A stretch of DNA of 57,718 nt from the NCBI GenBank assembly GCA_964593155.1, contig CAZQHE010000007.1, positions 1-57,718 of the forward strand. Reading direction: 5' to 3'. The translations under genes and the position numbers were made by a program. This stretch comes from an uncultured bacterium. Its GTDB lineage: Bacteria > Krumholzibacteriota > Krumholzibacteriia > JAJRXK01. The notes beneath the pieces are model-generated. The model had not been told where the DNA came from, did not search any database, and worked only from the letters and a program-made list of their open reading frames with translations. Positions 1 to 57,718 of the stretch are shown in pieces. Position 1 is the stretch's first letter, and each line of letters starts with the position of its first letter.

Positions 1-468
1 GTGCTCGACCTCGGAAGCGGCTCGAGCCGCGAAGGGGTCTTCCTGGCCCAGCGGGGCTACGACGTGCTGGTGCTCGACCGTCTTCCCGACGCCCTGGACC
101 TGGCGCGGGCGCGCGCGCGCCACCACGGGGTCGGTCTGCGGACCCTCCACCGACGGATCCGTCGGGCCCGCGACCTTCCCGACGAGAGCTTCGGCGTGGT
201 CCTCGACCTGCGGTTCCTCTGCCGGCCGGTGCTCGACGCCCTGGGCGCGATCACCCGGCCCGGCGGGCTCCTGCTGCTGCGCTGCTACGGATCCGTCGAG
301 CCCGGCCAGGAGACCGGCCGCGGGCCGCGGAACCCACGCGAGAGGTTGGGTGTCGGCGAGGCCGGCCGACGCCTGGGAGTGGGATGGGAATGGATCGAGG
401 AACCCCGGCGCGAACGGGAGGACGGTGCGGTCTGGGTGCGAGCCGTCGGCCGGCGCAGAGATCAGTGA
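1..468 (+). CDS. Class I SAM-dependent methyltransferase (TehB-like), 5'-truncated by the window edge
   Basis: Begins with the SAM-binding motif I VLDLGSG, followed by VLVLDR. The ORF runs off the window start. Confidence 0.7.
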   Translation: MLDLGSGSSREGVFLAQRGYDVLVLDRLPDALDLARARARHHGVGLRTLHRRIRRARDLPDESFGVVLDLRFLCRPVLDALGAITRPGGLLLLRCYGSVEPGQETGRGPRNPRERLGVGEAGRRLGVGWEWIEEPRREREDGAVWVRAVGRRRDQ

Positions 469-496
469 TGTGCTGAACGGGGATGTTCCATCCAGC

Positions 497-516
497 GTTT
501 CACCGATCGGTGAAAC
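497..516. repeat. Perfect 20-bp palindrome GTTTCACCGATCGGTGAAAC between convergent genes
   Basis: Read directly from the sequence. Function unknown (terminator or protein-binding site). Confidence 0.8.
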
Positions 517-556
517 ACTGCTTCGCACATCCGTAACTCGAGGAACTGCAACTTGT

Positions 557-784
557 TCAGTCGTCGTCCGCCTCGCCACCGTGCTCCAGCACGAGGCGGG
601 CGCGTTCCTCGTCCTCGGGACGGACGCGGACCTTGGCCCCCAGCGTGAGCGCGAGTTCGGGCCGGAGCCCGCCGGCGTCGTCGACCGACACGATCGCGGC
701 GATCCCCTGGTTGCGGAGGAGTTCGGCCATCATCTCGGCGATGGCGCGCGCGCCGTAGGTGGCCACGACGACCCACTCGGCCAT
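557..784 (-). CDS. DUF2007-like small protein (75 aa)
   Basis: MAEWVVVATY...AEMMAELLRNQGI...GAKVRVRPEDEERARLVL matches the DUF2007 pattern. Start moved to ATG 784. Confidence 0.7.
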   Translation of the reverse strand: MAEWVVVATYGARAIAEMMAELLRNQGIAAIVSVDDAGGLRPELALTLGAKVRVRPEDEERARLVLEHGGEADDD

Positions 785-971
785 GGTGTCTCGCTCTCCG
801 GTGCGGTGGTCTCGTCGGCGCGCCGGCACTCGGGATCGGCCACGCGACGGGGCGCAGGATGGACACCGACAGGATCGGAGATGCGGGCCGAGCCGCCAGG
901 TCCCGGCCGGCGTCGGACCGGCCGGGACCGCGGGGAACATCCACGGATCCGGATCGACCGGAGGGTCCGGT

Positions 972-2027
972 CTAGAAGAACCGGTAGGTCAGACCGAGGG
1001 CGAGGGTCTGCTTGAACTGACCCGCCTTGCGGATCGCCTGGGCCACCGCCTCGGCATTGGTGAGCGTCCCGTCGTCGGCGATCAGGGGTTCGACCGAGGT
1101 GTCGTACTTGTCGTAGACCAGCCGGACGTACAGGTTCACGCTCAGGTACTCGTTCACCTGGCCCGTGAAGACGTTCTCCCAGTCGACGTCGAGGGTGGTG
1201 GTGTAGTCGGCCACGTCCGGGTCGATCCCGGCGGCCACGATGCCCGGCAGGGTGAAGTCCAGGTCCTCGAGGTCGTCCTTCGCCGAGTAGAACAGCGGCT
1301 GGTAGAGCGTGAGCTTCGACGACCACGCGAGGCTGTCGTCGAAGTACTGGTCCTCGTAGTCCACGACGAACTCCAGGCCACCGTCGAGACCCGTCTCGGT
1401 CTGCGTGGTGTCGTCGGTGGGATCGTCGAACACGTACTGCTGCCGGATGCTCTGCCGGATCGCCCCACCGAAGCGCACCAGCAGACGTTGGTCCTCGCCG
1501 GGCATGAAGTCGCGCGCGACGCCCACCGCCTCCTTCACGAACACGGGATTGAACAGGAGGCTCTCGCGCCCGAGCGGATCGGAGGCGTCCTCGAACTGGC
1601 TCTCGACGCGTAGCGACGCGTAGGGATCGACGTGGAAGCCGAAGGTGGCCCGCAGGATCGACTCGAGATCGATGCGATCGGTCGACTTCCGGGGCTTGCC
1701 GAAGTTCCCGTCCTCGTTCTCCTGGGCGGTCTTGCCGTAGGCCAGGATCAGGGAGTTGTCCCACCGCCAGACGTCGTTCAGCTGGCTGCGCAGCACGCCG
1801 TCGAGCAGGAAGGTCCACGAGAACTGGCCCCGGTCGCCGCCGGCCCAGTTGTCGCTGAACGAGCTCTGCGACAGGATCAGGCCCGCTTCGAGGCCGGGAT
1901 ACCACCGGCCGACCTCCAGGGCTTCTTCCTCGTCGTCCTGGGCGGCGACGGAAGACGTGACCACGGCCACACCGATGCACAGGACCAGGGCGAACAGGGC
2001 GCCGGGCCCGGTCTGGATACGATTCAT
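972..2027 (-). CDS. Outer-membrane beta-barrel protein, DUF3078-like
   Basis: Signal peptide, SQSSFSDNWAGG and KSTDRIDL motifs, C-terminal YRFF (terminal Phe). GAGG RBS before ATG 2027. Confidence 0.7.
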   Translation of the reverse strand: MNRIQTGPGALFALVLCIGVAVVTSSVAAQDDEEEALEVGRWYPGLEAGLILSQSSFSDNWAGGDRGQFSWTFLLDGVLRSQLNDVWRWDNSLILAYGKTAQENEDGNFGKPRKSTDRIDLESILRATFGFHVDPYASLRVESQFEDASDPLGRESLLFNPVFVKEAVGVARDFMPGEDQRLLVRFGGAIRQSIRQQYVFDDPTDDTTQTETGLDGGLEFVVDYEDQYFDDSLAWSSKLTLYQPLFYSAKDDLEDLDFTLPGIVAAGIDPDVADYTTTLDVDWENVFTGQVNEYLSVNLYVRLVYDKYDTSVEPLIADDGTLTNAEAVAQAIRKAGQFKQTLALGLTYRFF

Positions 2028-2237
2028 CACCTCGACCTCGTTGTGATTCCGAGACTGCGCGGACTCGCCCAGCGCGCGCGGCGGGAAGGAGTCCACGGGA
2101 CCATCCGTTCCGATCGGTTCCTGGAACGGCGCCGGCCATGATCGTCTGGCTGCCCCGTCCGATCAACCACGGGAATCACGAGCCCGAGGCCGATTGCCGC
2201 GCGCGCCCGAATCACGCTACGCTCCTGGTGGCTCCCA

Positions 2238-3665
<1,428 letters not shown>

Positions 3666-3672
3666 GTCCGGT

Positions 3673-6531
3673 TCAGCGTCCCGCGCCCTCCTCGGCCGGC
3701 AGCATGTCCACCCGCAGGATCCGCTCCACGGGCAGGGCCCACCGGGCAACGGCATCGACGTGGTCGGTGGTCAGCGACTCGATGAACTCCACGGTCTCGA
3801 GCTGCTCGCGGTGGTCGATCCCGTGGCGCTCGCGGAACGCCAGCGTCGAGACCCAGTACGAGTTCTCCTGCACCGACTCCTCGTGTCCACGCAGGGCCTG
3901 CTCCCGGACCTTCTCCAACCGCTCGGGATCGATCCCGTTCTCGCGGACGTCGGCGAGTGCGTCCACGATCCGGCCGACCAGCTCGTCGAGGCGCTCGGGG
4001 TCGCTGCCGAAGGAGATGCGCACGGTCCACTCGGGTTCGGGCACGCGCGAGCTCGAGGCGCTCACCCGTACGCCGTAGGTACCGCCCAGCTCCTCGCGGA
4101 TCAACTCGCGCAGACGGATGCCCAGAACGTCGCCGAGCGAGTTCAACGCGAATCGATTGCGCCGCGTCCACTCGAAGTCTCCGTGCATGACCAGCGTGGT
4201 GCGGGCCTTGTCGTCGATGCCGGCGCGGACCACGCGATGGAGCGGTCCTTCGGGCATGTCGATCCCGGGATCGCGCCACGAGTCGGGATCTTCGTCCGCG
4301 CCGATCGACGCGACGTAGGTCTCCACGTGATCGCGCAGGACGTCGGGATCCAGGGAGCCGACGAACACCCAGGTCATGTCGCCCAGGTCGTCGAAGCGTT
4401 CCTGGTAGAAGTCCAGGGCCCGGCGCAGGTCGACCGACTCGACGGCCTCTGCCGTCAACGGCGTCGACCAGGGATGTCGTTGTGCCAGGATCACGTTCAG
4501 CGAGTCCGAGTACTGGGACTGCGGATCGGCGCCGCGGTTTCGGAGCATGGCGGCGTAACGCTGCTTGAGCGCGGTGACCGCCTCGTCGTCGCGCCGGGGC
4601 TGGTGAACCCGCTTCCAGGCCAGTTGCAGCACCGTTTCGAGGTCCTCCGGCGAGCCTCCGCCGCGCAGACCCTCCTCGTAGGTCGAGATGTAGGCGCTCG
4701 CGTTCGCCCGCTTGCCGGTGAGCTTCTTGCCCAGTTCGATGGCGTCGAAGTCGCCCACGCCGCCGGCTCCGACGAACGACGACGCGAAGTCGAGCGAGCG
4801 GTCGAGGTCGAGCGTGCCCTGCGAGCGACCGCCGGGACTGAAGGCGGTGAAGGAGAAGTCGTCCTGCTTGAAGTCGGTGGGCTTCACGAGGACGCGGTGA
4901 CCGTTGCTCAGGGTCCACACCGTCAGGTCGAGTTCCTCGATCCGTTCCTCCTCGACCACCTCTCCCGATTCGGGTGCGCGGGCGAGCAGGGGATCGTCGC
5001 TGACGTCCTCCTCGTAGGGCTCGGTGGTGGTGGTCTCCACGCGCTCGAACACGGCGAGCAGGTCGGCCTCGGTCGGCACCGGCACTCCCGGTGCGTCCGG
5101 AGCACTCGCGGTGATCACCCGGTTCTCGGGCTGCAGCAGCTCGGCTCCGAGGTCGACCGCGTTCACCTCCTCGACGCCGATCCCGGGCAGCAGCCGCTGC
5201 ACCGCCTCGTAGCGCCACTCGATGCCGGGGATGTTGCGATCCTCGAGGAAGCGCGAGGCGTACTGTCGCGCGTAGCGGCCGTTGTCGACGTTCTCGCGTT
5301 CGTCGTACCGGTTGCGCAGCGAGCGCAGGGTGCCGGCCCTGGTCCGCTCGAGTTCTGCCTCGGTGAATCCGTGCTCGGCCACGCGCTTGGCCTCGAGCAG
5401 GATCGCCTCGAGCGCGCGTTCGAGGCCGCCGTCCTCGGCCGTGGCGTACAGGCTCACGCTCTGCGCGGTGCGCGCGAAGCGTCCCTTGCCCACACCGCCG
5501 AACACGAAGGGCGGGTCGGGTTCGTTCGTCAGTTCGCGCAGCCGCTGGTTGAGCATGCCGGTGTACAGCTGTTCGACCAGGGCCTCGCGGAAGTCGGCCA
5601 CCGTCTCCACCCGTTCGAAGGGCCTCTTCACGACCACGCGCACGGTGTTCGTGCTCAGTTCCTCGTCGGTGGCGATCACGATCTTCGTGTCGTCGTGTGG
5701 TGGCACGTCGTAGACGTCGCGCTCCTCGGGCTCGGCCGGGCCCCAGCTGCCGCCGAAGCTCTCCTCGATGTGTTCGATCATGGTCTTGGCCTCGAAGTCG
5801 CCGACGGCGACCACGGCCATCAGGTCGGGGCGGTACCATTCGTCGTAGAAGCGCTGCAGGCGCTCGCGGTCGGCGCTTTCGATGATCTCGGGCAGGCCGA
5901 TCGGCAGACGTTCGGCGTAGCGGGCGCCGTGGAAGAGCACGGGGATCTGTGCGTCGCGCACGCGCTGCCGCGCACCGCGGCCCAGCCGCCACTCCTCGAG
6001 CACCACCCCGCGTTCCTTGCGCACCTCCTCGGGATCGAGCGTCAGGCGGCGCGACCAGTCGGCGAGCACGGTGAAGGCGGTGTCGACGATCTCGGGGTCG
6101 TCGAGGGGGATCTGCAGCATGTACACGGTCTCGTCGAAACTCGTGTACGCATTGATCTCCGGGCCGAACTCCATGCCGATCGACTCGAGGTAGTCGACCA
6201 GCTCCTGCTTCTCGAAGTTCTCCGTGCCGTTGAAGGCCATGTGTTCGAGGAAGTGCGCGAGTCCGCGCTGGTCGTCGTCCTCGAGCACGCTGCCGGCATT
6301 CACCACCAGTCGCAGCGCCGCCCGGTTCTCGGGCTCGGAGTTCTCGCGCACGAACCAGCGCAGTCCGTTGTCGAGCGTTCCCGTGCGGACGGCCGGATCG
6401 AACGGGACCTCCGCCCCGGGTTCGAAGGCCGCGTCCGGCCACGAGCTAACGTGGGACGACTGCGCGCCGGCCAGCGGCGCGGCGACCATCAGCAGGAAGA
6501 GCGCGAGTGGCACCAGCGTGTGGTGGGACAT
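3673..6531 (-). CDS. M16-family zinc protease (PqqL-like), secreted
   Basis: GLAHFLEHMAFNG (HxxEH), NAYTSFDETVY, IREELGGTYG; signal peptide. GAGGAG RBS before ATG 6531. Confidence 0.92.
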   Translation of the reverse strand: MSHHTLVPLALFLLMVAAPLAGAQSSHVSSWPDAAFEPGAEVPFDPAVRTGTLDNGLRWFVRENSEPENRAALRLVVNAGSVLEDDDQRGLAHFLEHMAFNGTENFEKQELVDYLESIGMEFGPEINAYTSFDETVYMLQIPLDDPEIVDTAFTVLADWSRRLTLDPEEVRKERGVVLEEWRLGRGARQRVRDAQIPVLFHGARYAERLPIGLPEIIESADRERLQRFYDEWYRPDLMAVVAVGDFEAKTMIEHIEESFGGSWGPAEPEERDVYDVPPHDDTKIVIATDEELSTNTVRVVVKRPFERVETVADFREALVEQLYTGMLNQRLRELTNEPDPPFVFGGVGKGRFARTAQSVSLYATAEDGGLERALEAILLEAKRVAEHGFTEAELERTRAGTLRSLRNRYDERENVDNGRYARQYASRFLEDRNIPGIEWRYEAVQRLLPGIGVEEVNAVDLGAELLQPENRVITASAPDAPGVPVPTEADLLAVFERVETTTTEPYEEDVSDDPLLARAPESGEVVEEERIEELDLTVWTLSNGHRVLVKPTDFKQDDFSFTAFSPGGRSQGTLDLDRSLDFASSFVGAGGVGDFDAIELGKKLTGKRANASAYISTYEEGLRGGGSPEDLETVLQLAWKRVHQPRRDDEAVTALKQRYAAMLRNRGADPQSQYSDSLNVILAQRHPWSTPLTAEAVESVDLRRALDFYQERFDDLGDMTWVFVGSLDPDVLRDHVETYVASIGADEDPDSWRDPGIDMPEGPLHRVVRAGIDDKARTTLVMHGDFEWTRRNRFALNSLGDVLGIRLRELIREELGGTYGVRVSASSSRVPEPEWTVRISFGSDPERLDELVGRIVDALADVRENGIDPERLEKVREQALRGHEESVQENSYWVSTLAFRERHGIDHREQLETVEFIESLTTDHVDAVARWALPVERILRVDMLPAEEGAGR

Positions 6532-6563
6532 GGGGACCTCTCCTCGGGGTGGTCGTTCGGGGT

Positions 6564-7139
6564 TCACCGCGCACTCCCGGTCGGGGTGCGGACGTTCGCG
6601 TGCCGGCTCCAGTAGTCGACGCTGCGCAGGTAGGCCTCACGGTCGAGCGGTACGCCGCTGCCGCCCTCCTCCACGCCGAGCGCGTTACGCAGCATGGTGA
6701 TCGGTGCCATCGGCGGCTCCACACGGTCGCCGGTGGCCAGGCAACCGACGATTCCCCAGTCGGCATCGACGGGATCCTGCTCGCGCCGCAACTGCTCGGC
6801 ACTGTACAGGATCACCTGCAGGTACGCCGCGACGGGGGCTTCGATTCCCTCGAACCAGCGGGTGAGCACCGGGAGTTCGCCCTCGGCACGCGCCTCGTAG
6901 CCGCTGCGCAGGAAGCGCTCGTTGTCGGGCGTGATCTCCACCGCCGCGCACGGCGCCGCCGTCCAGTTCCGGTGGACGTGCAACCGGCAGAACGGCGCGT
7001 AGCCCTCGCGGTCCTCGAGCGGAGTGTGGGCGTTGCAGTGCTCGACGAACTCCTCCGGCGTCACGCCGGGGATCCGGGGCGCGCCGTCGGGCGGTTCGAA
7101 CAGGCGGGTTCGCGCGAAGCGGGTCAGGGCGATGCTCAT
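6564..7139 (-). CDS. DUF3228-family protein
   Basis: GYAPFC, YEAR..ELPVL.RWF, PMAPITMLRNALG.EEGGSGVPLDR recognised as the family pattern. Confidence 0.75.
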   Translation of the reverse strand: MSIALTRFARTRLFEPPDGAPRIPGVTPEEFVEHCNAHTPLEDREGYAPFCRLHVHRNWTAAPCAAVEITPDNERFLRSGYEARAEGELPVLTRWFEGIEAPVAAYLQVILYSAEQLRREQDPVDADWGIVGCLATGDRVEPPMAPITMLRNALGVEEGGSGVPLDREAYLRSVDYWSRHANVRTPTGSAR

Positions 7140-7243
7140 GGCGTGTCGTCCGGTCGGGGAGGCCGATCCACGCTAGGAGAAACGCCGGTCCGGGTCCAGC
7201 CCCGCGCGCTCGCCGGACCCGGGCACGGGCTGGACGATTGGTC

Positions 7244-7249
7244 TACAAT
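7244..7249 (+). promoter_or_regulatory. -10 element TACAAT of a probably leaderless cca transcript
   Basis: TACAAT ends 7 nt before ATG 7257 and no Shine-Dalgarno lies between them. Confidence 0.5.
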
Positions 7250-7256
7250 ATCGCGC

Positions 7257-8705
7257 ATGGCCCAGCGTTCCCTGCACCCCACGCCGGACGTCGCCGACCT
7301 CCGGCAGCGCCTCGATCCGCGCATCGTGACGATCGCCACGCGCGTGCGCGAGGCCGACGGGCGCGCCCTGCTGGTCGGCGGGTTCGTGCGCGACCTCCGT
7401 CTGGGAATCGACTCGAAGGACGTCGACCTCGAGGTCTTCGGGGTCGATCCCGAGGTGCTCACACGCATCCTCGGGTCGATCGGTCCGGTCAAGGAGGTCG
7501 GCCGCAGCTTCGGCGTGCTGCGCACCGGCGATCTCGACGTCGACATCTCGCTGCCGCGCCGCGATCGAAAGGTCGGTCCGGGTCACCGCGGCATCGCCGT
7601 CGAGGTCGACCCGCAGTTGTCGCTCGTCGAGGCCGCCCGCCGCCGCGACCTGACCATCAACGCCATGTCGCTGGATCCGCTGACCGGGGAGTTCATCGAC
7701 CCGCTCGACGGGCTCGAGGACCTGCGGTCGGGCCTGCTCCGCGCCTGCGATCCGGCGAGCTTCGGCGAGGATCCGCTGCGCGCGGTCCGGGTGGCGCAGT
7801 TCGCCGCCCGCTTCGAGATGCAGCCCGACGCCCAGCTCATGTGGATCTGCCACGAGCAGGACCTGAGCGAACTCAGCGGCGAGCGCATCTTCGAGGAGTT
7901 GCGAAAGCTGCTGATGAAGGGCGTGGAGCCCTCGATCGGCCTGGGTCTGCTCGAACGCACGTCGCTGCTGCGATTCTTCCCCGAACTCGACGACCTGGTG
8001 GGCGTGCCGCAGGACCCGCAGTGGCACCCCGAGGGCGACGTCTGGGTGCACACCCTCATGGTGTGCGACGAGGCGGCGCGTCTGCGGATGAGCGGCCACG
8101 CGACCTCGTTGAAGTCCACGCGCGAGATCCGCGCCGAGGACGAAGCACTCATGTTCGCCGCCCTCTGCCACGACCTGGGCAAGGCCACGACCACCTTCGC
8201 CGAGAAGGGCCGGATCCGATCGCCCGGACACGACGTGGCCGGCGAACCGCGGGTGCAGTCGCTGCTCGACCGCCTGCGCGCGCCGAAGGACCTGATCGCG
8301 CGCGTGCGGTCGCTCACCCGGCATCACCTGGCCCCGGCGCTGCTCTACCAGCAGCACTCGACCGACCGCGCCTACCGACGCCTGGCCCGACGTCTGGCGG
8401 CGTCCGGTGTGTCGATGCAGTTGCTCGCGCGTCTGGCCCGGGCCGACCACTTCGGCCGGACCACGCCCGAGGCCCTCGCCCGCCGGTTCCCGGCCGGCGA
8501 CCACTTCGTGCAACGGGCCCGCGCCCTCGAGGTCGAGGCCGAGGCGCCGACCGACGTGGTGCAGGGACGGCACCTGGTCGCGCGTGGGATCCGGCCCGGT
8601 CCGGAGTTCGGCCGCATTCTCCACCGCTGCCGCGAGTACCAGGATCGCACGGGGGCGAAGGATCCCGAGAAGATCCTCGGGGCGGTACTGGAGACCGAGG
8701 CCTGA
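7257..8705 (+). CDS. cca: CCA tRNA nucleotidyltransferase with HD domain
   Basis: LLVGGFVRD, DVD, RRDLTINA, EDPLRAVR, HPEGDVWVH...CHDLGK (HD). Confidence 0.88.
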   Translation: MAQRSLHPTPDVADLRQRLDPRIVTIATRVREADGRALLVGGFVRDLRLGIDSKDVDLEVFGVDPEVLTRILGSIGPVKEVGRSFGVLRTGDLDVDISLPRRDRKVGPGHRGIAVEVDPQLSLVEAARRRDLTINAMSLDPLTGEFIDPLDGLEDLRSGLLRACDPASFGEDPLRAVRVAQFAARFEMQPDAQLMWICHEQDLSELSGERIFEELRKLLMKGVEPSIGLGLLERTSLLRFFPELDDLVGVPQDPQWHPEGDVWVHTLMVCDEAARLRMSGHATSLKSTREIRAEDEALMFAALCHDLGKATTTFAEKGRIRSPGHDVAGEPRVQSLLDRLRAPKDLIARVRSLTRHHLAPALLYQQHSTDRAYRRLARRLAASGVSMQLLARLARADHFGRTTPEALARRFPAGDHFVQRARALEVEAEAPTDVVQGRHLVARGIRPGPEFGRILHRCREYQDRTGAKDPEKILGAVLETEA

Positions 8706-8706
8706 G

Positions 8707-10257
8707 CTAGTTGCGGATCCGCAGCACGCGCTTCGTCACCGACCAGTCGCCCATCTCGACGTTCACGTAGTACGCGCCGGCGGCCACCGGGCGGCCCTGG
8801 GCGTCGCTGCCGTTCCAGTGCACGGTGAAGCGGCCGGGCTCGCGGATCTCTTCGTCGAGCAGGTCGACGAGCTGTCCGCTCACGTTGTAGACCTTCACGC
8901 GGACCATGGGGCGGGGTCCGAAGGGTGGAGGCGCGGACGGATCCACGCGCCGGCGTATGGACGGTTCGAGTTCGAAGGCCTCGCCGAGCGTCGACGGAAC
9001 CTCGACCTCGATCATCGTGGCGTCCCGGAAGGGATTCGGCCAGTTCGTGACCAGGGCCGGCGAGAGGTAGCTCGGCAGCTCGTCGACCAGGTGCGCGGGC
9101 GCGAGCGCCTCGATCGTCTCGTCCAGCCGAGCCGGCGCGATCACGACCACGTCGTCGGGCTCCACGCCCACCCCGGCGTCCATCCAGATCTCGGCGCGGA
9201 GCGATCCGTCGACCGAGGCCCGCGCGAGGTCGAGGGCCAGCGTCGACGAGACGGGGATCTCGTACCGACGCCCCGAGCCCTCCGGGCCACGGTCGTAGAC
9301 GTTCAGCGGCACGCCCTCGAGCCGCAGCGACTCCCAGCTCACCGGATGCACCCGCTGCAGCGACGGCGTCGACGCCAGCACGCGCAGGCGCCGGTCGCGG
9401 AGCGAGAGATCCACTCGCAGCTCCTCGATCCTCGGATCGCGGCAACGTCCGCACATGGGCGGAACCTTCCAGGCGGGCGACTCCTGCCCACCGGCCTGGT
9501 CGTAGGTCACCAGGGCCTGTCCGGCCAGGTACTCGAGCGACGAGCGGGAACGGGCCACGATCAGGGCCAGCGGCCAGGTCGGCGGTGTGCCGGCTTCCCA
9601 CAGGAGGGTGCTGCCGTCGGCCTGCACGACGGCCCGACGCCGGTCGAGGCGCACCACGCCCAGGTGACGGCGTTCGTGGGTGTCGAGCGCGATCGTGGTC
9701 TCGAGGATCTCGAACTCCACGCGTGGCGCACGGCCGATGGCCAGGTGCGGACGTCGCGTCAGCGTGCGCCGGGTCCAGCCCGCCGGCGCGCGCACCGACA
9801 ACCCCGCCGCTCCGGCGGGCTCGGCACCCTCGGGGCCGACCATCCGCGCGTCGACGAAGGCGACGGGATCGACGTGGAAGTAGCGCCAGTGACGCGTGCG
9901 GACATGCAGTTCACGACCGAGCGGAGCTCTCCGGGCGACGGAATTCTCGTCGCCCGCCTCGGGTCGCCATCCCGACGCCACGGTGAGCGGCGTGCCGTCG
10001 GCGGGCCCTCCGGCCGCGTCGAACCAGCGGAGTTCGACCTCGAGCGATACGGTGTCGCCGCGTTCGAGCCGGAAGCTACCGGCCCCGTCGTGCAGCAGCA
10101 CGAAGCCGTCGACGAGTTCGGTGGTGGTCTCTGCCGTCGCTCGTACCGGTGCGACGACCACGAACAGGGTCAGCAGTCCCCGCGCGATCCGTCGGGCGGA
10201 TGTCCGGCCAGCCCGTTCGGCGAGCGAACGGCTCCGGCCGAGCGTCGTTGCACCCAT
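8707..10257 (-). CDS. Secreted hypothetical protein with C-terminal FlgD Ig-like/T9SS-type domain
   Basis: Signal-like N-terminus; C-terminal NWPNPF...VKVYNVSGQLV..L...G.FTVHWNGSD..GRPVAAGAYY. Confidence 0.7.
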   Translation of the reverse strand: MGATTLGRSRSLAERAGRTSARRIARGLLTLFVVVAPVRATAETTTELVDGFVLLHDGAGSFRLERGDTVSLEVELRWFDAAGGPADGTPLTVASGWRPEAGDENSVARRAPLGRELHVRTRHWRYFHVDPVAFVDARMVGPEGAEPAGAAGLSVRAPAGWTRRTLTRRPHLAIGRAPRVEFEILETTIALDTHERRHLGVVRLDRRRAVVQADGSTLLWEAGTPPTWPLALIVARSRSSLEYLAGQALVTYDQAGGQESPAWKVPPMCGRCRDPRIEELRVDLSLRDRRLRVLASTPSLQRVHPVSWESLRLEGVPLNVYDRGPEGSGRRYEIPVSSTLALDLARASVDGSLRAEIWMDAGVGVEPDDVVVIAPARLDETIEALAPAHLVDELPSYLSPALVTNWPNPFRDATMIEVEVPSTLGEAFELEPSIRRRVDPSAPPPFGPRPMVRVKVYNVSGQLVDLLDEEIREPGRFTVHWNGSDAQGRPVAAGAYYVNVEMGDWSVTKRVLRIRN

Positions 10258-10311
10258 CCAGTCCGTCTCCGTCGTTCCGCCTCGGGTGCGGAACCGCGTG
10301 GAGCCCGGGAA

Positions 10312-12840
10312 CTAGCCCTCGGACCCCTGATCTCCGTCCGGACTCGGATCCGTCGGATCCGAGCGATTCGCCTCGTCCGAGGACTGGTCTTCGATCTCTT
10401 GCTCGATGTCCTCGGGCGTGGCGATCCTGGCGATCGTCGAAACGATGTCTCCTGGATTGAGGTGGATCACCCGGACACCCTGGGTGTTCCGGCCGATCTT
10501 GCTGATGCCTTCGACGGCGGTGCGGATGATCACACCCCGTCGCGTGATGATCATGACCTCGTCGCTCTCGTACACGCCGAGCTGCGCCACGATCGGGCCG
10601 TTCCGCGGGGACACCTTCATCGTGATGATGCCCTTGCCGCCCCGGTTCTGCAGTCGGTACTCGTCGAGCACCGTCCGCTTGCCGTAGCCCCCCTCGGTCA
10701 CGCACAGGAGCTGCGAGGTGTCGTCGGCGTCGACGATGACCATGCTCACCACGGCGTCGTCGGCGGACGCGAGCTCGATGCCCTTCACTCCGCGCGCGGT
10801 CCGGCCCATGGACCGGGCGTCCTCGACGGCGAAGCGAATGCTCTTGCCCGATCGAGACGCGAGGATCGCGTGCTGCCCGGCCTGCGTCAACCGCACACCG
10901 ATCAATTCGTCGTCCTCCATCAGGCCGATCGCCCGCAGACCCGACGAGCGGATGTTCCGGAACTGGTCGAGCGACGTGCGCTTGACCAGACCGTTGCGGG
11001 TGGCGAAGAAGAGGAATCGGTCGGAACTGAATTCGCCGTGCACCTTCAGCGTGGCATTCACCCGTTCTTCCGAATCGAGCGGCAAGAGGTTGCGAAGAGA
11101 CTTCCCTCGTGCCGTGCGGCTCGCCTCGGGCAGCTGGTAGACCTTGAGGCTGAACACGCGCCCGTAGGTGGTGAAGAACAGGACGTCGTCGTGGGTGCTG
11201 GCCACGAAGAGCTGCGCGACCCAGTCCTCGTCCTTGAGCGCTCCGGCCGAGACACCCTTGCCGCCGCGTCCCTGGCTGCGGTACTCGCTCGACGCCAGGC
11301 GCTTGACGTACCCGGCATTGCTGACGGTGACCACCATCTCGCGCTCGGCGATGAGGTCCTCCATCGATACGTCGCCCTGGGCGTCCATGATCTCGGTGCG
11401 ACGGTCGTCCCCGTACTTCCTCTGGATCTCGAGCAGTTCGTCCTTGATGATCTGCAGCTGCAATTCGCGGCTGTCGAGGATCGACCGCAGACGCTCGATC
11501 TCCTGGATCAGTTCCTGGTACTCGCTCTCGATCTTCTCGCGCTCGAGTCCGGTGAGTCGCTGCAGGCGCAGCTCGAGGATCGCCTGCGCCTGACGTTCGC
11601 TCAGACCGAAGCGCTGAACGAGTCCGTTGCGTGCGGTCTCGGTGTCGGCACTGCCCCGGATCAGTTCGATGATCTCGTCGATGTTGTCGAGGGCGATGCG
11701 GTAGCCCTCGAGGATGTGCGCCCGGGCCTCGGCCTTCTCGAGGTCGAAGCGCGTGCGCCGCACCACGACTTCCTCCCGGAAGTCGAGGTAGTGCTGCATC
11801 ATGTCCTTCATGCTCAGCACCGTGGGCTGGTTGCCCACCAACGCGAGGTTGTTCACCCCGAAGGTGCTCTGCATGGAGGTGTGCTTGAAGAGCTGGTTCA
11901 GGACGACCTGCCCCTGGGCGTCCTTCTTCAACGTGACCACGATCCGCATGCCACGACGATCGGTCTCGTCGTTCAGGTCGGCGATCCCCGTGATGTGACC
12001 GTCGCGCACGAGCTGGGCGATCTTCTGGATCAGCTCGGCCTTGTTCACGTAGTAGGGGATCTCGTGGACGATGATCGCCTCGCGCCCGTTCGGGAGTTCC
12101 TCGAACTCGGTGCGCGCACGCATCACCACACGGCCCCGGCCGGTGACGACGTAGTCGCGGATGCCGGCGCGGCCGTGGATCAGCGCGCCGGTGGGGAAGT
12201 CGGGACCCTGGACGTACTGGAGCATCTCGATGGGCTCCATGTCCGGGTTGTCGAGCAGGGCGACGAGGCCGTCGACGACCTCGGTCAGGTTGTGCGGCGG
12301 GCAGTTCGTCGCCATGCCCACCGCGATGCCGGTCGTCCCGTTGATCAGGACGTTCGGCACCGAACTCGGTAACACGCTCGGCATCTCGCGGCTGCCGTCG
12401 TAGTTCGGCACGAAGTCGACGGTGTTCTTCTCGAGGTCGCGCAGCATCTCCATCGCCAGCGGCGTGAGGCGCGCCTCGGTGTACCGCTCGGCCGCGGGCG
12501 AGTCGCCGTCGATGCTTCCGAAGTTCCCCTGGCCGTCGACCAGCGGATACCGCATCGAGAACGGCTGGGCCAGACGCACGAGCGTGTCGTACACCGCCGC
12601 CGTTCCGTGCGGGTGGTAGTTGCCCGTGGTGTCACCGGTGATCTTCGCGCTCTTGCGGTAGGGCCGCCCGGGCGAGAGGTTCAGGTCGTTCATCGCCGTG
12701 AGCACGCGGCGGTGCACCGGCTTCAGACCGTCGCGCACGTCGGGCAGGGCGCGCGACACGATCACCGACATGGAGTACTCGAGGTACGAGCGCCGCATCT
12801 GGCGCTCGACGTCGACGTTCAGGATGCGTTCGTCACTCAA
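10312..12840 (-). CDS. gyrA: DNA gyrase subunit A
   Basis: SVIVSRALPDVRDGLKPVHRR, YHPHG, AERYTE (active-site Tyr), GyrA box QGRGGKG. TTG start. Confidence 0.98.
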   Translation of the reverse strand: MSDERILNVDVERQMRRSYLEYSMSVIVSRALPDVRDGLKPVHRRVLTAMNDLNLSPGRPYRKSAKITGDTTGNYHPHGTAAVYDTLVRLAQPFSMRYPLVDGQGNFGSIDGDSPAAERYTEARLTPLAMEMLRDLEKNTVDFVPNYDGSREMPSVLPSSVPNVLINGTTGIAVGMATNCPPHNLTEVVDGLVALLDNPDMEPIEMLQYVQGPDFPTGALIHGRAGIRDYVVTGRGRVVMRARTEFEELPNGREAIIVHEIPYYVNKAELIQKIAQLVRDGHITGIADLNDETDRRGMRIVVTLKKDAQGQVVLNQLFKHTSMQSTFGVNNLALVGNQPTVLSMKDMMQHYLDFREEVVVRRTRFDLEKAEARAHILEGYRIALDNIDEIIELIRGSADTETARNGLVQRFGLSERQAQAILELRLQRLTGLEREKIESEYQELIQEIERLRSILDSRELQLQIIKDELLEIQRKYGDDRRTEIMDAQGDVSMEDLIAEREMVVTVSNAGYVKRLASSEYRSQGRGGKGVSAGALKDEDWVAQLFVASTHDDVLFFTTYGRVFSLKVYQLPEASRTARGKSLRNLLPLDSEERVNATLKVHGEFSSDRFLFFATRNGLVKRTSLDQFRNIRSSGLRAIGLMEDDELIGVRLTQAGQHAILASRSGKSIRFAVEDARSMGRTARGVKGIELASADDAVVSMVIVDADDTSQLLCVTEGGYGKRTVLDEYRLQNRGGKGIITMKVSPRNGPIVAQLGVYESDEVMIITRRGVIIRTAVEGISKIGRNTQGVRVIHLNPGDIVSTIARIATPEDIEQEIEDQSSDEANRSDPTDPSPDGDQGSEG

Positions 12841-12867
12841 CGGGGTCTTCCTCGGCAGGGATGAGGA

Positions 12868-15114
<2,247 letters not shown>

Positions 15115-15118
<4 letters not shown>

Positions 15119-16287
15119 GCGTCCTCCGTCATGGCCCGTCGCTGGGCCTCGATCACGTCGTCGTCGAGCGAATCGAGCTCGGTGAGCACGCCGTCGCGCA
15201 CCGTCCAGACCTTCAGCGCGTCCCAGTCCCGCAGGGCGACCACGTGATCGACCCGGGCGGTCGCGATGAAGAGCTGGTGTTCGCGGTGCAGGCGCGTCTG
15301 CAGGGCCTCGGTCCGGTGACGGTCGAGCTCGCTGAAGATGTCGTCGAGCAGCACCACGGGACGCTCGTTCGTGCGTTCGTACAGCAGTTCACCCTGGGCG
15401 AGCTTCAGCGCGATCGATGCCGTGCGCTTCTCTCCCTGACTACCGTAGCGACGGAGCGAGTGCCCACCCAGGTCGACCTCCAGCCGATCGCGGTGCGGAC
15501 CCACCAGCGCGTGCTTCATCGTGATCTCTTGCGCTCGCATCTCCTCCAGTCGACGGACGAAGGCCTCACGCGTGGCGCCTTCGTCCTCCTGTTCCCCGCG
15601 TTCGACGGTCGTCGTGATCCGCAGCTCCAGTCGTCCCCCCCGGGGTGCCAACTCGCGATAGGCTTCGCGCGTGTGTTCCTCGAGCGTCTCGAGGAACCGG
15701 GCACGTTCGACGAGAAGGGGCACGCCGCAGCGCACCAGCTCGCCGTCGAAGGCGTCGAGTTGCCCCTGGAGACTGCCGTCGCGCTGCTTCAGAAGTCGGT
15801 TCTTCTGGGCGATCGCACGCCGGTAGTCGAGCAGATGACGGAAGTAGTTCGCCGAGCAGAGACTGAGGGTGTAGTCCAGGAAGCGGCGCCGATGCTCGGG
15901 ACTGCCCTTCGCGAGTTCGACCTCGTCGGGATCGAAACGCACCACCGAGAGGTGCCCCACGAGGTCGGCCTGACGCGACAGGGTCTGGCCGTCGATCTCG
16001 AGTTTCTTCTTTCCCTCCCGAGTGAGCGACGCGGTGAGCTTCAGGGAGTCGCCCTGATCGTCACGCCCCTCCACGGTCACGTGGCAGAATTCCTCGTCGA
16101 ACCCGATCAACTCGCGGTCGCGTCCGGTGCGCCACGAGCGCCCGAGGGCCAGGTACGAGAGCCCCTCGAGGAAGTTCGTCTTGCCCTGCCCGTTTCGTCC
16201 CAACAGTATATTCACGCGGGGCGAAACGGCCACCTCCAATGGCGCTAAGTTCCTGAAATTGTGGAGCTTGACGCGGGTTATCCGCAC
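15115..16287 (-). CDS. recF: DNA replication/repair protein RecF
   Basis: NFRN, Walker A GRNGQGKTN, GPHRD, SQGEKR, LLDD. Confidence 0.97.
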
Positions 16288-16300
16288 GGCGGACCGAGGC

Positions 16301-17425
16301 TCAGTCGTTCAGGCGAAGAGGCATCAGCAGGCAGAGATCGTCGCTGTCGGAGGCCTTCGCCGGCGGGGGATCGGCGGGCACCACGATCGCCGCCGTATCC
16401 GGCCGATCGAGGGCGATCTGCACGTTCTCGGCGGCCATGTGCTTGAGCACGTCCTCGACGTAGTTGTGGTTGAATCCGATGATCAGTGGCTCGCCGTCGT
16501 ACTCGACCTGGAGCTGGTCCTCGGCCCGGCTGCCCTCGGTCCCACTCGCGGAGAGGTTCAGCGTCCCCGGCTCGAGCTCGAACCGGACCTGGTTGGTGAC
16601 CCGGTCGGCCGAGATCTTCACACGACGGATCCGGTCGGCCAGGGTCTGGCGGTCGCAGGTCACGAGCCGCTCGTTGCCCTTCGGGATCACCTGCTCGTAG
16701 TTCGGGAACATCCCTTCGACCAGGCGCGTGTGGACGACGGAGTCCCCGAGCTCGAAGCTCAACTGGTGGTCTCCCAGGTGGATACGCACGGTTTCGACGC
16801 CCTCGGTCAGTCGCAGGACCTGCTGCAGACCGGCGCTGCTGGCGATCAGCTTCCGGGTCTCGGGCAGGCCGGTCTCGACGGCCCGGCGGACACGGCTCAG
16901 CCGATGACCGTCGGTCGCGACCATGGTGATCGCGTCGGCCTCGAGCTCCCAGTGGACCCCCTGGAGCGCCGGACGCGTCTCGTCGCGCGAGATCGCGTAG
17001 ATCGTGGTCCGGATCATCGTCGTGAGGACCTCGCTCGGGATCTCGATCGAGACCGCGTCCCCGAAGCTCGGCAGGCTCGGAAAGTCCTCCGGCGCCATAC
17101 AGGGCTCCTCGAGGCGGGCTCGTCCGCACGTCACGTCGACCTTCTCGCCCCCTGCCTTGATCACCACCGGATCGGCCCCGAGCGTGCGCGCGAAGGCCAC
17201 GAACTTCGCCGCCGGGATCGCGGCCTTCCCCGCCTTCTCGACCTCGACCTCGCCGATCTTCGTGACGACCGAGACGTCGAGGTCGGTCGCGGCCAGCGTG
17301 AGGCCGGACTTCGTCGCGTCGAACAGGATCGTCGACAGGATCGGCAGGGTGGTCTTGCTGCTGACCACGTTGGCGACCGCTCCGAGGGCGCGCACGAGAT
17401 CGGGCTGCTGGACCTGGATCTTCAC
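16301..17425 (-). CDS. dnaN: DNA polymerase III beta clamp
   Basis: TLPIL, ATDLD, DETRPALQGV, VATDGHRL, RLVEGMFPNY, IGFN, LLMPLRL. GTG start 17425. Confidence 0.97.
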   Translation of the reverse strand: MKIQVQQPDLVRALGAVANVVSSKTTLPILSTILFDATKSGLTLAATDLDVSVVTKIGEVEVEKAGKAAIPAAKFVAFARTLGADPVVIKAGGEKVDVTCGRARLEEPCMAPEDFPSLPSFGDAVSIEIPSEVLTTMIRTTIYAISRDETRPALQGVHWELEADAITMVATDGHRLSRVRRAVETGLPETRKLIASSAGLQQVLRLTEGVETVRIHLGDHQLSFELGDSVVHTRLVEGMFPNYEQVIPKGNERLVTCDRQTLADRIRRVKISADRVTNQVRFELEPGTLNLSASGTEGSRAEDQLQVEYDGEPLIIGFNHNYVEDVLKHMAAENVQIALDRPDTAAIVVPADPPPAKASDSDDLCLLMPLRLND

Positions 17426-17485
17426 GGTGGGGCCTTTCGCGGGAAGGAACGCAGGGACGTCGTGGGTTCGTCGCGTCCGTGCCAC

Positions 17486-17965
17486 CGAACGGTGGACTGC
17501 GCGGCGGGCCCGGTATCGTACTCCAGCCCCGGCGTGCTCACAAGAGCCGCGGGCATGCCCACACCACCCCCTGGCCTCTTCTCTACTCTCCTTTCCAGTA
17601 CAAGAACACAGTAGTGGGAAGAAGGGCTGGGGGCGGTGGGGACGGAGGCTCGACCGGGCGGCGCAACTCCTCTGAGCGTCGGCGGTTCGAGAGCTCTTCG
17701 TTCACCGACGGCCCTGGGACGGAGCGGGGAGGGAACGGGGAGGGATCTGCGTCTCTCAACAGGTGGGGGCACGTGCCCATCTGTCCCCGCTCGTTTCCAG
17801 GGAACGTTCCCAGGTCTGTCCCACGGGTCGTCCCCAGGAAATCCGTGGTCGGGCCCTGCACCGAAGGGTGAATCGCTCGCGTCGGGAAACACGACGGCCC
17901 GGACCTTCGAGATCCGGGCCGTTCGGCTGCTCCGTGGAAGCGAGGCCACGAAGGCGGCGGTTGCG
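17486..17965. other. dnaA-dnaN intergenic region, probable part of oriC
   Basis: 480 non-coding bp with degenerate box-like repeats (17781-17839) and a lower-GC tract (17575-17625). Position is typical of origins. Confidence 0.55.
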
Positions 17966-19390
17966 TCAGTTCGGGTTCCGCAGGTGTCCGAGAATGGCTT
18001 CGTAGTCCGAGCGCACCTCTCCGTCGTGCTGGAGCAGTTCCCGGATCTTCTGCCAGGCATGGTGGACGGTGGTGTGATCGCGTCCACCGAAGCGGCCTCC
18101 GATCTGGTTCAGGGACGCCCGTGTGTGCTCGCGGCAGATGAACATGGCCATCTGCCGCGCGTAGGCCACCTGCTTGGTGCGGACCTTCGAACGCAACAGG
18201 TCGAGGGACAGTTGGAAGAAGTCGGCCGTGGCCCGGGTGATGTCGGCCATGGTGAAGTCGGTCTGTGGCCGGCTGCGGTGCAGGAAAGCCTTGAGGACCT
18301 CCTGCGCCATGTCGACGTTGATCTCGCTGCCGGTCAGGCTGGCGAAGGCGAGCAGCCGCACCAGCGCGCCCTCGAGCTCGCGGATGTTGCTCTGGATGCT
18401 CTCGGCGATCAGGACGATCACGTCGTGGGGGATCAGCACGTCCTCGCGTTCGACCTTCTTGGTGAGGATCGCTACGCGTTCCTCGAAGTTCGGCGACTGG
18501 ATGTCGGTGATCAGGCCCCACTCGAAGCGGCTGCGCAGGCGTTCCTCGAGCGCGCTGATGTCGCGCGGTGGTCGGTCGCTCGTGACCACGATCTGCTTGT
18601 TCGCGTCGTAGAGCGCATTGAAGGTGTGGAAGAACTCCTGCTGGGTCGTCTCCTTGCCGGCGAGGAACTGGATGTCGTCGATCAGGAGCAGGTCCACGGT
18701 CCGGTAGCGGTTCTTGAACTCGATGTTCTTGCCGCCCCGGATCGACTGGATCAGCTCGTTCATGAAGTTCTCGGCGGAGACGTAGTGGACGATGGCGTGC
18801 GAATCGCTCTCGAGGACACGATTGCCGATCGCCTGCATCAGATGGGTCTTGCCCAGCCCGACGCCGCCGTACAGGAACAGCGGGTTGTAGGCGTGGGCGA
18901 GCTGGTCGGCGACGGCCATGCAGGCGGCCGCGGCGAGATGGTTGTTCTCGCCGACGACGAAGCTCTGGAAGGTGTAACGGGGGTTCAGGCCCGCATCGCG
19001 CGGCCGGAGACGCGCCACGGGGGTGGATGGGATCGGAGCCTGGGAGCCGGTGTTCACCGACGGACGCTCGAACGCGGTGGTCGACACGGGTTCCTCGTCC
19101 ACGATCACGTCGACCTGGACGGCGGTTCCGGTGACTTCCCGCGCCACGCGTCGGAGTAGCTCGAGATGGTGCTCGGTGAGCCAGTCGACGAAGAACTGGT
19201 TCGGCCCCTGCAGCTGGAGCACTTCGTTCTCCAGGGCCAGGAAACGGGTCTGGGCGAACCAGGTCTTGTACGTCTGCTCGTTGACCTCCTGGCGGACCCT
19301 GGAGAGGATCTGCTCCCAGAGGACCATCCCATCGTTGTCCGGAGTTCCGGTTGCCGCGTCGAGATCACGCGGTGGCAGAGATGCGGTCAC
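17966..19390 (-). CDS. dnaA: Chromosomal replication initiator DnaA
   Basis: YTFQSFVVG, YNPLFLYGGVGLGKTHL, LLIDDIQ, EFFHTFN, FGGRDHTTV. GGAGGAG RBS before GTG 19390. Confidence 0.98.
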   Translation of the reverse strand: MTASLPPRDLDAATGTPDNDGMVLWEQILSRVRQEVNEQTYKTWFAQTRFLALENEVLQLQGPNQFFVDWLTEHHLELLRRVAREVTGTAVQVDVIVDEEPVSTTAFERPSVNTGSQAPIPSTPVARLRPRDAGLNPRYTFQSFVVGENNHLAAAACMAVADQLAHAYNPLFLYGGVGLGKTHLMQAIGNRVLESDSHAIVHYVSAENFMNELIQSIRGGKNIEFKNRYRTVDLLLIDDIQFLAGKETTQQEFFHTFNALYDANKQIVVTSDRPPRDISALEERLRSRFEWGLITDIQSPNFEERVAILTKKVEREDVLIPHDVIVLIAESIQSNIRELEGALVRLLAFASLTGSEINVDMAQEVLKAFLHRSRPQTDFTMADITRATADFFQLSLDLLRSKVRTKQVAYARQMAMFICREHTRASLNQIGGRFGGRDHTTVHHAWQKIRELLQHDGEVRSDYEAILGHLRNPN

Positions 19391-19441
19391 CGGTTTGCTC
19401 CTCCGATGGATGGGAGGGTGAAAGGCGGACGGATCAACAAC

Positions 19442-19580
19442 TTATCCACCGGTGTCGGGCTTCTGGATGTGGATGTCTGGCGGTAGGTTGTCAGAAGATT
19501 CGGCCATATGGCCGAAATAGTTTTCCACAGGCCGGTAGGTTGTGGAAGAAATCCACCAGGGCGAACGTGGGTTGTCCACC
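19442..19580. promoter_or_regulatory. Cluster of DnaA boxes upstream of dnaA
   Basis: TTATCCACC 19442, TTTTCCACA 19521, TGTGGAAGA 19541, TTGTCCACC 19572, TGTGGATGT near 19469; each 1-2 mismatches from TTATCCACA. Confidence 0.8.
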
Positions 19581-19591
19581 CGGGGCGCGCG

Positions 19592-19620
19592 AACCTAGCA
19601 CTTCGGCCCGGGCCCGGCAA
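19592..19620 (-). promoter_or_regulatory. Sigma70-type promoter of dnaA
   Basis: Minus strand TTGCCG-17 nt-TAGGTT with extended TG. The DnaA boxes fall in its leader. Confidence 0.6.
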
Positions 19621-19778
19621 GCGGCAGCGATGCGTTGTTCTTCATCCCATCTTGAACCTGTTGGTGTGTCGGGGTTTGCAGACCCGGGGATTTCGCGCCG
19701 CCACCGGGCTCGATCACGGTCGGCTCGGCGCCGGCCCCTGGTGCGGAGCCGGACCCGCCGACCAGGGGCTCCACCACC

Positions 19779-19807
19779 TTGACGAAAAGGGACGGCGCCC
19801 CTAGTGT
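19779..19807 (+). promoter_or_regulatory. Sigma70-type promoter of the rpmH operon
   Basis: TTGACG-17 nt-TAGTGT. Confidence 0.65.
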
Positions 19808-19885
19808 TTTGCGGCTGATCCGGCGGCGACGACCGCCCGTTTCACCCGGAGATCGCGCAGACGCGCACAGCGACGAGGTCGGACC

Positions 19886-20020
19886 GTGAAGAGGACCTTC
19901 CAGCCCAGCAATCTCAAGCGCAAGCGCGACCACGGTTTCCGCAAGCGGAAGTCGACGAAGGCCGGGCGCGCCATCCTGAAGCGGCGCCGCGCGCGGGGTC
20001 GCAAGAAGCTGAGCGCCTGA
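19886..20020 (+). CDS. rpmH: 50S ribosomal protein L34 (44 aa; missing from the ORF track)
   Basis: Hand-translated: [44 protein letters not shown]. Confidence 0.97.
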
Positions 20021-20086
20021 CGAGACGGGATCCGGCGTTCGCCCACGGTCGTCCGCGGAGGATCGTCGTCGAGCGCGGGAGTCCGG

Positions 20087-20464
20087 TTGAAGGGGACCAT
20101 CAAGTCGAGGCGCGAGTTCGACGCGGTGTACGCGCACGGCCGGCGCGCCCATGGTCCGCATGTCGTCCTGTTCCTGCTTCCCCGAGAGAAGGCCCGTGAG
20201 GTCCTCGGCGTCCGCTTCGTCGACGAGACCCGATTCGGGGTGGTGGCCAGTCGTCGGGTCGGCAACGCCGTGGCCCGGAACCGGGCGAAGCGAGTGCTCC
20301 GCGCCGCATTGCGCGACGTGAACGACCTCTTTCCCGCCTCGAGCCGTGTCGTGCTGGTCGCGCGGAGGAGTCTGGTACGAGACGGCGAACGGTCGCCGGA
20401 GATCGCCACCGAACTCCGGGGGCTGCTCGAACGATGCGATCTCCCCGAGGGTGATTCCCGATGA
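20087..20464 (+). CDS. rnpA: Ribonuclease P protein component
   Basis: RFGVVASRRVGNAVARNRAKR (RNR motif); follows rpmH. Confidence 0.93.
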   Translation: MKGTIKSRREFDAVYAHGRRAHGPHVVLFLLPREKAREVLGVRFVDETRFGVVASRRVGNAVARNRAKRVLRAALRDVNDLFPASSRVVLVARRSLVRDGERSPEIATELRGLLERCDLPEGDSR

Positions 20465-20757
20465 CGAGGACGTCCTGGGCCGCCCGTGGGGCCGTGTTCC
20501 TGATCCATCTGTACCGAGCGGCGATCTCGCCCTTCCTGGGATCGCACTGTCGGTACACGCCCACGTGCTCGCAGTACACGGAGACGGCGATCCGGCGCTT
20601 CGGGTTGGGACGTGGAGCGTCCCTCGGGGCGCGGCGGATCCTCCGCTGCCACCCCTTCCATGCGGGTGGCTTCGATCCGGTCCCGTCGGAGCGCTCCGCG
20701 AGGCCTCCGTTGACCCCAACCGAGGCGCGCGGTCCACGCACGGCCTCCGGGAACTGA
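20461..20757 (+). CDS. yidD: Membrane protein insertion efficiency factor
   Basis: CRYTPTCSQY, RILRCHPFHAGGFDPVP. Confidence 0.95.
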   Translation: MTRTSWAARGAVFLIHLYRAAISPFLGSHCRYTPTCSQYTETAIRRFGLGRGASLGARRILRCHPFHAGGFDPVPSERSARPPLTPTEARGPRTASGN

Positions 20758-20761
20758 CATC

Positions 20762-22582
20762 GTGCAGGGAAACCAGCAACCCTTCGACAGCCGCACGATC
20801 CTTGCCTTCGCCCTGATGGCGGTGGTCTGGATCGGATGGTTCGCCCTCTTCCCGTCGGAGACCCCGCCCCCGGCCGACGAATCCGACCCGGCCGCGTCCG
20901 AACCGATGGCGCAGACGCCCGTCGAACCGCAGCGCGACACCCCGTCGACCTTCGAGGGCACGACGTCACCGGCCGTCCCGGACACCGAGCGCGCGGTGGT
21001 CCCGACTCCGGACGCCCGCGAGTGGACCAGCACGGCGGACACCGATCGGGGCTCGCTGATCCAGGTCAGCACGCCTCTCTACGAGGCGCAGATCGACCGG
21101 GTCGGCGGTGACATCGTCTCGTGGCGCCTGCGCGAGTTCGACCTGGTCGACGGCTCGCCGGTCGATCTCGTGGGCGAGCGCACCCTCGATCCCCAGTCCC
21201 AGCGGGCCCACGCGCTGCGCATCCTGCTGGAGGACCGCGCCCTCGACCTGCGCCAGGTGCGGTTCGAGACCGACCGCAGCAGCATCGCACTGGCGGCCGA
21301 CGACGAGCCCTCCGACCTGGTCCTGACGGCATCGCGGGGCAATGGTGGGGGTGTGGAGATCGTCTACCGTTTCCACCCCGACCGCTACGGCTTCGACGTG
21401 TCGGCGCGCGTCTTCCCGGGACGGGGCGAAACCCTCCCGACGCGCTGGGAGGTCGGCTGGCCGGGCGGGATCGCGACCACCGAGCCGGACAGCGCCCGGG
21501 AGATCCGCGAGTCCAAGGCGGTTGCCCGCGTCGGCGACGACATCCACAAGGTGAGCTACGGCAAGCTCGAGGGCGACGGCAACGACGGCCGGCGCATCTA
21601 CGAGGGCAGCGTGAGCTGGAGCGGCGTCGAGTCGCTGTACTTCCTGTCGACCGTCATCTCGGCCGACCCTCGTCTCGGTGAGGTCCGACTCGACGGCGAT
21701 CACGACCGCGGTGTGCAGAACTTCCGCGCGGCGCTCGGGCTCGAGGGGCGTCAGCCCGCGACGGTGGATTACACGGTGTACATGGGGCCGGTCGACAACG
21801 ACGTCCTGGCCCGCTACGACGGCGACCCGTGGAACGCGAACATGACGGCCCTGGTCGATCTCGGGCCGGGCCCCTTCCGTTGGATCGCCGAGGTCGTCCT
21901 GGCCGGGTTGCGCCTGCTCTACGGGGTCATCCCGAACTGGGGTCTGACCATCATCCTGTTCAGCGTCTTCACCAAGCTGTTGTTCTGGCCGCTGACGAAG
22001 AGCAGCGTCATGAGCATGCGCCGGATGCAGGAAATGCAGCCGAAGATGAAGAAGCTCCAGGAGAAGTACAAGGACGACCCCCAGCGCCAGAGCAAGGAGA
22101 TGATGGCGCTGTACAAGGAGCACGGGGTCAACCCGCTGAACATGGGCGGTTGCCTGCCGTTGCTCGTACAGATGCCGGTGTTCTGGGCGCTGTTCACGAT
22201 TCTGCGCAAGACCATCGATCTGCGGCAGGCCGAGTTCGGCCTGTGGATCGAGGATCTCAGCCGCCCCGATGCGCTCTTCGAGCTCCCCTTCGCACTTCCA
22301 TTCCTCGGCGAGTACTTCTCGCTGCTGCCCTTCCTGATGGCCCTGGGGATGTACGCGCAGACGAAGTTCCAGCAGACGACCACGGCGGGCCAGGCCGACA
22401 ACCCCATGGCCAAGCAGATGCGCATGATGACGACCTTCATGCCACTCATGCTGTTCTTCGTGTTCTACCAGAGTCCGGCGGGCCTGGTCCTGTACTGGCT
22501 CGTGAACACGGCCCTGTCCGCCTATCAGACCTGGCGCATTTCGAAGACGGCACCGCAGCCGGCTGCCGCGGGGGCCTCGTAG
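20762..22582 (+). CDS. yidC: Membrane protein insertase YidC
   Basis: N-terminal TM, periplasmic domain, NWGLTIIL, MQPKM, GCLPLLVQMPVF, GLVLYW. Confidence 0.96.
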   Translation: MQGNQQPFDSRTILAFALMAVVWIGWFALFPSETPPPADESDPAASEPMAQTPVEPQRDTPSTFEGTTSPAVPDTERAVVPTPDAREWTSTADTDRGSLIQVSTPLYEAQIDRVGGDIVSWRLREFDLVDGSPVDLVGERTLDPQSQRAHALRILLEDRALDLRQVRFETDRSSIALAADDEPSDLVLTASRGNGGGVEIVYRFHPDRYGFDVSARVFPGRGETLPTRWEVGWPGGIATTEPDSAREIRESKAVARVGDDIHKVSYGKLEGDGNDGRRIYEGSVSWSGVESLYFLSTVISADPRLGEVRLDGDHDRGVQNFRAALGLEGRQPATVDYTVYMGPVDNDVLARYDGDPWNANMTALVDLGPGPFRWIAEVVLAGLRLLYGVIPNWGLTIILFSVFTKLLFWPLTKSSVMSMRRMQEMQPKMKKLQEKYKDDPQRQSKEMMALYKEHGVNPLNMGGCLPLLVQMPVFWALFTILRKTIDLRQAEFGLWIEDLSRPDALFELPFALPFLGEYFSLLPFLMALGMYAQTKFQQTTTAGQADNPMAKQMRMMTTFMPLMLFFVFYQSPAGLVLYWLVNTALSAYQTWRISKTAPQPAAAGAS

Positions 22583-22655
22583 GTTCGAGCACCGGAACCC
22601 GATGCCCGCGTCCCCGCGCGAAGCACGAACACGACCGAAGTGGAGAGGACGACCC

Positions 22656-23255
22656 ATGCGATCCCGACGAAGCCGGAAGCGTTACGAGCGCACGATCCCC
22701 AAGCCGGAGATCGTCATCGACGAGACCCCGACGCCCACGGTGTCGCTCGAGGACGCGACCCCGTCGCGCGCCCGTGAACGGCCGGCGTACGAGCCCTCCG
22801 CCGAGGACGATGCCGCCGTGGTCGAGGTGACCGAGGACCTCCTCGACGCGGCCGAGATCGACGCCGACATCGAGTTCGTCCACGAGGACTACCAGCGGGT
22901 GTGGATCGAGGTCGATGCGAAGCGAGCGGGCACGCTCATCGGGAAGCGGGGTTCGGGCATCGAGGCGCTCGAGGTGCTGATCAGCCGCATGGCCAGCCAC
23001 AAAGTCGGGCACATGGTGCCCGTGCAGGTCGACGTGAACCAGTACCGCGCGAAGCACGAGGACGAGCTGCGGGAGCTGGCGAAGGAACTGGCGTCGCGTG
23101 TGCTCGAATCCGGCGTCGACGAACACCTTCGGCCGATGAACGCAAGGGATCGACGTGTCGTCCATGTGACGGTGCAGGAGATGGAAGGCCTGGAAACCTA
23201 TTCGCTTGGCGAAGGAAGCGAGAAACACATCGTCATTCACAAAGCCAATAATTGA
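22656..23255 (+). CDS. jag: Jag/EloR-family KH-R3H RNA-binding protein
   Basis: KH GTLIGKRG and R3H PMNARDRRVVH; located after yidC. RBS GGAGAGG; alternative start 22602. Confidence 0.85.
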   Translation: MRSRRSRKRYERTIPKPEIVIDETPTPTVSLEDATPSRARERPAYEPSAEDDAAVVEVTEDLLDAAEIDADIEFVHEDYQRVWIEVDAKRAGTLIGKRGSGIEALEVLISRMASHKVGHMVPVQVDVNQYRAKHEDELRELAKELASRVLESGVDEHLRPMNARDRRVVHVTVQEMEGLETYSLGEGSEKHIVIHKANN

Positions 23256-23274
23256 GAAACACAATAGTTCGAAT

Positions 23275-23934
23275 ATGAAATTAGGCGGAGTGTGGACTGA
23301 GGGCTTGTCTACGGATCTCGTCGCGCAGCTCACGCGGTACGCGGAAGATCTCGTGCGGTTCAACCCGGTCGAGAATCTGGTGTCGCGGGTCGACCCCGAA
23401 CGGGAGATCCGCCGGCTGCTCGAGGAGAGTGCACGGGCCGGCCTGGAGCTGGGATTGGGATCCGGGGATCGGGTGCTCGACGTAGGCTCCGGGGGCGGGT
23501 TTCCGGGGCTCGTGTGGGCCTGCCTGCATCCACAGACCGATTTCGTGCTCGCAGAGCGGCGACGAGCACGGTGCGACTTCCTCGAGCGGGAAGTGCGCCG
23601 GTTGCGCCTGGAGAGGGTGACGGTCTTCGCCGGGGATGTCCGATCGCTGGATGGGGGGACGTTCACACTCGCATCGGCGAAGGCGGTTGCCAATGCGGAC
23701 GAGTTCCTGGCGTGGGTGGAGCCGCGCCTCGGGGCCTCTGCGCGGGTCGTGGTCTTCCAGAGGGTGGGGTGGGCCGGTCCCGGCCGGGAAGGGTGGAGGA
23801 TCGAGCGGGCTTGGCCGGTTCTGGAGGAGGCGGATCGAGCGGACCGTTGGGTGTATGTGGTCATCCGAGACACGCCGAGAACGAACGTTCCACGTGAAAC
23901 CATGTCGAGGGGCCGTCAGTCCGGGGACGGCTGA
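23275..23934 (+). CDS. rsmG: 16S rRNA m7G527 methyltransferase
   Basis: NLVS, VLDVGSGGGFPG, RRARCDFL; located before parA. Confidence 0.88.
   Translation: MKLGGVWTEGLSTDLVAQLTRYAEDLVRFNPVENLVSRVDPEREIRRLLEESARAGLELGLGSGDRVLDVGSGGGFPGLVWACLHPQTDFVLAERRRARCDFLEREVRRLRLERVTVFAGDVRSLDGGTFTLASAKAVANADEFLAWVEPRLGASARVVVFQRVGWAGPGREGWRIERAWPVLEEADRADRWVYVVIRDTPRTNVPRETMSRGRQSGDG
23886..23901. promoter_or_regulatory. parS-like site 1, CGTTCCACGTGAAACC
   Basis: 14/16 match to TGTTNCACGTGAAACA; inside the 3' end of rsmG. Confidence 0.75.
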
Positions 23935-23942
23935 GCGCCTGC

Positions 23943-23958
23943 GGTTTCTCGTGAAACC
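23943..23958. promoter_or_regulatory. parS-like site 2, GGTTTCTCGTGAAACC
   Basis: 13/16 match to consensus, in the extended palindrome GCGGTTTC..GAAACCGC upstream of parA. Confidence 0.6.
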
Positions 23959-24138
23959 GCGAAACGGGCGCTCGAGTTTCCCCCAGCTCAACTCGCTGTC
24001 GTGTCGTCGGTTTCGACTGTTTTCCCCATCTGATCCCCATCCTGGCGCCGCGTGATCGTTGCACGAGCGCCGGGCAACGAGCATTCTGCGCCTACCCTGC
24101 GAATCTCTGCACCGAACCCACCTCGAGACTCCGGAGGC

Positions 24139-24895
<757 letters not shown>

Positions 24896-24921
<26 letters not shown>

Positions 24922-25813
24922 GGGACTCGGAGCCCTCCTGGGCGAAACCGGTGCCGAAACCCGAGACTCCGGAGGCTCCACCAACGGCGAGGGGACGCTG
25001 CTGGGCGATCGCGAGGTGCGCATGATCCGCGTGGCGGATCTGAGCATGAACCCCCACCAACCCCGGAAGAACATCGCCGAAGAGCAGCTGCAGGAGCTGG
25101 CCCAGTCCATCCGGTCCAACGGGGTACTCCAACCGATCCTCGTCCGGCGAACGGACGATGATTACGAACTGATCGCCGGCGAGCGTCGCGTGCGTGCCGC
25201 ACAGATCGCCGGCCTTGACGAGGTCCCGGCCCTGGTCTGCTCGATCGCCGAGGCCGAGAGCATGAAGGTGGCCCTGCTCGAGAACATCCAGCGGGAGGAT
25301 CTGAACGCGATCGAAGAGGCCGAGGCCTACCAAGGGATCATGGAGCACCTGGGGGCGACCCACCAGGAGTTGGCCGACATGCTCGGAAAGAGCCGGAGTG
25401 GGGTGAGCAACATGCTGCGTCTGCTCAACCTCGAACAGACCATCCGGAACCTGGTCGTCGACGGTGATCTGACGATGGGTCATGCCCGGGCCCTGCTCCG
25501 TCTCGACGACGGTTCGCAGAGACTCAAGCTGGCCCGTGCCGTGGCCAAGCAGGGAGTGAGTGTGCGCGCGCTGGAGAAGAAGATCCAGGAGTTGCAATCA
25601 CCGCGATCGGCCCGCGATTCGCACGAGACCGAACGTCCGCCCGATCCCGAGGCCCGAGCCCTGCGCGAGTTCGAGACCCGCCTGTTCCGACATCTCGGGA
25701 GCCCGTGCCAGATCACTCGTCGTGGAAACAAAGGCCGTATCAACATTGAATTCTTCTCGGACGAAGAGTTGGAGCGCATCCTCGAATCCCTGGGCATTTC
25801 CAGCCAGCTGTGA
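24896..25813 (+). CDS. parB: Chromosome partitioning protein ParB/Spo0J
   Basis: ALGRGLGAL, NPHQPRK, GVLQPI, IAGERRVRA, ENIQREDL. Confidence 0.97.
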
Positions 25814-25827
25814 TGCCCCCGGCCCCG

Positions 25828-25856
25828 AAGACACACACAAACGATTGCTGTAAAAT
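25828..25856 (+). promoter_or_regulatory. Possible sigma70 promoter for the M23-bactofilin pair
   Basis: AAGACA-17 nt-TAAAAT in an AT-richer patch. Confidence 0.4.
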
Positions 25857-25997
25857 GGCTTGCGCTGTTACACAGCCCGCCCGCGGGGCGCGGACACCGG
25901 CCTTCTGGGCACCGAGCGCGGCCACTTGTCCCCGCCGTCCCCATCGTTTTCCCCACGCCTTCGGACACACCGACGCCTGGCTGGGGAGGCCGTCGCC

Positions 25998-26822
25998 GTG
26001 AAGTCGTACAGCATCATCATCGTGCCCTCGGACCACAGCGGCACCCGCCAGTACAAGATCAGCCGAGCGCTGCTCCTGCTCCTGGTCGTGATCCTCGCGG
26101 TCCTGGCGATCACCTTCACCGTGTTCGCGGCCACCTACACGTCGGTTCTGTTCGATGCCCGCCGCGCCGAGGCCCTGGAGTCCGAGAACCAGGAACTGCG
26201 CAACCAGGTCGCACGGGTCCAGGAGTTGTCCCGGGAACTGGAAGCGATGGCGGGACTGAGGGCCCAGGTGGTGCGCCTGCTCGGCCAGGACACCCTGGAG
26301 GAGATGCCCGCGGCCGCCGCCGAGATCGACGAGCCCCGCTTCGACCAGCGGGTGCTCGGCGACGTCGAGCAGCTCCAGCAGATCTTCGCCGATGCCTCGC
26401 GGATGCCCTTCGCGCCCCGGCAGTGGCCGGCCGGAGGCGCCGTGCGGCGCGAGTTCATGGCCGAGCCCTCGGGCGCCCTCCCGGCTCATCCCGGGCTCTC
26501 GATCGACGCCACACGCGACGGTCTCGCCCGGGCCGCCGGCCGTGGCCAGGTGATCGAACTCACCTTCGACGAGGACGGTCGCCACAGCGTGGTCCTCGAC
26601 CACGGGTACGGCTTCCGTACCCGCTACGGCAATCTCGATCGCCTGCTGGTGGAGCAGGGGCAGGTGGTCGATCGAGAGCAGCCCCTCGGTGAGATCTTCG
26701 ATCCCGAGGGAACGACGGCCACCGACGAACGTACGAGCCGGTTGATCCCCGGCGCCCTATACTTCCAACTTCTCGTCGACGGCAGCCCCGTCGATCCGAG
26801 AGGATATCTCGACCCGCGCTGA
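25998..26822 (+). CDS. Membrane-anchored M23/LytM-domain protein with degenerate Zn site
   Basis: TM + coiled coil + LytM fold. HPGLS, TRYGNL and GALYFQL replace HxxxD, YxHL and HxH. Confidence 0.8.
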   Translation: MKSYSIIIVPSDHSGTRQYKISRALLLLLVVILAVLAITFTVFAATYTSVLFDARRAEALESENQELRNQVARVQELSRELEAMAGLRAQVVRLLGQDTLEEMPAAAAEIDEPRFDQRVLGDVEQLQQIFADASRMPFAPRQWPAGGAVRREFMAEPSGALPAHPGLSIDATRDGLARAAGRGQVIELTFDEDGRHSVVLDHGYGFRTRYGNLDRLLVEQGQVVDREQPLGEIFDPEGTTATDERTSRLIPGALYFQLLVDGSPVDPRGYLDPR

Positions 26823-26870
26823 GCCCCACGAACCGGCAACCAGCGCTCACCTCGGAAGGACGGACCGAAC

Positions 26871-27302
26871 ATGTTCGGGAAGGAACAGGAAACCATGAAC
26901 CCGACTCCGAGCGGCGATGCCCGCGGAACCTCGATCCTGGCGCAGGGATGCTCCTTCAAGGGCGAAGTCGAGATCCAGGGCGTCTTCCGTGTGGAGGGGG
27001 AGTTCGAGGGCACGATCCGCACGCCCGAGCAGCTCGTCGTCGGCAAGACCGGCGTCGTGAAGGGCGACATCTACGTGAAGACGGCGGTCGTCGGCGGCAA
27101 GATCCTCGGGAACATCCACGCCGAGACGAAGATCGAGCTCCAGAACGGTAGCCACGTCGAGGGTGACATCCGGACCCGTCGCCTGGTGATCGACGAGGGC
27201 GTGTTCTTCGAGGGAAGCTGCTCGATGGGTCAGGACAAGGGACTCGACCGGCGCCTGGTCCCGACGCTGGAGTCGATGGGCAAGCTGGCCCCGGCCTCCT
27301 GA
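26871..27302 (+). CDS. Bactofilin (polymer-forming cytoskeletal protein)
   Basis: SILAQGCSFKGEV...RVEGEFEGTI...LVVGKTGVVKGDI...IDEGVFFEGSCSM. Confidence 0.92.
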   Translation: MFGKEQETMNPTPSGDARGTSILAQGCSFKGEVEIQGVFRVEGEFEGTIRTPEQLVVGKTGVVKGDIYVKTAVVGGKILGNIHAETKIELQNGSHVEGDIRTRRLVIDEGVFFEGSCSMGQDKGLDRRLVPTLESMGKLAPAS

Positions 27303-27335
27303 GTCCGGACCGACATCGCGACCGGACATGTGGAC

Positions 27336-27361
27336 GCGGGTCCCTCGGGCGTGGGACCCGC
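27336..27361 (+). terminator. Stem-loop after the bactofilin gene
   Basis: GCGGGTCCC-8 nt-GGGACCCGC followed by TTCTC. Confidence 0.5.
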
Positions 27362-27532
27362 TTCTCGTGACCGGCATCTTCTCAACGGCTGCGGACCTGA
27401 ACCCCATATTCCGTCCACGGTGCCTCTCTCTGCCGGCCGGAAGGCCACGTCGTACCCCCGCGGCCTTCGTGCGTCGAGTGATCGGTGCGTTCTACTCCCT
27501 CACGACCTTCCCTCGGGCTCGAAGTCGGATCT

Positions 27533-28309
27533 CTAGACGTCCAGGTCGAACTCGTCGCTGGACACGCGCACGGCGTCGCCCTCGCGCCGGCACGCTTCGT
27601 GGAACTGTCGGACCATCGGCGCCCACGGATGCTCGTCGTCGAGCTGCAGGGCGTCGAGCATGCGGGCCGCGTCCTCGGCCGCACCGAGGTCGGCGTAGGC
27701 CACCGCCGCCAGCAGGACGACCGTTCCGTCGTCCGGATGGCGATCGCGCAGCGGCGCCAGCTGCAGGAGCGCACCGAGCGGATCGTTCTGCTGTACCCGG
27801 AGGTGGGCCAGCAACAGCCGCGCCGGATCGTTCTCGGGATCGAGTCCGATGAGCGTCTCGATCTCGTCGGCGAGCTGCAGCGGCGGAACCCCGTGTTCGA
27901 GTTCGGCCGAGATCTCGCGCGCCAGCACCGCGACCCGGTGCGACAGCCCAGACACCACACCTGCCGCACCGGACACCACCACGACGGCCAGGACCGTCGG
28001 CCAGGTCCAGTGGACCCCGGCGACGATCAGGACCAGGGGAACGATGGTGGCAAGGGGCACCAGCCAGGTGAGGTGGCGCACGGGGTCACGGCGATCGAGC
28101 GACCACGACCGCAGGCGGTGCGCCGTCTCGGTCAGCAAAGCGCACACGCCTTTCGCGGCGGCCTCCATGGAAGGCGCGGCGAACGGCAGGGGGGTTTCGT
28201 GGACCTCCGAACGCGTGAACGGATCGGGGAGATCCGCCTTCCTCGGGGCCCGGACCCGCGGTCCGGCCTCGGCGAGGAGCGTGGCGTTTCGATCACTGCG
28301 CTGCGTCAT
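27533..28309 (-). CDS. Hypothetical membrane protein (2 TM + TPR-like helices)
   Basis: Two hydrophobic segments, then DPENDPARLLLAHL/HPDDGTVVLLAAVAY TPR-like repeats. Confidence 0.6.
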   Translation of the reverse strand: MTQRSDRNATLLAEAGPRVRAPRKADLPDPFTRSEVHETPLPFAAPSMEAAAKGVCALLTETAHRLRSWSLDRRDPVRHLTWLVPLATIVPLVLIVAGVHWTWPTVLAVVVVSGAAGVVSGLSHRVAVLAREISAELEHGVPPLQLADEIETLIGLDPENDPARLLLAHLRVQQNDPLGALLQLAPLRDRHPDDGTVVLLAAVAYADLGAAEDAARMLDALQLDDEHPWAPMVRQFHEACRREGDAVRVSSDEFDLDV

Positions 28310-28610
28310 GACGGCCTCTCGCCGCTCGCCCACGGGGTGTGCCTCCGTGGAGCCGTCTCCGCGGACCCGTGGGGCATGGGTTCCGCGATCGTGGCTCCCG
28401 ATCAAACCTCTCCGCAGCTCATGATGTCGTATGAGGAAGCTGCACTCCCCCTACGGAGATGGCAAGCCCCGAGTGAACAAAAGAAGAAGAACATCACAAG
28501 AAATCATCATTCGTACGGACGGAGTCCGGACCAGCTCGTCCGCCTTCGACAGATGCAAAGCCGGCGGGCTCGGGCTACAATGCGCTCCACGACCGCCCGC
28601 CGAGGAACGC

Positions 28611-29495
28611 ATGACCGCCACCGCCGATCCCGCCACCGAAGCCGATCGGAAGGGTCTCCGGGTTAGGCCGGCGCACCCGGAGGACGCCGACGCCGTCGCC
28701 GCGCTGGTGACGACGCCGCGGGACCTCGCGCAGGTCTCTCCCGACGAGTCGTTCCCGCTCACGCCCGAGACCGTTCGCCACTGGATCGACCAGCGGAGGT
28801 CTGGCTACGTGCTCGAGCAGCGGGGACGCGTGGTCGGCTACGCGGAGCTGGTCGACGACGGCCGCGCGAGCGACCGGATCTGGATCGGTCACATGATGGT
28901 GCAGCCCTCGCAGCGGGGTCTGGGACTCGGCCGGACCCTCGTCCGGGCTCTCCAGGCGGTTGCCGAGCGCGAGAAGGACGCCCGCGAGGTCGCCATCAGT
29001 GCCTTCGCCGACAACGTGCGGGCTCTGCAGTGTTACCGGGGATGCGGATTCCGCGACCGGGGCACCCATCGGGTGCGCGACCGCGACCTGGTCGAGCTGC
29101 GCTATCTCGTGCCCGGGCGCCGGGCCCTGGTCCCGCTGCCGGCGGCCATCGGATCGGGGCTGGTGGTCGTCGCCCTGGTCCTGGCCCTGGCTGGTGCGCA
29201 GGCGTGGCGCCCCGTCCTGGCGGTCCCGGTGGCGAGCCTGTCCGGGCTCGCTGCCTGGGCTCTGCACGTGCTGCTCCCGTTGCACCGTGACCGTGGCCCG
29301 CGGCGATGGGCCCGGATCCTCGCGTACACCACCGCCGTGGGCGCCGCGGCGACGGCCGTCGCGGCTGTCCTGGCGCTGGCGGTCGAGGTGGATCTGGTCC
29401 GGGTCGTCGTCCTGGCCGCGGTCGGCGCCGGAGGCTGGGCGCTGGCGCTCGTCGGCCACGTCACGTGGCTCGACCGCCGCCGGGGTCGCACCTGA
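28611..29495 (+). CDS. GNAT acetyltransferase fused to a C-terminal multi-TM domain
   Basis: MVQPSQRGLGLGRTLV (motif A), NVRALQCYRGCGF, then about 4 hydrophobic helices. GAGGA RBS. Confidence 0.75.
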   Translation: MTATADPATEADRKGLRVRPAHPEDADAVAALVTTPRDLAQVSPDESFPLTPETVRHWIDQRRSGYVLEQRGRVVGYAELVDDGRASDRIWIGHMMVQPSQRGLGLGRTLVRALQAVAEREKDAREVAISAFADNVRALQCYRGCGFRDRGTHRVRDRDLVELRYLVPGRRALVPLPAAIGSGLVVVALVLALAGAQAWRPVLAVPVASLSGLAAWALHVLLPLHRDRGPRRWARILAYTTAVGAAATAVAAVLALAVEVDLVRVVVLAAVGAGGWALALVGHVTWLDRRRGRT

Positions 29496-29507
29496 TCCGC
29501 AGCCGAC

Positions 29508-30329
29508 TCAGGAGCGGGCGCTGCGTGCCACGCGGTCCCCGGTGTTCGCCCCTGCGCGCCCACGCGACCGCGCCGGGGTCTTGCTCCGGCGCTTCTTCTG
29601 CGTCTTCGGGACCCGCAGCAGCTTCTGGAAGTCCTCGCTCGGATCACTCGTGAAGACGTACAGCGGATAGAGCCGGGTGAAGCTCTCGTGGACCTCGCTC
29701 ACGAAGGATCCCGGCGTGAGCCGCGAACTCTCGGTGTGGATGTGTCGTCGCGCGACCCAGCCGAGGGTGTTCCCCCACTCCGAGGGCAGGGGCGGGAACG
29801 CATCGACCTCGCGCATCCCGAGGCGGCCGGCCGCCCGCACGTAGCGGTGGAAGTCGAAGCCCCGACGCAGGTAGTTCGCCTTGATGTAGTCGTCGAGCAG
29901 GCCCAGGTGCTGCGGTAGCCGCGGCTTGAAGACCCGGCGCATCCGCGACTGGGGGTCGCCGAAGTCGTAGATGGAGAACCCGATCGTAACCCCTTGTGCC
30001 GAAACGCCGACGAACAGGTTGCCGTCGACCAGACGGCGGACGCCCTGGTCCCAGAAGAAAGCGTAGAAGCTCGTCTTGATCGGTGGAGTCCCGGGAGGAG
30101 TCCGGGGCCCGCGCCGCATCTCGGAGAAGTGCGCGTCGGGGTCTTCGCTCACGAGCGCGGGATTCAGGGCCGCCAGGTCCTCGCGCAGCGACTCCACCAG
30201 CCCCCGCATGGGATCGAGGACGAACTCCTCGAACGCGGGTTGGTGCGCGTCGAACCACTCGGTCGAATTGTTGGCGGCCAGATCCTCGAAGAATCGGAAG
30301 GTCTCCGCCCGAAATCCAGTGAACTCCAT
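29508..30329 (-). CDS. DUF2461-family protein
   Basis: FRFFEDLAANNSTEWFDAH...FEEFV is the family N-terminal pattern. Start moved to ATG 30329. Confidence 0.7.
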   Translation of the reverse strand: MEFTGFRAETFRFFEDLAANNSTEWFDAHQPAFEEFVLDPMRGLVESLREDLAALNPALVSEDPDAHFSEMRRGPRTPPGTPPIKTSFYAFFWDQGVRRLVDGNLFVGVSAQGVTIGFSIYDFGDPQSRMRRVFKPRLPQHLGLLDDYIKANYLRRGFDFHRYVRAAGRLGMREVDAFPPLPSEWGNTLGWVARRHIHTESSRLTPGSFVSEVHESFTRLYPLYVFTSDPSEDFQKLLRVPKTQKKRRSKTPARSRGRAGANTGDRVARSARS

Positions 30330-30679
30330 GATCGTCCGGCTCCTCGGCCCGGCTGTGTTCTCTGCCCTGTCTCGTACGAGGAGGCGAACGAGTCCGCTGG
30401 ACCGCTTGGACCCCGCCCCCCCACGGGCGTGGGGAATGGCCAGTTCTACGATTCGGCTGGATCCACGTTCCGCACAAAAGTAGCACAGGCGCGGCAGGGC
30501 GGCAGCGACCGGGCGCGACCAGAGGATCGGCCCCGAGGGGCGAAGAAAGGGTAAATCCCCGTAAATACGGAACTTGTGCCAACGATGAGCCGCGCACGCA
30601 AAACCGGATCCACGGGTTGGGAAACAGGGTCCCGGACGGGGCCGTCGGGGCGGACGAGCCGCGAGAGCCGGACCCGGGA

Positions 30680-31027
30680 TCAGCCCGGCGGCCAGCGCAG
30701 CCGGCGCCCACCGAGCACGTGGACGTGCAGATGGTCGACCTCTTGACCCCCGTTGCTGCCCGCGTTCACGACCAGCCGGTAGCCGTCGTCGGCGAGTCCC
30801 TCGTCGCGGGCGACCTTCCGGGCCACCAGCATCAGGTGGCCCAGCAGGTCGCGGTGTTCGTCCTCGGCGGACTGGATGCCCGGTAGGGGTTCGACGGGGA
30901 TCACCAGCAGGTGGACCGGAGCCTGCGGATCGATGTCGCGGATCACGACGCACGATTCGTCCCGGTGGACGAAGTCGCCGGGGATCTCGCCGTCGATGAT
31001 CTTCGAGAACAGTGTCTTCTCGCTCAT
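30680..31027 (-). CDS. Histidine triad nucleotide-binding protein (HinT)
   Basis: LFSKII, DIDPQAPVH.LVIP, GQEVDHLHVHVLGGR (HxHxH). Confidence 0.95.
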   Translation of the reverse strand: MSEKTLFSKIIDGEIPGDFVHRDESCVVIRDIDPQAPVHLLVIPVEPLPGIQSAEDEHRDLLGHLMLVARKVARDEGLADDGYRLVVNAGSNGGQEVDHLHVHVLGGRRLRWPPG

Positions 31028-31041
31028 GGATCCCTCGCGGT

Positions 31042-31194
31042 TCAGGCGAGTCCGGCCGAGATCACCACTCCGATCACGGCCAGGGCCAGCAGGGCCCAGG
31101 ACAGGGCGCGGTACACGTCGAGCTCCTCGCGTTGGAGTGACGCGGGCGGCGTCCCCCGCGTCTCGGGAGCCGTGTTCCCGGACCGCCGATGCAC
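31042..31194 (-). CDS. Putative 50-aa single-TM small protein (not in the ORF track)
   Basis: Hand-translated VHRRSG...EELDVYRALSWALLALAVIGVVISAGLA; fills the bioB-hinT gap; no well-placed RBS. Confidence 0.35.
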   Translation of the reverse strand: MHRRSGNTAPETRGTPPASLQREELDVYRALSWALLALAVIGVVISAGLA

Positions 31195-31266
31195 GCGCCG
31201 ATCCGGGGCGGAAACCCTACTCCTCCGCGCCGTGCCTGGAAACCCCGTGCGGCCCCTCCGGCGGGA

Positions 31267-32286
31267 TCAGGGGGTTTCCCACTCGAAGCCGAGGTCCTCG
31301 ACCATCTGCTCGTCCAGGTCCGGTGCCTGTCCGGGCTCGGTGAGGTAGTCGGCCAGGAACATCGCGTTGGCCGCGTACAGGGCCATGGGTTGCATGTGTC
31401 GCAGATGGACCTCGCGACCGGCCGACACGCGGATCTCCTTGGCGGGGTTCACGAAGCGGTACATGCAGAGCACCTTGAGGCAGTAGCGCGGGTCGAGCCT
31501 CTCGAGCGGCTGCTCGGCCAGTGGCGTCCCCTCGATCGCGATCAGGAAGTTCACGGGGATCGAGTCGACGTCGAGGTCGCGCAGGGCGTAGGCGCTCTCG
31601 ACCACCTGGTCGCGCGTCTCGCCCATGCCGATGATCACGCCGCTGCACGGAGAGATCCCCGCCTTCTTGCTCGACTCCACGGTGGCCAGACGATCGGCGT
31701 AGGAGTGCGTCGAACAGATGTCCTCGTAGTGGGTCTCGGCCGTGTTCAGGTTGTGGTTGTACCGATCGGCGCCGGCGGCGGCCAGGCGTTCGGCCTGTCC
31801 GTCCTCCAGGATGCCCAGACACGCGCACAGCTTCATGTCGGGGTGCCGCTGACGGATCTCCTGGATCGCACCGGCCACGTGGTCGACCTCGCGATCACTC
31901 GGCCCCTTGGCGCTGATCACGATGCAACACGTTCCCGCGTGCATCTTCGCCGCGTGGTCGGCCTTCTCGACGATCTGCTCCTGCGACATCAGCCGGTACT
32001 GATGGATCTCGGCCGTCGAGTCCTTGCTCTGCGAGCAGTAGGTGCAGTCCTCCGGGCACAGGCCGCTCTTGGCGTTCACCAGGTAGTTCAGCTTGACCTT
32101 GTTGCCGTAGTGGTGGTGGCGGATGCGATACGCCGCGGCCAACAGGTCGAGCAGCTCGACGTCGGGGGCGTCGAGGATCGACCGGGCCTCGTCCGGTTCG
32201 ATCGTGTGGCCCGCGAGCACGCGGTCGGCCAGGGCGGCCCACTTCGAGGTCGTCGGCGCGGCGGCCGCGGAGGTCGGAGGGTTCAT
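31267..32286 (-). CDS. bioB: Biotin synthase
   Basis: NAKSGLCPEDCTYCSQS (CxxxCxxC), YNHNLNT, CSGVIIGMGE, SIPVNFL. ATGA overlap with bioD. Confidence 0.97.
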   Translation of the reverse strand: MNPPTSAAAAPTTSKWAALADRVLAGHTIEPDEARSILDAPDVELLDLLAAAYRIRHHHYGNKVKLNYLVNAKSGLCPEDCTYCSQSKDSTAEIHQYRLMSQEQIVEKADHAAKMHAGTCCIVISAKGPSDREVDHVAGAIQEIRQRHPDMKLCACLGILEDGQAERLAAAGADRYNHNLNTAETHYEDICSTHSYADRLATVESSKKAGISPCSGVIIGMGETRDQVVESAYALRDLDVDSIPVNFLIAIEGTPLAEQPLERLDPRYCLKVLCMYRFVNPAKEIRVSAGREVHLRHMQPMALYAANAMFLADYLTEPGQAPDLDEQMVEDLGFEWETP

Positions 32287-33029
32287 ACGGTGTCTCCTTG
32301 CACCATCGACAGGTCGTGGATGCGATCGAGATCGATCGACTCGCGGCAGGCCCGTGCCATGACGTCGACGTCGACCAGACCTTCGATCCGGTCGAGCGTC
32401 CCGAGCACGGGGACTGCGCACATCTCCTCGATCATGGCCGCGTTGTCGTCGACCGACGGATCGTCGGCCGCAGGGTCCCGCCCGTTCAGGACCACACCGA
32501 TCACCGGTGTCGCACGCTCGCGCGCGTAGCGCACGGTGAGGAAGGTGTGGTTGAGGGTTCCCAGGTGGGCACGGGCCACGATCAGCAGGGGGAGTCCGAG
32601 CAGTGTGGCCAGATCCGTGTAATCGAACAAGTGATCATCGTGTCCGAATTCGGCGATGGGCACCGAGAGGCCTCCGGCCCCCTCCACCACCACCACGTCG
32701 TGGCGGGCGGCAATGCGGGTGAAGGCCTCGGCGATGCGCTCGGGCTCGATCACGCGCCCCTCGCGGCGGGCGCCGACCAGCGGGGCGACCGGATCGACGA
32801 AGGTGTAGGGAACCACGGCTCCCAGGGCATCCATGGTCCGCGAGGCCAGGGCCAGCGTGCGCGCGTCGGCCGGCCAGGGACCGGCGACCCGGGGATCGTG
32901 TCCGGTCTCGGCGGGCTTCATCACGCCGACCTCGATGCCCGCGTCGCGCCAGGCGCGGGCGATGCCCGCGGCGACGAAGGTCTTGCCCACGCCGGTGTCG
33001 GTGCCGGTGACCAGCAGGCCGCCGCTCAC
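32283..33029 (-). CDS. bioD: Dethiobiotin synthetase
   Basis: LVTGTDTGVGKT, MKPAETG, VEGAGGL, LGTLNH. GTGA overlap with bioA. Confidence 0.96.
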   Translation of the reverse strand: MSGGLLVTGTDTGVGKTFVAAGIARAWRDAGIEVGVMKPAETGHDPRVAGPWPADARTLALASRTMDALGAVVPYTFVDPVAPLVGARREGRVIEPERIAEAFTRIAARHDVVVVEGAGGLSVPIAEFGHDDHLFDYTDLATLLGLPLLIVARAHLGTLNHTFLTVRYARERATPVIGVVLNGRDPAADDPSVDDNAAMIEEMCAVPVLGTLDRIEGLVDVDVMARACRESIDLDRIHDLSMVQGDTV

Positions 33030-34429
33030 GCGCGCCCCCGGGCCTCGCGGGCCACGCGTTCGGCGATCTGCGGCGTGACGTGCTCGAAGGCCCGAACCAG
33101 CAGGTCGAGCATCGCGTCGAGCTCCTCGGGCGTGCTCGACGGCGGCGGCATGAAGATCACCACGTTTCCGATCGGGCGGACGATCAATCCGAGCTCCCGT
33201 GCGTGGTCGGTGACGGCGTAGCCCGCGCGCCAGTCCGACGGCAGGGGCCGTGGGTCTTCGCGGTCGGTCACGAGTTCGATGCCGACCATCAGTCCGCGCC
33301 CGCGCACGTCGCCCACACAGGGCAGGTCGCGCAGCGCGGCCAGCTGTGACCAAACGCGATCGATCTTCGGCGGCAGCGACTCCATCACCGCCGGCATCTT
33401 CTCGAGACTGGCCAGGGCCACGGCGCAACCGAGCTGGTTGCCGGTGAAGCTGTGGCCGTGGTACAGCGCGCGTCGCCGCTCGCCGCGGAAGGCATCGTAC
33501 ACGCGGTCGGTCGCCATCGTGGCGGCCACCGGCAGATAACCCCCGGTGAGGCCCTTGCCCAGACACATCAGGTCGGGTGTGACGCCCTCGGCGTCGCAGG
33601 CGAACATGCGGCCTGTCTTGCCGAAGCCGGTCGCCACCTCGTCGACGATCATCAGCACGTCGTGGCGATCGCACAGCGATCGCAGGTCGCGCAGGAAACC
33701 TTCTGGTGCCGGCCGGACCCCGCCCGCTCCCTCGACCGGTTCGATGATCACCGCGGCGATGCGATCACCGTCGCCCTCGAGCAGCGCGGTAAGTTCGTCG
33801 AGCGTCGCGCGCCGGCACTCCTCGGGGTTCGTCGCGCCGCTCGGGTGACCGAACCAGTAGGGATACGCCACGCGCGGCTGTTCCGGCAGCATCGAAAGGA
33901 ACGGCCAGTGGAACACGGGATCGGGCGCCACCGACATCGCCCCGATCGTGTCGCCATGGTAGTTCTCGGTGAAGCCCACCACGTGGCGTTTCTCGGCGCG
34001 GTCCTGGTTGGCGAAGAACTGGATCGCCGCCTTGAGCGCGATCTCCACCGCCGTCGCCCCGCTGTCGGAGAAGAACACGCGCTCGAGTCCTTCGGGTGTG
34101 ACGTCCACCAGGCGCTTCGCGAGCACCGAGGCGGGAACGTTGCCCGCGCCGAGGAGCGTGGAGTGCGCGATCCGATCGATCTGCTCGCGGATCGACGCGT
34201 CGAGGTCGGGGTCGCGGTGGCCGTGCACGTTCAACCAGATCGAACTCGAGCCGTCCCAGTACCAGCGACCCTCGGTGTCCTGCAACCTCCGGCCCTCGCC
34301 CCGAACGATCACCGGCGGCGACGCCGCCACGTAGTCGTCCATGGGCGTGAAGGGATGCCACACGTGTTCGAGGTCGAAGCGCCGCACGTCTTCGGGTTCG
34401 AAGCCGAAGAAGGGATCGTAAGTGGTCAT
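33026..34429 (-). CDS. bioA: KAPA/DAPA aminotransferase
   Basis: VWHPFT, WLNVHGH, IAHSTLLG, YHGDT, DEVATGFG, LGKGLTGGY, HGHSFTGN. ATGA overlap with the upstream gene. Confidence 0.95.
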   Translation of the reverse strand: MTTYDPFFGFEPEDVRRFDLEHVWHPFTPMDDYVAASPPVIVRGEGRRLQDTEGRWYWDGSSSIWLNVHGHRDPDLDASIREQIDRIAHSTLLGAGNVPASVLAKRLVDVTPEGLERVFFSDSGATAVEIALKAAIQFFANQDRAEKRHVVGFTENYHGDTIGAMSVAPDPVFHWPFLSMLPEQPRVAYPYWFGHPSGATNPEECRRATLDELTALLEGDGDRIAAVIIEPVEGAGGVRPAPEGFLRDLRSLCDRHDVLMIVDEVATGFGKTGRMFACDAEGVTPDLMCLGKGLTGGYLPVAATMATDRVYDAFRGERRRALYHGHSFTGNQLGCAVALASLEKMPAVMESLPPKIDRVWSQLAALRDLPCVGDVRGRGLMVGIELVTDREDPRPLPSDWRAGYAVTDHARELGLIVRPIGNVVIFMPPPSSTPEELDAMLDLLVRAFEHVTPQIAERVAREARGRA

Positions 34430-35439
34430 GGGTGTCTCTCCTCGTCGGACCGACTCCACTCCACCACCGCGGCCGCCTCCACCAGACCGGCCCCCACGGC
34501 GCTGAGCAGCAGGGTCCCCGGACACGCGGCGAACCGGCGGTGCAACGACAGTGCGGTCGGGATGCTCGCGGCCGAGCTGTTCCCCCAGGTCGGCAGGATG
34601 TCGACGCGGCGCGCGGGGTCGATGCCCAGCTCGTTGCCGGCGCGGTCGAGGATCCGGCGGTTGGCCTGGTGGGGGATCCAGGCGTCGAGGTCGTCCGCCG
34701 TGCGTCCGGCGTCGTCGAGGGCCGCCCGTGAGGAGCGCACCATACCGCGGACGGCCTCCTGGAACACCACCGAACCCCGCTCGATGCGCAGGAAGTGCAG
34801 GCCCTCCTTCAGGGCGTCGGCGTCGAAGGGACGGACGCTGCCGCCGGCGACCACGCGGATCGCGTCGGCGTGGCGGGCGTCGGACCCCACGCGCAGGGAC
34901 CGGATGCGCGCGGCGGGGCCTGCCGTACGCTCGGGAGCGAGGACCACGGCACCCGCGCCGTCGGCGAACACGGCCCGCGACCCCGCGTCGTGGGGATCGA
35001 GCCGGCGGCTCAACACGTTCGAGGCGACCACCAGGACGGGCGTGCCGAAGGCCGTGACCCACCCGGCCCCGACGCCGAGGCCGTACAGGAATCCCGCGCA
35101 CGCCCCGGCCAGGTCGAAGCCGCCCGCGCCGGGCGCGCCGATGCCGGCGGCGACCCGTGGAGCCGTCGGTGGGAGCAGGTGGTCGGGCGTGCTCGTGGCC
35201 AGGACGACCAGGCCGATCGAGCCGGCACCGAGGGCCGCGTCCTCGAGCGCCGCGGCGCCGGCCTCGATGGCCAGGTCCGAACACGCCTGCCCCGGCGAGC
35301 AGATCCGGCGCGCGTGGATACCCGTGCGCCGTTCGATCCATCCCGCCTCGAGGCCGAGTTCCGCCTCGAGTTCGGCGTTGTCCAGCGACACACCCGGACT
35401 TGCGTGGCCGGTCCCGACGATGAATGCTTCGTGAGCCAT
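34426..35439 (-). CDS. bioZ: FabH-like condensing enzyme, BioZ-type (putative pimeloyl-ACP precursor synthase)
   Basis: Cys-His-Asn triad (DLAGACAGF, PHQAN, GNSSAAS); LGLEAGWIERRTGI, ATSTPDHLLPP and NVLSRR resemble BioZ as recalled; first gene of the coupled bio operon. Confidence 0.75.
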   Translation of the reverse strand: MAHEAFIVGTGHASPGVSLDNAELEAELGLEAGWIERRTGIHARRICSPGQACSDLAIEAGAAALEDAALGAGSIGLVVLATSTPDHLLPPTAPRVAAGIGAPGAGGFDLAGACAGFLYGLGVGAGWVTAFGTPVLVVASNVLSRRLDPHDAGSRAVFADGAGAVVLAPERTAGPAARIRSLRVGSDARHADAIRVVAGGSVRPFDADALKEGLHFLRIERGSVVFQEAVRGMVRSSRAALDDAGRTADDLDAWIPHQANRRILDRAGNELGIDPARRVDILPTWGNSSAASIPTALSLHRRFAACPGTLLLSAVGAGLVEAAAVVEWSRSDEERHP

Positions 35440-35476
35440 GCCGAAGGCGGAACCCCGTAGGAAGGGCGAAGGGACG

Positions 35477-36607
35477 ATGGACCGACGGACCTGGGACGAA
35501 CGGCTGCGCGCCGAGGAACGGCAGGGTCTGCGTCGCCGTCTGCCCGACCCGCGGTCCGGGTCCGTCGACCTCGACTTCGCGAGCAACGACTACCTGGGGC
35601 TGCGCCGGGATCCGCGGGTGGTCGCGGCGGCCCACGAGGCCCTCGACCGCGACGGCGTCGGTTCGGGAGCATCGCGTCTGCTCGGTGGAAACGCCACCGC
35701 GCACGTCGAACTCGAAGCCGATCTCGCGCGGTTGAAGGGAACCGACGCGGCGCTGGTCTTCTCGTCCGGATACGCGGCGAATCTAGGCCTGCTGACCGCG
35801 ATCAGCGAACCGGAAGACGTGATCTACTGCGACCGCCTCGACCACGCCAGCCTGGTCGACGGTGCCCGGCTGGCCCGGGCCGAGCTGCGATTCTACCGCC
35901 ACGGAGATCCCGAACACCTCGGCCGGCAGCTCGCCCGACGCCGCGCCGGCGGGCGAGCGTGGGTGGTGACCGACGGCGTGTTCAGCATGGACGGCGTGCT
36001 CGCGCCCCTGCCCGCGATCGCCGAGGTCGCCGGCGAGGCCGGCGCCACGCTGATCGTGGACGACGCGCATGCGACGGGCGTCGTGGGTCCCGAAGGAGCC
36101 GGAACCCTGCGGCACTTCGACCTCGCTCCCGAGGGCATCGTCCAGATGGGCACGTTGTCGAAGGCTCTGGGGTGCCAGGGCGGCTTCGTGGCCGGCCCGG
36201 CGGATCTCGTCGCCTGGCTCGTACAGCGGGCGCGGTCGTTCGTGTACAGCACCGGCCTCGCGCTGCCCATCGCCGCCGCGGCCCGGCGGGCGATCGAACT
36301 CGCCCGCGACGACGACCTGCGCGCACGCCGGCAGCGGTCCTTCGACCGCCTGCACCAGGGTCTGGTGGGTCAGGGATGGACGGTGTGGGGCGAGAGTCCG
36401 GCCCCCATGCTGGCCGTGATCGTCGAGAGTGCCGAGACGGCGGTGTCGCTGTCGGCCGCGTTGGCCGAGCGCGGGGTGGTCGTGCCCGCGATCCGCCCAC
36501 CGACGGTGCCCCGCGACGCCTGCCGTCTGCGGCTGGCCCCCACGGCGGCCATGGACGACGCGGCGATCGATCGCGCGCTCGGGGTGTTCGCGTCGGTGCG
36601 GGGCTGA
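35477..36607 (+). CDS. bioF: 8-amino-7-oxononanoate synthase
   Basis: FASNDYLGL, GSGASRL, FSSGYAAN, DRLDHAS, DGVFSMDG, DDAHATG, GTLSKALG, IRPPTVP. Confidence 0.94.
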   Translation: MDRRTWDERLRAEERQGLRRRLPDPRSGSVDLDFASNDYLGLRRDPRVVAAAHEALDRDGVGSGASRLLGGNATAHVELEADLARLKGTDAALVFSSGYAANLGLLTAISEPEDVIYCDRLDHASLVDGARLARAELRFYRHGDPEHLGRQLARRRAGGRAWVVTDGVFSMDGVLAPLPAIAEVAGEAGATLIVDDAHATGVVGPEGAGTLRHFDLAPEGIVQMGTLSKALGCQGGFVAGPADLVAWLVQRARSFVYSTGLALPIAAAARRAIELARDDDLRARRQRSFDRLHQGLVGQGWTVWGESPAPMLAVIVESAETAVSLSAALAERGVVVPAIRPPTVPRDACRLRLAPTAAMDDAAIDRALGVFASVRG

Positions 36608-36611
36608 GGGC

Positions 36612-36872
36612 TCAGCGCCGGCCGATCTCCTTGCAGCGGTGCACCACGCTCTTCGGCGGGTCCAGCAGCCAGTCGCGGCCGACCGGCTCCATCGTGTCCT
36701 CCGAGGCACGCGCCCAGGCGGCGACCATGCGCCGCGACTCGCGGTGACGCAGCAGGTGCTCGTTGACCTCGAAGACGACGGCCTCGATCAGGTCGCCGTC
36801 GGACCAGGCCACGAGCATCTCGTCGCCGATCTCCTTGTCGCGCGTGTAGCCCCACTTCTTCGGTGCTGCCAT
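36612..36872 (-). CDS. Hypothetical 86-aa soluble protein
   Basis: GGAGAGGA RBS and typical codon usage; directly follows the sigma-like gene. Confidence 0.6.
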   Translation of the reverse strand: MAAPKKWGYTRDKEIGDEMLVAWSDGDLIEAVVFEVNEHLLRHRESRRMVAAWARASEDTMEPVGRDWLLDPPKSVVHRCKEIGRR

Positions 36873-36890
36873 GACGTCCTCTCCTCCCGA

Positions 36891-37649
36891 TCAGCGGTGC
36901 TGCAGCGCGGGACCGGTGCTGCGGTCCTCGTCGGTCTCCATGGTGGTCTCGCCGTACAGGCGGTGCACGACCACCCGCAGCAGGGCGTGCCGCTGCTCGT
37001 GCGGCATCTCCCAGGCGTCGCCCACCGCGCGGATCGGCTGGAGGTAGCCGAGCAGCCGGTCGAGCAGCTTGCCCACCCGCTCCGGCGTGCCCACGCGGAA
37101 GATCTGGTCGAGCTCGCGCAGGGTCAGGCCCTGCTCGTAGCGGAAGCCCAGCATGAGGCGGTCGCGGCGGTGCAGGACCCCGATCACGCGCTTCATGGCC
37201 ACGAAGAAGCGCTCGCCCTCCTTCTCGAGCAGTTCGGCGTACTTCGGCTCGAGCACCGGAACGGGCTGGTCGGGATCGTCGAGAGCGATGGCCGGGTCGA
37301 CCGGCGGGTACTCGCGCGCGCGGCGTGCCTCGCTCATGACCGGCGTCTTCTGGAGGATCCGGACCAGCTCGCTCGCCCACTTGCCGTAGCCCACGTAGTC
37401 GCGGATCACGGCGAAGTCGCCACGGGCAATGGCCTCGAAGGTCTGGACCGTGGCCTCTTCGGCCAGGGCGTCGCGGTTGCCCAGGTGGTCGGCCATGCGC
37501 AGGGCCATGGAGTGGACGATCGGCGCCGAGGCGTCGACCAGCTCGTCCCAGTGGGCCGGGGGGTCTTCCTTGGCGCGCTGCACCAGTCGCTGGTAGTCGA
37601 CGTTGCGCAGGTGGGGATGACGGAGGATCAACAGGTCGAGGTGTCGCAT
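36891..37649 (-). CDS. Atypical ECF sigma70-like protein
   Basis: Region 2-like WDELVDASAPIVHSMA...AEEATVQTF; region 4-like RRDRLMLGFRYEQGLTLREL. Confidence 0.6.
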   Translation of the reverse strand: MRHLDLLILRHPHLRNVDYQRLVQRAKEDPPAHWDELVDASAPIVHSMALRMADHLGNRDALAEEATVQTFEAIARGDFAVIRDYVGYGKWASELVRILQKTPVMSEARRAREYPPVDPAIALDDPDQPVPVLEPKYAELLEKEGERFFVAMKRVIGVLHRRDRLMLGFRYEQGLTLRELDQIFRVGTPERVGKLLDRLLGYLQPIRAVGDAWEMPHEQRHALLRVVVHRLYGETTMETDEDRSTGPALQHR

Positions 37650-37766
37650 GCCGCGGTCGCCGACGGAACCGTTCGGCGGAACGGGTCGGAGGGTCCTGGA
37701 TCCGGCGCGGCCGGTGGCCCGCGCGCGCGCCCGCGCCTATGATGCGCATCGGGAGGCGGCTCCGCC

Positions 37767-38015
37767 ATGACGAAACACCCGGACGACCACGAAGATCACG
37801 AAGATCAGGAGTCCGACGGCCAGGGCCGGCGACGGATCCGTCTGCGCCCGCGCTCCGGCTCCGAGCACCGTTTCGGCTTCGCCCGTCGCTGGGAGGCGCG
37901 CCGCCGCTCCCGGAGTTCGCGGTCGATCTGGGCGCTGGTCGGCCTCGACATCGGGGCACTGCTGCTGATCTACCTGGTCGCCCGCGAGGTCGTCCGCCGC
38001 CTCGGCGGCGACTGA
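37767..38015 (+). CDS. Hypothetical small protein with C-terminal TM
   Basis: GGGAGG upstream; charged N-terminus, then IWALVGLDIGALLLIYLVA. Confidence 0.5.
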   Translation: MTKHPDDHEDHEDQESDGQGRRRIRLRPRSGSEHRFGFARRWEARRRSRSSRSIWALVGLDIGALLLIYLVAREVVRRLGGD

Positions 38016-38064
38016 CCCGGCCTGGCCAGCGCCGCACCGCTGGTGCTAGCTTGGTCGCACGGGC

Positions 38065-38138
38065 TGGCCCGTCGTCTAAGGGTAGGACTCTGGGTTTTGG
38101 TCCCAGCTGTGGGGGTTCGAATCCTCCCGGGCCAGCCA
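38065..38138 (+). tRNA. tRNA-Gln (anticodon TTG), CCA encoded
   Basis: Acceptor stem TGGCCCG/CGGGCCA, anticodon arm CTGGG-TTTTGGT-CCCAG, T-arm GGTTCGAATCC. Extended -10 TGcTAGCTT at 38044-38052. Confidence 0.96.
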
Positions 38139-38228
38139 TTCGTGCTCGCCGCCACCGCGCGCGCCGGGCCGTCGTCCGATGCGGATGGTCTCAGTGCGGA
38201 CCGGCGAAAACGAAAGCGCCGGAACGCC

Positions 38229-38256
38229 TTGACGCGCCTTCTGGTGCAACTATACT
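38229..38256 (+). promoter_or_regulatory. Sigma70-type promoter of the atp operon
   Basis: TTGACG-16 nt-TATACT. Confidence 0.7.
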
Positions 38257-38330
38257 GGCGCGGTCACTCGCGGGCGGAGGTGGCCCGGACACCCCTCGGA
38301 GCGCGTGCGGCGCGCGAAGGGGCGGGGCCG

Positions 38331-38618
38331 ATGGCAGACCGATCCCCCGAAGACCGAGCGAGCGAATGGGTCCGCAAGCGGGCCGGTCAGGCCCGGGACA
38401 TCGGGGTCGCGACCACGATCCCCACCATGCTCGCCGTCGGTCTCATCGGCGGTTATTTCGTCGGTGACTGGCTGGAGGGACGTTACGGATACGATCCCTG
38501 GCTCAGCTTCGGTGGTCTGGTCCTGGGCGGAGTCGCGAGTGTCCGGAAGATGATCATGATGCTGCGCGACGAACAGCGCAGGAAGTCCCGGCGGAACCGG
38601 CCCGGCCGATCCGCCTGA
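38331..38618 (+). CDS. atpZ: AtpZ/AtpI-family ATP synthase accessory protein
   Basis: Two TMs, GGYFVGDWLEGRYGYDPW..GGLVLG; first gene of the operon. Confidence 0.85.
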   Translation: MADRSPEDRASEWVRKRAGQARDIGVATTIPTMLAVGLIGGYFVGDWLEGRYGYDPWLSFGGLVLGGVASVRKMIMMLRDEQRRKSRRNRPGRSA

Positions 38619-38655
38619 AGTTCGAACCTCCACGCGGCTGTTCCGTCCCCGCCCG

Positions 38656-39105
38656 ATGCCCACCCACCCCGCGCCAACCGGTCCGAAGAAGGCCGTCGAA
38701 CCCGACGAGGCCTTTCTGCGCCGTGTCCACCAGGCGAACGTGGGTCTGAGCCTTCTCTTCGGGCTGCTGCTGCTCTTCGCCGTCGACCCACACTGGGCCG
38801 CGGGCTTCACCGCCTTCGGGCTCTGGAGCGCCGCCAACCTCTGGGTGCTCGAGCGTCTGCTGCGCGCCGCCATCCGACCGGGCGACCGCGATCCGGTGAC
38901 GATCGCCGTCGTCGCGGTGGTGAAGCTGCCGATCCTCTACGGGGGGCTGGTCGCGCTGCTCCTCCTCGGCGACTTCCCGCCCTTCTCGATCGTCACCGGT
39001 CTGTCGGTGCCGCTGGTCGTGATCTTCCTGAAGGCGCTGGGCCACGTCGTCGCGCGCCCGACGACCGCCTCCACCTCGCCGTCCTCGAGCGATTCGCGGA
39101 GCTGA
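38656..39105 (+). CDS. atpI: ATP synthase protein I
   Basis: Four hydrophobic helices directly upstream of atpB. Confidence 0.75.
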   Translation: MPTHPAPTGPKKAVEPDEAFLRRVHQANVGLSLLFGLLLLFAVDPHWAAGFTAFGLWSAANLWVLERLLRAAIRPGDRDPVTIAVVAVVKLPILYGGLVALLLLGDFPPFSIVTGLSVPLVVIFLKALGHVVARPTTASTSPSSSDSRS

Positions 39106-39108
39106 ACG

Positions 39109-40044
39109 ATGTCCCGACGCCTGCTGCTCTCCCTGGTCGCGCTCCTCGCCCTCTGCCTGGCGCCGGACGGCGTCCACGCGGCCGAGGCGGCGGATGCGTC
39201 CGACGGCGAACACGGAACCTACGGCAACGGGAAGGAGAAGCACCTCGAGCAGTACGACATGCTCCCGCACCTCTTCCAGGTGCTGCGGTACACGGTGTTC
39301 TCCGACTCCTACGAGTTCTACAAGTATTCGAAGATGTTCGAGGCCCCGTTCTTCGCGGCGCTGGCGGTGCTGTTCCTGAGCCTGGTGGCGCGCCGGCTGT
39401 ACAAGAACCGCTCCGAGCTGCCGGACCGCCTGCAGGCCCTGTTCGAGATCCTCGTCGAGCAGACCCTGAACATCACCAACACGATGATGGGCGAGGAGTA
39501 CGGGCGGAAGTACGCGCCCTTCGTCGCCACCATCTTCGTGTACCTGCTGGTGCAGAACTATTCGGGGATCATTCCGCTGGGCAAGGCGCCGTCGGCGGTC
39601 TTCCTGAACAACTTCTCGATCGCGCTGTGCGTGTTCCTGTACGTGCAGTACACCGGCCTGAAGCGACAGGGGTTCGTCGGCTACCTCCACCACCTGGCGG
39701 GCTCGCCGAACAATCTCGTGGGGTGGTTGCTGGCACCGCTGATGTTCGTGCTCGAGCTCATCGGCGAGTTCGCCAAGCCGATCAGCCTGAGCCTCCGACT
39801 CTTCGGCAACATCTTCGGCAAGGACATGCTGCTGGCCGTGTTCGCGCTGCTGGGGGTGGTCGCGCTGTCGGCGCTGCCGACCGACGGCTGGATCGGGTTG
39901 CCGCTGCACTTCCCGTTCTTCTTCCTGGCCCTCCTCCTCGGGCTCATCCAGGCGGTGGTCTTCGCGCTGCTCACGACCGTCTACATCAGCATGATGTTGC
40001 CGCACGAACACGAGCCGCTGCACGAGGAAGAAGCGCACGCTTGA
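39109..40044 (+). CDS. atpB: F0 subunit a
   Basis: PDRLQALFE, IGEFAKPISLSLRLFGN (essential Arg), GLIQAVVFALLTTVYI. Confidence 0.96.
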   Translation: MSRRLLLSLVALLALCLAPDGVHAAEAADASDGEHGTYGNGKEKHLEQYDMLPHLFQVLRYTVFSDSYEFYKYSKMFEAPFFAALAVLFLSLVARRLYKNRSELPDRLQALFEILVEQTLNITNTMMGEEYGRKYAPFVATIFVYLLVQNYSGIIPLGKAPSAVFLNNFSIALCVFLYVQYTGLKRQGFVGYLHHLAGSPNNLVGWLLAPLMFVLELIGEFAKPISLSLRLFGNIFGKDMLLAVFALLGVVALSALPTDGWIGLPLHFPFFFLALLLGLIQAVVFALLTTVYISMMLPHEHEPLHEEEAHA

Positions 40045-40167
40045 CGAGGTTTTCCGCGGGCTCGATCCCGCACTCCAGGGGCTCCGGCCCCGCATCCGAG
40101 GCGGACGACGTCCGTCGACAACGGAGCTCCGGCTCCACCAAGGGCAGAAGAACAAGGAGAACGTCAC

Positions 40168-40395
40168 ATGGATCTTCTCGGACTCGCCATTCCTCTGGGT
40201 CTGGCCATCACCGGTTTCGGTTGCGCCCTCGGCCTGGGTCGCGCCATCAGTGCGGCCATGGACGCCATGAGCCGCCAGCCCGAGGCCATCGGCCAGATCC
40301 AGACGGCCATGATCATCGGTTGTGCGCTCATCGAGGCCCTCGCCATCTACGCGTTGGTCATCTCGTTCGTGTTGCAGGGCAAGGTCAGCGGTTAG
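40168..40395 (+). CDS. atpE: F0 subunit c
   Basis: GxGxG helix, RQPE loop, ALIEAL (ion-binding Glu). The Na+-type Q...ES/T motif is absent, so probably H+-coupled. Confidence 0.97.
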   Translation: MDLLGLAIPLGLAITGFGCALGLGRAISAAMDAMSRQPEAIGQIQTAMIIGCALIEALAIYALVISFVLQGKVSG

Positions 40396-40424
40396 TCGTC
40401 GTTGCCCTCTCTGCCCTTGCGGTC

Positions 40425-40450
40425 GGGGGTGGTCGGAGTGGACCGCCCCC
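40425..40450 (+). terminator. Stem-loop between atpE and atpF (mRNA stabiliser or attenuator)
   Basis: GGGGGTGGTC-6 nt-GACCGCCCCC. Confidence 0.5.
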
Positions 40451-40522
40451 ACCCGACGTCGAGCGACGTGACGGGGGCACCGTGACACCCAACACTCGCA
40501 GTGGAACGAACGGGGAGTCCCG

Positions 40523-41038
40523 ATGGAAGTTCTGACCAAAGGCCTCGAACTCGTCGACATCGGCAAGATCCTGGTCACGAACGTCATCGCGTTCCTGATC
40601 CTGGTGTGGGTCCTCGCCAAGTACGCGTGGGGCCCGATGATGTCGGTGCTCGACCAGCGCCGCGACAAGATCAAGTCGGAGTACGACGCCGCGGCGGACA
40701 AGCTCGGCGAGGCGGAACAGCTCCGGCAGGACTACGACTCGAAGCTGGCCGAGATCAAGGCGCTCGAGCGCGAGCGCGTGCAGGAAGCGGTCAAGCGAGG
40801 CGAGGAGATCGCCGCCCGCATCGAGCAGGACGCCCGAGACAAGGCCGGCGACTTCATGACCCGGGCCGAGGCGGAACTCGACCGCGAGGTCGGCGCCGCG
40901 CGCCTGGAGCTACGCGAGCAGGTCGTGAGCATGGCCCTGGCCGCGGCCGAGAAGGTCGTCAACGAGAAGCTCGACGACGCCAAGCACCGCGAGCTCGTCG
41001 AGGGTTTCATCCAGGACCTGGGAGACGTTCGTGGCTGA
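40523..41038 (+). CDS. atpF: F0 subunit b
   Basis: FLILVWVLAKYAWGPMMSVLDQRRDKI plus a long charged helix. Confidence 0.95.
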   Translation: MEVLTKGLELVDIGKILVTNVIAFLILVWVLAKYAWGPMMSVLDQRRDKIKSEYDAAADKLGEAEQLRQDYDSKLAEIKALERERVQEAVKRGEEIAARIEQDARDKAGDFMTRAEAELDREVGAARLELREQVVSMALAAAEKVVNEKLDDAKHRELVEGFIQDLGDVRG

Positions 41039-41582
41039 TCCCGTCGTCGCCAGTCGTTACGCGGAGGCCCTGCTCGAGTCGGTCACCGACCCGGGGCAGC
41101 TCGAGACGGTGCAGGAGAACGTCTCGGCGGTGGCCGCGGTCGTCTCGGACAACATCCAGCTCAAGGCCTTTCTCGAGGGGCCGAGCATCGCCGAGGCCGA
41201 CAAGCACGCCATCGTCGAGAAGGTCTTCGGCGACAAGGTCGACCCGATCACGCGTGATTTCCTGCGGCTGCTGCTCGACAAGCACCGCATCGACCACCTC
41301 GCCGACGTCGCCGAGGAGTTCCAGCGACTGGTCGAGGAGCACCGGGGGCAGGTCCGGGTGAAGGTCACCACGGCCGTTGCCCTCGCGCCCGACGTGCTCG
41401 ACCGCCTGAAGCGGGCGCTCGACGTCAGCCTGGGCCTGGACTGCATCCTGGAGACCCGTGTCGACGACCGGGTGATCGGTGGCGTGGTCGCCGTGATCGG
41501 AGATCGCGTGATCGACGGCAGCATCCGCACCGCCCTCGACGAGATGCGCAAGGAGCTCATGGGGGCCCCTCTCTCTTCCTGA
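41031..41582 (+). CDS. atpH: F1 subunit delta
   Basis: [29 protein letters not shown]. Confidence 0.95.
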
Positions 41583-41628
41583 ACCGAACCCGATCCGACT
41601 CGAGGCCGCTCGAACAAGGAGTCCAGCC

Positions 41629-43140
<1,512 letters not shown>

Positions 43141-43143
43141 CGC

Positions 43144-44013
43144 ATGCCTGCCTCGCTGAAGGAACTCGACCGCCGGATCCGGTCGGTCAAGAACACGCAG
43201 CAGATCACGCGGGCCATGAAGATGGTCGCCGCGGCGAAGCTGCGGCGTTCCCAGGACCGCCTGGTCGCGGCCCGGCCCTACGCGGCCAAGCTCGACGAGC
43301 TCCTGCGGGGTCTGGCCGGCACCAGCATCGACCATCCGTTCTTCGAGGAGCGCGAGCTGAAGAAGCGGCTGGTGGTGGTCGTCAGTTCGGACAAGGGCCT
43401 GTGCGGCAGCTACAACGCGAACATCACGCGCGAGGCCGAGCTGTGGCTGAAGGGCCCCGGCGACGACGGCGTCGACAACGTGCTGTACGTCGTCGGGCGG
43501 AAGGCCAACGACTACTTCAAGCGCCGCCGGTGGCCGATCGACACCGCGATCACCGACCTGAACGGGGCCATCGACCTCGGTCGCTTCAACGCGGTGGCCG
43601 ACGAGCTCATGCAGCGCTTCGTCGACGACGAGTTCCAGGAGGTCGTCGTCTTCTACACGCGCTTCGTCTCGACCTTGAGCTACCGTCCCACCCACACCAT
43701 GTTGCTGCCCCTGAAGCCGGCCGAGGAACAGGACGGGGCCGAGGCGACGAGCACCGCCGACTACATCTACGAACCCTCGGCCGAGGCAGTTCTCACCGCT
43801 CTGCTGCCGAAGTCGATCCGCAACCGTGTGTTCAACGCGCTGGCCGAAGCCTTCACGAGCGAACACGGCGCGCGCATGACCAGCATGGGTTCGGCCACGG
43901 ACAACGCCGGGGAGCTGATCGACACCCTGACGTTGTACCGCAACCGTGCCCGCCAGGCCGCGATCACCCAGGAGATCAGTGAGATCGTCGGCGGCGCCAA
44001 CGCGCTCGCCTGA
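43144..44013 (+). CDS. atpG: F1 subunit gamma
   Basis: QITRAMKMVAAAKL, SDKGLCGSYN, SEHGARM, RQAAITQEI. Confidence 0.98.
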   Translation: MPASLKELDRRIRSVKNTQQITRAMKMVAAAKLRRSQDRLVAARPYAAKLDELLRGLAGTSIDHPFFEERELKKRLVVVVSSDKGLCGSYNANITREAELWLKGPGDDGVDNVLYVVGRKANDYFKRRRWPIDTAITDLNGAIDLGRFNAVADELMQRFVDDEFQEVVVFYTRFVSTLSYRPTHTMLLPLKPAEEQDGAEATSTADYIYEPSAEAVLTALLPKSIRNRVFNALAEAFTSEHGARMTSMGSATDNAGELIDTLTLYRNRARQAAITQEISEIVGGANALA

Positions 44014-44021
44014 ACGTCTGA

Positions 44022-45452
<1,431 letters not shown>

Positions 45453-45483
45453 GCCGGACCGGATCCCGGAAGGAGTCACCGCA

Positions 45484-45915
45484 GTGTCGCGCAAGACCTA
45501 CCAGCTGAGCATCGTCACGCCCGAGCGGACGGTCTACGACGCCGAGGTCAACAGCACGATCCTTCCGGCCGAGGGCGGATACCTCGGGGTGTGGGCCGAC
45601 CACGCGCCGATGGTCGCCGCCGTGAGTCCGGGCATGGTCACGCTCTACGAGGGCAGCAGCGAACAGGAGACCGCCCACTACGCCGTGGGGGCGGGCTTCG
45701 CCGAGGTGAGCGGCGGCAAGATGATCCTGATCGTCGACACCTGCGAGCTCGAGGACGACATCGACGCCCAGCGCGCCGAGCGCTCCCTCGAGCGCGCGAA
45801 GGAGCTCCTGAAGCAGGCCCTGCGCGGCGACGAGGGAGTCGACCTCGAGGCGGCCCAGCAGATGAAGGATCGCGCCGAGGCCCGGATCAAGGTCGCCTAC
45901 CTGCGCGGCAAGTAG
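45484..45915 (+). CDS. atpC: F1 subunit epsilon
   Basis: LSIVTPE, GYLGVWADHAP, GFAEV, AQRAERSLERA. Confidence 0.96.
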   Translation: MSRKTYQLSIVTPERTVYDAEVNSTILPAEGGYLGVWADHAPMVAAVSPGMVTLYEGSSEQETAHYAVGAGFAEVSGGKMILIVDTCELEDDIDAQRAERSLERAKELLKQALRGDEGVDLEAAQQMKDRAEARIKVAYLRGK

Positions 45916-45923
45916 GCGGCAGC

Positions 45924-46346
45924 TCAGTCCTCGCGGATCGGCTTGCGCCGGGTGCGTTTGATCTCGCCCCGGCGCTTCTTCTCGTCCACGCGCCGGCGCC
46001 TGGCGGTCCGCGAGGGCTTCGTGGCCTTGCGCGGCGGATCGGTGCGCAGGGCACCGGCCACCAGCTCCGCCAGCCGCTGCACCGCCGCGTCGCGATTGCG
46101 GCTCTGGCTGCGGTGCTTCTGCGAGGCCACGCGCAGCCAGCCCTCGCGGCTGATCCGGTTCGAGAGGCGCTCGAGGATCCGCTCGCGCTGTGCGTCGTCG
46201 AGCGACGGCGAGGTCTTCACGTTCCACAGGACGACCACACGCGTGTTCGAACGGTTCACGTGCTGACCGCCCGGGCCCTGGGCGGTGGTCGCGTGGAACT
46301 GCAGCTCGTCGTCGTCGATCGCGAGCCGGTCGTCGATGCGGATCAT
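45924..46346 (-). CDS. arfB: Alternative ribosome rescue peptidyl-tRNA hydrolase ArfB
   Basis: GPGGQHVN (GGQ), RSQSRNR, basic tail RKATKPSRTARRRR. Confidence 0.95.
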   Translation of the reverse strand: MIRIDDRLAIDDDELQFHATTAQGPGGQHVNRSNTRVVVLWNVKTSPSLDDAQRERILERLSNRISREGWLRVASQKHRSQSRNRDAAVQRLAELVAGALRTDPPRKATKPSRTARRRRVDEKKRRGEIKRTRRKPIRED

Positions 46347-46353
46347 GGCGGAC

Positions 46354-46836
46354 TCAGTGCGCGTTCTCGGTCGCCGTTCCGTCGTCGCGCGCGGATCGGC
46401 GGTCGCCCGCGGCGGCCAGCGACTCGTCGTAGCTCGGCAGCCCCGCGATCAGCAGGACCACGAGCAACCCCAGGCCCATCCACAGGGCCTGCAGCAGCGG
46501 GTCTCCCAGGGCCAGCCACGACGACAGCCCGAAGGCCAGCAGCACCGCGACGATCGCCCGGGGCTTCACACGCTTCGGAATGCGCCGGTGGTTCCGCCAG
46601 GCGTGCAGGGGTGGTCCGACCACGGGGTGGTTCAAGAGCCAGTTGTAGAAGCGGTCGTTCGCCCGCGCGAAGCAGGCGGCGGCGATCAGCAGGAAGGGCA
46701 TGCCCGGAAGCAGCGGGAGCACCACGCCGGCGATGCCCAGGCCCGCGCAAACCACGCCGACGCCGATCAGGATCCAGCGCACGGCTCGGTGTCGGTGCGG
46801 GCGGACCTCCTGCGTGAAGTCTCGGCGTGCGGGCAT
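46354..46836 (-). CDS. YbaN/DUF454-family inner-membrane protein
   Basis: GIAGVVLPLLPGMPFLLIAAACFAR...WLLNHP..GP.L..W. Confidence 0.85.
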   Translation of the reverse strand: MPARRDFTQEVRPHRHRAVRWILIGVGVVCAGLGIAGVVLPLLPGMPFLLIAAACFARANDRFYNWLLNHPVVGPPLHAWRNHRRIPKRVKPRAIVAVLLAFGLSSWLALGDPLLQALWMGLGLLVVLLIAGLPSYDESLAAAGDRRSARDDGTATENAH

Positions 46837-47061
46837 GTCGACTCGCGGGGGCGGGGCACGGGGACTGTGGCTCCGATATCGGCACGTCGCGCACCGGGGT
46901 GAGAAGATAATCCCATGTGGACGATTCGCCGCACGGCAGCCGTCGGACGCGCGGCCGGACCGGCCACCTCGTCCGTGACCCCGTCCCCATCGGGCGTTAG
47001 GCTTCGTACGCCGGCGACGGCGCGCGCCGCCGGCCGTTCCGACCCACGCCGAGAGAAGACC

Positions 47062-47937
47062 ATGAGCGAGCACGACCCCGCGATCCAGGGCTGGCAGCCC
47101 CTGCCGACCGTCCATCCCGACGCCTTGACCGAGGCCCGCCTGCAGCTGCACTGGGCGGCGCAGGTCCTGGCCTCGATCGGTTACACGCACCTGCAGCAGG
47201 CCGACGACGACGGCCAGAGCAACATGGGCTGGGTCGACGGCATGCAACTGCTGGCCGGCCGCTACCTCGACGACGAGCCCACGGGCTTCGGGTCGATGAC
47301 GCCGGCGGCGCTGAAGTTGGCCTTCCACGAGCCGGGCGGCGAGGAGATCGTCCCCATCGAGCTGCGCGGACGGACCCTCGACGAGGCCTACGAGGCGATG
47401 GAGTCCGCCATCGCCGAGCGCCGGAACCAGCCGAAGCAGACGCTGAAGCGGCCGTCGTACGACCTGCCCGACCACCCGGTGGCCGACGGGGCAAAGTTCG
47501 GCGATGCAACCGAAGCGGCGCTGAAAGCCTTGCACGCGTGGTTCCACGATGCCAACCTCGTCATGCGTGATCTGCGGGCGAAGACCGAGGGCGCCACGCT
47601 CCCCCGCGTGTGGCCCCACCACTTCGACATGGGCATGCTGATCTCGCTCGAGGGGCACGGCGATCCGCAGAAGGGCCGCTCGATCGGAATCGGCCTGAGC
47701 CCCGGCGACGACAGCGACGCCGCCCCGTACTGGTACGTGGCCCCCTACCCGACTCCCGACCTGGGAGGCGACGCGCCCGAGCCGGCCGTCGGCGAGTGGA
47801 CCACCCAGGGCTTCGTGGGCATGAAGCTCGACGCCGTCACCGCCATCGGCGACGGGGCCGGACCCGGTCAGGAGTCCTTGGCGCGCGAGTTCGTCGGTGA
47901 CGCGGTCGCGGTGTGCCGGCGCCTGCTCGGAACCTGA
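47062..47937 (+). CDS. Hypothetical protein (possibly DUF5996-like)
   Basis: ARLQLHWAAQ, DDGQSNMGW, PRVWPHHFD, PYWYVAPYP; coding-type codon bias. Confidence 0.6.
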   Translation: MSEHDPAIQGWQPLPTVHPDALTEARLQLHWAAQVLASIGYTHLQQADDDGQSNMGWVDGMQLLAGRYLDDEPTGFGSMTPAALKLAFHEPGGEEIVPIELRGRTLDEAYEAMESAIAERRNQPKQTLKRPSYDLPDHPVADGAKFGDATEAALKALHAWFHDANLVMRDLRAKTEGATLPRVWPHHFDMGMLISLEGHGDPQKGRSIGIGLSPGDDSDAAPYWYVAPYPTPDLGGDAPEPAVGEWTTQGFVGMKLDAVTAIGDGAGPGQESLAREFVGDAVAVCRRLLGT

Positions 47938-47951
47938 GTCCGCGTCCGGGG

Positions 47952-48305
47952 TCAGAGCAGAGGTGGAGCCGGAGCGGCCTGGTCCGGACCGAGCCGACCG
48001 ACCTCGACGCGCGCCCGCAGGTAGCTCTGCCGCTCCACCGGGTGGCCTTCGAGCCGCCGCATCAGCGCGAGCTGGCCGACGTGCGTGAGCACGTCCGAGT
48101 ACGGTCCCTGGAGCAGAGTCTCCGGGGGCCACTCCCGGGCCTGGGTCCCACTCGCTTGGTGGGCGTCGAGCCGTTCCAGCTCGGCGTGCATCGCGGCGAC
48201 CAGCTCGTCCCAGGTCCAGCTCCCACGGACGGGCGCGTCGACGACGACGGCGCGGAAGCGATAGGCGATCGTGGCCAGCAGATGCCGCAGGGGATCGAAC
48301 TCCAT
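47952..48305 (-). CDS. DinB/YfiT-like helical-bundle protein
   Basis: LRHLLATIAYR...QGPYSDVLTHVGQLALMRR. AGGAGG RBS. Confidence 0.55.
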   Translation of the reverse strand: MEFDPLRHLLATIAYRFRAVVVDAPVRGSWTWDELVAAMHAELERLDAHQASGTQAREWPPETLLQGPYSDVLTHVGQLALMRRLEGHPVERQSYLRARVEVGRLGPDQAAPAPPLL

Positions 48306-48491
48306 GGCGACCTCCTTGCCGGGGGCTGGTCAGCCTATCACGATCACCGGAGACCCGCGGGGTACCGCCACCGCCGGACGTCACGCCGGCCGATGCTGGC
48401 CGTACGGCCGCCTGGCCGGTACCTTGATCCGCACTCCGGCGGCCGTCCGCGTATCGGCGCGCCGTCTCTTCCGCCGCCCCGTCCACGAGTC

Positions 48492-49907
48492 ATGTCGCTG
48501 CGCCCGACTCCCGGATCCGACCCGACCACCGAGCGCCTGGACCGCGCCTTCGCGTTGCTGCGGTCCCACCTCGACGACGAGCGGTCGCAGCCGGTGATCT
48601 CCCACGCCGATCCGGCCGAGCTGCTCGACCGCATCGACTTCGACCTCGGGACCGATCCCGTCGACGACGACCGCCTGTTCGCCACGCTCGAACAGGTCGT
48701 CGCCGCGACCCCGCGCACGACCACTCGGCGGTTCTTCAACCAGCTCTTCAGCGGTCGCGACGACTTCGGCACCATCGGCGAACTCATCGCCTCGTTCCTC
48801 AATTCGTCGATGTACACCTTCAAGGCGGCCGGGCCGCAGGTGCTGCTCGAGCGCGCGGTGACCCGGCACATGGCGGGCAAGGTCGGGCTGGACGGTGGTG
48901 AGGGCGTGTTCGTGCCGGGCGGGTCGATCTCGAATCTCGTCGGCATGGTCATGGCCCGCGACGCGCACCGGCCCGCGAGCCGCGACGACGGCCTGCACGA
49001 CGGGCCGCCGCTGATGCTCTACGCCTCGCGGCTGGCCCACTACTCGATCCCGAAGAACGCGAACATGCTGGGGCTGGGCCGCTCTGCGGTGCGGCCGGTC
49101 GACGTCGACGAGCGGGGCCGCATGCGCCCCGATGCCCTGCGCCGCGCCATCGAGGTCGACCGCGCCGAGGGCCGCGATCCCTTCCTGGTGGTCGCCACCT
49201 CGGGTACCACCGTCCTCGGCGCCTTCGACCCCCTGCCGCAGATCGCCGACGTGGCCGCCGAGCACGGGCTGTGGCTGCACGTCGACGGCGCGCTCGGCGG
49301 CAGCGTCTCGCTCAGCGATCGTCACCGGCACCTGATCGACGGCAGTGGGCGCGCCGATTCCTTCACCTGGAACGCCCACAAGATGCTGGGGGTGCCGCTG
49401 GCGGCCTCGGTGATCCTGACCCGCGAGGCCGGCCGTCTGCGCGCCAGCATGGACGAGCACGCCAGCTATCTCTTCCAGGCCCCCGACTCCGAGTACGAGC
49501 ACGGGACCATGTCGCCGCAGTGCGGCCGGCGCAACGACGCCCTCAAGCTGTGGGCCTCGTGGAAGAGCCACGGCGACCGGGGCCTGGGCGCCCGCGTGGA
49601 CCGGTTGTTCGGGCTGGCCCGTCACGCCGCCGGCCGGGTGAAGGCCGAGCCCACGCTGACCCTGACCCGTGAGCCCGAGTCCGTGACCGTGTGCTTCGAG
49701 GTCGACGGCCGCCGCAGCGACGACGTTTGCGAGCGCCTGCGGCGCGAGTCCCGTGCCCTGGTCGGCTATGGCGACGTCGACGACCGCCGGGTGATCCGCC
49801 TGGCCGTCGTGAACGGCGCCCTCGACGAGACCGACGTCGACGCCTTCTTCGACGAGGTGCTCGCCGTTGCGCCGCACAGTGAACAGGGCGACAACGCCCT
49901 GCGCTGA
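48492..49907 (+). CDS. Group II PLP-dependent amino-acid decarboxylase (GAD/CSAD/ADC-like)
   Basis: FFNQLFSG, PGGSISN, HYSI.K, ATSGTTVLGAFDP, WLHVDGALGG, DSFTWNAHK (PLP Lys), QCGRRND. Confidence 0.88.
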   Translation: MSLRPTPGSDPTTERLDRAFALLRSHLDDERSQPVISHADPAELLDRIDFDLGTDPVDDDRLFATLEQVVAATPRTTTRRFFNQLFSGRDDFGTIGELIASFLNSSMYTFKAAGPQVLLERAVTRHMAGKVGLDGGEGVFVPGGSISNLVGMVMARDAHRPASRDDGLHDGPPLMLYASRLAHYSIPKNANMLGLGRSAVRPVDVDERGRMRPDALRRAIEVDRAEGRDPFLVVATSGTTVLGAFDPLPQIADVAAEHGLWLHVDGALGGSVSLSDRHRHLIDGSGRADSFTWNAHKMLGVPLAASVILTREAGRLRASMDEHASYLFQAPDSEYEHGTMSPQCGRRNDALKLWASWKSHGDRGLGARVDRLFGLARHAAGRVKAEPTLTLTREPESVTVCFEVDGRRSDDVCERLRRESRALVGYGDVDDRRVIRLAVVNGALDETDVDAFFDEVLAVAPHSEQGDNALR

Positions 49908-49962
49908 GACGCAAACGTCCCCTCCGACACCTCATCCGGAGAAAGCCGAGGTTTCATCCCGG

Positions 49963-50000
49963 CTTAACTCCGCCCTCACACACGGTCACTAGACTGTCGC
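49963..50000 (+). promoter_or_regulatory. Pho-box-like direct-repeat array
   Basis: CGGTCAC-TAGA-CTGTCGC (11-bp period), with further TAAC (49965) and TCAC (49976) half-site cores at 11/10-bp spacing. Confidence 0.4.
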
Positions 50001-50154
50001 CCGTCCGATACTCGACACATCCGGACGCGCTCGAAAAAACCACCTTCCACTCCGAGCACTCCCGGTCCGGTCGGTTCCGACCCGGGCCGGAACGGATCGT
50101 TCGGTTCGCCGACGATTTCGCCTCTCTCTGCTCCTCTTGGAGGTACCCTACACC

Positions 50155-53100
50155 ATGATTCGTCAGCTCAAGGGCATTGGTCTCTTGGCTCTCGGACTGG
50201 TCGTGCTCGCCGGCCCCGCGTTCGCGCAGGGCATCATCTACGACTCGAACATCCTGTTCGGGAACAACGGTGGCGGCACGCAGTTCGACACCGACGTCGG
50301 TTCCGGTGGCGACACCGAAGCCTTCGTCACGAGCAACTTCTCGCGAAACCTGATCGGCGTCGATCCCCTGCTGGAGTCCACGTACAACTCCATCGAGGGT
50401 CCCTGGCGCCCCACCTCTGGCAGCCCCGCGGTCTTCGGCAACACCGGCGCGGTGCAGCTGCTCAAGGCCTCCGACCTCGACCCCTTCTTCGACGACGTGC
50501 CCTACGCGGGCGCGCTCAGCCCGGATCCGGACGAGGACTGGACCCGCGGCGGCTGGCTCTACACCAACACCGATGGCGGCCTCGGCCGTGACGACATCGA
50601 CTTCGGCCTGCCCGTCGTCACCGTCAGCGGCAACGTTCCGCCGGGCACCACCTGGACCGCCGACAACCGCTACGAACTCGTCGGCCGGGTGACCGTGCCC
50701 GACGGCGTGACCCTGGTCATCGAGCCGGGCGTCGTCGTGACCGGCTCGCCGGGCACCAACGCCTACCTGGCCGTCGACCGCGGTGGTCGGGTGCAGGCCG
50801 TGGGTACGGCGCAGGAGCCGATCATCTTCACCTCCGGCGCTCCGCTGGGCTCGCAGGCCCCGGGCGACTGGTCGGGTGTGCTGATCAACGGCCGCGCCGT
50901 TGCCAACTGCGACATCGACCCGTCGGCCTCGGTGGACTGCCGCGCCACCAACGATCCGGCGGGGCCCTTCAGCTGTGAGTCCGAGGGCAACGGTGGCCTC
51001 TTCGGTGGCACCGACGACGCCGACGACAGCGGTATCCTGCGCTACGTGCGCTCGGAGTACGCCGGTCTCGAGATCAGCCCGAACAACGAGCTGAACGCCT
51101 TCACGTTCAACGCCGTCGGCACGGGCACGACGCTGGAGTTCCTGCAGACCTTCCGCAGCACCGACGACCACTTCGAGTGGTTCGGTGGCGCGGTGCGCAG
51201 CCGTTGGTTCGTGGCCCTCGAGGGCGACGACGACGGTCTGGACTGGCAGCTCGGCTACCGCGGCCGTCACCAGTACGCCATCGTGACCGCCCTGAGCGAT
51301 CAGAACGAGGGCGGCGCGAACCCGACCGGGGCCAACCCCGAGAAGGGGATGGAGTGCGACAACAACGAGGACGACAACGAGTGCCCGAGCGAGTCCGACG
51401 GCATCGTGTCCAACGTCACGCTGATCGGCGGCAGCACCCAGCGCGGTGACAGCAGCACCGGCACCAACTTCCGCCGCGGCACCAACGGTGGTGTGGTCAA
51501 CAGCATCATCGTGGATTTCGACGGGGTTGGCTTCGACATGGACGGGGCGGCGACCTTCGCCAACGGCGTCCGGTCGACCATTCCGGCCGACTTCCAGCCG
51601 GTCGACCCGACCGCCGGAGGCATCACCTTCGACGGCAACTTCCTGTGGAACAACAACGGTGGCGGCACGCAGTACGACACCGACGCGGGCAGCGGTGGCA
51701 ACACCGAGGACTTCGTCACCAGCAACTTCGTGAACAACAGCATCCAGGATCCCCGTCTCGATCCGGACTACACGGTGATCGACGACGGCGGCAACTGGAA
51801 CCTGCAGTCCGACAGCCCCGCGCTGTTCAAGAACGGTGCGTCGTTGCTCCGCGTGAGCGACATCGATCCGTTCTTCGAGGATCGTCAGCACGCCGGTGCC
51901 CTGAGCGACGGCGCGGCGGCCTGGACGCAGGGGTGGATCTACGCCGACCTCGACGGTGGTGCGAGCCGCACCGACATCGACCCGGGTCTGCCGGTCGTGA
52001 CCGTCAGCGGCAACGTCGCGCCGGGAACCACCTGGACGGCCGCCAACCGCTACGAGCTGGTCGGCCGTGTGACGGTGGCCGACGGCGTCACCCTGACGAT
52101 CGAGCCGGGTGTCGTGGTGACCGGTTCGCCGGGCACCAACGCCTACCTGGCCGTCGACCGCGGTGGCCGCATCGAGGCCGAGGGCACCGCCGACCAGCCG
52201 ATCATCTTCACCTCCGGCGCTCCGCTGGGCTCGCAGGCCCCGGGCGACTGGTCGGGTGTGCTGATCAACGGCCGCGCCGTTGCCAACTGCGACATCGACC
52301 CGTCGGCCTCGGTGGACTGCCGCGCCACCAACGATCCGGCGGGGCCCTTCAGCTGTGAGTCCGAGGGCAACGGTGGCCTCTTCGGTGGCACCGACGACGC
52401 CGACGACAGCGGTATCCTGCGCTACGTGCGCTCGGAGTACGCCGGTCTCGAGATCAGCCCGAACAACGAGCTGAACGCCTTCACGTTCAACGCCGTCGGC
52501 ACGGGCACGACGCTGGAGTTCCTGCAGACCTTCCGCAGCACCGACGACCACTTCGAGTGGTTCGGTGGTGCGGTCAAGAGCCGCTACTTCGTCGGCCTCG
52601 AGGGCGACGACGACGGTCTGGACTGGCAGCTCGGCTACCGTGGCCGCCACCAGTTCGCCGTGATCACCGCCCTCGGTCTCGACGGTGCCAACCCCGAGAA
52701 GGGGATGGAGTGCGACAACAACGAGGACGACAACGAGTGCCCGAGCGAGTCGAACGGTATCGTGGCCAACGTCACCCTGATCGGTGGCAACGAGGGTCGC
52801 GGTACCAGCAGCACGGGCATCAACTTCCGGCGCGGGACCAACGGCGGCGTGTTCAACAGCGTCATCGTGGACTTCGCCGGGGTCGCCTTCGACATGGACA
52901 GCGCGGCCACCTTCGCCAACGGCGTCGGTCCCCGTCCGGCTCTGCAGTCGGTGGGCACCGTCACCACGGGCATCGAGGGTGGTATCTCGAACTCCGCGTT
53001 CAACGTGAGCTTCGCGCCGAATCCGGTCCAGGCCGGCAACGGCATGTTCCGCTTCACGCTGCCGAAGTCGAGTGACGTGCAGGTCCGCGTGTTCAACGCG

Positions 53101-53256
53101 CGTGGTCGCCTGGTCGACACGGTCTTCTCGGGCCGTCTCGACGCGGGTACCCGCGAGCTGAGCTGGACCCCCCGCAACCAGGCCAACGGCGTGTACTTCT
53201 ACCAGGTGCAGGCCGGCGGTCAGGTCGCTTCGGGCAAGCTCATGCTCGTGAACTAG
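50155..53256 (+). CDS. Large secreted acidic protein with two tandem beta-helix-like units and a C-terminal T9SS/FlgD-like domain
   Basis: Signal peptide (AFA-Q); repeated TTWTA.NRYELVGRV, PGDWSGVLING, DDSGILRYVRSEYAG, DDHFEWFGG; tail FAPNP...VFNARGRLV...GVYFYQV. Confidence 0.85.
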   Translation: MIRQLKGIGLLALGLVVLAGPAFAQGIIYDSNILFGNNGGGTQFDTDVGSGGDTEAFVTSNFSRNLIGVDPLLESTYNSIEGPWRPTSGSPAVFGNTGAVQLLKASDLDPFFDDVPYAGALSPDPDEDWTRGGWLYTNTDGGLGRDDIDFGLPVVTVSGNVPPGTTWTADNRYELVGRVTVPDGVTLVIEPGVVVTGSPGTNAYLAVDRGGRVQAVGTAQEPIIFTSGAPLGSQAPGDWSGVLINGRAVANCDIDPSASVDCRATNDPAGPFSCESEGNGGLFGGTDDADDSGILRYVRSEYAGLEISPNNELNAFTFNAVGTGTTLEFLQTFRSTDDHFEWFGGAVRSRWFVALEGDDDGLDWQLGYRGRHQYAIVTALSDQNEGGANPTGANPEKGMECDNNEDDNECPSESDGIVSNVTLIGGSTQRGDSSTGTNFRRGTNGGVVNSIIVDFDGVGFDMDGAATFANGVRSTIPADFQPVDPTAGGITFDGNFLWNNNGGGTQYDTDAGSGGNTEDFVTSNFVNNSIQDPRLDPDYTVIDDGGNWNLQSDSPALFKNGASLLRVSDIDPFFEDRQHAGALSDGAAAWTQGWIYADLDGGASRTDIDPGLPVVTVSGNVAPGTTWTAANRYELVGRVTVADGVTLTIEPGVVVTGSPGTNAYLAVDRGGRIEAEGTADQPIIFTSGAPLGSQAPGDWSGVLINGRAVANCDIDPSASVDCRATNDPAGPFSCESEGNGGLFGGTDDADDSGILRYVRSEYAGLEISPNNELNAFTFNAVGTGTTLEFLQTFRSTDDHFEWFGGAVKSRYFVGLEGDDDGLDWQLGYRGRHQFAVITALGLDGANPEKGMECDNNEDDNECPSESNGIVANVTLIGGNEGRGTSSTGINFRRGTNGGVFNSVIVDFAGVAFDMDSAATFANGVGPRPALQSVGTVTTGIEGGISNSAFNVSFAPNPVQAGNGMFRFTLPKSSDVQVRVFNARGRLVDTVFSGRLDAGTRELSWTPRNQANGVYFYQVQAGGQVASGKLMLVN
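50816..51188 (+). repeat. Copy 1 of a 373-bp exact direct repeat
   Basis: Line-by-line identical to 52196-52568 (offset 1380 bp). Confidence 0.95.
52196..52568 (+). repeat. Copy 2 of a 373-bp exact direct repeat
   Basis: Line-by-line identical to 50816-51188. Confidence 0.95.
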
Positions 53257-53262
53257 TTCGAT

Positions 53263-53290
53263 CGGGTTCGGGGCTGCGACCCCGGACTCG
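53263..53290 (+). terminator. Stem-loop between the surface-protein gene and the TBDR gene
   Basis: CGGGTTCGGGG-6 nt-CCCCGGACTCG with no U-tract. Confidence 0.5.
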
Positions 53291-53450
53291 GCGGTACGCA
53301 ACGCCGCGCCGCATCATGACCGAACGCACCACGCGCGGCGTGCGGCCGAACCCGGGGTGGGGCAGTCGGAAGACTGTCCCACCTCCTGGCGTCCAGACCC
53401 TGTGTTCCGGTGACCGGAATCCGGTCGCCCCACCTCGAAGAGAGGCCCCC

Positions 53451-56400
53451 ATGCGTGGTGTTCTTCGTCTCCCGAGCTGCGCGGCGATCACGACGATCGT
53501 CTTCGGGATCGTCCTCCTGGCCGGCACCGCCGGCGCCTCGTCCCAGCACACCCCCGGGATGAGCCTGACCGCCGAGATCCTCGCCGAGAACGCCCCGGCC
53601 CTGCAGGGGTCCGGTGCCACGACGGCGGCGGAGAGCGCATCCGACACCAGCGCGGCCGACAGTACGGCCGCCGGCACGCCCTCGCCCGTTCCGTCCAACG
53701 CCCCCGGAACCATCACCGGCCACGTGCGCGACGCAGAGTCGGGCCGGGGCCTGCCCTACACCAACATCATCCTCGATCGCGTTCGCGAGAGCGGCGATCC
53801 CGAGCAGACCGGCGGCAGCATCGCCCTGACCGGCGGGCAGTACTTCGCCCGCGTGGCGCCCGGTACCTACGAGGTGTCGTTCCTGTACCTGGGCTACGAG
53901 ACCTTCACGGCCGAGGACGTCGTCGTCGAGCCCGGCTCGACCGTGACGCTCGACGTCGAGATGACCGTGAAGCCGATCGAGTTCACGGCCATGACCGTCC
54001 AGGCGCAGAAGATCACCAACACCGCGGTGGCGCAGCTGCAGGAGAAGAAGCGCGCGACCGCGGTGCAGGAGGCGATCACCGCCGAGGAGATCAGCAAGAG
54101 CACCGACTCCGACGCCGCCGAGGCCCTCGAGCGCGTCACCGGCCTGAGCGTGGTGGGCGGCAAGTTCGTCTTCGTGCGCGGGCTCGGCGATCGGTACAGC
54201 TCGACCACGCTGAACGGCGCGCCCCTGAGTTCTCCCGAGCCCAGCCGAAACACCGTGCCGCTCGACATCTTTCCGGCGGCCATGCTCGACAACATCGTCG
54301 TGCAGAAGGCCTTCACGCCCGACATGGACGGGAACTTCGGCGGCGGCAACATCGACGTGCGCACCCGCCGCGGCGTGGACGAGCGCGTGTTCCAGCAGAA
54401 GATCTCCTACGGCTTCGACCAGAGCGTGATCGACAACGACTTCCTCACCTACGAGGGTGGCGCGACCGACCTGCTGGCGCGCGACGACGGCACGCGCGGA
54501 TTCCCCCGCCTGCTCGAGGCCTACGAGAACAAGAGCTTCACCGCGGCGAACGCCACCGAGGCCGAGCAGTTCGCCGCCACCTTCTCGTTCCCGAACGTCT
54601 GGACCCCGAAGCGCGTCGAGGGCCCGCCGAACTTCGGCTACTCCGGCCTGTTCAGTGATTCCTTCGAGATCGAGGGCCGCCGTGGCAGCGTGCTGGCGGC
54701 CGCGTCGTACAGCCACGGCGCCAAGACCGAGGACTACGAGCAGTACGTGATCCGTACCGACGAGATCGCCCCGCCCAAGCAGCAGGCCACCACCCTGCGC
54801 TCCGAGCGCTCCGTTCTGCTGGGCGTGACCGGCGCCGTCGTCTTCCAGCCGACCACCGGCACCAACCTGCAGTACAACGTGCTGTACACCCGCAGTGGCG
54901 AGGATCAGGCCTACACCTCGGTCGGCCGGACCGACAGCGAGGAGACCCAGTACCTCAGCCACACCCTGAAGTTCGTCGAGCGCGACCTGCTGACCCACGT
55001 CCTGCAGGGCCGCCACACCGTTGGTCCGCACGGCTCCGAACTGCACTGGATGGGCTCGACGTCGAGCGCGACCCGGAACGAGCCGGACAACCGCTACAGT
55101 CGATTCGCCTGGGCCAACAGCGACCGCCGCGTGAGCGACAGCGGCGAACAGTACAACGTGGGAGTGTGGACCCAGCCGAACATCGCCAGCGGCTTCCAGC
55201 GCCTGTTCGGGGAAACCGACGAGAACGCCCAGGCCTTCCGCGTGAACTGGGACCTGGTCCTGCCCGAGAAGCCGTGGGTGAAGCGTCGCCTGAAGCTCGG
55301 TTTCGGCTACCGCCAGCGCGAGCGCGACGAGGGCTACCGCCGCTTCCTCATCCGCAAGCCCTCGCCATCGGCCTACGTCGAGGCGGGCGGCGCAGGTCGG
55401 GCCGAGGACATCTTCGAGCTGTCGAGCTTCGCCGATCCCGTCGACGCCCTGCGCCTGTCGAAGACCGAGGAGTTGACCAACCCCTACGACGCGTACGACG
55501 CCCAGCAGGAGATCACCGCGCTCTACGCGATGCTCGACCTCGACTTCTTCGAGACCCTGCGCATGACTGGCGGTGCCCGCTTCGAGAGCAACCAGCAGGT
55601 CGCGAGTTCCCTGAGCCTGAACGGTGCCGAGGCCGGCCTGCCCAGTATCGAGGCCGACGCCAGCGCCGAGGACTGGCTGCCCGCGCTGAACCTGACGTGG
55701 CGCACCACCGACCGCATGCAGTTCCGCGGCGGCTACAGCCGCACTCTCAACCGTCCGCAGCTCCGCGAGCTCGCCGGCCTGCGCATCTTCGACTTCGACG
55801 CCGACGAGGTCGTGTCGGGCAATCCGTTCCTGCGGGCCGCCACCGTCGACGCCTTCGACTTCCGCTGGGAGATCTTCCCTGCGCCCCGCAGCTACGCCGC
55901 CCTGAGCTTCTTCGACAAGACCATCGACAACGCGATCCTCACCAACTTCACCAACCAGGCCGGTGGCGGCCTCGTGCTCTACCCCGCCAACGGTGAGCAG
56001 GACGGATCGCTGCGTGGCTGGGAGGTCGAGTGGCGCGGCCCGATCGACGACGTGCTGTGGGCCTCGCGCCAGGCCGCCGTGTCCGGGGCGTGGCTCGCCA
56101 CCCGCCCGTTCTGGCTGATCGGTCAGATCCCCGGCCTGTCCGCCCTCGGCGACTGGACCCCCGACCACCGCCTGACCGGCGCCGTCGAGGTGCCCGCTCT
56201 GCGCAACTGGGGTTTCACCTTCAACTACTCGGGGATCTCGTCGTCCATCGACCTCGATCCCGTGCGCGCCGAGAACGAGCTCTTCAACGTGGTCGATCCC
56301 GACGGCAACCCTCTGCCCAGCCCCGACGGCACCGAGGTCCAGGAGAACCGCCTGACCGGCCAGGCCGACTCGGCCTTCAATCTGGGCCTGTTCTACGGCA

Positions 56401-56690
56401 ACGGGAACCAGGACTTCTCGCTGCTGTTCAAGGACTTCGGACTGCGGCAGGAGTCGGCGGCCCTGCAGACCTTCGTCGATCCACCGCTCATCGTGGACGC
56501 GGCCTTCTCCACGCGGCTCGGCCCCAACGCCCGGCTGAAGTTGTCCGTCGAGGACATCTTTCCGCAGGACGTCGAGGAGTTCTACGACGACATCCTCATG
56601 GAGCGTGTCGACGGATCCACCTTCGACACCCGCCGCCTCGTCCGCGCGGTCGGCCCCAAGTACGGAGCTTCGATCAGTTACGACTTCTGA
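53451..56690 (+). CDS. TonB-dependent outer-membrane receptor with N-terminal carboxypeptidase-regulatory-like domain
   Basis: Signal peptide, GTITGHVRDAESG, plug ITAEEI...DAAEALERVTGLSV...VRGLGDRY...LDIFP, YSRTLNRPQ.RE, GNP.L, terminal YDF. Confidence 0.93.
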   Translation: MRGVLRLPSCAAITTIVFGIVLLAGTAGASSQHTPGMSLTAEILAENAPALQGSGATTAAESASDTSAADSTAAGTPSPVPSNAPGTITGHVRDAESGRGLPYTNIILDRVRESGDPEQTGGSIALTGGQYFARVAPGTYEVSFLYLGYETFTAEDVVVEPGSTVTLDVEMTVKPIEFTAMTVQAQKITNTAVAQLQEKKRATAVQEAITAEEISKSTDSDAAEALERVTGLSVVGGKFVFVRGLGDRYSSTTLNGAPLSSPEPSRNTVPLDIFPAAMLDNIVVQKAFTPDMDGNFGGGNIDVRTRRGVDERVFQQKISYGFDQSVIDNDFLTYEGGATDLLARDDGTRGFPRLLEAYENKSFTAANATEAEQFAATFSFPNVWTPKRVEGPPNFGYSGLFSDSFEIEGRRGSVLAAASYSHGAKTEDYEQYVIRTDEIAPPKQQATTLRSERSVLLGVTGAVVFQPTTGTNLQYNVLYTRSGEDQAYTSVGRTDSEETQYLSHTLKFVERDLLTHVLQGRHTVGPHGSELHWMGSTSSATRNEPDNRYSRFAWANSDRRVSDSGEQYNVGVWTQPNIASGFQRLFGETDENAQAFRVNWDLVLPEKPWVKRRLKLGFGYRQRERDEGYRRFLIRKPSPSAYVEAGGAGRAEDIFELSSFADPVDALRLSKTEELTNPYDAYDAQQEITALYAMLDLDFFETLRMTGGARFESNQQVASSLSLNGAEAGLPSIEADASAEDWLPALNLTWRTTDRMQFRGGYSRTLNRPQLRELAGLRIFDFDADEVVSGNPFLRAATVDAFDFRWEIFPAPRSYAALSFFDKTIDNAILTNFTNQAGGGLVLYPANGEQDGSLRGWEVEWRGPIDDVLWASRQAAVSGAWLATRPFWLIGQIPGLSALGDWTPDHRLTGAVEVPALRNWGFTFNYSGISSSIDLDPVRAENELFNVVDPDGNPLPSPDGTEVQENRLTGQADSAFNLGLFYGNGNQDFSLLFKDFGLRQESAALQTFVDPPLIVDAAFSTRLGPNARLKLSVEDIFPQDVEEFYDDILMERVDGSTFDTRRLVRAVGPKYGASISYDF

Positions 56691-56721
56691 TTCCCGGTGA
56701 TCCCCGGAAGGAACGATCCCC

Positions 56722-57663
56722 ATGAACCGCAACGTCGCGTTCGCACTCGTCGCGATCGTCCTGATCGTCGGTGCCGTCCTCTACTTCGGCGGGACCGGTG
56801 AAGACACCACGGACCTCGATTCCGACCCGACGTCCGAGGTCACCGACGCCGGCGATGCCGCCGCCGACGGTGCCGAGGAGTCGACGCCGACCTCCGACCC
56901 GGAGCCCGTCGGCGCCGTTGCCGAGTCGCAGCAGGAACCCGGTGTGATCTACGACGAGAACGGCGTCGCCGTCGGTGGCGTCGAGCCTCGACCCTCGGGC
57001 ACGCCGCTGAACATCGACTACATCATCGAGTACCACGAGAACCACACCTTCGTGAGCAACGACGGTCGCGACACCTTCACCGTCCCCCTGCCCGACGATC
57101 CTCGCTGGCCCGACTACCTGGAATTCCGCCGCGCGTTCCCCTCGATGAACGACAACTCCAAGGGCTATGCCATCGCCTACGACCCCGAATGGCGATCGGT
57201 GCTGCGCGGTTACCGCGAGGTCCCCGAACCCGGCATGGAGCTCTTCGGCGGCGCCGACACCCTCCGCGGACTGATCCAACGCGTACTCGACGAGATCGAG
57301 GCCGAGAACGACTACGGCCTCGTCGACCTCGCGATCACCAAGGAGGAGTTCGAGATCATCTGCTGGCCGTCGTTCCCCCAGGCCCGCCCCTACACCCTGG
57401 CCTACTGGACCGATGCGTGGCGCTTCCAGTACGCCAACATCCTGAGCGGGATCCGCGAGGGGAAGCTGGAGGCCGGTGGGCGCGGGTGGGATCTGGAGAG
57501 CATTGCGTACGACGAGATCGAGGACTTCCAGCACTTCCGTTTGTACAACGGCGTGAAGGTGCGGGCAAAGGATCGGGAGACGGGGGAGGTGCGGGAGTTT
57601 CGCTGGGTGGATTCGGTGATCGAGAAGAGCGGCACCTTCAAGGTCTACATGTATAAAAACTGA
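56722..57663 (+). CDS. Hypothetical protein with N-terminal membrane anchor and acidic linker
   Basis: Hydrophobic N-terminus, D/E/T/S-rich linker, globular C-terminus; starts 31 bp after the TBDR gene. Confidence 0.7.
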   Translation: MNRNVAFALVAIVLIVGAVLYFGGTGEDTTDLDSDPTSEVTDAGDAAADGAEESTPTSDPEPVGAVAESQQEPGVIYDENGVAVGGVEPRPSGTPLNIDYIIEYHENHTFVSNDGRDTFTVPLPDDPRWPDYLEFRRAFPSMNDNSKGYAIAYDPEWRSVLRGYREVPEPGMELFGGADTLRGLIQRVLDEIEAENDYGLVDLAITKEEFEIICWPSFPQARPYTLAYWTDAWRFQYANILSGIREGKLEAGGRGWDLESIAYDEIEDFQHFRLYNGVKVRAKDRETGEVREFRWVDSVIEKSGTFKVYMYKN

Positions 57664-57681
57664 TCTGCCTCGATGATTGTT

Positions 57682-57715
57682 CATGGCCCCGGATTCGCAA
57701 GGATCCGGGGTCATG
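57682..57715 (+). terminator. 15-bp stem-loop with GCAA tetraloop closing the TBDR locus
   Basis: CATGGCCCCGGATTC-GCAA-GGATCCGGGGTCATG. Confidence 0.65.
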
Positions 57716-57718
57716 CGT

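Follow-up and report, generated by a model that had tools for sequence, protein, structure and literature searches.

A predicted BioZ-type biotin biosynthesis cluster in a Krumholzibacteria-like bacterium

The window (the whole stretch of DNA that was analysed, 57.7 kb) carries a cluster of five bio genes that adjoins the atp operon (Table 1), the ORFs of the latter having been named only by colinearity with the called genes of a relative. In agreement with the preliminary description of this DNA, a FabH-like gene heads the operon bioZ-bioA-bioD-bioB and every junction in it is a 4-bp overlap of start and stop codons. Direct reading of the sequence gives ACACCCATGACC for the bioZ/bioA junction (ATGA), GCGCGCGTGAGC for the bioA/bioD junction (GTGA) and CACCGTATGAAC for the bioD/bioB junction (ATGA). 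These overlaps imply translational coupling of the four genes, which would share a single transcript, bioF being transcribed away from them; bioF had indeed been described as divergent, and it lies on the plus strand whereas the operon is on the minus strand. The true start of bioF is at 35477 (MDRRTWDERL, conserved in the relative L001) and not at the upstream ATG at 35438, which gives the 37-bp spacer to bioZ; the corresponding spacer of L001, used in placing the start codons, has 36 bp. In the bioF-bioZ spacer, neither a sigma-70-like promoter nor a terminator nor a convincing inverted repeat was detected, and there was thus no basis for assigning control of the BirA, BioR or BioQ type. The bioD gene call has an identical length of 248 aa in the relatives.

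Table 1. Positions of the bio genes and of the intergenic spacer in the window.
Feature	Position	Strand	Description
bioZ-like	34426..35439	-	337 aa, ATG start; first gene of the four-gene operon; predicted 3-oxopimeloyl-ACP synthase
bioA	33026..34429	-	467 aa; KAPA to DAPA aminotransferase, long type related to PDB 3dod/6wnn
bioD	32283..33029	-	248 aa, GTG start; dethiobiotin synthase
bioB	31267..32286	-	339 aa; radical-SAM biotin synthase; last gene of the operon
bioF	35477..36607	+	376 aa; 8-amino-7-oxononanoate synthase, divergent from bioZ
bioZ/bioF spacer	35440..35476	.	37 bp between divergent start codons

The products of bioA, bioD and bioB pass the cutoffs of the corresponding NCBIfam equivalog models, namely TIGR00508 (474 bits, cutoff 405), TIGR00347 (154 bits, cutoff 83) and TIGR00433 (384 bits, cutoff 225). 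The Pfam domain AAA_26 is also present in BioD, and BioB contains the Radical_SAM and BATS domains and has the biotin synthases 8vdw and 1r30 as PDB matches. For BioF, TIGR00858 is the top NCBIfam model with 388 bits, under its cutoff of 426, and the top PDB matches are 8-amino-7-oxononanoate synthases; the protein is 53-54% identical to BioF from the BioZ clusters of Marinithermus, Rhodothermus profundi and Bacteroidetes QS_8_68_15. The earlier view that BioA is Bacillus-like is borne out by a score of 443 bits to PDB 6wnn/3dod, which we take to be Bacillus subtilis BioA, versus about 259 bits to E. coli BioA.

The protein encoded by the first gene of the operon contains the Pfam domains ACP_syn_III (PF08545) and ACP_syn_III_C (PF08541), which place it in the KAS III/FabH superfamily. 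Its top NCBIfam model is NF004623, with a score (334 bits) that lies under the equivalog cutoff of 437 bits; with NF006829, a generic model of the FabH subfamily, the protein scores 261 bits and exceeds the cutoff of 249. Rhizobial BioZ proteins pass NF004623 with 539-558 bits, and E. coli FabH displays the reversed pattern, with 250 bits in NF004623 versus 476-503 bits in FabH models. Other proteins encoded in bio clusters are sub-cutoff in NF004623 as well, among them those of Marinithermus hydrothermalis (372 bits, versus 296 for FabH), Rhodothermus profundi (387 bits), Gemmata (392 bits) and Actinomycetota (366 bits); the model is tuned to alphaproteobacteria. The top PDB match is Agrobacterium tumefaciens BioZ (9j6e/6kue, 256-258 bits), versus 155 bits for the best FabH, and the fold question is already answered by this solved BioZ structure with 50% identity.

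The preliminary description had assigned the gene to the BioZ family rather than to housekeeping fabH and had suggested a phylogeny as a check; profiles, structures, residues and tree agree on this assignment. In a neighbour-joining tree of 158 BioZ-like sequences and 60 housekeeping FabHs (100 bootstraps), the BioZ-like sequences, including the window protein, were split from the FabHs in 100 of 100 bootstraps. The window protein falls in a 40-member clade with 100% bootstrap support, and the alphaproteobacterial BioZ proteins form a clade of their own (89% support) apart from it. The backbone of the BioZ part is weakly supported (30-51%), and therefore the placement of the window clade relative to the validated BioZs is not fixed. 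Consistent with the tree, an HMM trained on BioZ sequences from outside the window clade gave 411 bits on the window protein, versus 300 bits for a FabH HMM, a difference of 111 bits.

The FabH outgroup and the alphaproteobacterial BioZ sequences came from the matches listed in a pattern scan of genome contigs that was not specific for BioZ, and a Krumholzibacteria genome was absent among these matches. All the alphaproteobacterial BioZ loci among the matches listed are bio-linked, and none of the 62 lower-scoring FabH loci among them has adjoining bio genes, one (L028) having a bioF-like gene about 7 kb off. There are also BioZ-like genes inside bio clusters of Actinomycetota, Gemmata, Bacteroidetes QS_8_68_15, Marinithermus and Rhodothermus profundi. 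The gene in the window sits in a biotin ring-assembly cluster, overlapping bioA, and not in a fab/pls cluster. The dN/dS values calculated against a relative (bioZ, 0.16; remaining four bio genes, 0.10-0.21) indicate purifying selection. As a separate observation, the evolution of BioA, BioD and BioB has been slower in this lineage than that of BioZ and BioF.

The window protein contains the Cys-His-Asn triad and the motifs quoted in the preliminary description, and these can be aligned with A. tumefaciens BioZ (AtBioZ, whose numbering is used below), its C114, H257 and N287 corresponding to C115, H255 and N285. According to PMC8024396 and PMC12625853, which deal with the roles of the BioZ signature residues, S84, R147 and S287 are the tunnel-bottom residues that contact the free carboxylate of glutaryl. 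All three are kept (S83, R146 and S289 in the window protein), and the arginine of the LSRR region, to which attention had been drawn earlier, is this conserved Arg147. L90, N142, L144, S286 and A317 are conserved too. Across 144 BioZ-like sequences, S84, L90, N142 and R147 are invariant, whereas the 60 housekeeping FabHs have mostly V/I at position 84 and F at position 90, E or D at position 142 (60/60) and mostly hydrophobic residues at position 147, where R is outside the four commonest. The minimal determinants of BioZ specificity are Ala317 and a BioZ-type beta8-alpha9 loop, with Leu90 replacing the Phe of FabH (PMC12625853). The loop of the window protein has a BioZ-like length, with an AGGS..RPF motif and 8 residues more than in E. 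coli FabH, but loop length fails to separate BioZ from the 60 FabHs, which are environmental sequences, and Ala317 is also found in 41 of these.

Three other positions of AtBioZ differ, W47, V265 and T290 being Ile, Ala and Ser, respectively, in the window protein. In mutagenesis of AtBioZ, the T290S and W47A variants were reportedly inactive and V265A was weakened. Ser replaces T290 in 37 of the 40 members of the window clade; the Marinithermus protein also lacks W47 and V265 (V and A) and keeps T290. Because W47 and V265 are confined to the alphaproteobacterial clade and T290 is mostly Ser in the window clade, these three residues are not family-wide features of BioZ, and T290S stays as a caveat on the BioZ function predicted for the window clade. 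In addition, in place of R153, said to contact CoA in AtBioZ, the window clade has Ala or Pro, and the window protein itself Ala. As a group, the 40 sequences of this Krumholzibacteria-type clade are marked by the natural T290S, by the lack of W47, V265 and R153 and by an operon layout of their own.

Such substitutions could reflect a BioZ-family enzyme with shifted primer handling, taking for instance glutaryl-ACP or another dicarboxyl primer, as might be expected from the reported effects of T290S, W47A and V265A on AtBioZ, from the loss of the CoA-contacting R153 and from the faster evolution of BioZ and BioF. Moreover, AtBioZ is reported to take glutaryl-CoA or glutaryl-ACP (PMC8024396). 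We consider a shift of this kind unlikely, since the residues of the glutaryl pocket and the carboxylate contacts (S84, L90, N142, L144, R147, S287 and A317) are all conserved, and since Marinithermus BioZ is devoid of W47, V265 and R153 and yet the BioZ of this species complements. It can also be reasoned on chemical grounds that a C7 chain for BioF would require a C5 dicarboxyl primer and one malonyl unit.

The window is colinear over 21 kb, with 86% nucleotide identity, with a contig of a Candidatus Krumholzibacteria MAG; the host is a Krumholzibacteria-like bacterium of the FCB group and, as had been stated before, not an alphaproteobacterium. The identical cluster, including the overlaps, was found in four independent metagenome contigs, and this recurrence indicates that the arrangement did not arise by chance. 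The bioZ-bioA overlap and the divergent bioF are kept in the relatives L001-L004 and L094. The layout beside the atp operon persists in relatives with BioZ only 59% identical, which points to a long residence rather than to a recent assembly. GC3 values of 0.86-0.92 in the bio genes match those of the neighbouring genes (0.88-0.95), and neither codon composition nor the conserved synteny gives any sign of recent transfer. When the remaining large ORFs of the 57.7 kb window were scanned with Pfam and NCBIfam, no bioC, bioH, bioW or bioI was detected, in accordance with the absence from the cluster noted earlier, and no CaiB-type (family III) CoA transferase or second KAS III. A partial methyltransferase at 1-468 was discarded as a BioC candidate, given that it does not match the BioC model and is 31 kb away. 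An Rfam scan of the window identified only a tRNA.

The preliminary description regarded BioZ as alphaproteobacterial and the cluster as an undescribed hybrid route assembled by horizontal transfer, that is, a recent mosaic of an alphaproteobacterial bioZ with Firmicutes-like bioA and bioB. The first view was superseded in 2020, when complementation of bioC/bioH deletions in E. coli was demonstrated with bioZ from Marinithermus hydrothermalis and from Rhodothermus marinus (Hu and Cronan 2020, PMC7645780); the sequences compared here are those of M. hydrothermalis, retrieved by homology search, and of R. profundi, a congener of the tested R. marinus. A mosaic would account for the 45-50% identity of the window BioZ to alphaproteobacterial BioZs when the identity of BioF, BioA, BioD and BioB to their alphaproteobacterial counterparts is no more than 29-39%, for BioA being closest to the 3dod/6wnn type and for a gene order unlike that of every other BioZ cluster compared. 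However, the nearest relatives of the window BioZ are not alphaproteobacterial, and all five proteins, the long BioA included, show 47-60% identity to their counterparts in the bioB-bioF-bioZ-bioA-bioD clusters of Marinithermus, R. profundi and Actinomycetota, so that they make up a coherent set. Therefore, the combination of BioZ with a Bacillus-like BioA is an existing cluster type, already described (PMC7645780), and not a new mosaic. Together with the GC3 values, indistinguishable from those of the neighbouring genes, and the arrangement beside the atp operon, this makes a recent mosaic very unlikely.

Least credible of all is that the gene encodes a housekeeping, acetyl-CoA-primed FabH merely located in a bio operon, with the pimelate route encoded elsewhere, because the annotation as beta-ketoacyl-ACP synthase III in public MAGs, the passing NF006829 score and the lack of another KAS III in the window are outweighed by the 100% bootstrap separation from FabHs, by the residues at positions 84, 90, 142 and 147, by the margin between the BioZ and FabH HMMs, by the coupling to bioA through the overlap and by the fact that canonical fabH clusters with fab/pls genes and does not complement bio mutants (PMC7645780).

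The reading that we favour, with a probability of roughly 0.85 on the basis of sequence comparisons, is that this Krumholzibacteria-like bacterium has, at the locus, a complete biotin biosynthesis cluster of the BioZ type. By analogy with characterised homologues, from which the chemistry with glutaryl-CoA and malonyl-ACP, the part played by host Fab enzymes, the supply of glutaryl-CoA and the regulation are all extrapolated, the FabH-derived KAS III BioZ would load glutaryl from glutaryl-CoA onto Cys114 and condense it with malonyl-ACP to form 3-oxopimeloyl-ACP, which the fatty acid enzymes of the host (FabG, a dehydratase and an enoyl reductase) would convert to pimeloyl-ACP. BioF would then combine pimeloyl-ACP with L-alanine to yield 8-amino-7-oxononanoate (KAPA), BioA would aminate KAPA to 7,8-diaminononanoate (DAPA), BioD would form dethiobiotin by closure of the ureido ring and BioB would complete biotin by inserting the sulfur.

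The chemistry of the pathway as known is unchanged by these findings: the pathway itself is not new, and it gains a new lineage, in which the gene order is rearranged. At least seven phyla have bio clusters linked to BioZ, a broader range than that stated in recent papers, which confine BioZ to Alphaproteobacteria, one of them placing it "exclusively in Rhizobiaceae/Nitrobacteraceae" (PMC12704756). Their presence in several distant phyla bears on the "origin in Rhizobiales" proposed in PMC8024396. We tentatively suggest, while regarding it as somewhat doubtful, that the BioZ route is old and widespread and not an invention of Rhizobiales, that the alphaproteobacterial enzymes are one derived and possibly acquired branch, and that the Krumholzibacteria-type clade is a third subfamily, which may handle its primer somewhat differently from AtBioZ. 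The phyla considered in this respect are Krumholzibacteriota, Deinococcota, Rhodothermota/Bacteroidota, Planctomycetota, Actinomycetota, Acidobacteriota and Chlorobi-like bacteria. In practical terms, the public MAG label and NF004623 miss the non-alphaproteobacterial BioZs scored here, and consequently metabolic reconstructions would call such organisms pimelate-deficient or biotin auxotrophs. The natural variation at the AtBioZ-essential positions W47, V265 and T290 offers ready-made variants on which the specificity model of PMC12625853 could be tested.

With E. coli FabH, to which it is 35% identical, the window protein has in common the fold, the domains and the Cys-His-Asn triad. E. coli FabH differs in having T, F, D, T, T and G at S84, L90, N142, R147, S286 and A317, a shorter beta8-alpha9 loop and a score of 503 bits in its FabH model versus 250 in NF004623, and its gene lies in a plsX-fabH-fabD cluster, while the gene in the window lies in a bio cluster. 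The BioC-BioH and BioI-BioW routes, of which the window contains no homologues, deliver the same pimeloyl thioester to the same BioF-BioA-BioD-BioB enzymes and are replaced here by a single predicted condensing enzyme.

A. tumefaciens BioZ (PDB 6KUE, 9J6E and 9W96) is about 50% identical to the window protein over 320 residues and shares with it the triad, S84/R147/S287, L90, N142, L144, S286, A317, a similar length of the beta8-alpha9 loop and the AGGS..RPF motif. It belongs to a separate clade, and the window protein has Ile, Ala, Ser and Ala for its W47, V265, T290 and R153. Alphaproteobacterial operons have the order bioB-bioF-bioD-bioA-bioZ, in contrast to bioZ-bioA-bioD-bioB with a divergent bioF in the window. 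The clusters of M. hydrothermalis and R. profundi comprise the same five genes, and their BioZs, like that of the window, are without W47, V265 and R153, although they keep T290 where the window protein has Ser. The core order bioZ-bioA-bioD is also common to both, but those clusters run birA-(bioY)-bioB-bioF-bioZ-bioA-bioD on one strand, whereas in the window, in a host of another phylum, bioF is inverted, birA and bioY are not adjacent and bioB stands at the end of the operon.

The five bio genes occupy positions 31267-36607 of the window, and are listed in the table together with other features. Reading of the bioZ/bioA/bioD/bioB junctions gave, in this order, CCCATGACC, CGCGTGAGC and CGTATGAAC, that is, 4-bp ATGA, GTGA and ATGA overlaps, in agreement with the operon headed by a FabH-like gene, with bioF divergent, that had been read in the preliminary description; such overlapping start and stop codons imply that translation of these four genes is probably coupled. 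A bioF start at an upstream ATG (35438) was dismissed by comparison with the closest relative, which supports the start in the table. BioC, BioH, BioW and BioI, already said to be missing from the cluster, were absent also from the other large ORFs of the window that were scanned, as were a CaiB-type transferase and a second KAS III.

Coordinates and features of the biotin cluster and of other regions of the window
Feature	Position	Strand	Remarks
FabH-like (bioZ-like)	35439..34426	-	337 aa, ATG start; Pfam agrees
bioA	34429..33026	-	467 aa; equivalog-level pass (NCBIfam); Pfam agrees
bioD	33029..32283	-	248 aa, GTG start; equivalog-level pass (NCBIfam); Pfam agrees
bioB	32286..31267	-	339 aa; equivalog-level pass (NCBIfam); Pfam agrees
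bioF	start ATG 35477	+	MDRRTWDERL...; top model BioF, slightly below cutoff (NCBIfam); Pfam agrees
ORF	36612-36872	-	86 aa
ORF	36891-37649	-	252 aa
ORF	37767-38015	+	82 aa
tRNA-Gln	38065-38138		called by both ARAGORN and Rfam; 100% identical in relative
FlgD_ig-domain protein	8707-10311
T9SS type A protein	49993-53256		1087 aa; sorting tail, no other recognisable domain
tRNA-Ser (probable false positive)	51393-51488	-	96 nt; ARAGORN
CarboxypepD_reg/TonB-dependent receptor	53076-56690

The scans of large ORFs also identified an M23 peptidase, a bactofilin, GNAT, DUF2461 and HIT proteins, a PLP decarboxylase, a T9SS-sorting-domain protein and a TonB-dependent receptor, besides dnaA-dnaN-recF-gyrB-gyrA and rnpA-yidC-jag-rsmG-parA-parB, which run leftward and rightward, respectively, from a gap of ~580 bp (19442-20020). 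The cumulative GC skew minimum is at about 15-18 kb, and 17966-20464 is probably the chromosomal origin region. The F-type ATP synthase operon, assigned via colinearity with the called genes of a relative, adjoins the bio cluster. Between bioF and this operon there are three ORFs (86, 252 and 82 aa) with no Pfam or NCBIfam match, whose order is unchanged across all the relatives keeping the same bio layout (L001-L004 and L094); the 86-aa ORF is convergent with bioF and ends 4 bp from its stop codon. The tRNA-Ser called inside the 1087-aa ORF is probably a false positive, because Rfam did not report it at the gathering threshold.

Six independent tests (profiles, structures, plasmid records, residues, phylogeny and HMM comparison) concur in assigning the FabH-like gene, from its sequence, to the BioZ family, as had been proposed. 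Its top NCBIfam model was NF004623 (334 bits versus 261 and 233 for generic FabH models), a model on which rhizobial BioZ proteins encoded in bioBFDAZ operons pass with 539-558 bits, whereas E. coli FabH showed the opposite pattern (250 bits versus 476-503 on FabH models). The top three solved structures were Agrobacterium tumefaciens BioZ (AtBioZ) entries (253-258 bits, the best FabH reaching 155), and tblastn against plasmid records left a clean gap between rhizobial BioZ genes (45-50% identity) and all other KAS III (at most 42%). Among residues with described roles in AtBioZ (PMC8024396, PMC12625853), whose numbering is used here, the protein retains the catalytic triad (C115/H255/N285), the three that contact the carboxylate (S84/R147/S287), among them the Arg to which the preliminary description had pointed, the pocket residues L90, N142 and L144, plus S286 and the specificity residue A317. 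S84, L90, N142 and R147 are invariant in 144 BioZ-like sequences; among the matches listed, position 142 is Glu or Asp in 60 out of 60 housekeeping FabHs, and Arg is outside their four commonest residues at position 147. BioZ-like sequences split from these 60 FabHs at 100% in a neighbour-joining tree (100 bootstraps), and a BioZ HMM built without the window clade (the 40-member BioZ-like clade holding the window protein) gave 411 bits versus 300 for a FabH HMM (+111). Gene neighbourhoods are in line with these sequence results: bioB, bioF and bioA lie beside bioZ in all fetched alphaproteobacterial BioZ loci, with a detectable bioD in all but one, bio linkage was seen in all five BioZ-clade groups checked, and none of 62 lower-scoring FabH loci among the matches listed adjoins a bio cluster. 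What the genes are, the family to which the FabH-like protein belongs, its genomic setting and the conservation of the cluster are directly supported by these data.

The window protein scores below the NF004623 cutoff (437 bits), and the same is true of bio-cluster proteins from Marinithermus hydrothermalis (372), Rhodothermus profundi (387), Gemmata (392) and an Actinomycetota MAG (366); this cutoff is tuned to alphaproteobacteria, and the curated model misses all non-alphaproteobacterial BioZ members. Three residues whose mutation is damaging in AtBioZ differ in the window protein (W47 to Ile, V265 to Ala and T290 to Ser). W47 and V265, as well as the CoA-contacting R153, are confined to the alphaproteobacterial clade, and the residues at positions 47, 265 and 153 of the Marinithermus protein are Val, Ala and Pro. 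T290 is retained in Marinithermus and is Ser in 37 of the 40 window-clade members, and its substitution is, at the sequence level, the sole real doubt on BioZ membership. A BioZ-family enzyme with shifted primer handling is unlikely, even if it is the best surviving of the alternatives.

The best explanation, to which we give a probability of roughly 85%, is a BioZ-type biotin pathway cluster primed by glutaryl-CoA. The chemistry of the window BioZ, the glutaryl-CoA source and the regulation we infer by homology, the proposed mechanism being that of characterised BioZ (PMC7645780, PMC8024396, PMC12625853): Cys114, the catalytic cysteine of the window protein, would be acylated by glutaryl-CoA, decarboxylative condensation with malonyl-ACP would yield 3-oxopimeloyl-ACP, host FabG, dehydratase and enoyl reductase would convert this to pimeloyl-ACP, and BioF, BioA, BioD and BioB would complete biotin.

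The closest BioZ homologue (86% identity) carries the NCBI label Candidatus Krumholzibacteria, and contigs of this relative share with the window a colinear stretch of 21 kb (86% nucleotide identity), which runs from parA to atpD and includes the bio cluster. Named matches to the window AtpD were Candidatus Krumholzibacteria (88%), Krumholzibacteriia, Gemmatimonas and Latescibacteria (77%), with no alphaproteobacteria among them. The T9SS sorting domain, FlgD_ig domains and CarboxypepD_reg/TonB-dependent receptor fit the FCB group, of which they are hallmarks. The host is not alphaproteobacterial, as suggested previously.

The loci of M. hydrothermalis and R. profundi are arranged as birA-(bioY)-bioB-bioF-bioZ-bioA-bioD, with the same order in the Actinomycetota MAG, and all five window proteins are 47-60% identical to the counterparts in these three. 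In contrast, window BioF, BioA, BioD and BioB are only 29-39% identical to alphaproteobacterial proteins, and BioZ 45-50%. There are therefore two BioZ cluster types, one alphaproteobacterial/Gemmata (bioB-bioF-bioD-bioA-bioZ) and the other found in Marinithermus, Rhodothermus and Actinomycetota, of which the window cluster is a member. The Bacillus-like BioA noted earlier was confirmed (443 bits for the type of PDB 3dod/6wnn, presumably Bacillus subtilis BioA, versus 259 for E. coli BioA), and it is a trait of the entire second type, not a local mosaic. L-lysine, not SAM, is given as the amino donor of B. subtilis BioA in a citation of Van Arsdell 2005 by PMC11089781; if window BioA uses lysine, this amino acid would feed the pathway twice, as glutaryl-CoA source and as amino donor.

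The bio genes do not differ in GC3 (0.86-0.92) from the genes that flank them, and the layout bioF<>bioZ-bioA-bioD-bioB by the atp operon, small unknown ORFs in between included, is kept in a relative whose BioZ is only 59% identical, which points to long residence of the cluster in the lineage. A recent mosaic is, given these observations and the five-protein match to the second type, very improbable, and the undescribed hybrid route built by horizontal transfer that was proposed initially did not hold. Least probable of all is a housekeeping FabH, from which the window protein groups apart at 100%.

Relative to L001, the contig of the 86%-identical relative, nucleotide identity is 96% for bioB, 94% for bioD and 92% for bioA (dS 0.15-0.28), 83% for bioZ and bioF (dS about 0.54) and 75-93% for flanking genes. 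The bioA-bioD-bioB block (31267-34429) is the most conserved part of the colinear region, reflecting either unusually strong constraint or a recent recombination tract between relatives. In the same comparison purifying selection acts on bioZ (dN/dS 0.16) as it does on the other bio genes (0.10-0.21). The cluster is not intact in every window-clade member, since in L091 (P0033; BioZ 59% identical) the bioZ-like gene stands alone, separated by DUF6541 and glycosyltransferase genes from bioA-bioD 4 kb downstream. In the Actinomycetota MAG (L088, 4829-6004) bioF is split into 299- and 88-aa ORFs, by a frameshift or assembly error, and in the Gemmata MAG (L090, 2087-4006) a fused bioD-bioA gene encodes a single protein of 639 aa.

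The divergent bioF and bioZ start codons are 37 bp apart (35440-35476); this spacer measures 36 bp in L001 and about 110 bp in the relative with 59% identity. Because neither a sigma-70-like promoter nor an operator-like inverted repeat was recognised in these 37 bp, the promoters must lie within adjoining coding regions, or the transcripts must be leaderless or the promoter type different.

Named homologues in the BioZ clade come from Krumholzibacteria, Marinithermus (Deinococcota), Rhodothermus, a hypersaline Bacteroidetes MAG, Gemmata, another Planctomycetota MAG, Actinomycetota, Acidobacteria/Bryobacteraceae and a Chlorobi-like bacterium, and the collected homologues span at least seven phyla. 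With a FabH outgroup, the tree puts the alphaproteobacterial sequences into a single clade (89%) beside several others, but its backbone is weak (30-51%). An origin of BioZ in Rhizobiales has been proposed (PMC8024396), and recent papers still call it alphaproteobacterial, or place it "exclusively in Rhizobiaceae/Nitrobacteraceae" (PMC12704756), which is at odds with the Marinithermus and Rhodothermus BioZ already tested by Hu and Cronan in 2020 (PMC7645780). The breadth of the family is under-appreciated, though not unknown. The observation made in the preliminary description stands and its interpretation is upheld in part, but the reading as an undescribed hybrid is not, since both the BioZ-type pathway and the cluster type were known; the novelty is the phylum and the rearranged operon. 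Compared with the Marinithermus/Rhodothermus/Actinomycetota clusters, that of the Krumholzibacteria lineage has bioF inverted, bioB at the 3' end and no adjoining birA, and gene order is what sets it apart.

Follow-up and report, generated by a model that had tools for sequence, protein, structure and literature searches.

A probable three-gene ElpS-type TonB-dependent uptake operon in an uncultured Krumholzibacteriota bacterium

Results

Organization of the locus

The window (the whole 57,718-nucleotide stretch of DNA analyzed here, from an uncultured bacterium of the Krumholzibacteriota) carries on its + strand three co-oriented genes, hereafter G1, G2 and G3, with the following features.

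49953..49979, + strand: TTCAT-N6-TTAAC-N6-CTCAC, three repeats in 11-nt phase ahead of G1, a candidate array of sites for a regulator of the OmpR/PhoB type
49983..50000, + strand: Pho-like box CGGTCACTAGACTGTCGC, 2 mismatches to CTGTCAY-N4-CTGTCAY
49988..50024, + strand: 37-nt block, almost invariant in the window and the orthologous loci L001 and L088
50155..53256, + strand: G1, exported surface protein, 1033 aa, with Sec signal, two Beta_helix_4 modules and T9SS type A C-terminal domain
50155..50226, + strand: G1 signal peptide (24 aa), MIRQLKGIGLLALGLVVLAGPAFA followed by QG, cut between AFA and QG, as read from the sequence
50224..51570, + strand: G1 Beta_helix_4 (PF28492) module 1, aa 24-472
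51613..52923, + strand: G1 Beta_helix_4 (PF28492) module 2, aa 487-923
53017..53244, + strand: G1 T9SS type A C-terminal sorting domain (TIGR04183), Ig-like beta-sandwich
53258..53294, + strand: hairpin right after the G1 stop codon, -23.2 kcal/mol, z -2.5
53354..53385, + strand: intercistronic stem-loop GGGGUGGGGCAGUC-GGAA-GACUGUCCCACC(UCC), 14-bp stem, -32 kcal/mol, z -3.1
53451..56690, + strand: G2, TonB-dependent receptor, 1079 aa
53709-53966, 54048-54329 and 54855-56537, + strand: G2 CarboxypepD_reg, Plug and barrel domains (profile matches)
56722..57663, + strand: G3, anchored extracytoplasmic protein, 313 aa
57682..57715, + strand: terminal hairpin, 15-bp stem, -28.4 kcal/mol, z -3.9

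The three genes have GC3 values (0.88-0.90) usual for coding sequence in this window, whose GC content is 68%. The three co-oriented genes, the hairpin between the first two (in fact two hairpins) and the strong terminal hairpin described by an earlier, sequence-only reading were all recovered. G1 starts at ATG 50155. For G2, the first ATG of the open reading frame (53316) was rejected and ATG 53451 was taken instead. The interval 53257-53450 has frame-breaking indels relative to the orthologues and contains a conserved hairpin, and was therefore regarded as non-coding. At the position of the first hairpin the orthologues have a different hairpin-forming sequence, and the stem of the second persists in L001 and, through compensatory changes, in L088; this stem-loop is unique in the window and has no family in Rfam. 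The terminal hairpin is probably the operon terminator; the contig ends at 57718, 3 nt past it, and the tail beyond is unseen. The short intergenic gaps (31 nt between G2 and G3), the conserved intercistronic elements and the hairpin at the end are the basis for reading the genes as one operon. Its neighbors in the window are a PLP-dependent decarboxylase gene and housekeeping genes, no Pho genes were found in the 57.7 kb, and, as stated earlier, no SusD gene lies in the operon or adjoins it.

Upstream of G1, the TTxA / TTAA / TCA columns of the phased repeats do not vary among the window, L001 and L088, although their flanks diverge, and a CTTAAC-like word is also found upstream of G1 in L002, L003 and L088. 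The repeat pattern is unique in the window, which is not an independent test because it was derived from the same sequence. The Pho-like box reported earlier is present, but shuffled sequences yield 12 +/- 3.4 matches to CTGTCAY-N4-CTGTCAY when 3 or fewer mismatches are allowed; the match does not exceed chance and by itself is no evidence. The first half-site of the box is not conserved in L001 and L088. The box sits within GTCAC-N6-GTCGC-N6-GATAC (49985-50011), which a phased array (GTGAC/GTGAC/GTTAC) upstream of pstS in L063 resembles. The block at 49988-50024 is probably a core promoter or operator; the window, L001 and L088 share its 25-nt core without a change, and this core occurs once in the window and in none of the 168 other loci.

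A tandem beta-helix protein and its receptor

By its sequence, G1 is a predicted exported protein that combines two Beta_helix_4 modules with a tail of the T9SS type A kind. The two tandem modules share 78% identity, and the motifs quoted earlier, DDSGILRYVRSEYAG and DDHFEWFGG, each occur twice. The PF28492 family was present in all 120 G1 relatives listed (there are at least 120), and relatives occur in at least 592 species. In an AlphaFold2 model, module 2 is a right-handed beta-helix (pLDDT 91) with no close solved structure for the beta-helix body in Foldseek. On successive coils, invariant acidic residues return at intervals of about 23 residues (N289, DD312-313, DD334-335 and E367/D369, model numbering), and this modeled ladder suggests a possible metal-bridged groove for an anionic, phosphorus-containing ligand.

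The earlier description of a cleavable signal and a sorting-like domain in place of a lipobox held up, as the lipobox scan of G1 was negative and its tail matched TIGR04183 (36.6 bits, E 3.2e-9; cutoff 23), with a Pfam PF18962 score of 21.3 bits, under the cutoff of 27. The modeled C-terminal domain resembles the T9SS domains 8qb1_A and 8glk_D (target-normalized TM-scores 0.67-0.69, Foldseek). T9SS-like display of the partner, also proposed earlier, agrees with this tail. The tail is not special to the lineage: in 12 or more loci of Bacteroidota it replaces the lipobox beside the same receptor type, and a single locus of Ignavibacteria carries it as well. Like G1, T9SS type A cargo (gingipains, mirolase, NucA) has an N-terminal Sec signal and a C-terminal Ig-like domain of ~80 aa. 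Known T9SS cargo consists mostly of enzymes and adhesins, and in the literature searched we found none described as a partner dedicated to a TonB-dependent receptor.

The plug of G2 contains the VRGLGDRY motif named earlier, and G2 did not match the SusC family model. In keeping with the claim that this receptor subtype pairs with a protein bearing the G1 motifs, the gene of a homologous receptor adjoined the G1-type gene in 82 of the 88 loci surveyed (seven or more phyla); receptors of the G2 type accompany the G1 family across phyla. SusC/SusD likewise combine a TonB-dependent barrel with a surface-tethered, substrate-capturing partner encoded alongside, but SusD is alpha-helical, TPR-like and tethered by lipid, whereas G1 is a beta-helix protein with a T9SS C-terminal domain as putative tether and G2 lies outside the SusC family.

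A co-conserved third component

In G3, a transmembrane helix (aa 3-22) leads into an acidic, disordered linker (aa 23-58); a small beta domain follows, and then a conserved C-terminal domain, ~175 aa long, made up of 3 helices and a 6-7 strand sheet. No Pfam family matched G3, and its C-terminal fold is weakly NTF2-like (best Foldseek E-value 0.065). The G3 profile matches 583 representative clusters, and all family N-termini examined have a hydrophobic anchor or a lipobox. G3 is conserved in orthologous triads in which G1 identity is only 41-47%. The synteny survey bore out co-conservation of the third gene: among G3-family metagenome loci whose upstream DNA extends for 1.2 kb or more, the receptor gene lay immediately upstream on the same strand in 38 of 38, and a Beta_helix_4 (BH4) gene lay beyond the receptor (TBDR) in 13 of 14 G3 loci. 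G3-carrying loci have two gene orders, BH4-TBDR-G3 and TBDR-BH4-G3, and the receptor-G3 adjacency persists in both and at 30-38% G3 identity. In one large set of lineages, G3 invariably comes after the receptor; it is exported or anchored and forms a strictly co-conserved third component not previously described.

Relation to published pairs

The G1-G2 pairing itself is already published, as ElpS/CC0171, Fjoh_0546/0545 ('FII') and BT4056/BT4055, to which G1 is tied by membership of the Pfam family, by the arrangement of the locus and by the homology that the papers themselves state. Whether the locus matches a characterized system had been raised by the sequence-only reading; the pair does match these, although the published pair is without an established substrate or mechanism. 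G1 differs from the published lipoproteins in its T9SS tail in place of a lipobox, its duplicated beta-helix module and the accompanying G3.

In Caulobacter crescentus, ElpS (CC0170) is a Pi-starvation-induced surface lipoprotein next to the TonB-dependent receptor CC0171, which is expressed constitutively, unlike elpS; the authors noted that the two genes occur together across genomes, and the tie between ElpS and phosphatase activity was only an indirect one (Le Blastier et al. 2010, PMC2996285). As for G1-G2, the gene of a surface-exposed protein of the same family neighbors that of a TonB-dependent receptor. ElpS has one module and is a lipoprotein of ~50 kDa with the lipobox LAGC, released by a T2SS-dependent protease and encoded beside T2SS genes, whereas G1 has two modules and a T9SS C-terminal domain, lacks a lipobox and is accompanied by G3.

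The PHO regulon of Flavobacterium johnsoniae includes two pairs, Fjoh_3857/3856 and the TBDT Fjoh_0545 with Fjoh_0546, whose partner proteins 'FI' and 'FII' are related to ElpS and were modeled on a fungal polygalacturonase (Lidbury et al. 2020, PMC8115612). As stated earlier for some Bacteroidota, such pairs respond to phosphate limitation: Fjoh_0545/0546 were induced with log2 fold changes of 8-10 under Pi depletion, and the relatives were repressed under N and Fe limitation (PMC8115612). This pair shares with G2/G1 a receptor with CarboxypepD_reg, Plug and barrel and the same partner family; its receptor gene precedes that of the partner, a single-module lipoprotein, whereas G1 precedes G2, and it lies inside a phoBR-OprP-PHO4 cluster, without G3 and with an unrelated lipoprotein of ~190 aa downstream.

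In Bacteroides thetaiotaomicron, BT4055/BT4056 is a predicted receptor-lid pair with a non-SusD 'lid', which AlphaFold-Multimer places on the outer face of the receptor; such pairs are adjacent in 621 genera, and the mutants had no phenotype in 519 conditions (Price et al. 2023, 10.1101/2023.03.17.533168). This is the same pair as G2/G1, and the 621 genera agree with the species count of the present survey. That work covered lipoproteins only, with no T9SS-tailed, multi-module or three-gene version.

Phosphate-related gene neighborhoods

Three G3 triads lie near pstSCAB-phoU or PhoR/PhoB-like genes. L135 has the order PhoR-like HK - BH4 - TBDR - G3 - two unknown genes - PstS-PstC-PstA-PstB-PhoU; in L063, G3 is followed by PstS with the pst/phoU operon alongside, and in L055 by a PhoB-like regulator. 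L006 is flanked by PhoX and PHO4, and a PitA-like phosphate transporter homologue recurs in 6 loci, with a TIGR00153-family accessory gene beside 4. In Flavobacterium, PhoR/PhoB-like genes adjoin the receptor. The F. caseinilyticum locus reads Porin_O_P - PHO4 - HK - RR - TBDT - Beta_helix_4, the layout published for Fjoh_0542-0546 (PMC8115612), and its Beta_helix_4 protein, which occupies the FII position, is 37% identical to a G1 module (E 6e-53). The phosphate link proposed earlier for G1-G2-G3 stands on homology and on these neighborhoods in other loci, with nothing inside the window to add to it. G1-G2-G3 expression is probably under phosphate control.

Proposed function and alternatives

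TonB-driven phosphorus scavenging is the most likely function of the operon, with organic P, polyphosphate or DNA as the putative substrates named earlier. The right-handed beta-helix fold of G1, the placement of its relatives in the pectin-lyase superfamily by InterPro and the polygalacturonase template used for FI/FII would also fit a SusD-less analogue of a polysaccharide-utilization locus, in which G1 is a pectate-lyase/polygalacturonase-like enzyme or a binder of acidic polysaccharides and G2 imports oligomers; the ladder of invariant acidic residues fits Ca-dependent polyuronate binding as well. We consider such a glycan system unlikely, since G1 has no match to pectate-lyase or glycoside-hydrolase families in Pfam or NCBIfam, nor to solved enzymes by sequence or fold; the recurrent neighbors of the pair are Pho genes and include no carbohydrate-active enzymes, sugar transporters or sugar kinases, and the published relatives respond to Pi. 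Import of another scarce nutrient (a metal chelate, cofactor or peptide), with the phosphate link purely regulatory as part of a general starvation response, is improbable to the same degree. TonB-dependent receptors of the size of G2 import many substrate classes, CC0171 is constitutive and the window is free of Pho genes, but across the 88 loci the surroundings of the pair include no conserved iron, cobalamin or siderophore genes, and Pst, PhoU, PhoR/PhoB, PHO4, PhoX and OprP are neighbors in several phyla.

A functional unit of G1-G2 only, with G3 an unrelated neighbor such as a cell-envelope protein downstream by chance, would accommodate the finding that no locus of the pair in Bacteroidota, Myxococcota or proteobacteria has G3, and that in Bacteroidota an unrelated ~190 aa lipoprotein often fills its position. 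The 38 of 38 adjacency, its persistence at low G3 identity in both gene orders and the narrow G2-G3 gap make chance placement the least likely of these alternatives. We put at roughly 0.62 the probability that G1-G2-G3 form one operon encoding an ElpS-type TonB-dependent uptake system that works as follows.

G1 would cross the inner membrane by Sec, be exported by the type IX route and stay attached to the cell surface by its C-terminus, whereas an N-terminal lipid holds the published relatives. On or beside the extracellular face of G2, it may capture substrate in the role of a non-SusD 'lid', as put forward for BT4056; import of the ligand by G2 would draw on TonB energy. G3, tethered by its membrane anchor and flexible linker of ~35 residues, may act in the periplasm as an acceptor or partner, handing the ligand, or phosphate released from it, towards Pst-type uptake. 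The conserved stem-loop that separates G1 from G2 probably keeps the G1:G2 ratio high, either through partial termination or because it shields the upstream transcript.

A partner-receptor-G3 operon at the contig end

The last 7.6 kb of the window (57,718 nt, a complete contig of ~68% G+C) carry three forward-strand genes with a GC3 of 0.88-0.90, as in real genes here.

Genes of the operon (window coordinates, strand, product)
50155-53256, +, G1, exported tandem Beta_helix_4 partner, 1033 aa
53451-56690, +, G2, TonB-dependent receptor; ATG at 53451, with a GAGAGG ribosome-binding site before the start
56722-57663, +, G3, anchored third protein, 313 aa, after a gap of 31 nt from G2

The order partner, receptor, G3 is shared with the related loci L001-L005, L008, L088 and L089, among them the orthologous loci L001 and L088. 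A G2 start at 53316, the first ATG of the ORF, was ruled out because 53257-53450 has frame-breaking indels relative to two orthologous loci and contains a conserved RNA hairpin, and GAGAGG precedes the ATG at 53451. Directly before the partner gene, L004 (7346-7960) and L122 (1322-1942) encode a conserved protein of 204-206 aa without a family, and triad operons with this extra gene may comprise four genes.

G2 has the CarboxypepD_reg, Plug and barrel domains of a TonB-dependent receptor (PF07715, E 4e-11; PF00593, E 3e-24), and its nearest curated subfamily is TIGR01782, matched at 245 bits, below the cutoff of 310. It is ~100 aa longer than most such receptors owing to an Ala/Ser/Thr/Pro-rich low-complexity stretch of ~80 residues between the signal peptide and CarboxypepD_reg (window 53451-53700). 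Neither G2 nor any neighbour matched SusC or SusD in Pfam and NCBIfam, in agreement with the absence of SusD noted in the sequence-only reading. The locus thus differs from a SusC/SusD system: its receptor falls outside the SusC family and no SusD-family lipoprotein adjoins it. The motifs quoted in that reading were all found, DDSGILRYVRSEYAG and DDHFEWFGG twice in G1 and VRGLGDRY in the G2 plug.

The pair is widespread and previously described

In a pattern and tblastn scan of one genome per GTDB species, a Beta_helix_4 protein was detected in at least 592 species, distributed among Bacteroidota (including Pedobacter, Chitinophaga, Flavobacterium, Hymenobacter, Chryseobacterium and Parabacteroides), Gemmatimonadota, Myxococcota, Acidobacteriota, Ignavibacteria, Balneolaceae and Candidatus Eisenbacteria. 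A receptor homologous to G2 adjoined the partner on the same strand in 82 of 88 loci (phmmer E 1e-22 to 1e-144), so the proposed pairing of this receptor subtype with a motif-bearing partner held up in the synteny survey; the commonest order across the surveyed loci was receptor then partner.

The family (PF28492) was assigned to G1 via its relatives and BLASTP. The domain is precomputed on 120/120 relatives listed from a 5.8-billion-protein collection, one of them 96% identical to G1, and the Pfam and NCBIfam matches of G1 itself were confined to the C-terminal domain. By BLASTP, one G1 module is 37% identical to the Beta_helix_4 protein of F. caseinilyticum (E 6e-53), and G2 is 26% identical to the receptor of that species (E 3e-56). 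The F. caseinilyticum locus reads Porin_O_P, PHO4, histidine kinase, response regulator, receptor, Beta_helix_4, which is the published layout of Fjoh_0542-0546. A search with a Flavobacterium member returned at least 4496 relatives, and none among the 120 matches listed was named F. johnsoniae.

Several such pairs have been reported. In Caulobacter, phosphate-starved cells make the surface lipoprotein ElpS (CC0170), whose gene adjoins that of the receptor CC0171 and which is linked to a rise in extracellular phosphatase activity (Le Blastier et al., PMC2996285). In F. johnsoniae, the receptor Fjoh_0545 and the lipoprotein Fjoh_0546 ("FII") lie inside the phoBR cluster, are related to ElpS, and rise with log2 fold changes of 8-10 on Pi depletion, in line with the induction of such pairs by phosphate limitation in some Bacteroidota that the sequence-only reading named; a second pair is FI, Fjoh_3856/3857 (Lidbury et al., PMC8115612). 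BT4056 has been proposed as a non-SusD lid of the receptor BT4055 and was stated to be homologous to Fjoh_0546 and ElpS, without a Pfam family, with the pair adjacent in 621 genera (Price et al., bioRxiv 10.1101/2023.03.17.533168). Judged by the Pfam family, the F. caseinilyticum layout and the homology statements of these papers, the receptor-partner pair of the window is the published ElpS/FII/BT4056 pair. A full-text search found no paper on "Beta_helix_4", searches by locus tag found no functional study after Price 2023 and no later paper establishing a substrate, and a 2026 PusCD preprint leaves FI, FII and ElpS unmentioned.

The system is therefore less new than the sequence-only reading supposed, since its pair was already published; that reading otherwise stands in its observations, apart from the statistics of a Pho-like box, and largely in its interpretation. 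What is new here is a T9SS-tailed tandem partner, a strictly linked G3 family without a database family and a conserved intercistronic RNA structure. The window locus also departs from two-gene ElpS-type pairs, usually receptor-first, in being partner-first and in carrying G3.

A tandem beta-helix partner with a T9SS tail

As read from its sequence, G1 starts with a classical Sec signal peptide, MIRQLKGIGLLALGLVVLAGPAFA|QG (cleavage AFA|QG), which contains no cysteine or lipobox in a lipobox scan, unlike those of ElpS, FII and BT4056. Whereas these three carry an N-terminal lipoprotein signal, G1 ends in a T9SS type A sorting domain (TIGR04183, 36.6 bits, cutoff 23); Pfam Por_Secre_tail (PF18962, 21.3 bits versus a cutoff of 27) and FlgD_ig both fell just below cutoff on this tail. 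The description of a partner with a cleavable signal and a C-terminal sorting-like domain in place of a lipobox was thus correct. In an AlphaFold2 model of module 2 and the tail (66 sequences, mean pLDDT 91), the long beta-helix is right-handed and is joined to an Ig-like sandwich by a linker of 12 residues modelled with low confidence. Foldseek matched the sandwich to solved T9SS C-terminal domains, those of mirolase (8qb1_A) and of NucA within the T9SS translocon complex (8glk_D), at target-normalised TM-scores of 0.67-0.69.

A lipobox is the rule among the relatives: it is present in L006, a locus of proteobacterial type, and in most loci from Bacteroidota, Gemmatimonadota and Myxococcota. 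G1 and its near relatives have the Sec signal and T9SS tail instead. The named relatives with this T9SS-tailed, partner-first form belong to Candidatus Eisenbacteria/Eiseniibacteriota. The T9SS tail is a recurrent alternative and not a lineage peculiarity, because the same swap from lipobox to tail, beside a homologous receptor, was found in one locus of Ignavibacteria and at least 12 of Bacteroidota, with Hymenobacter, Chryseobacterium and Saprospiraceae among the latter. The use of two unrelated tethering routes, lipid and T9SS, argues that the selected property is surface display beside the receptor. Among the ORFs scanned within the 57.7 kb window, no T9SS component (SprA, PorV, PorU, GldKLMN) was found. 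A 516-aa exported-looking protein encoded at window 8707-10257 (- strand) ends in a FlgD_ig-type domain (E 3e-9) and may be another C-terminal-domain cargo of the same organism.

The beta-helix body of G1 had nothing close in the PDB by Foldseek, with a single weak tailspike match (probability 0.28), and at the sequence level nothing meaningful was found among PDB chains, the best being an acetyltransferase left-handed helix (E 0.027). The model also shows an acidic ladder of invariant residues, spaced some 23 residues apart from one coil to the next (N289, DD312-313, DD334-335 and E367/D369, model numbering; motifs DD-x-FEWFGG, DDG-x-DW and E-x-DNNE). We infer that this ladder matches the layout of the metal-assisted binding grooves known from pectate-lyase-like helices and would suit a Ca2+/Mg2+-bridged anionic phosphorus compound.

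Surveyed relatives have one to four modules per member. The two G1 modules, ~450 aa each, are 78% identical to one another, and 373 nt are identical between them (window 50816-51188 and 52196-52568), the remainder being 45-92% identical in 60-nt windows. In the two-module orthologues L001, L088, L002 and L089, a protein's own modules are 77-89% identical at the DNA level, and between those clades the orthologous proteins are just 41-45% identical. This likeness within proteins suggests concerted evolution (gene conversion) or repeated duplication. Partial assembly collapse could also lie behind the 373-nt tract; Logan contigs, which break at the G1 repeat and have two variant positions whose offset is the same in either copy, neither confirm nor refute the tract. 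A segment of the form Y-x-G-A-(F/L)...DWT-x-GW lies N-terminal to each G1 beta-helix (window 50155-50560) and at the extreme C-terminus of Flavobacterium lipoproteins (L031 7896-9290 and the listed relative P0365); relative to the anchor, the Beta_helix_4 module looks circularly permuted.

G3 is strictly linked to the receptor

G3 had no match in Pfam or NCBIfam and reached E 0.25 or worse against PDB sequences, and no precomputed Pfam match is recorded for its relatives. Its C-terminal ~175 aa are conserved in triads whose G1 is just 41-47% identical. A profile search of 1.84 billion representatives returned 583 clusters at E ≤1e-3 and 240 at ≤1e-10, and a metagenome scan with a 91-sequence alignment recovered 80 loci at 30-38% identity. 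The receptor was immediately upstream on the same strand in all 38 metagenome loci with at least 1.2 kb of upstream DNA, so that the suggested third component is indeed co-conserved, and Beta_helix_4 lay beyond the receptor in 13 of the 14 with at least 4.6 kb. The order in Gemmatimonadota is receptor, partner, G3.

Among 110 full-length representatives, 76 have an N-terminal hydrophobic anchor or signal and 23 a lipobox, so the family is extracytoplasmic. In the G3 model (pLDDT 82), an N-terminal helix leads into a disordered acidic linker of 36 residues; then come a small beta domain and three helices that pack on a sheet of six to seven strands, in the secondary-structure order expected for an NTF2-like alpha+beta cone. 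The top Foldseek matches were all NTF2-like (3hx8, 3k7c, the PBP2a N-terminal domain and LEH) but weak (E ≥0.065, query-normalised TM-score ≤0.24).

In nine Bacteroidota loci, including L031 (9356-9922) and L170 (10482-11045), a conserved ~190-aa lipoprotein without a family follows the partner gene in the position of G3. Homology between this lipoprotein and G3 was rejected (hhalign probability 3%).

Cis elements and RNA structures

Elements flanking the operon genes (window coordinates, strand, description)
49953-49979, +, three 11-nt-phased repeats TTCAT-N6-TTAAC-N6-CTCAC, columns conserved in the window, L001 and L088
49983-50000, +, Pho-like box CGGTCACTAGACTGTCGC, 2 mismatches to CTGTCAY-N4-CTGTCAY
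49988-50024, +, nearly invariant 37-nt block containing GTCGC-N6-GATAC, conserved in L001 and L088
53258-53294, +, hairpin directly 3' of the G1 stop, -23 kcal/mol
53354-53385, +, 14-bp stem between G1 and G2, -32 kcal/mol, z -3.1
57682-57715, +, 15-bp hairpin after G3, -28.4 kcal/mol, z -3.9, with the contig end 3 nt on

The Pho-like box noted in front of G1 is present, but dinucleotide shuffles of the window, with up to 3 mismatches allowed, gave 12 +/- 3.4 matches. Taken by itself the box therefore has no weight, and its first half-site differs in L001 and L088. A long conserved leader runs to the G1 ribosome-binding site in the window, L001 and L088 (G1 76-78% identical). OmpR/PhoB-type regulators bind phased direct repeats, and the 11-nt-phased repeats at 49953-49979, a pattern derived from the window sequence itself, are a candidate site; the pstS promoter of L063, a G3-bearing locus, has GTGAC-N6-GTGAC-N6-GTTAC. 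A sigma-70 promoter scan found none, and there were no T-tract terminators at the gene ends.

The intergenic and terminal hairpins that had been noted were confirmed by their folding energies. The stem at 53354-53385 is unique within the window, is kept in L001 and, with compensatory changes, in L088; no known RNA family was found in the region, this stem included, in Rfam.

Phosphate-related neighbourhoods

Pho genes recur near homologous loci. PhoX and PHO4 flank L006, a PitA-like phosphate transporter homologue is present in six loci, four of them with a TIGR00153-family accessory gene alongside, and Flavobacterium loci have PhoR/PhoB-like two-component genes, OprP and PHO4 near the pair. 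The gene order in L135 is PhoR-like kinase, partner, receptor, G3, two unknown genes, PstS (388 bits, cutoff 205), PstC, PstA, PstB and PhoU. The gene after G3 encodes PstS (347 bits) in L063, which also has a pst-phoU operon in divergent orientation, and a PhoB-like regulator in L055. We call the system phosphate-related because of these neighbourhoods in several phyla and two expression studies.

The two L135 genes between G3 and pstSCAB-phoU (7107-8929) are on the same strand and without a family (135 and 472 aa). Downstream of the pair in L006 (4881-15925, probably proteobacterial) come DUF3450, two MotA/ExbB genes, ExbD, TonB and a TPR protein, together a dedicated TonB energising set.

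A proposed three-part importer

The proposed model builds on what is shown of the three proteins and their loci: domain make-up, export signals, a partner and receptor linked across phyla, a G3 strictly linked to the receptor, and recurrent Pho neighbourhoods. G1 would be exported by Sec and T9SS and held at the surface via its C-terminus, with its beta-helix modules at the extracellular face of G2 capturing ligand. G2 would import the ligand, energised by TonB, and G3, on its anchor and flexible linker, would receive or process it at a periplasmic step ahead of Pst. The intercistronic stem-loop may yield more G1 than G2.

In a further-reaching reading, ElpS-type TonB uptake systems would have a third component not described before, G3. 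It would serve as a periplasmic acceptor held by its anchor, obligatory for Gemmatimonadota, Eisenbacteria-like and many soil lineages, and would link import across the outer membrane with phosphate handling (Pst); the multi-module, T9SS-tethered G1 could be a covalently linked "double lid" for two receptor barrels. The result would be a three-part importer distinct from SusCD and from the two-gene ElpS pair. This reading is tentative, and we put its probability at roughly 0.3.

The window has no Pho genes within its 57.7 kb, and a phosphate role for its locus is suggested by the neighbourhoods elsewhere and the published relatives. A system directed at glycans instead of phosphorus, or one for the uptake of another nutrient, would each be a poorer fit to the neighbourhood data than the proposed phosphate importer. 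The pair occurs without G3 in its Bacteroidota, Myxococcota and proteobacterial loci, and G3 might be read as a bystander of G1 and G2; this too fits the neighbourhood data less well than G3 as a component of the importer.

After SusCD, few outer-membrane uptake modules are as widespread as the ElpS-type pair, given the species counted here and the genera in Price et al., and its loci are among the most strongly phosphate-starvation-induced in Flavobacterium. The two tether routes, the module number of 1 to 4 and the strictly linked G3 in a whole branch, sometimes directly before pstSCAB-phoU, are handles for study. These variant features make the phosphate hypothesis and the periplasmic ligand path directly testable, with a bearing on phosphorus scavenging in sediments and soils.

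Genomic surroundings and habitat

Upstream of the operon are a PLP-dependent decarboxylase, an ATP synthase operon (39109-45452), biotin genes (31267-35704), parAB and the origin cluster dnaA-dnaN-recF-gyrB-gyrA, as well as a bactofilin. The chromosomal origin neighbourhood spans 10312-19390 and 20762-25813, with gyrA, gyrB, recF, dnaN and dnaA on the - strand and then yidC, a KH/R3H protein, parA and parB on the + strand. A 340-aa ORF at 46915-47937 (+) has coding-like GC3 and no Pfam or NCBIfam match; L001 and L088 have a similar-sized gene (287-292 aa) at the matching position.

Among GTDB species representatives, no relative of G1 closer than 37% was found, so a phylum placement by the named relatives is tentative. 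A sequencing-run look-up found no RNA run with the organism and returned DNA or unrecorded-type runs from sediment and mat metagenomes. Near-identical sequence was present in runs from sediment, microbial mat, hypersaline lake and tidal-flat metagenomes.
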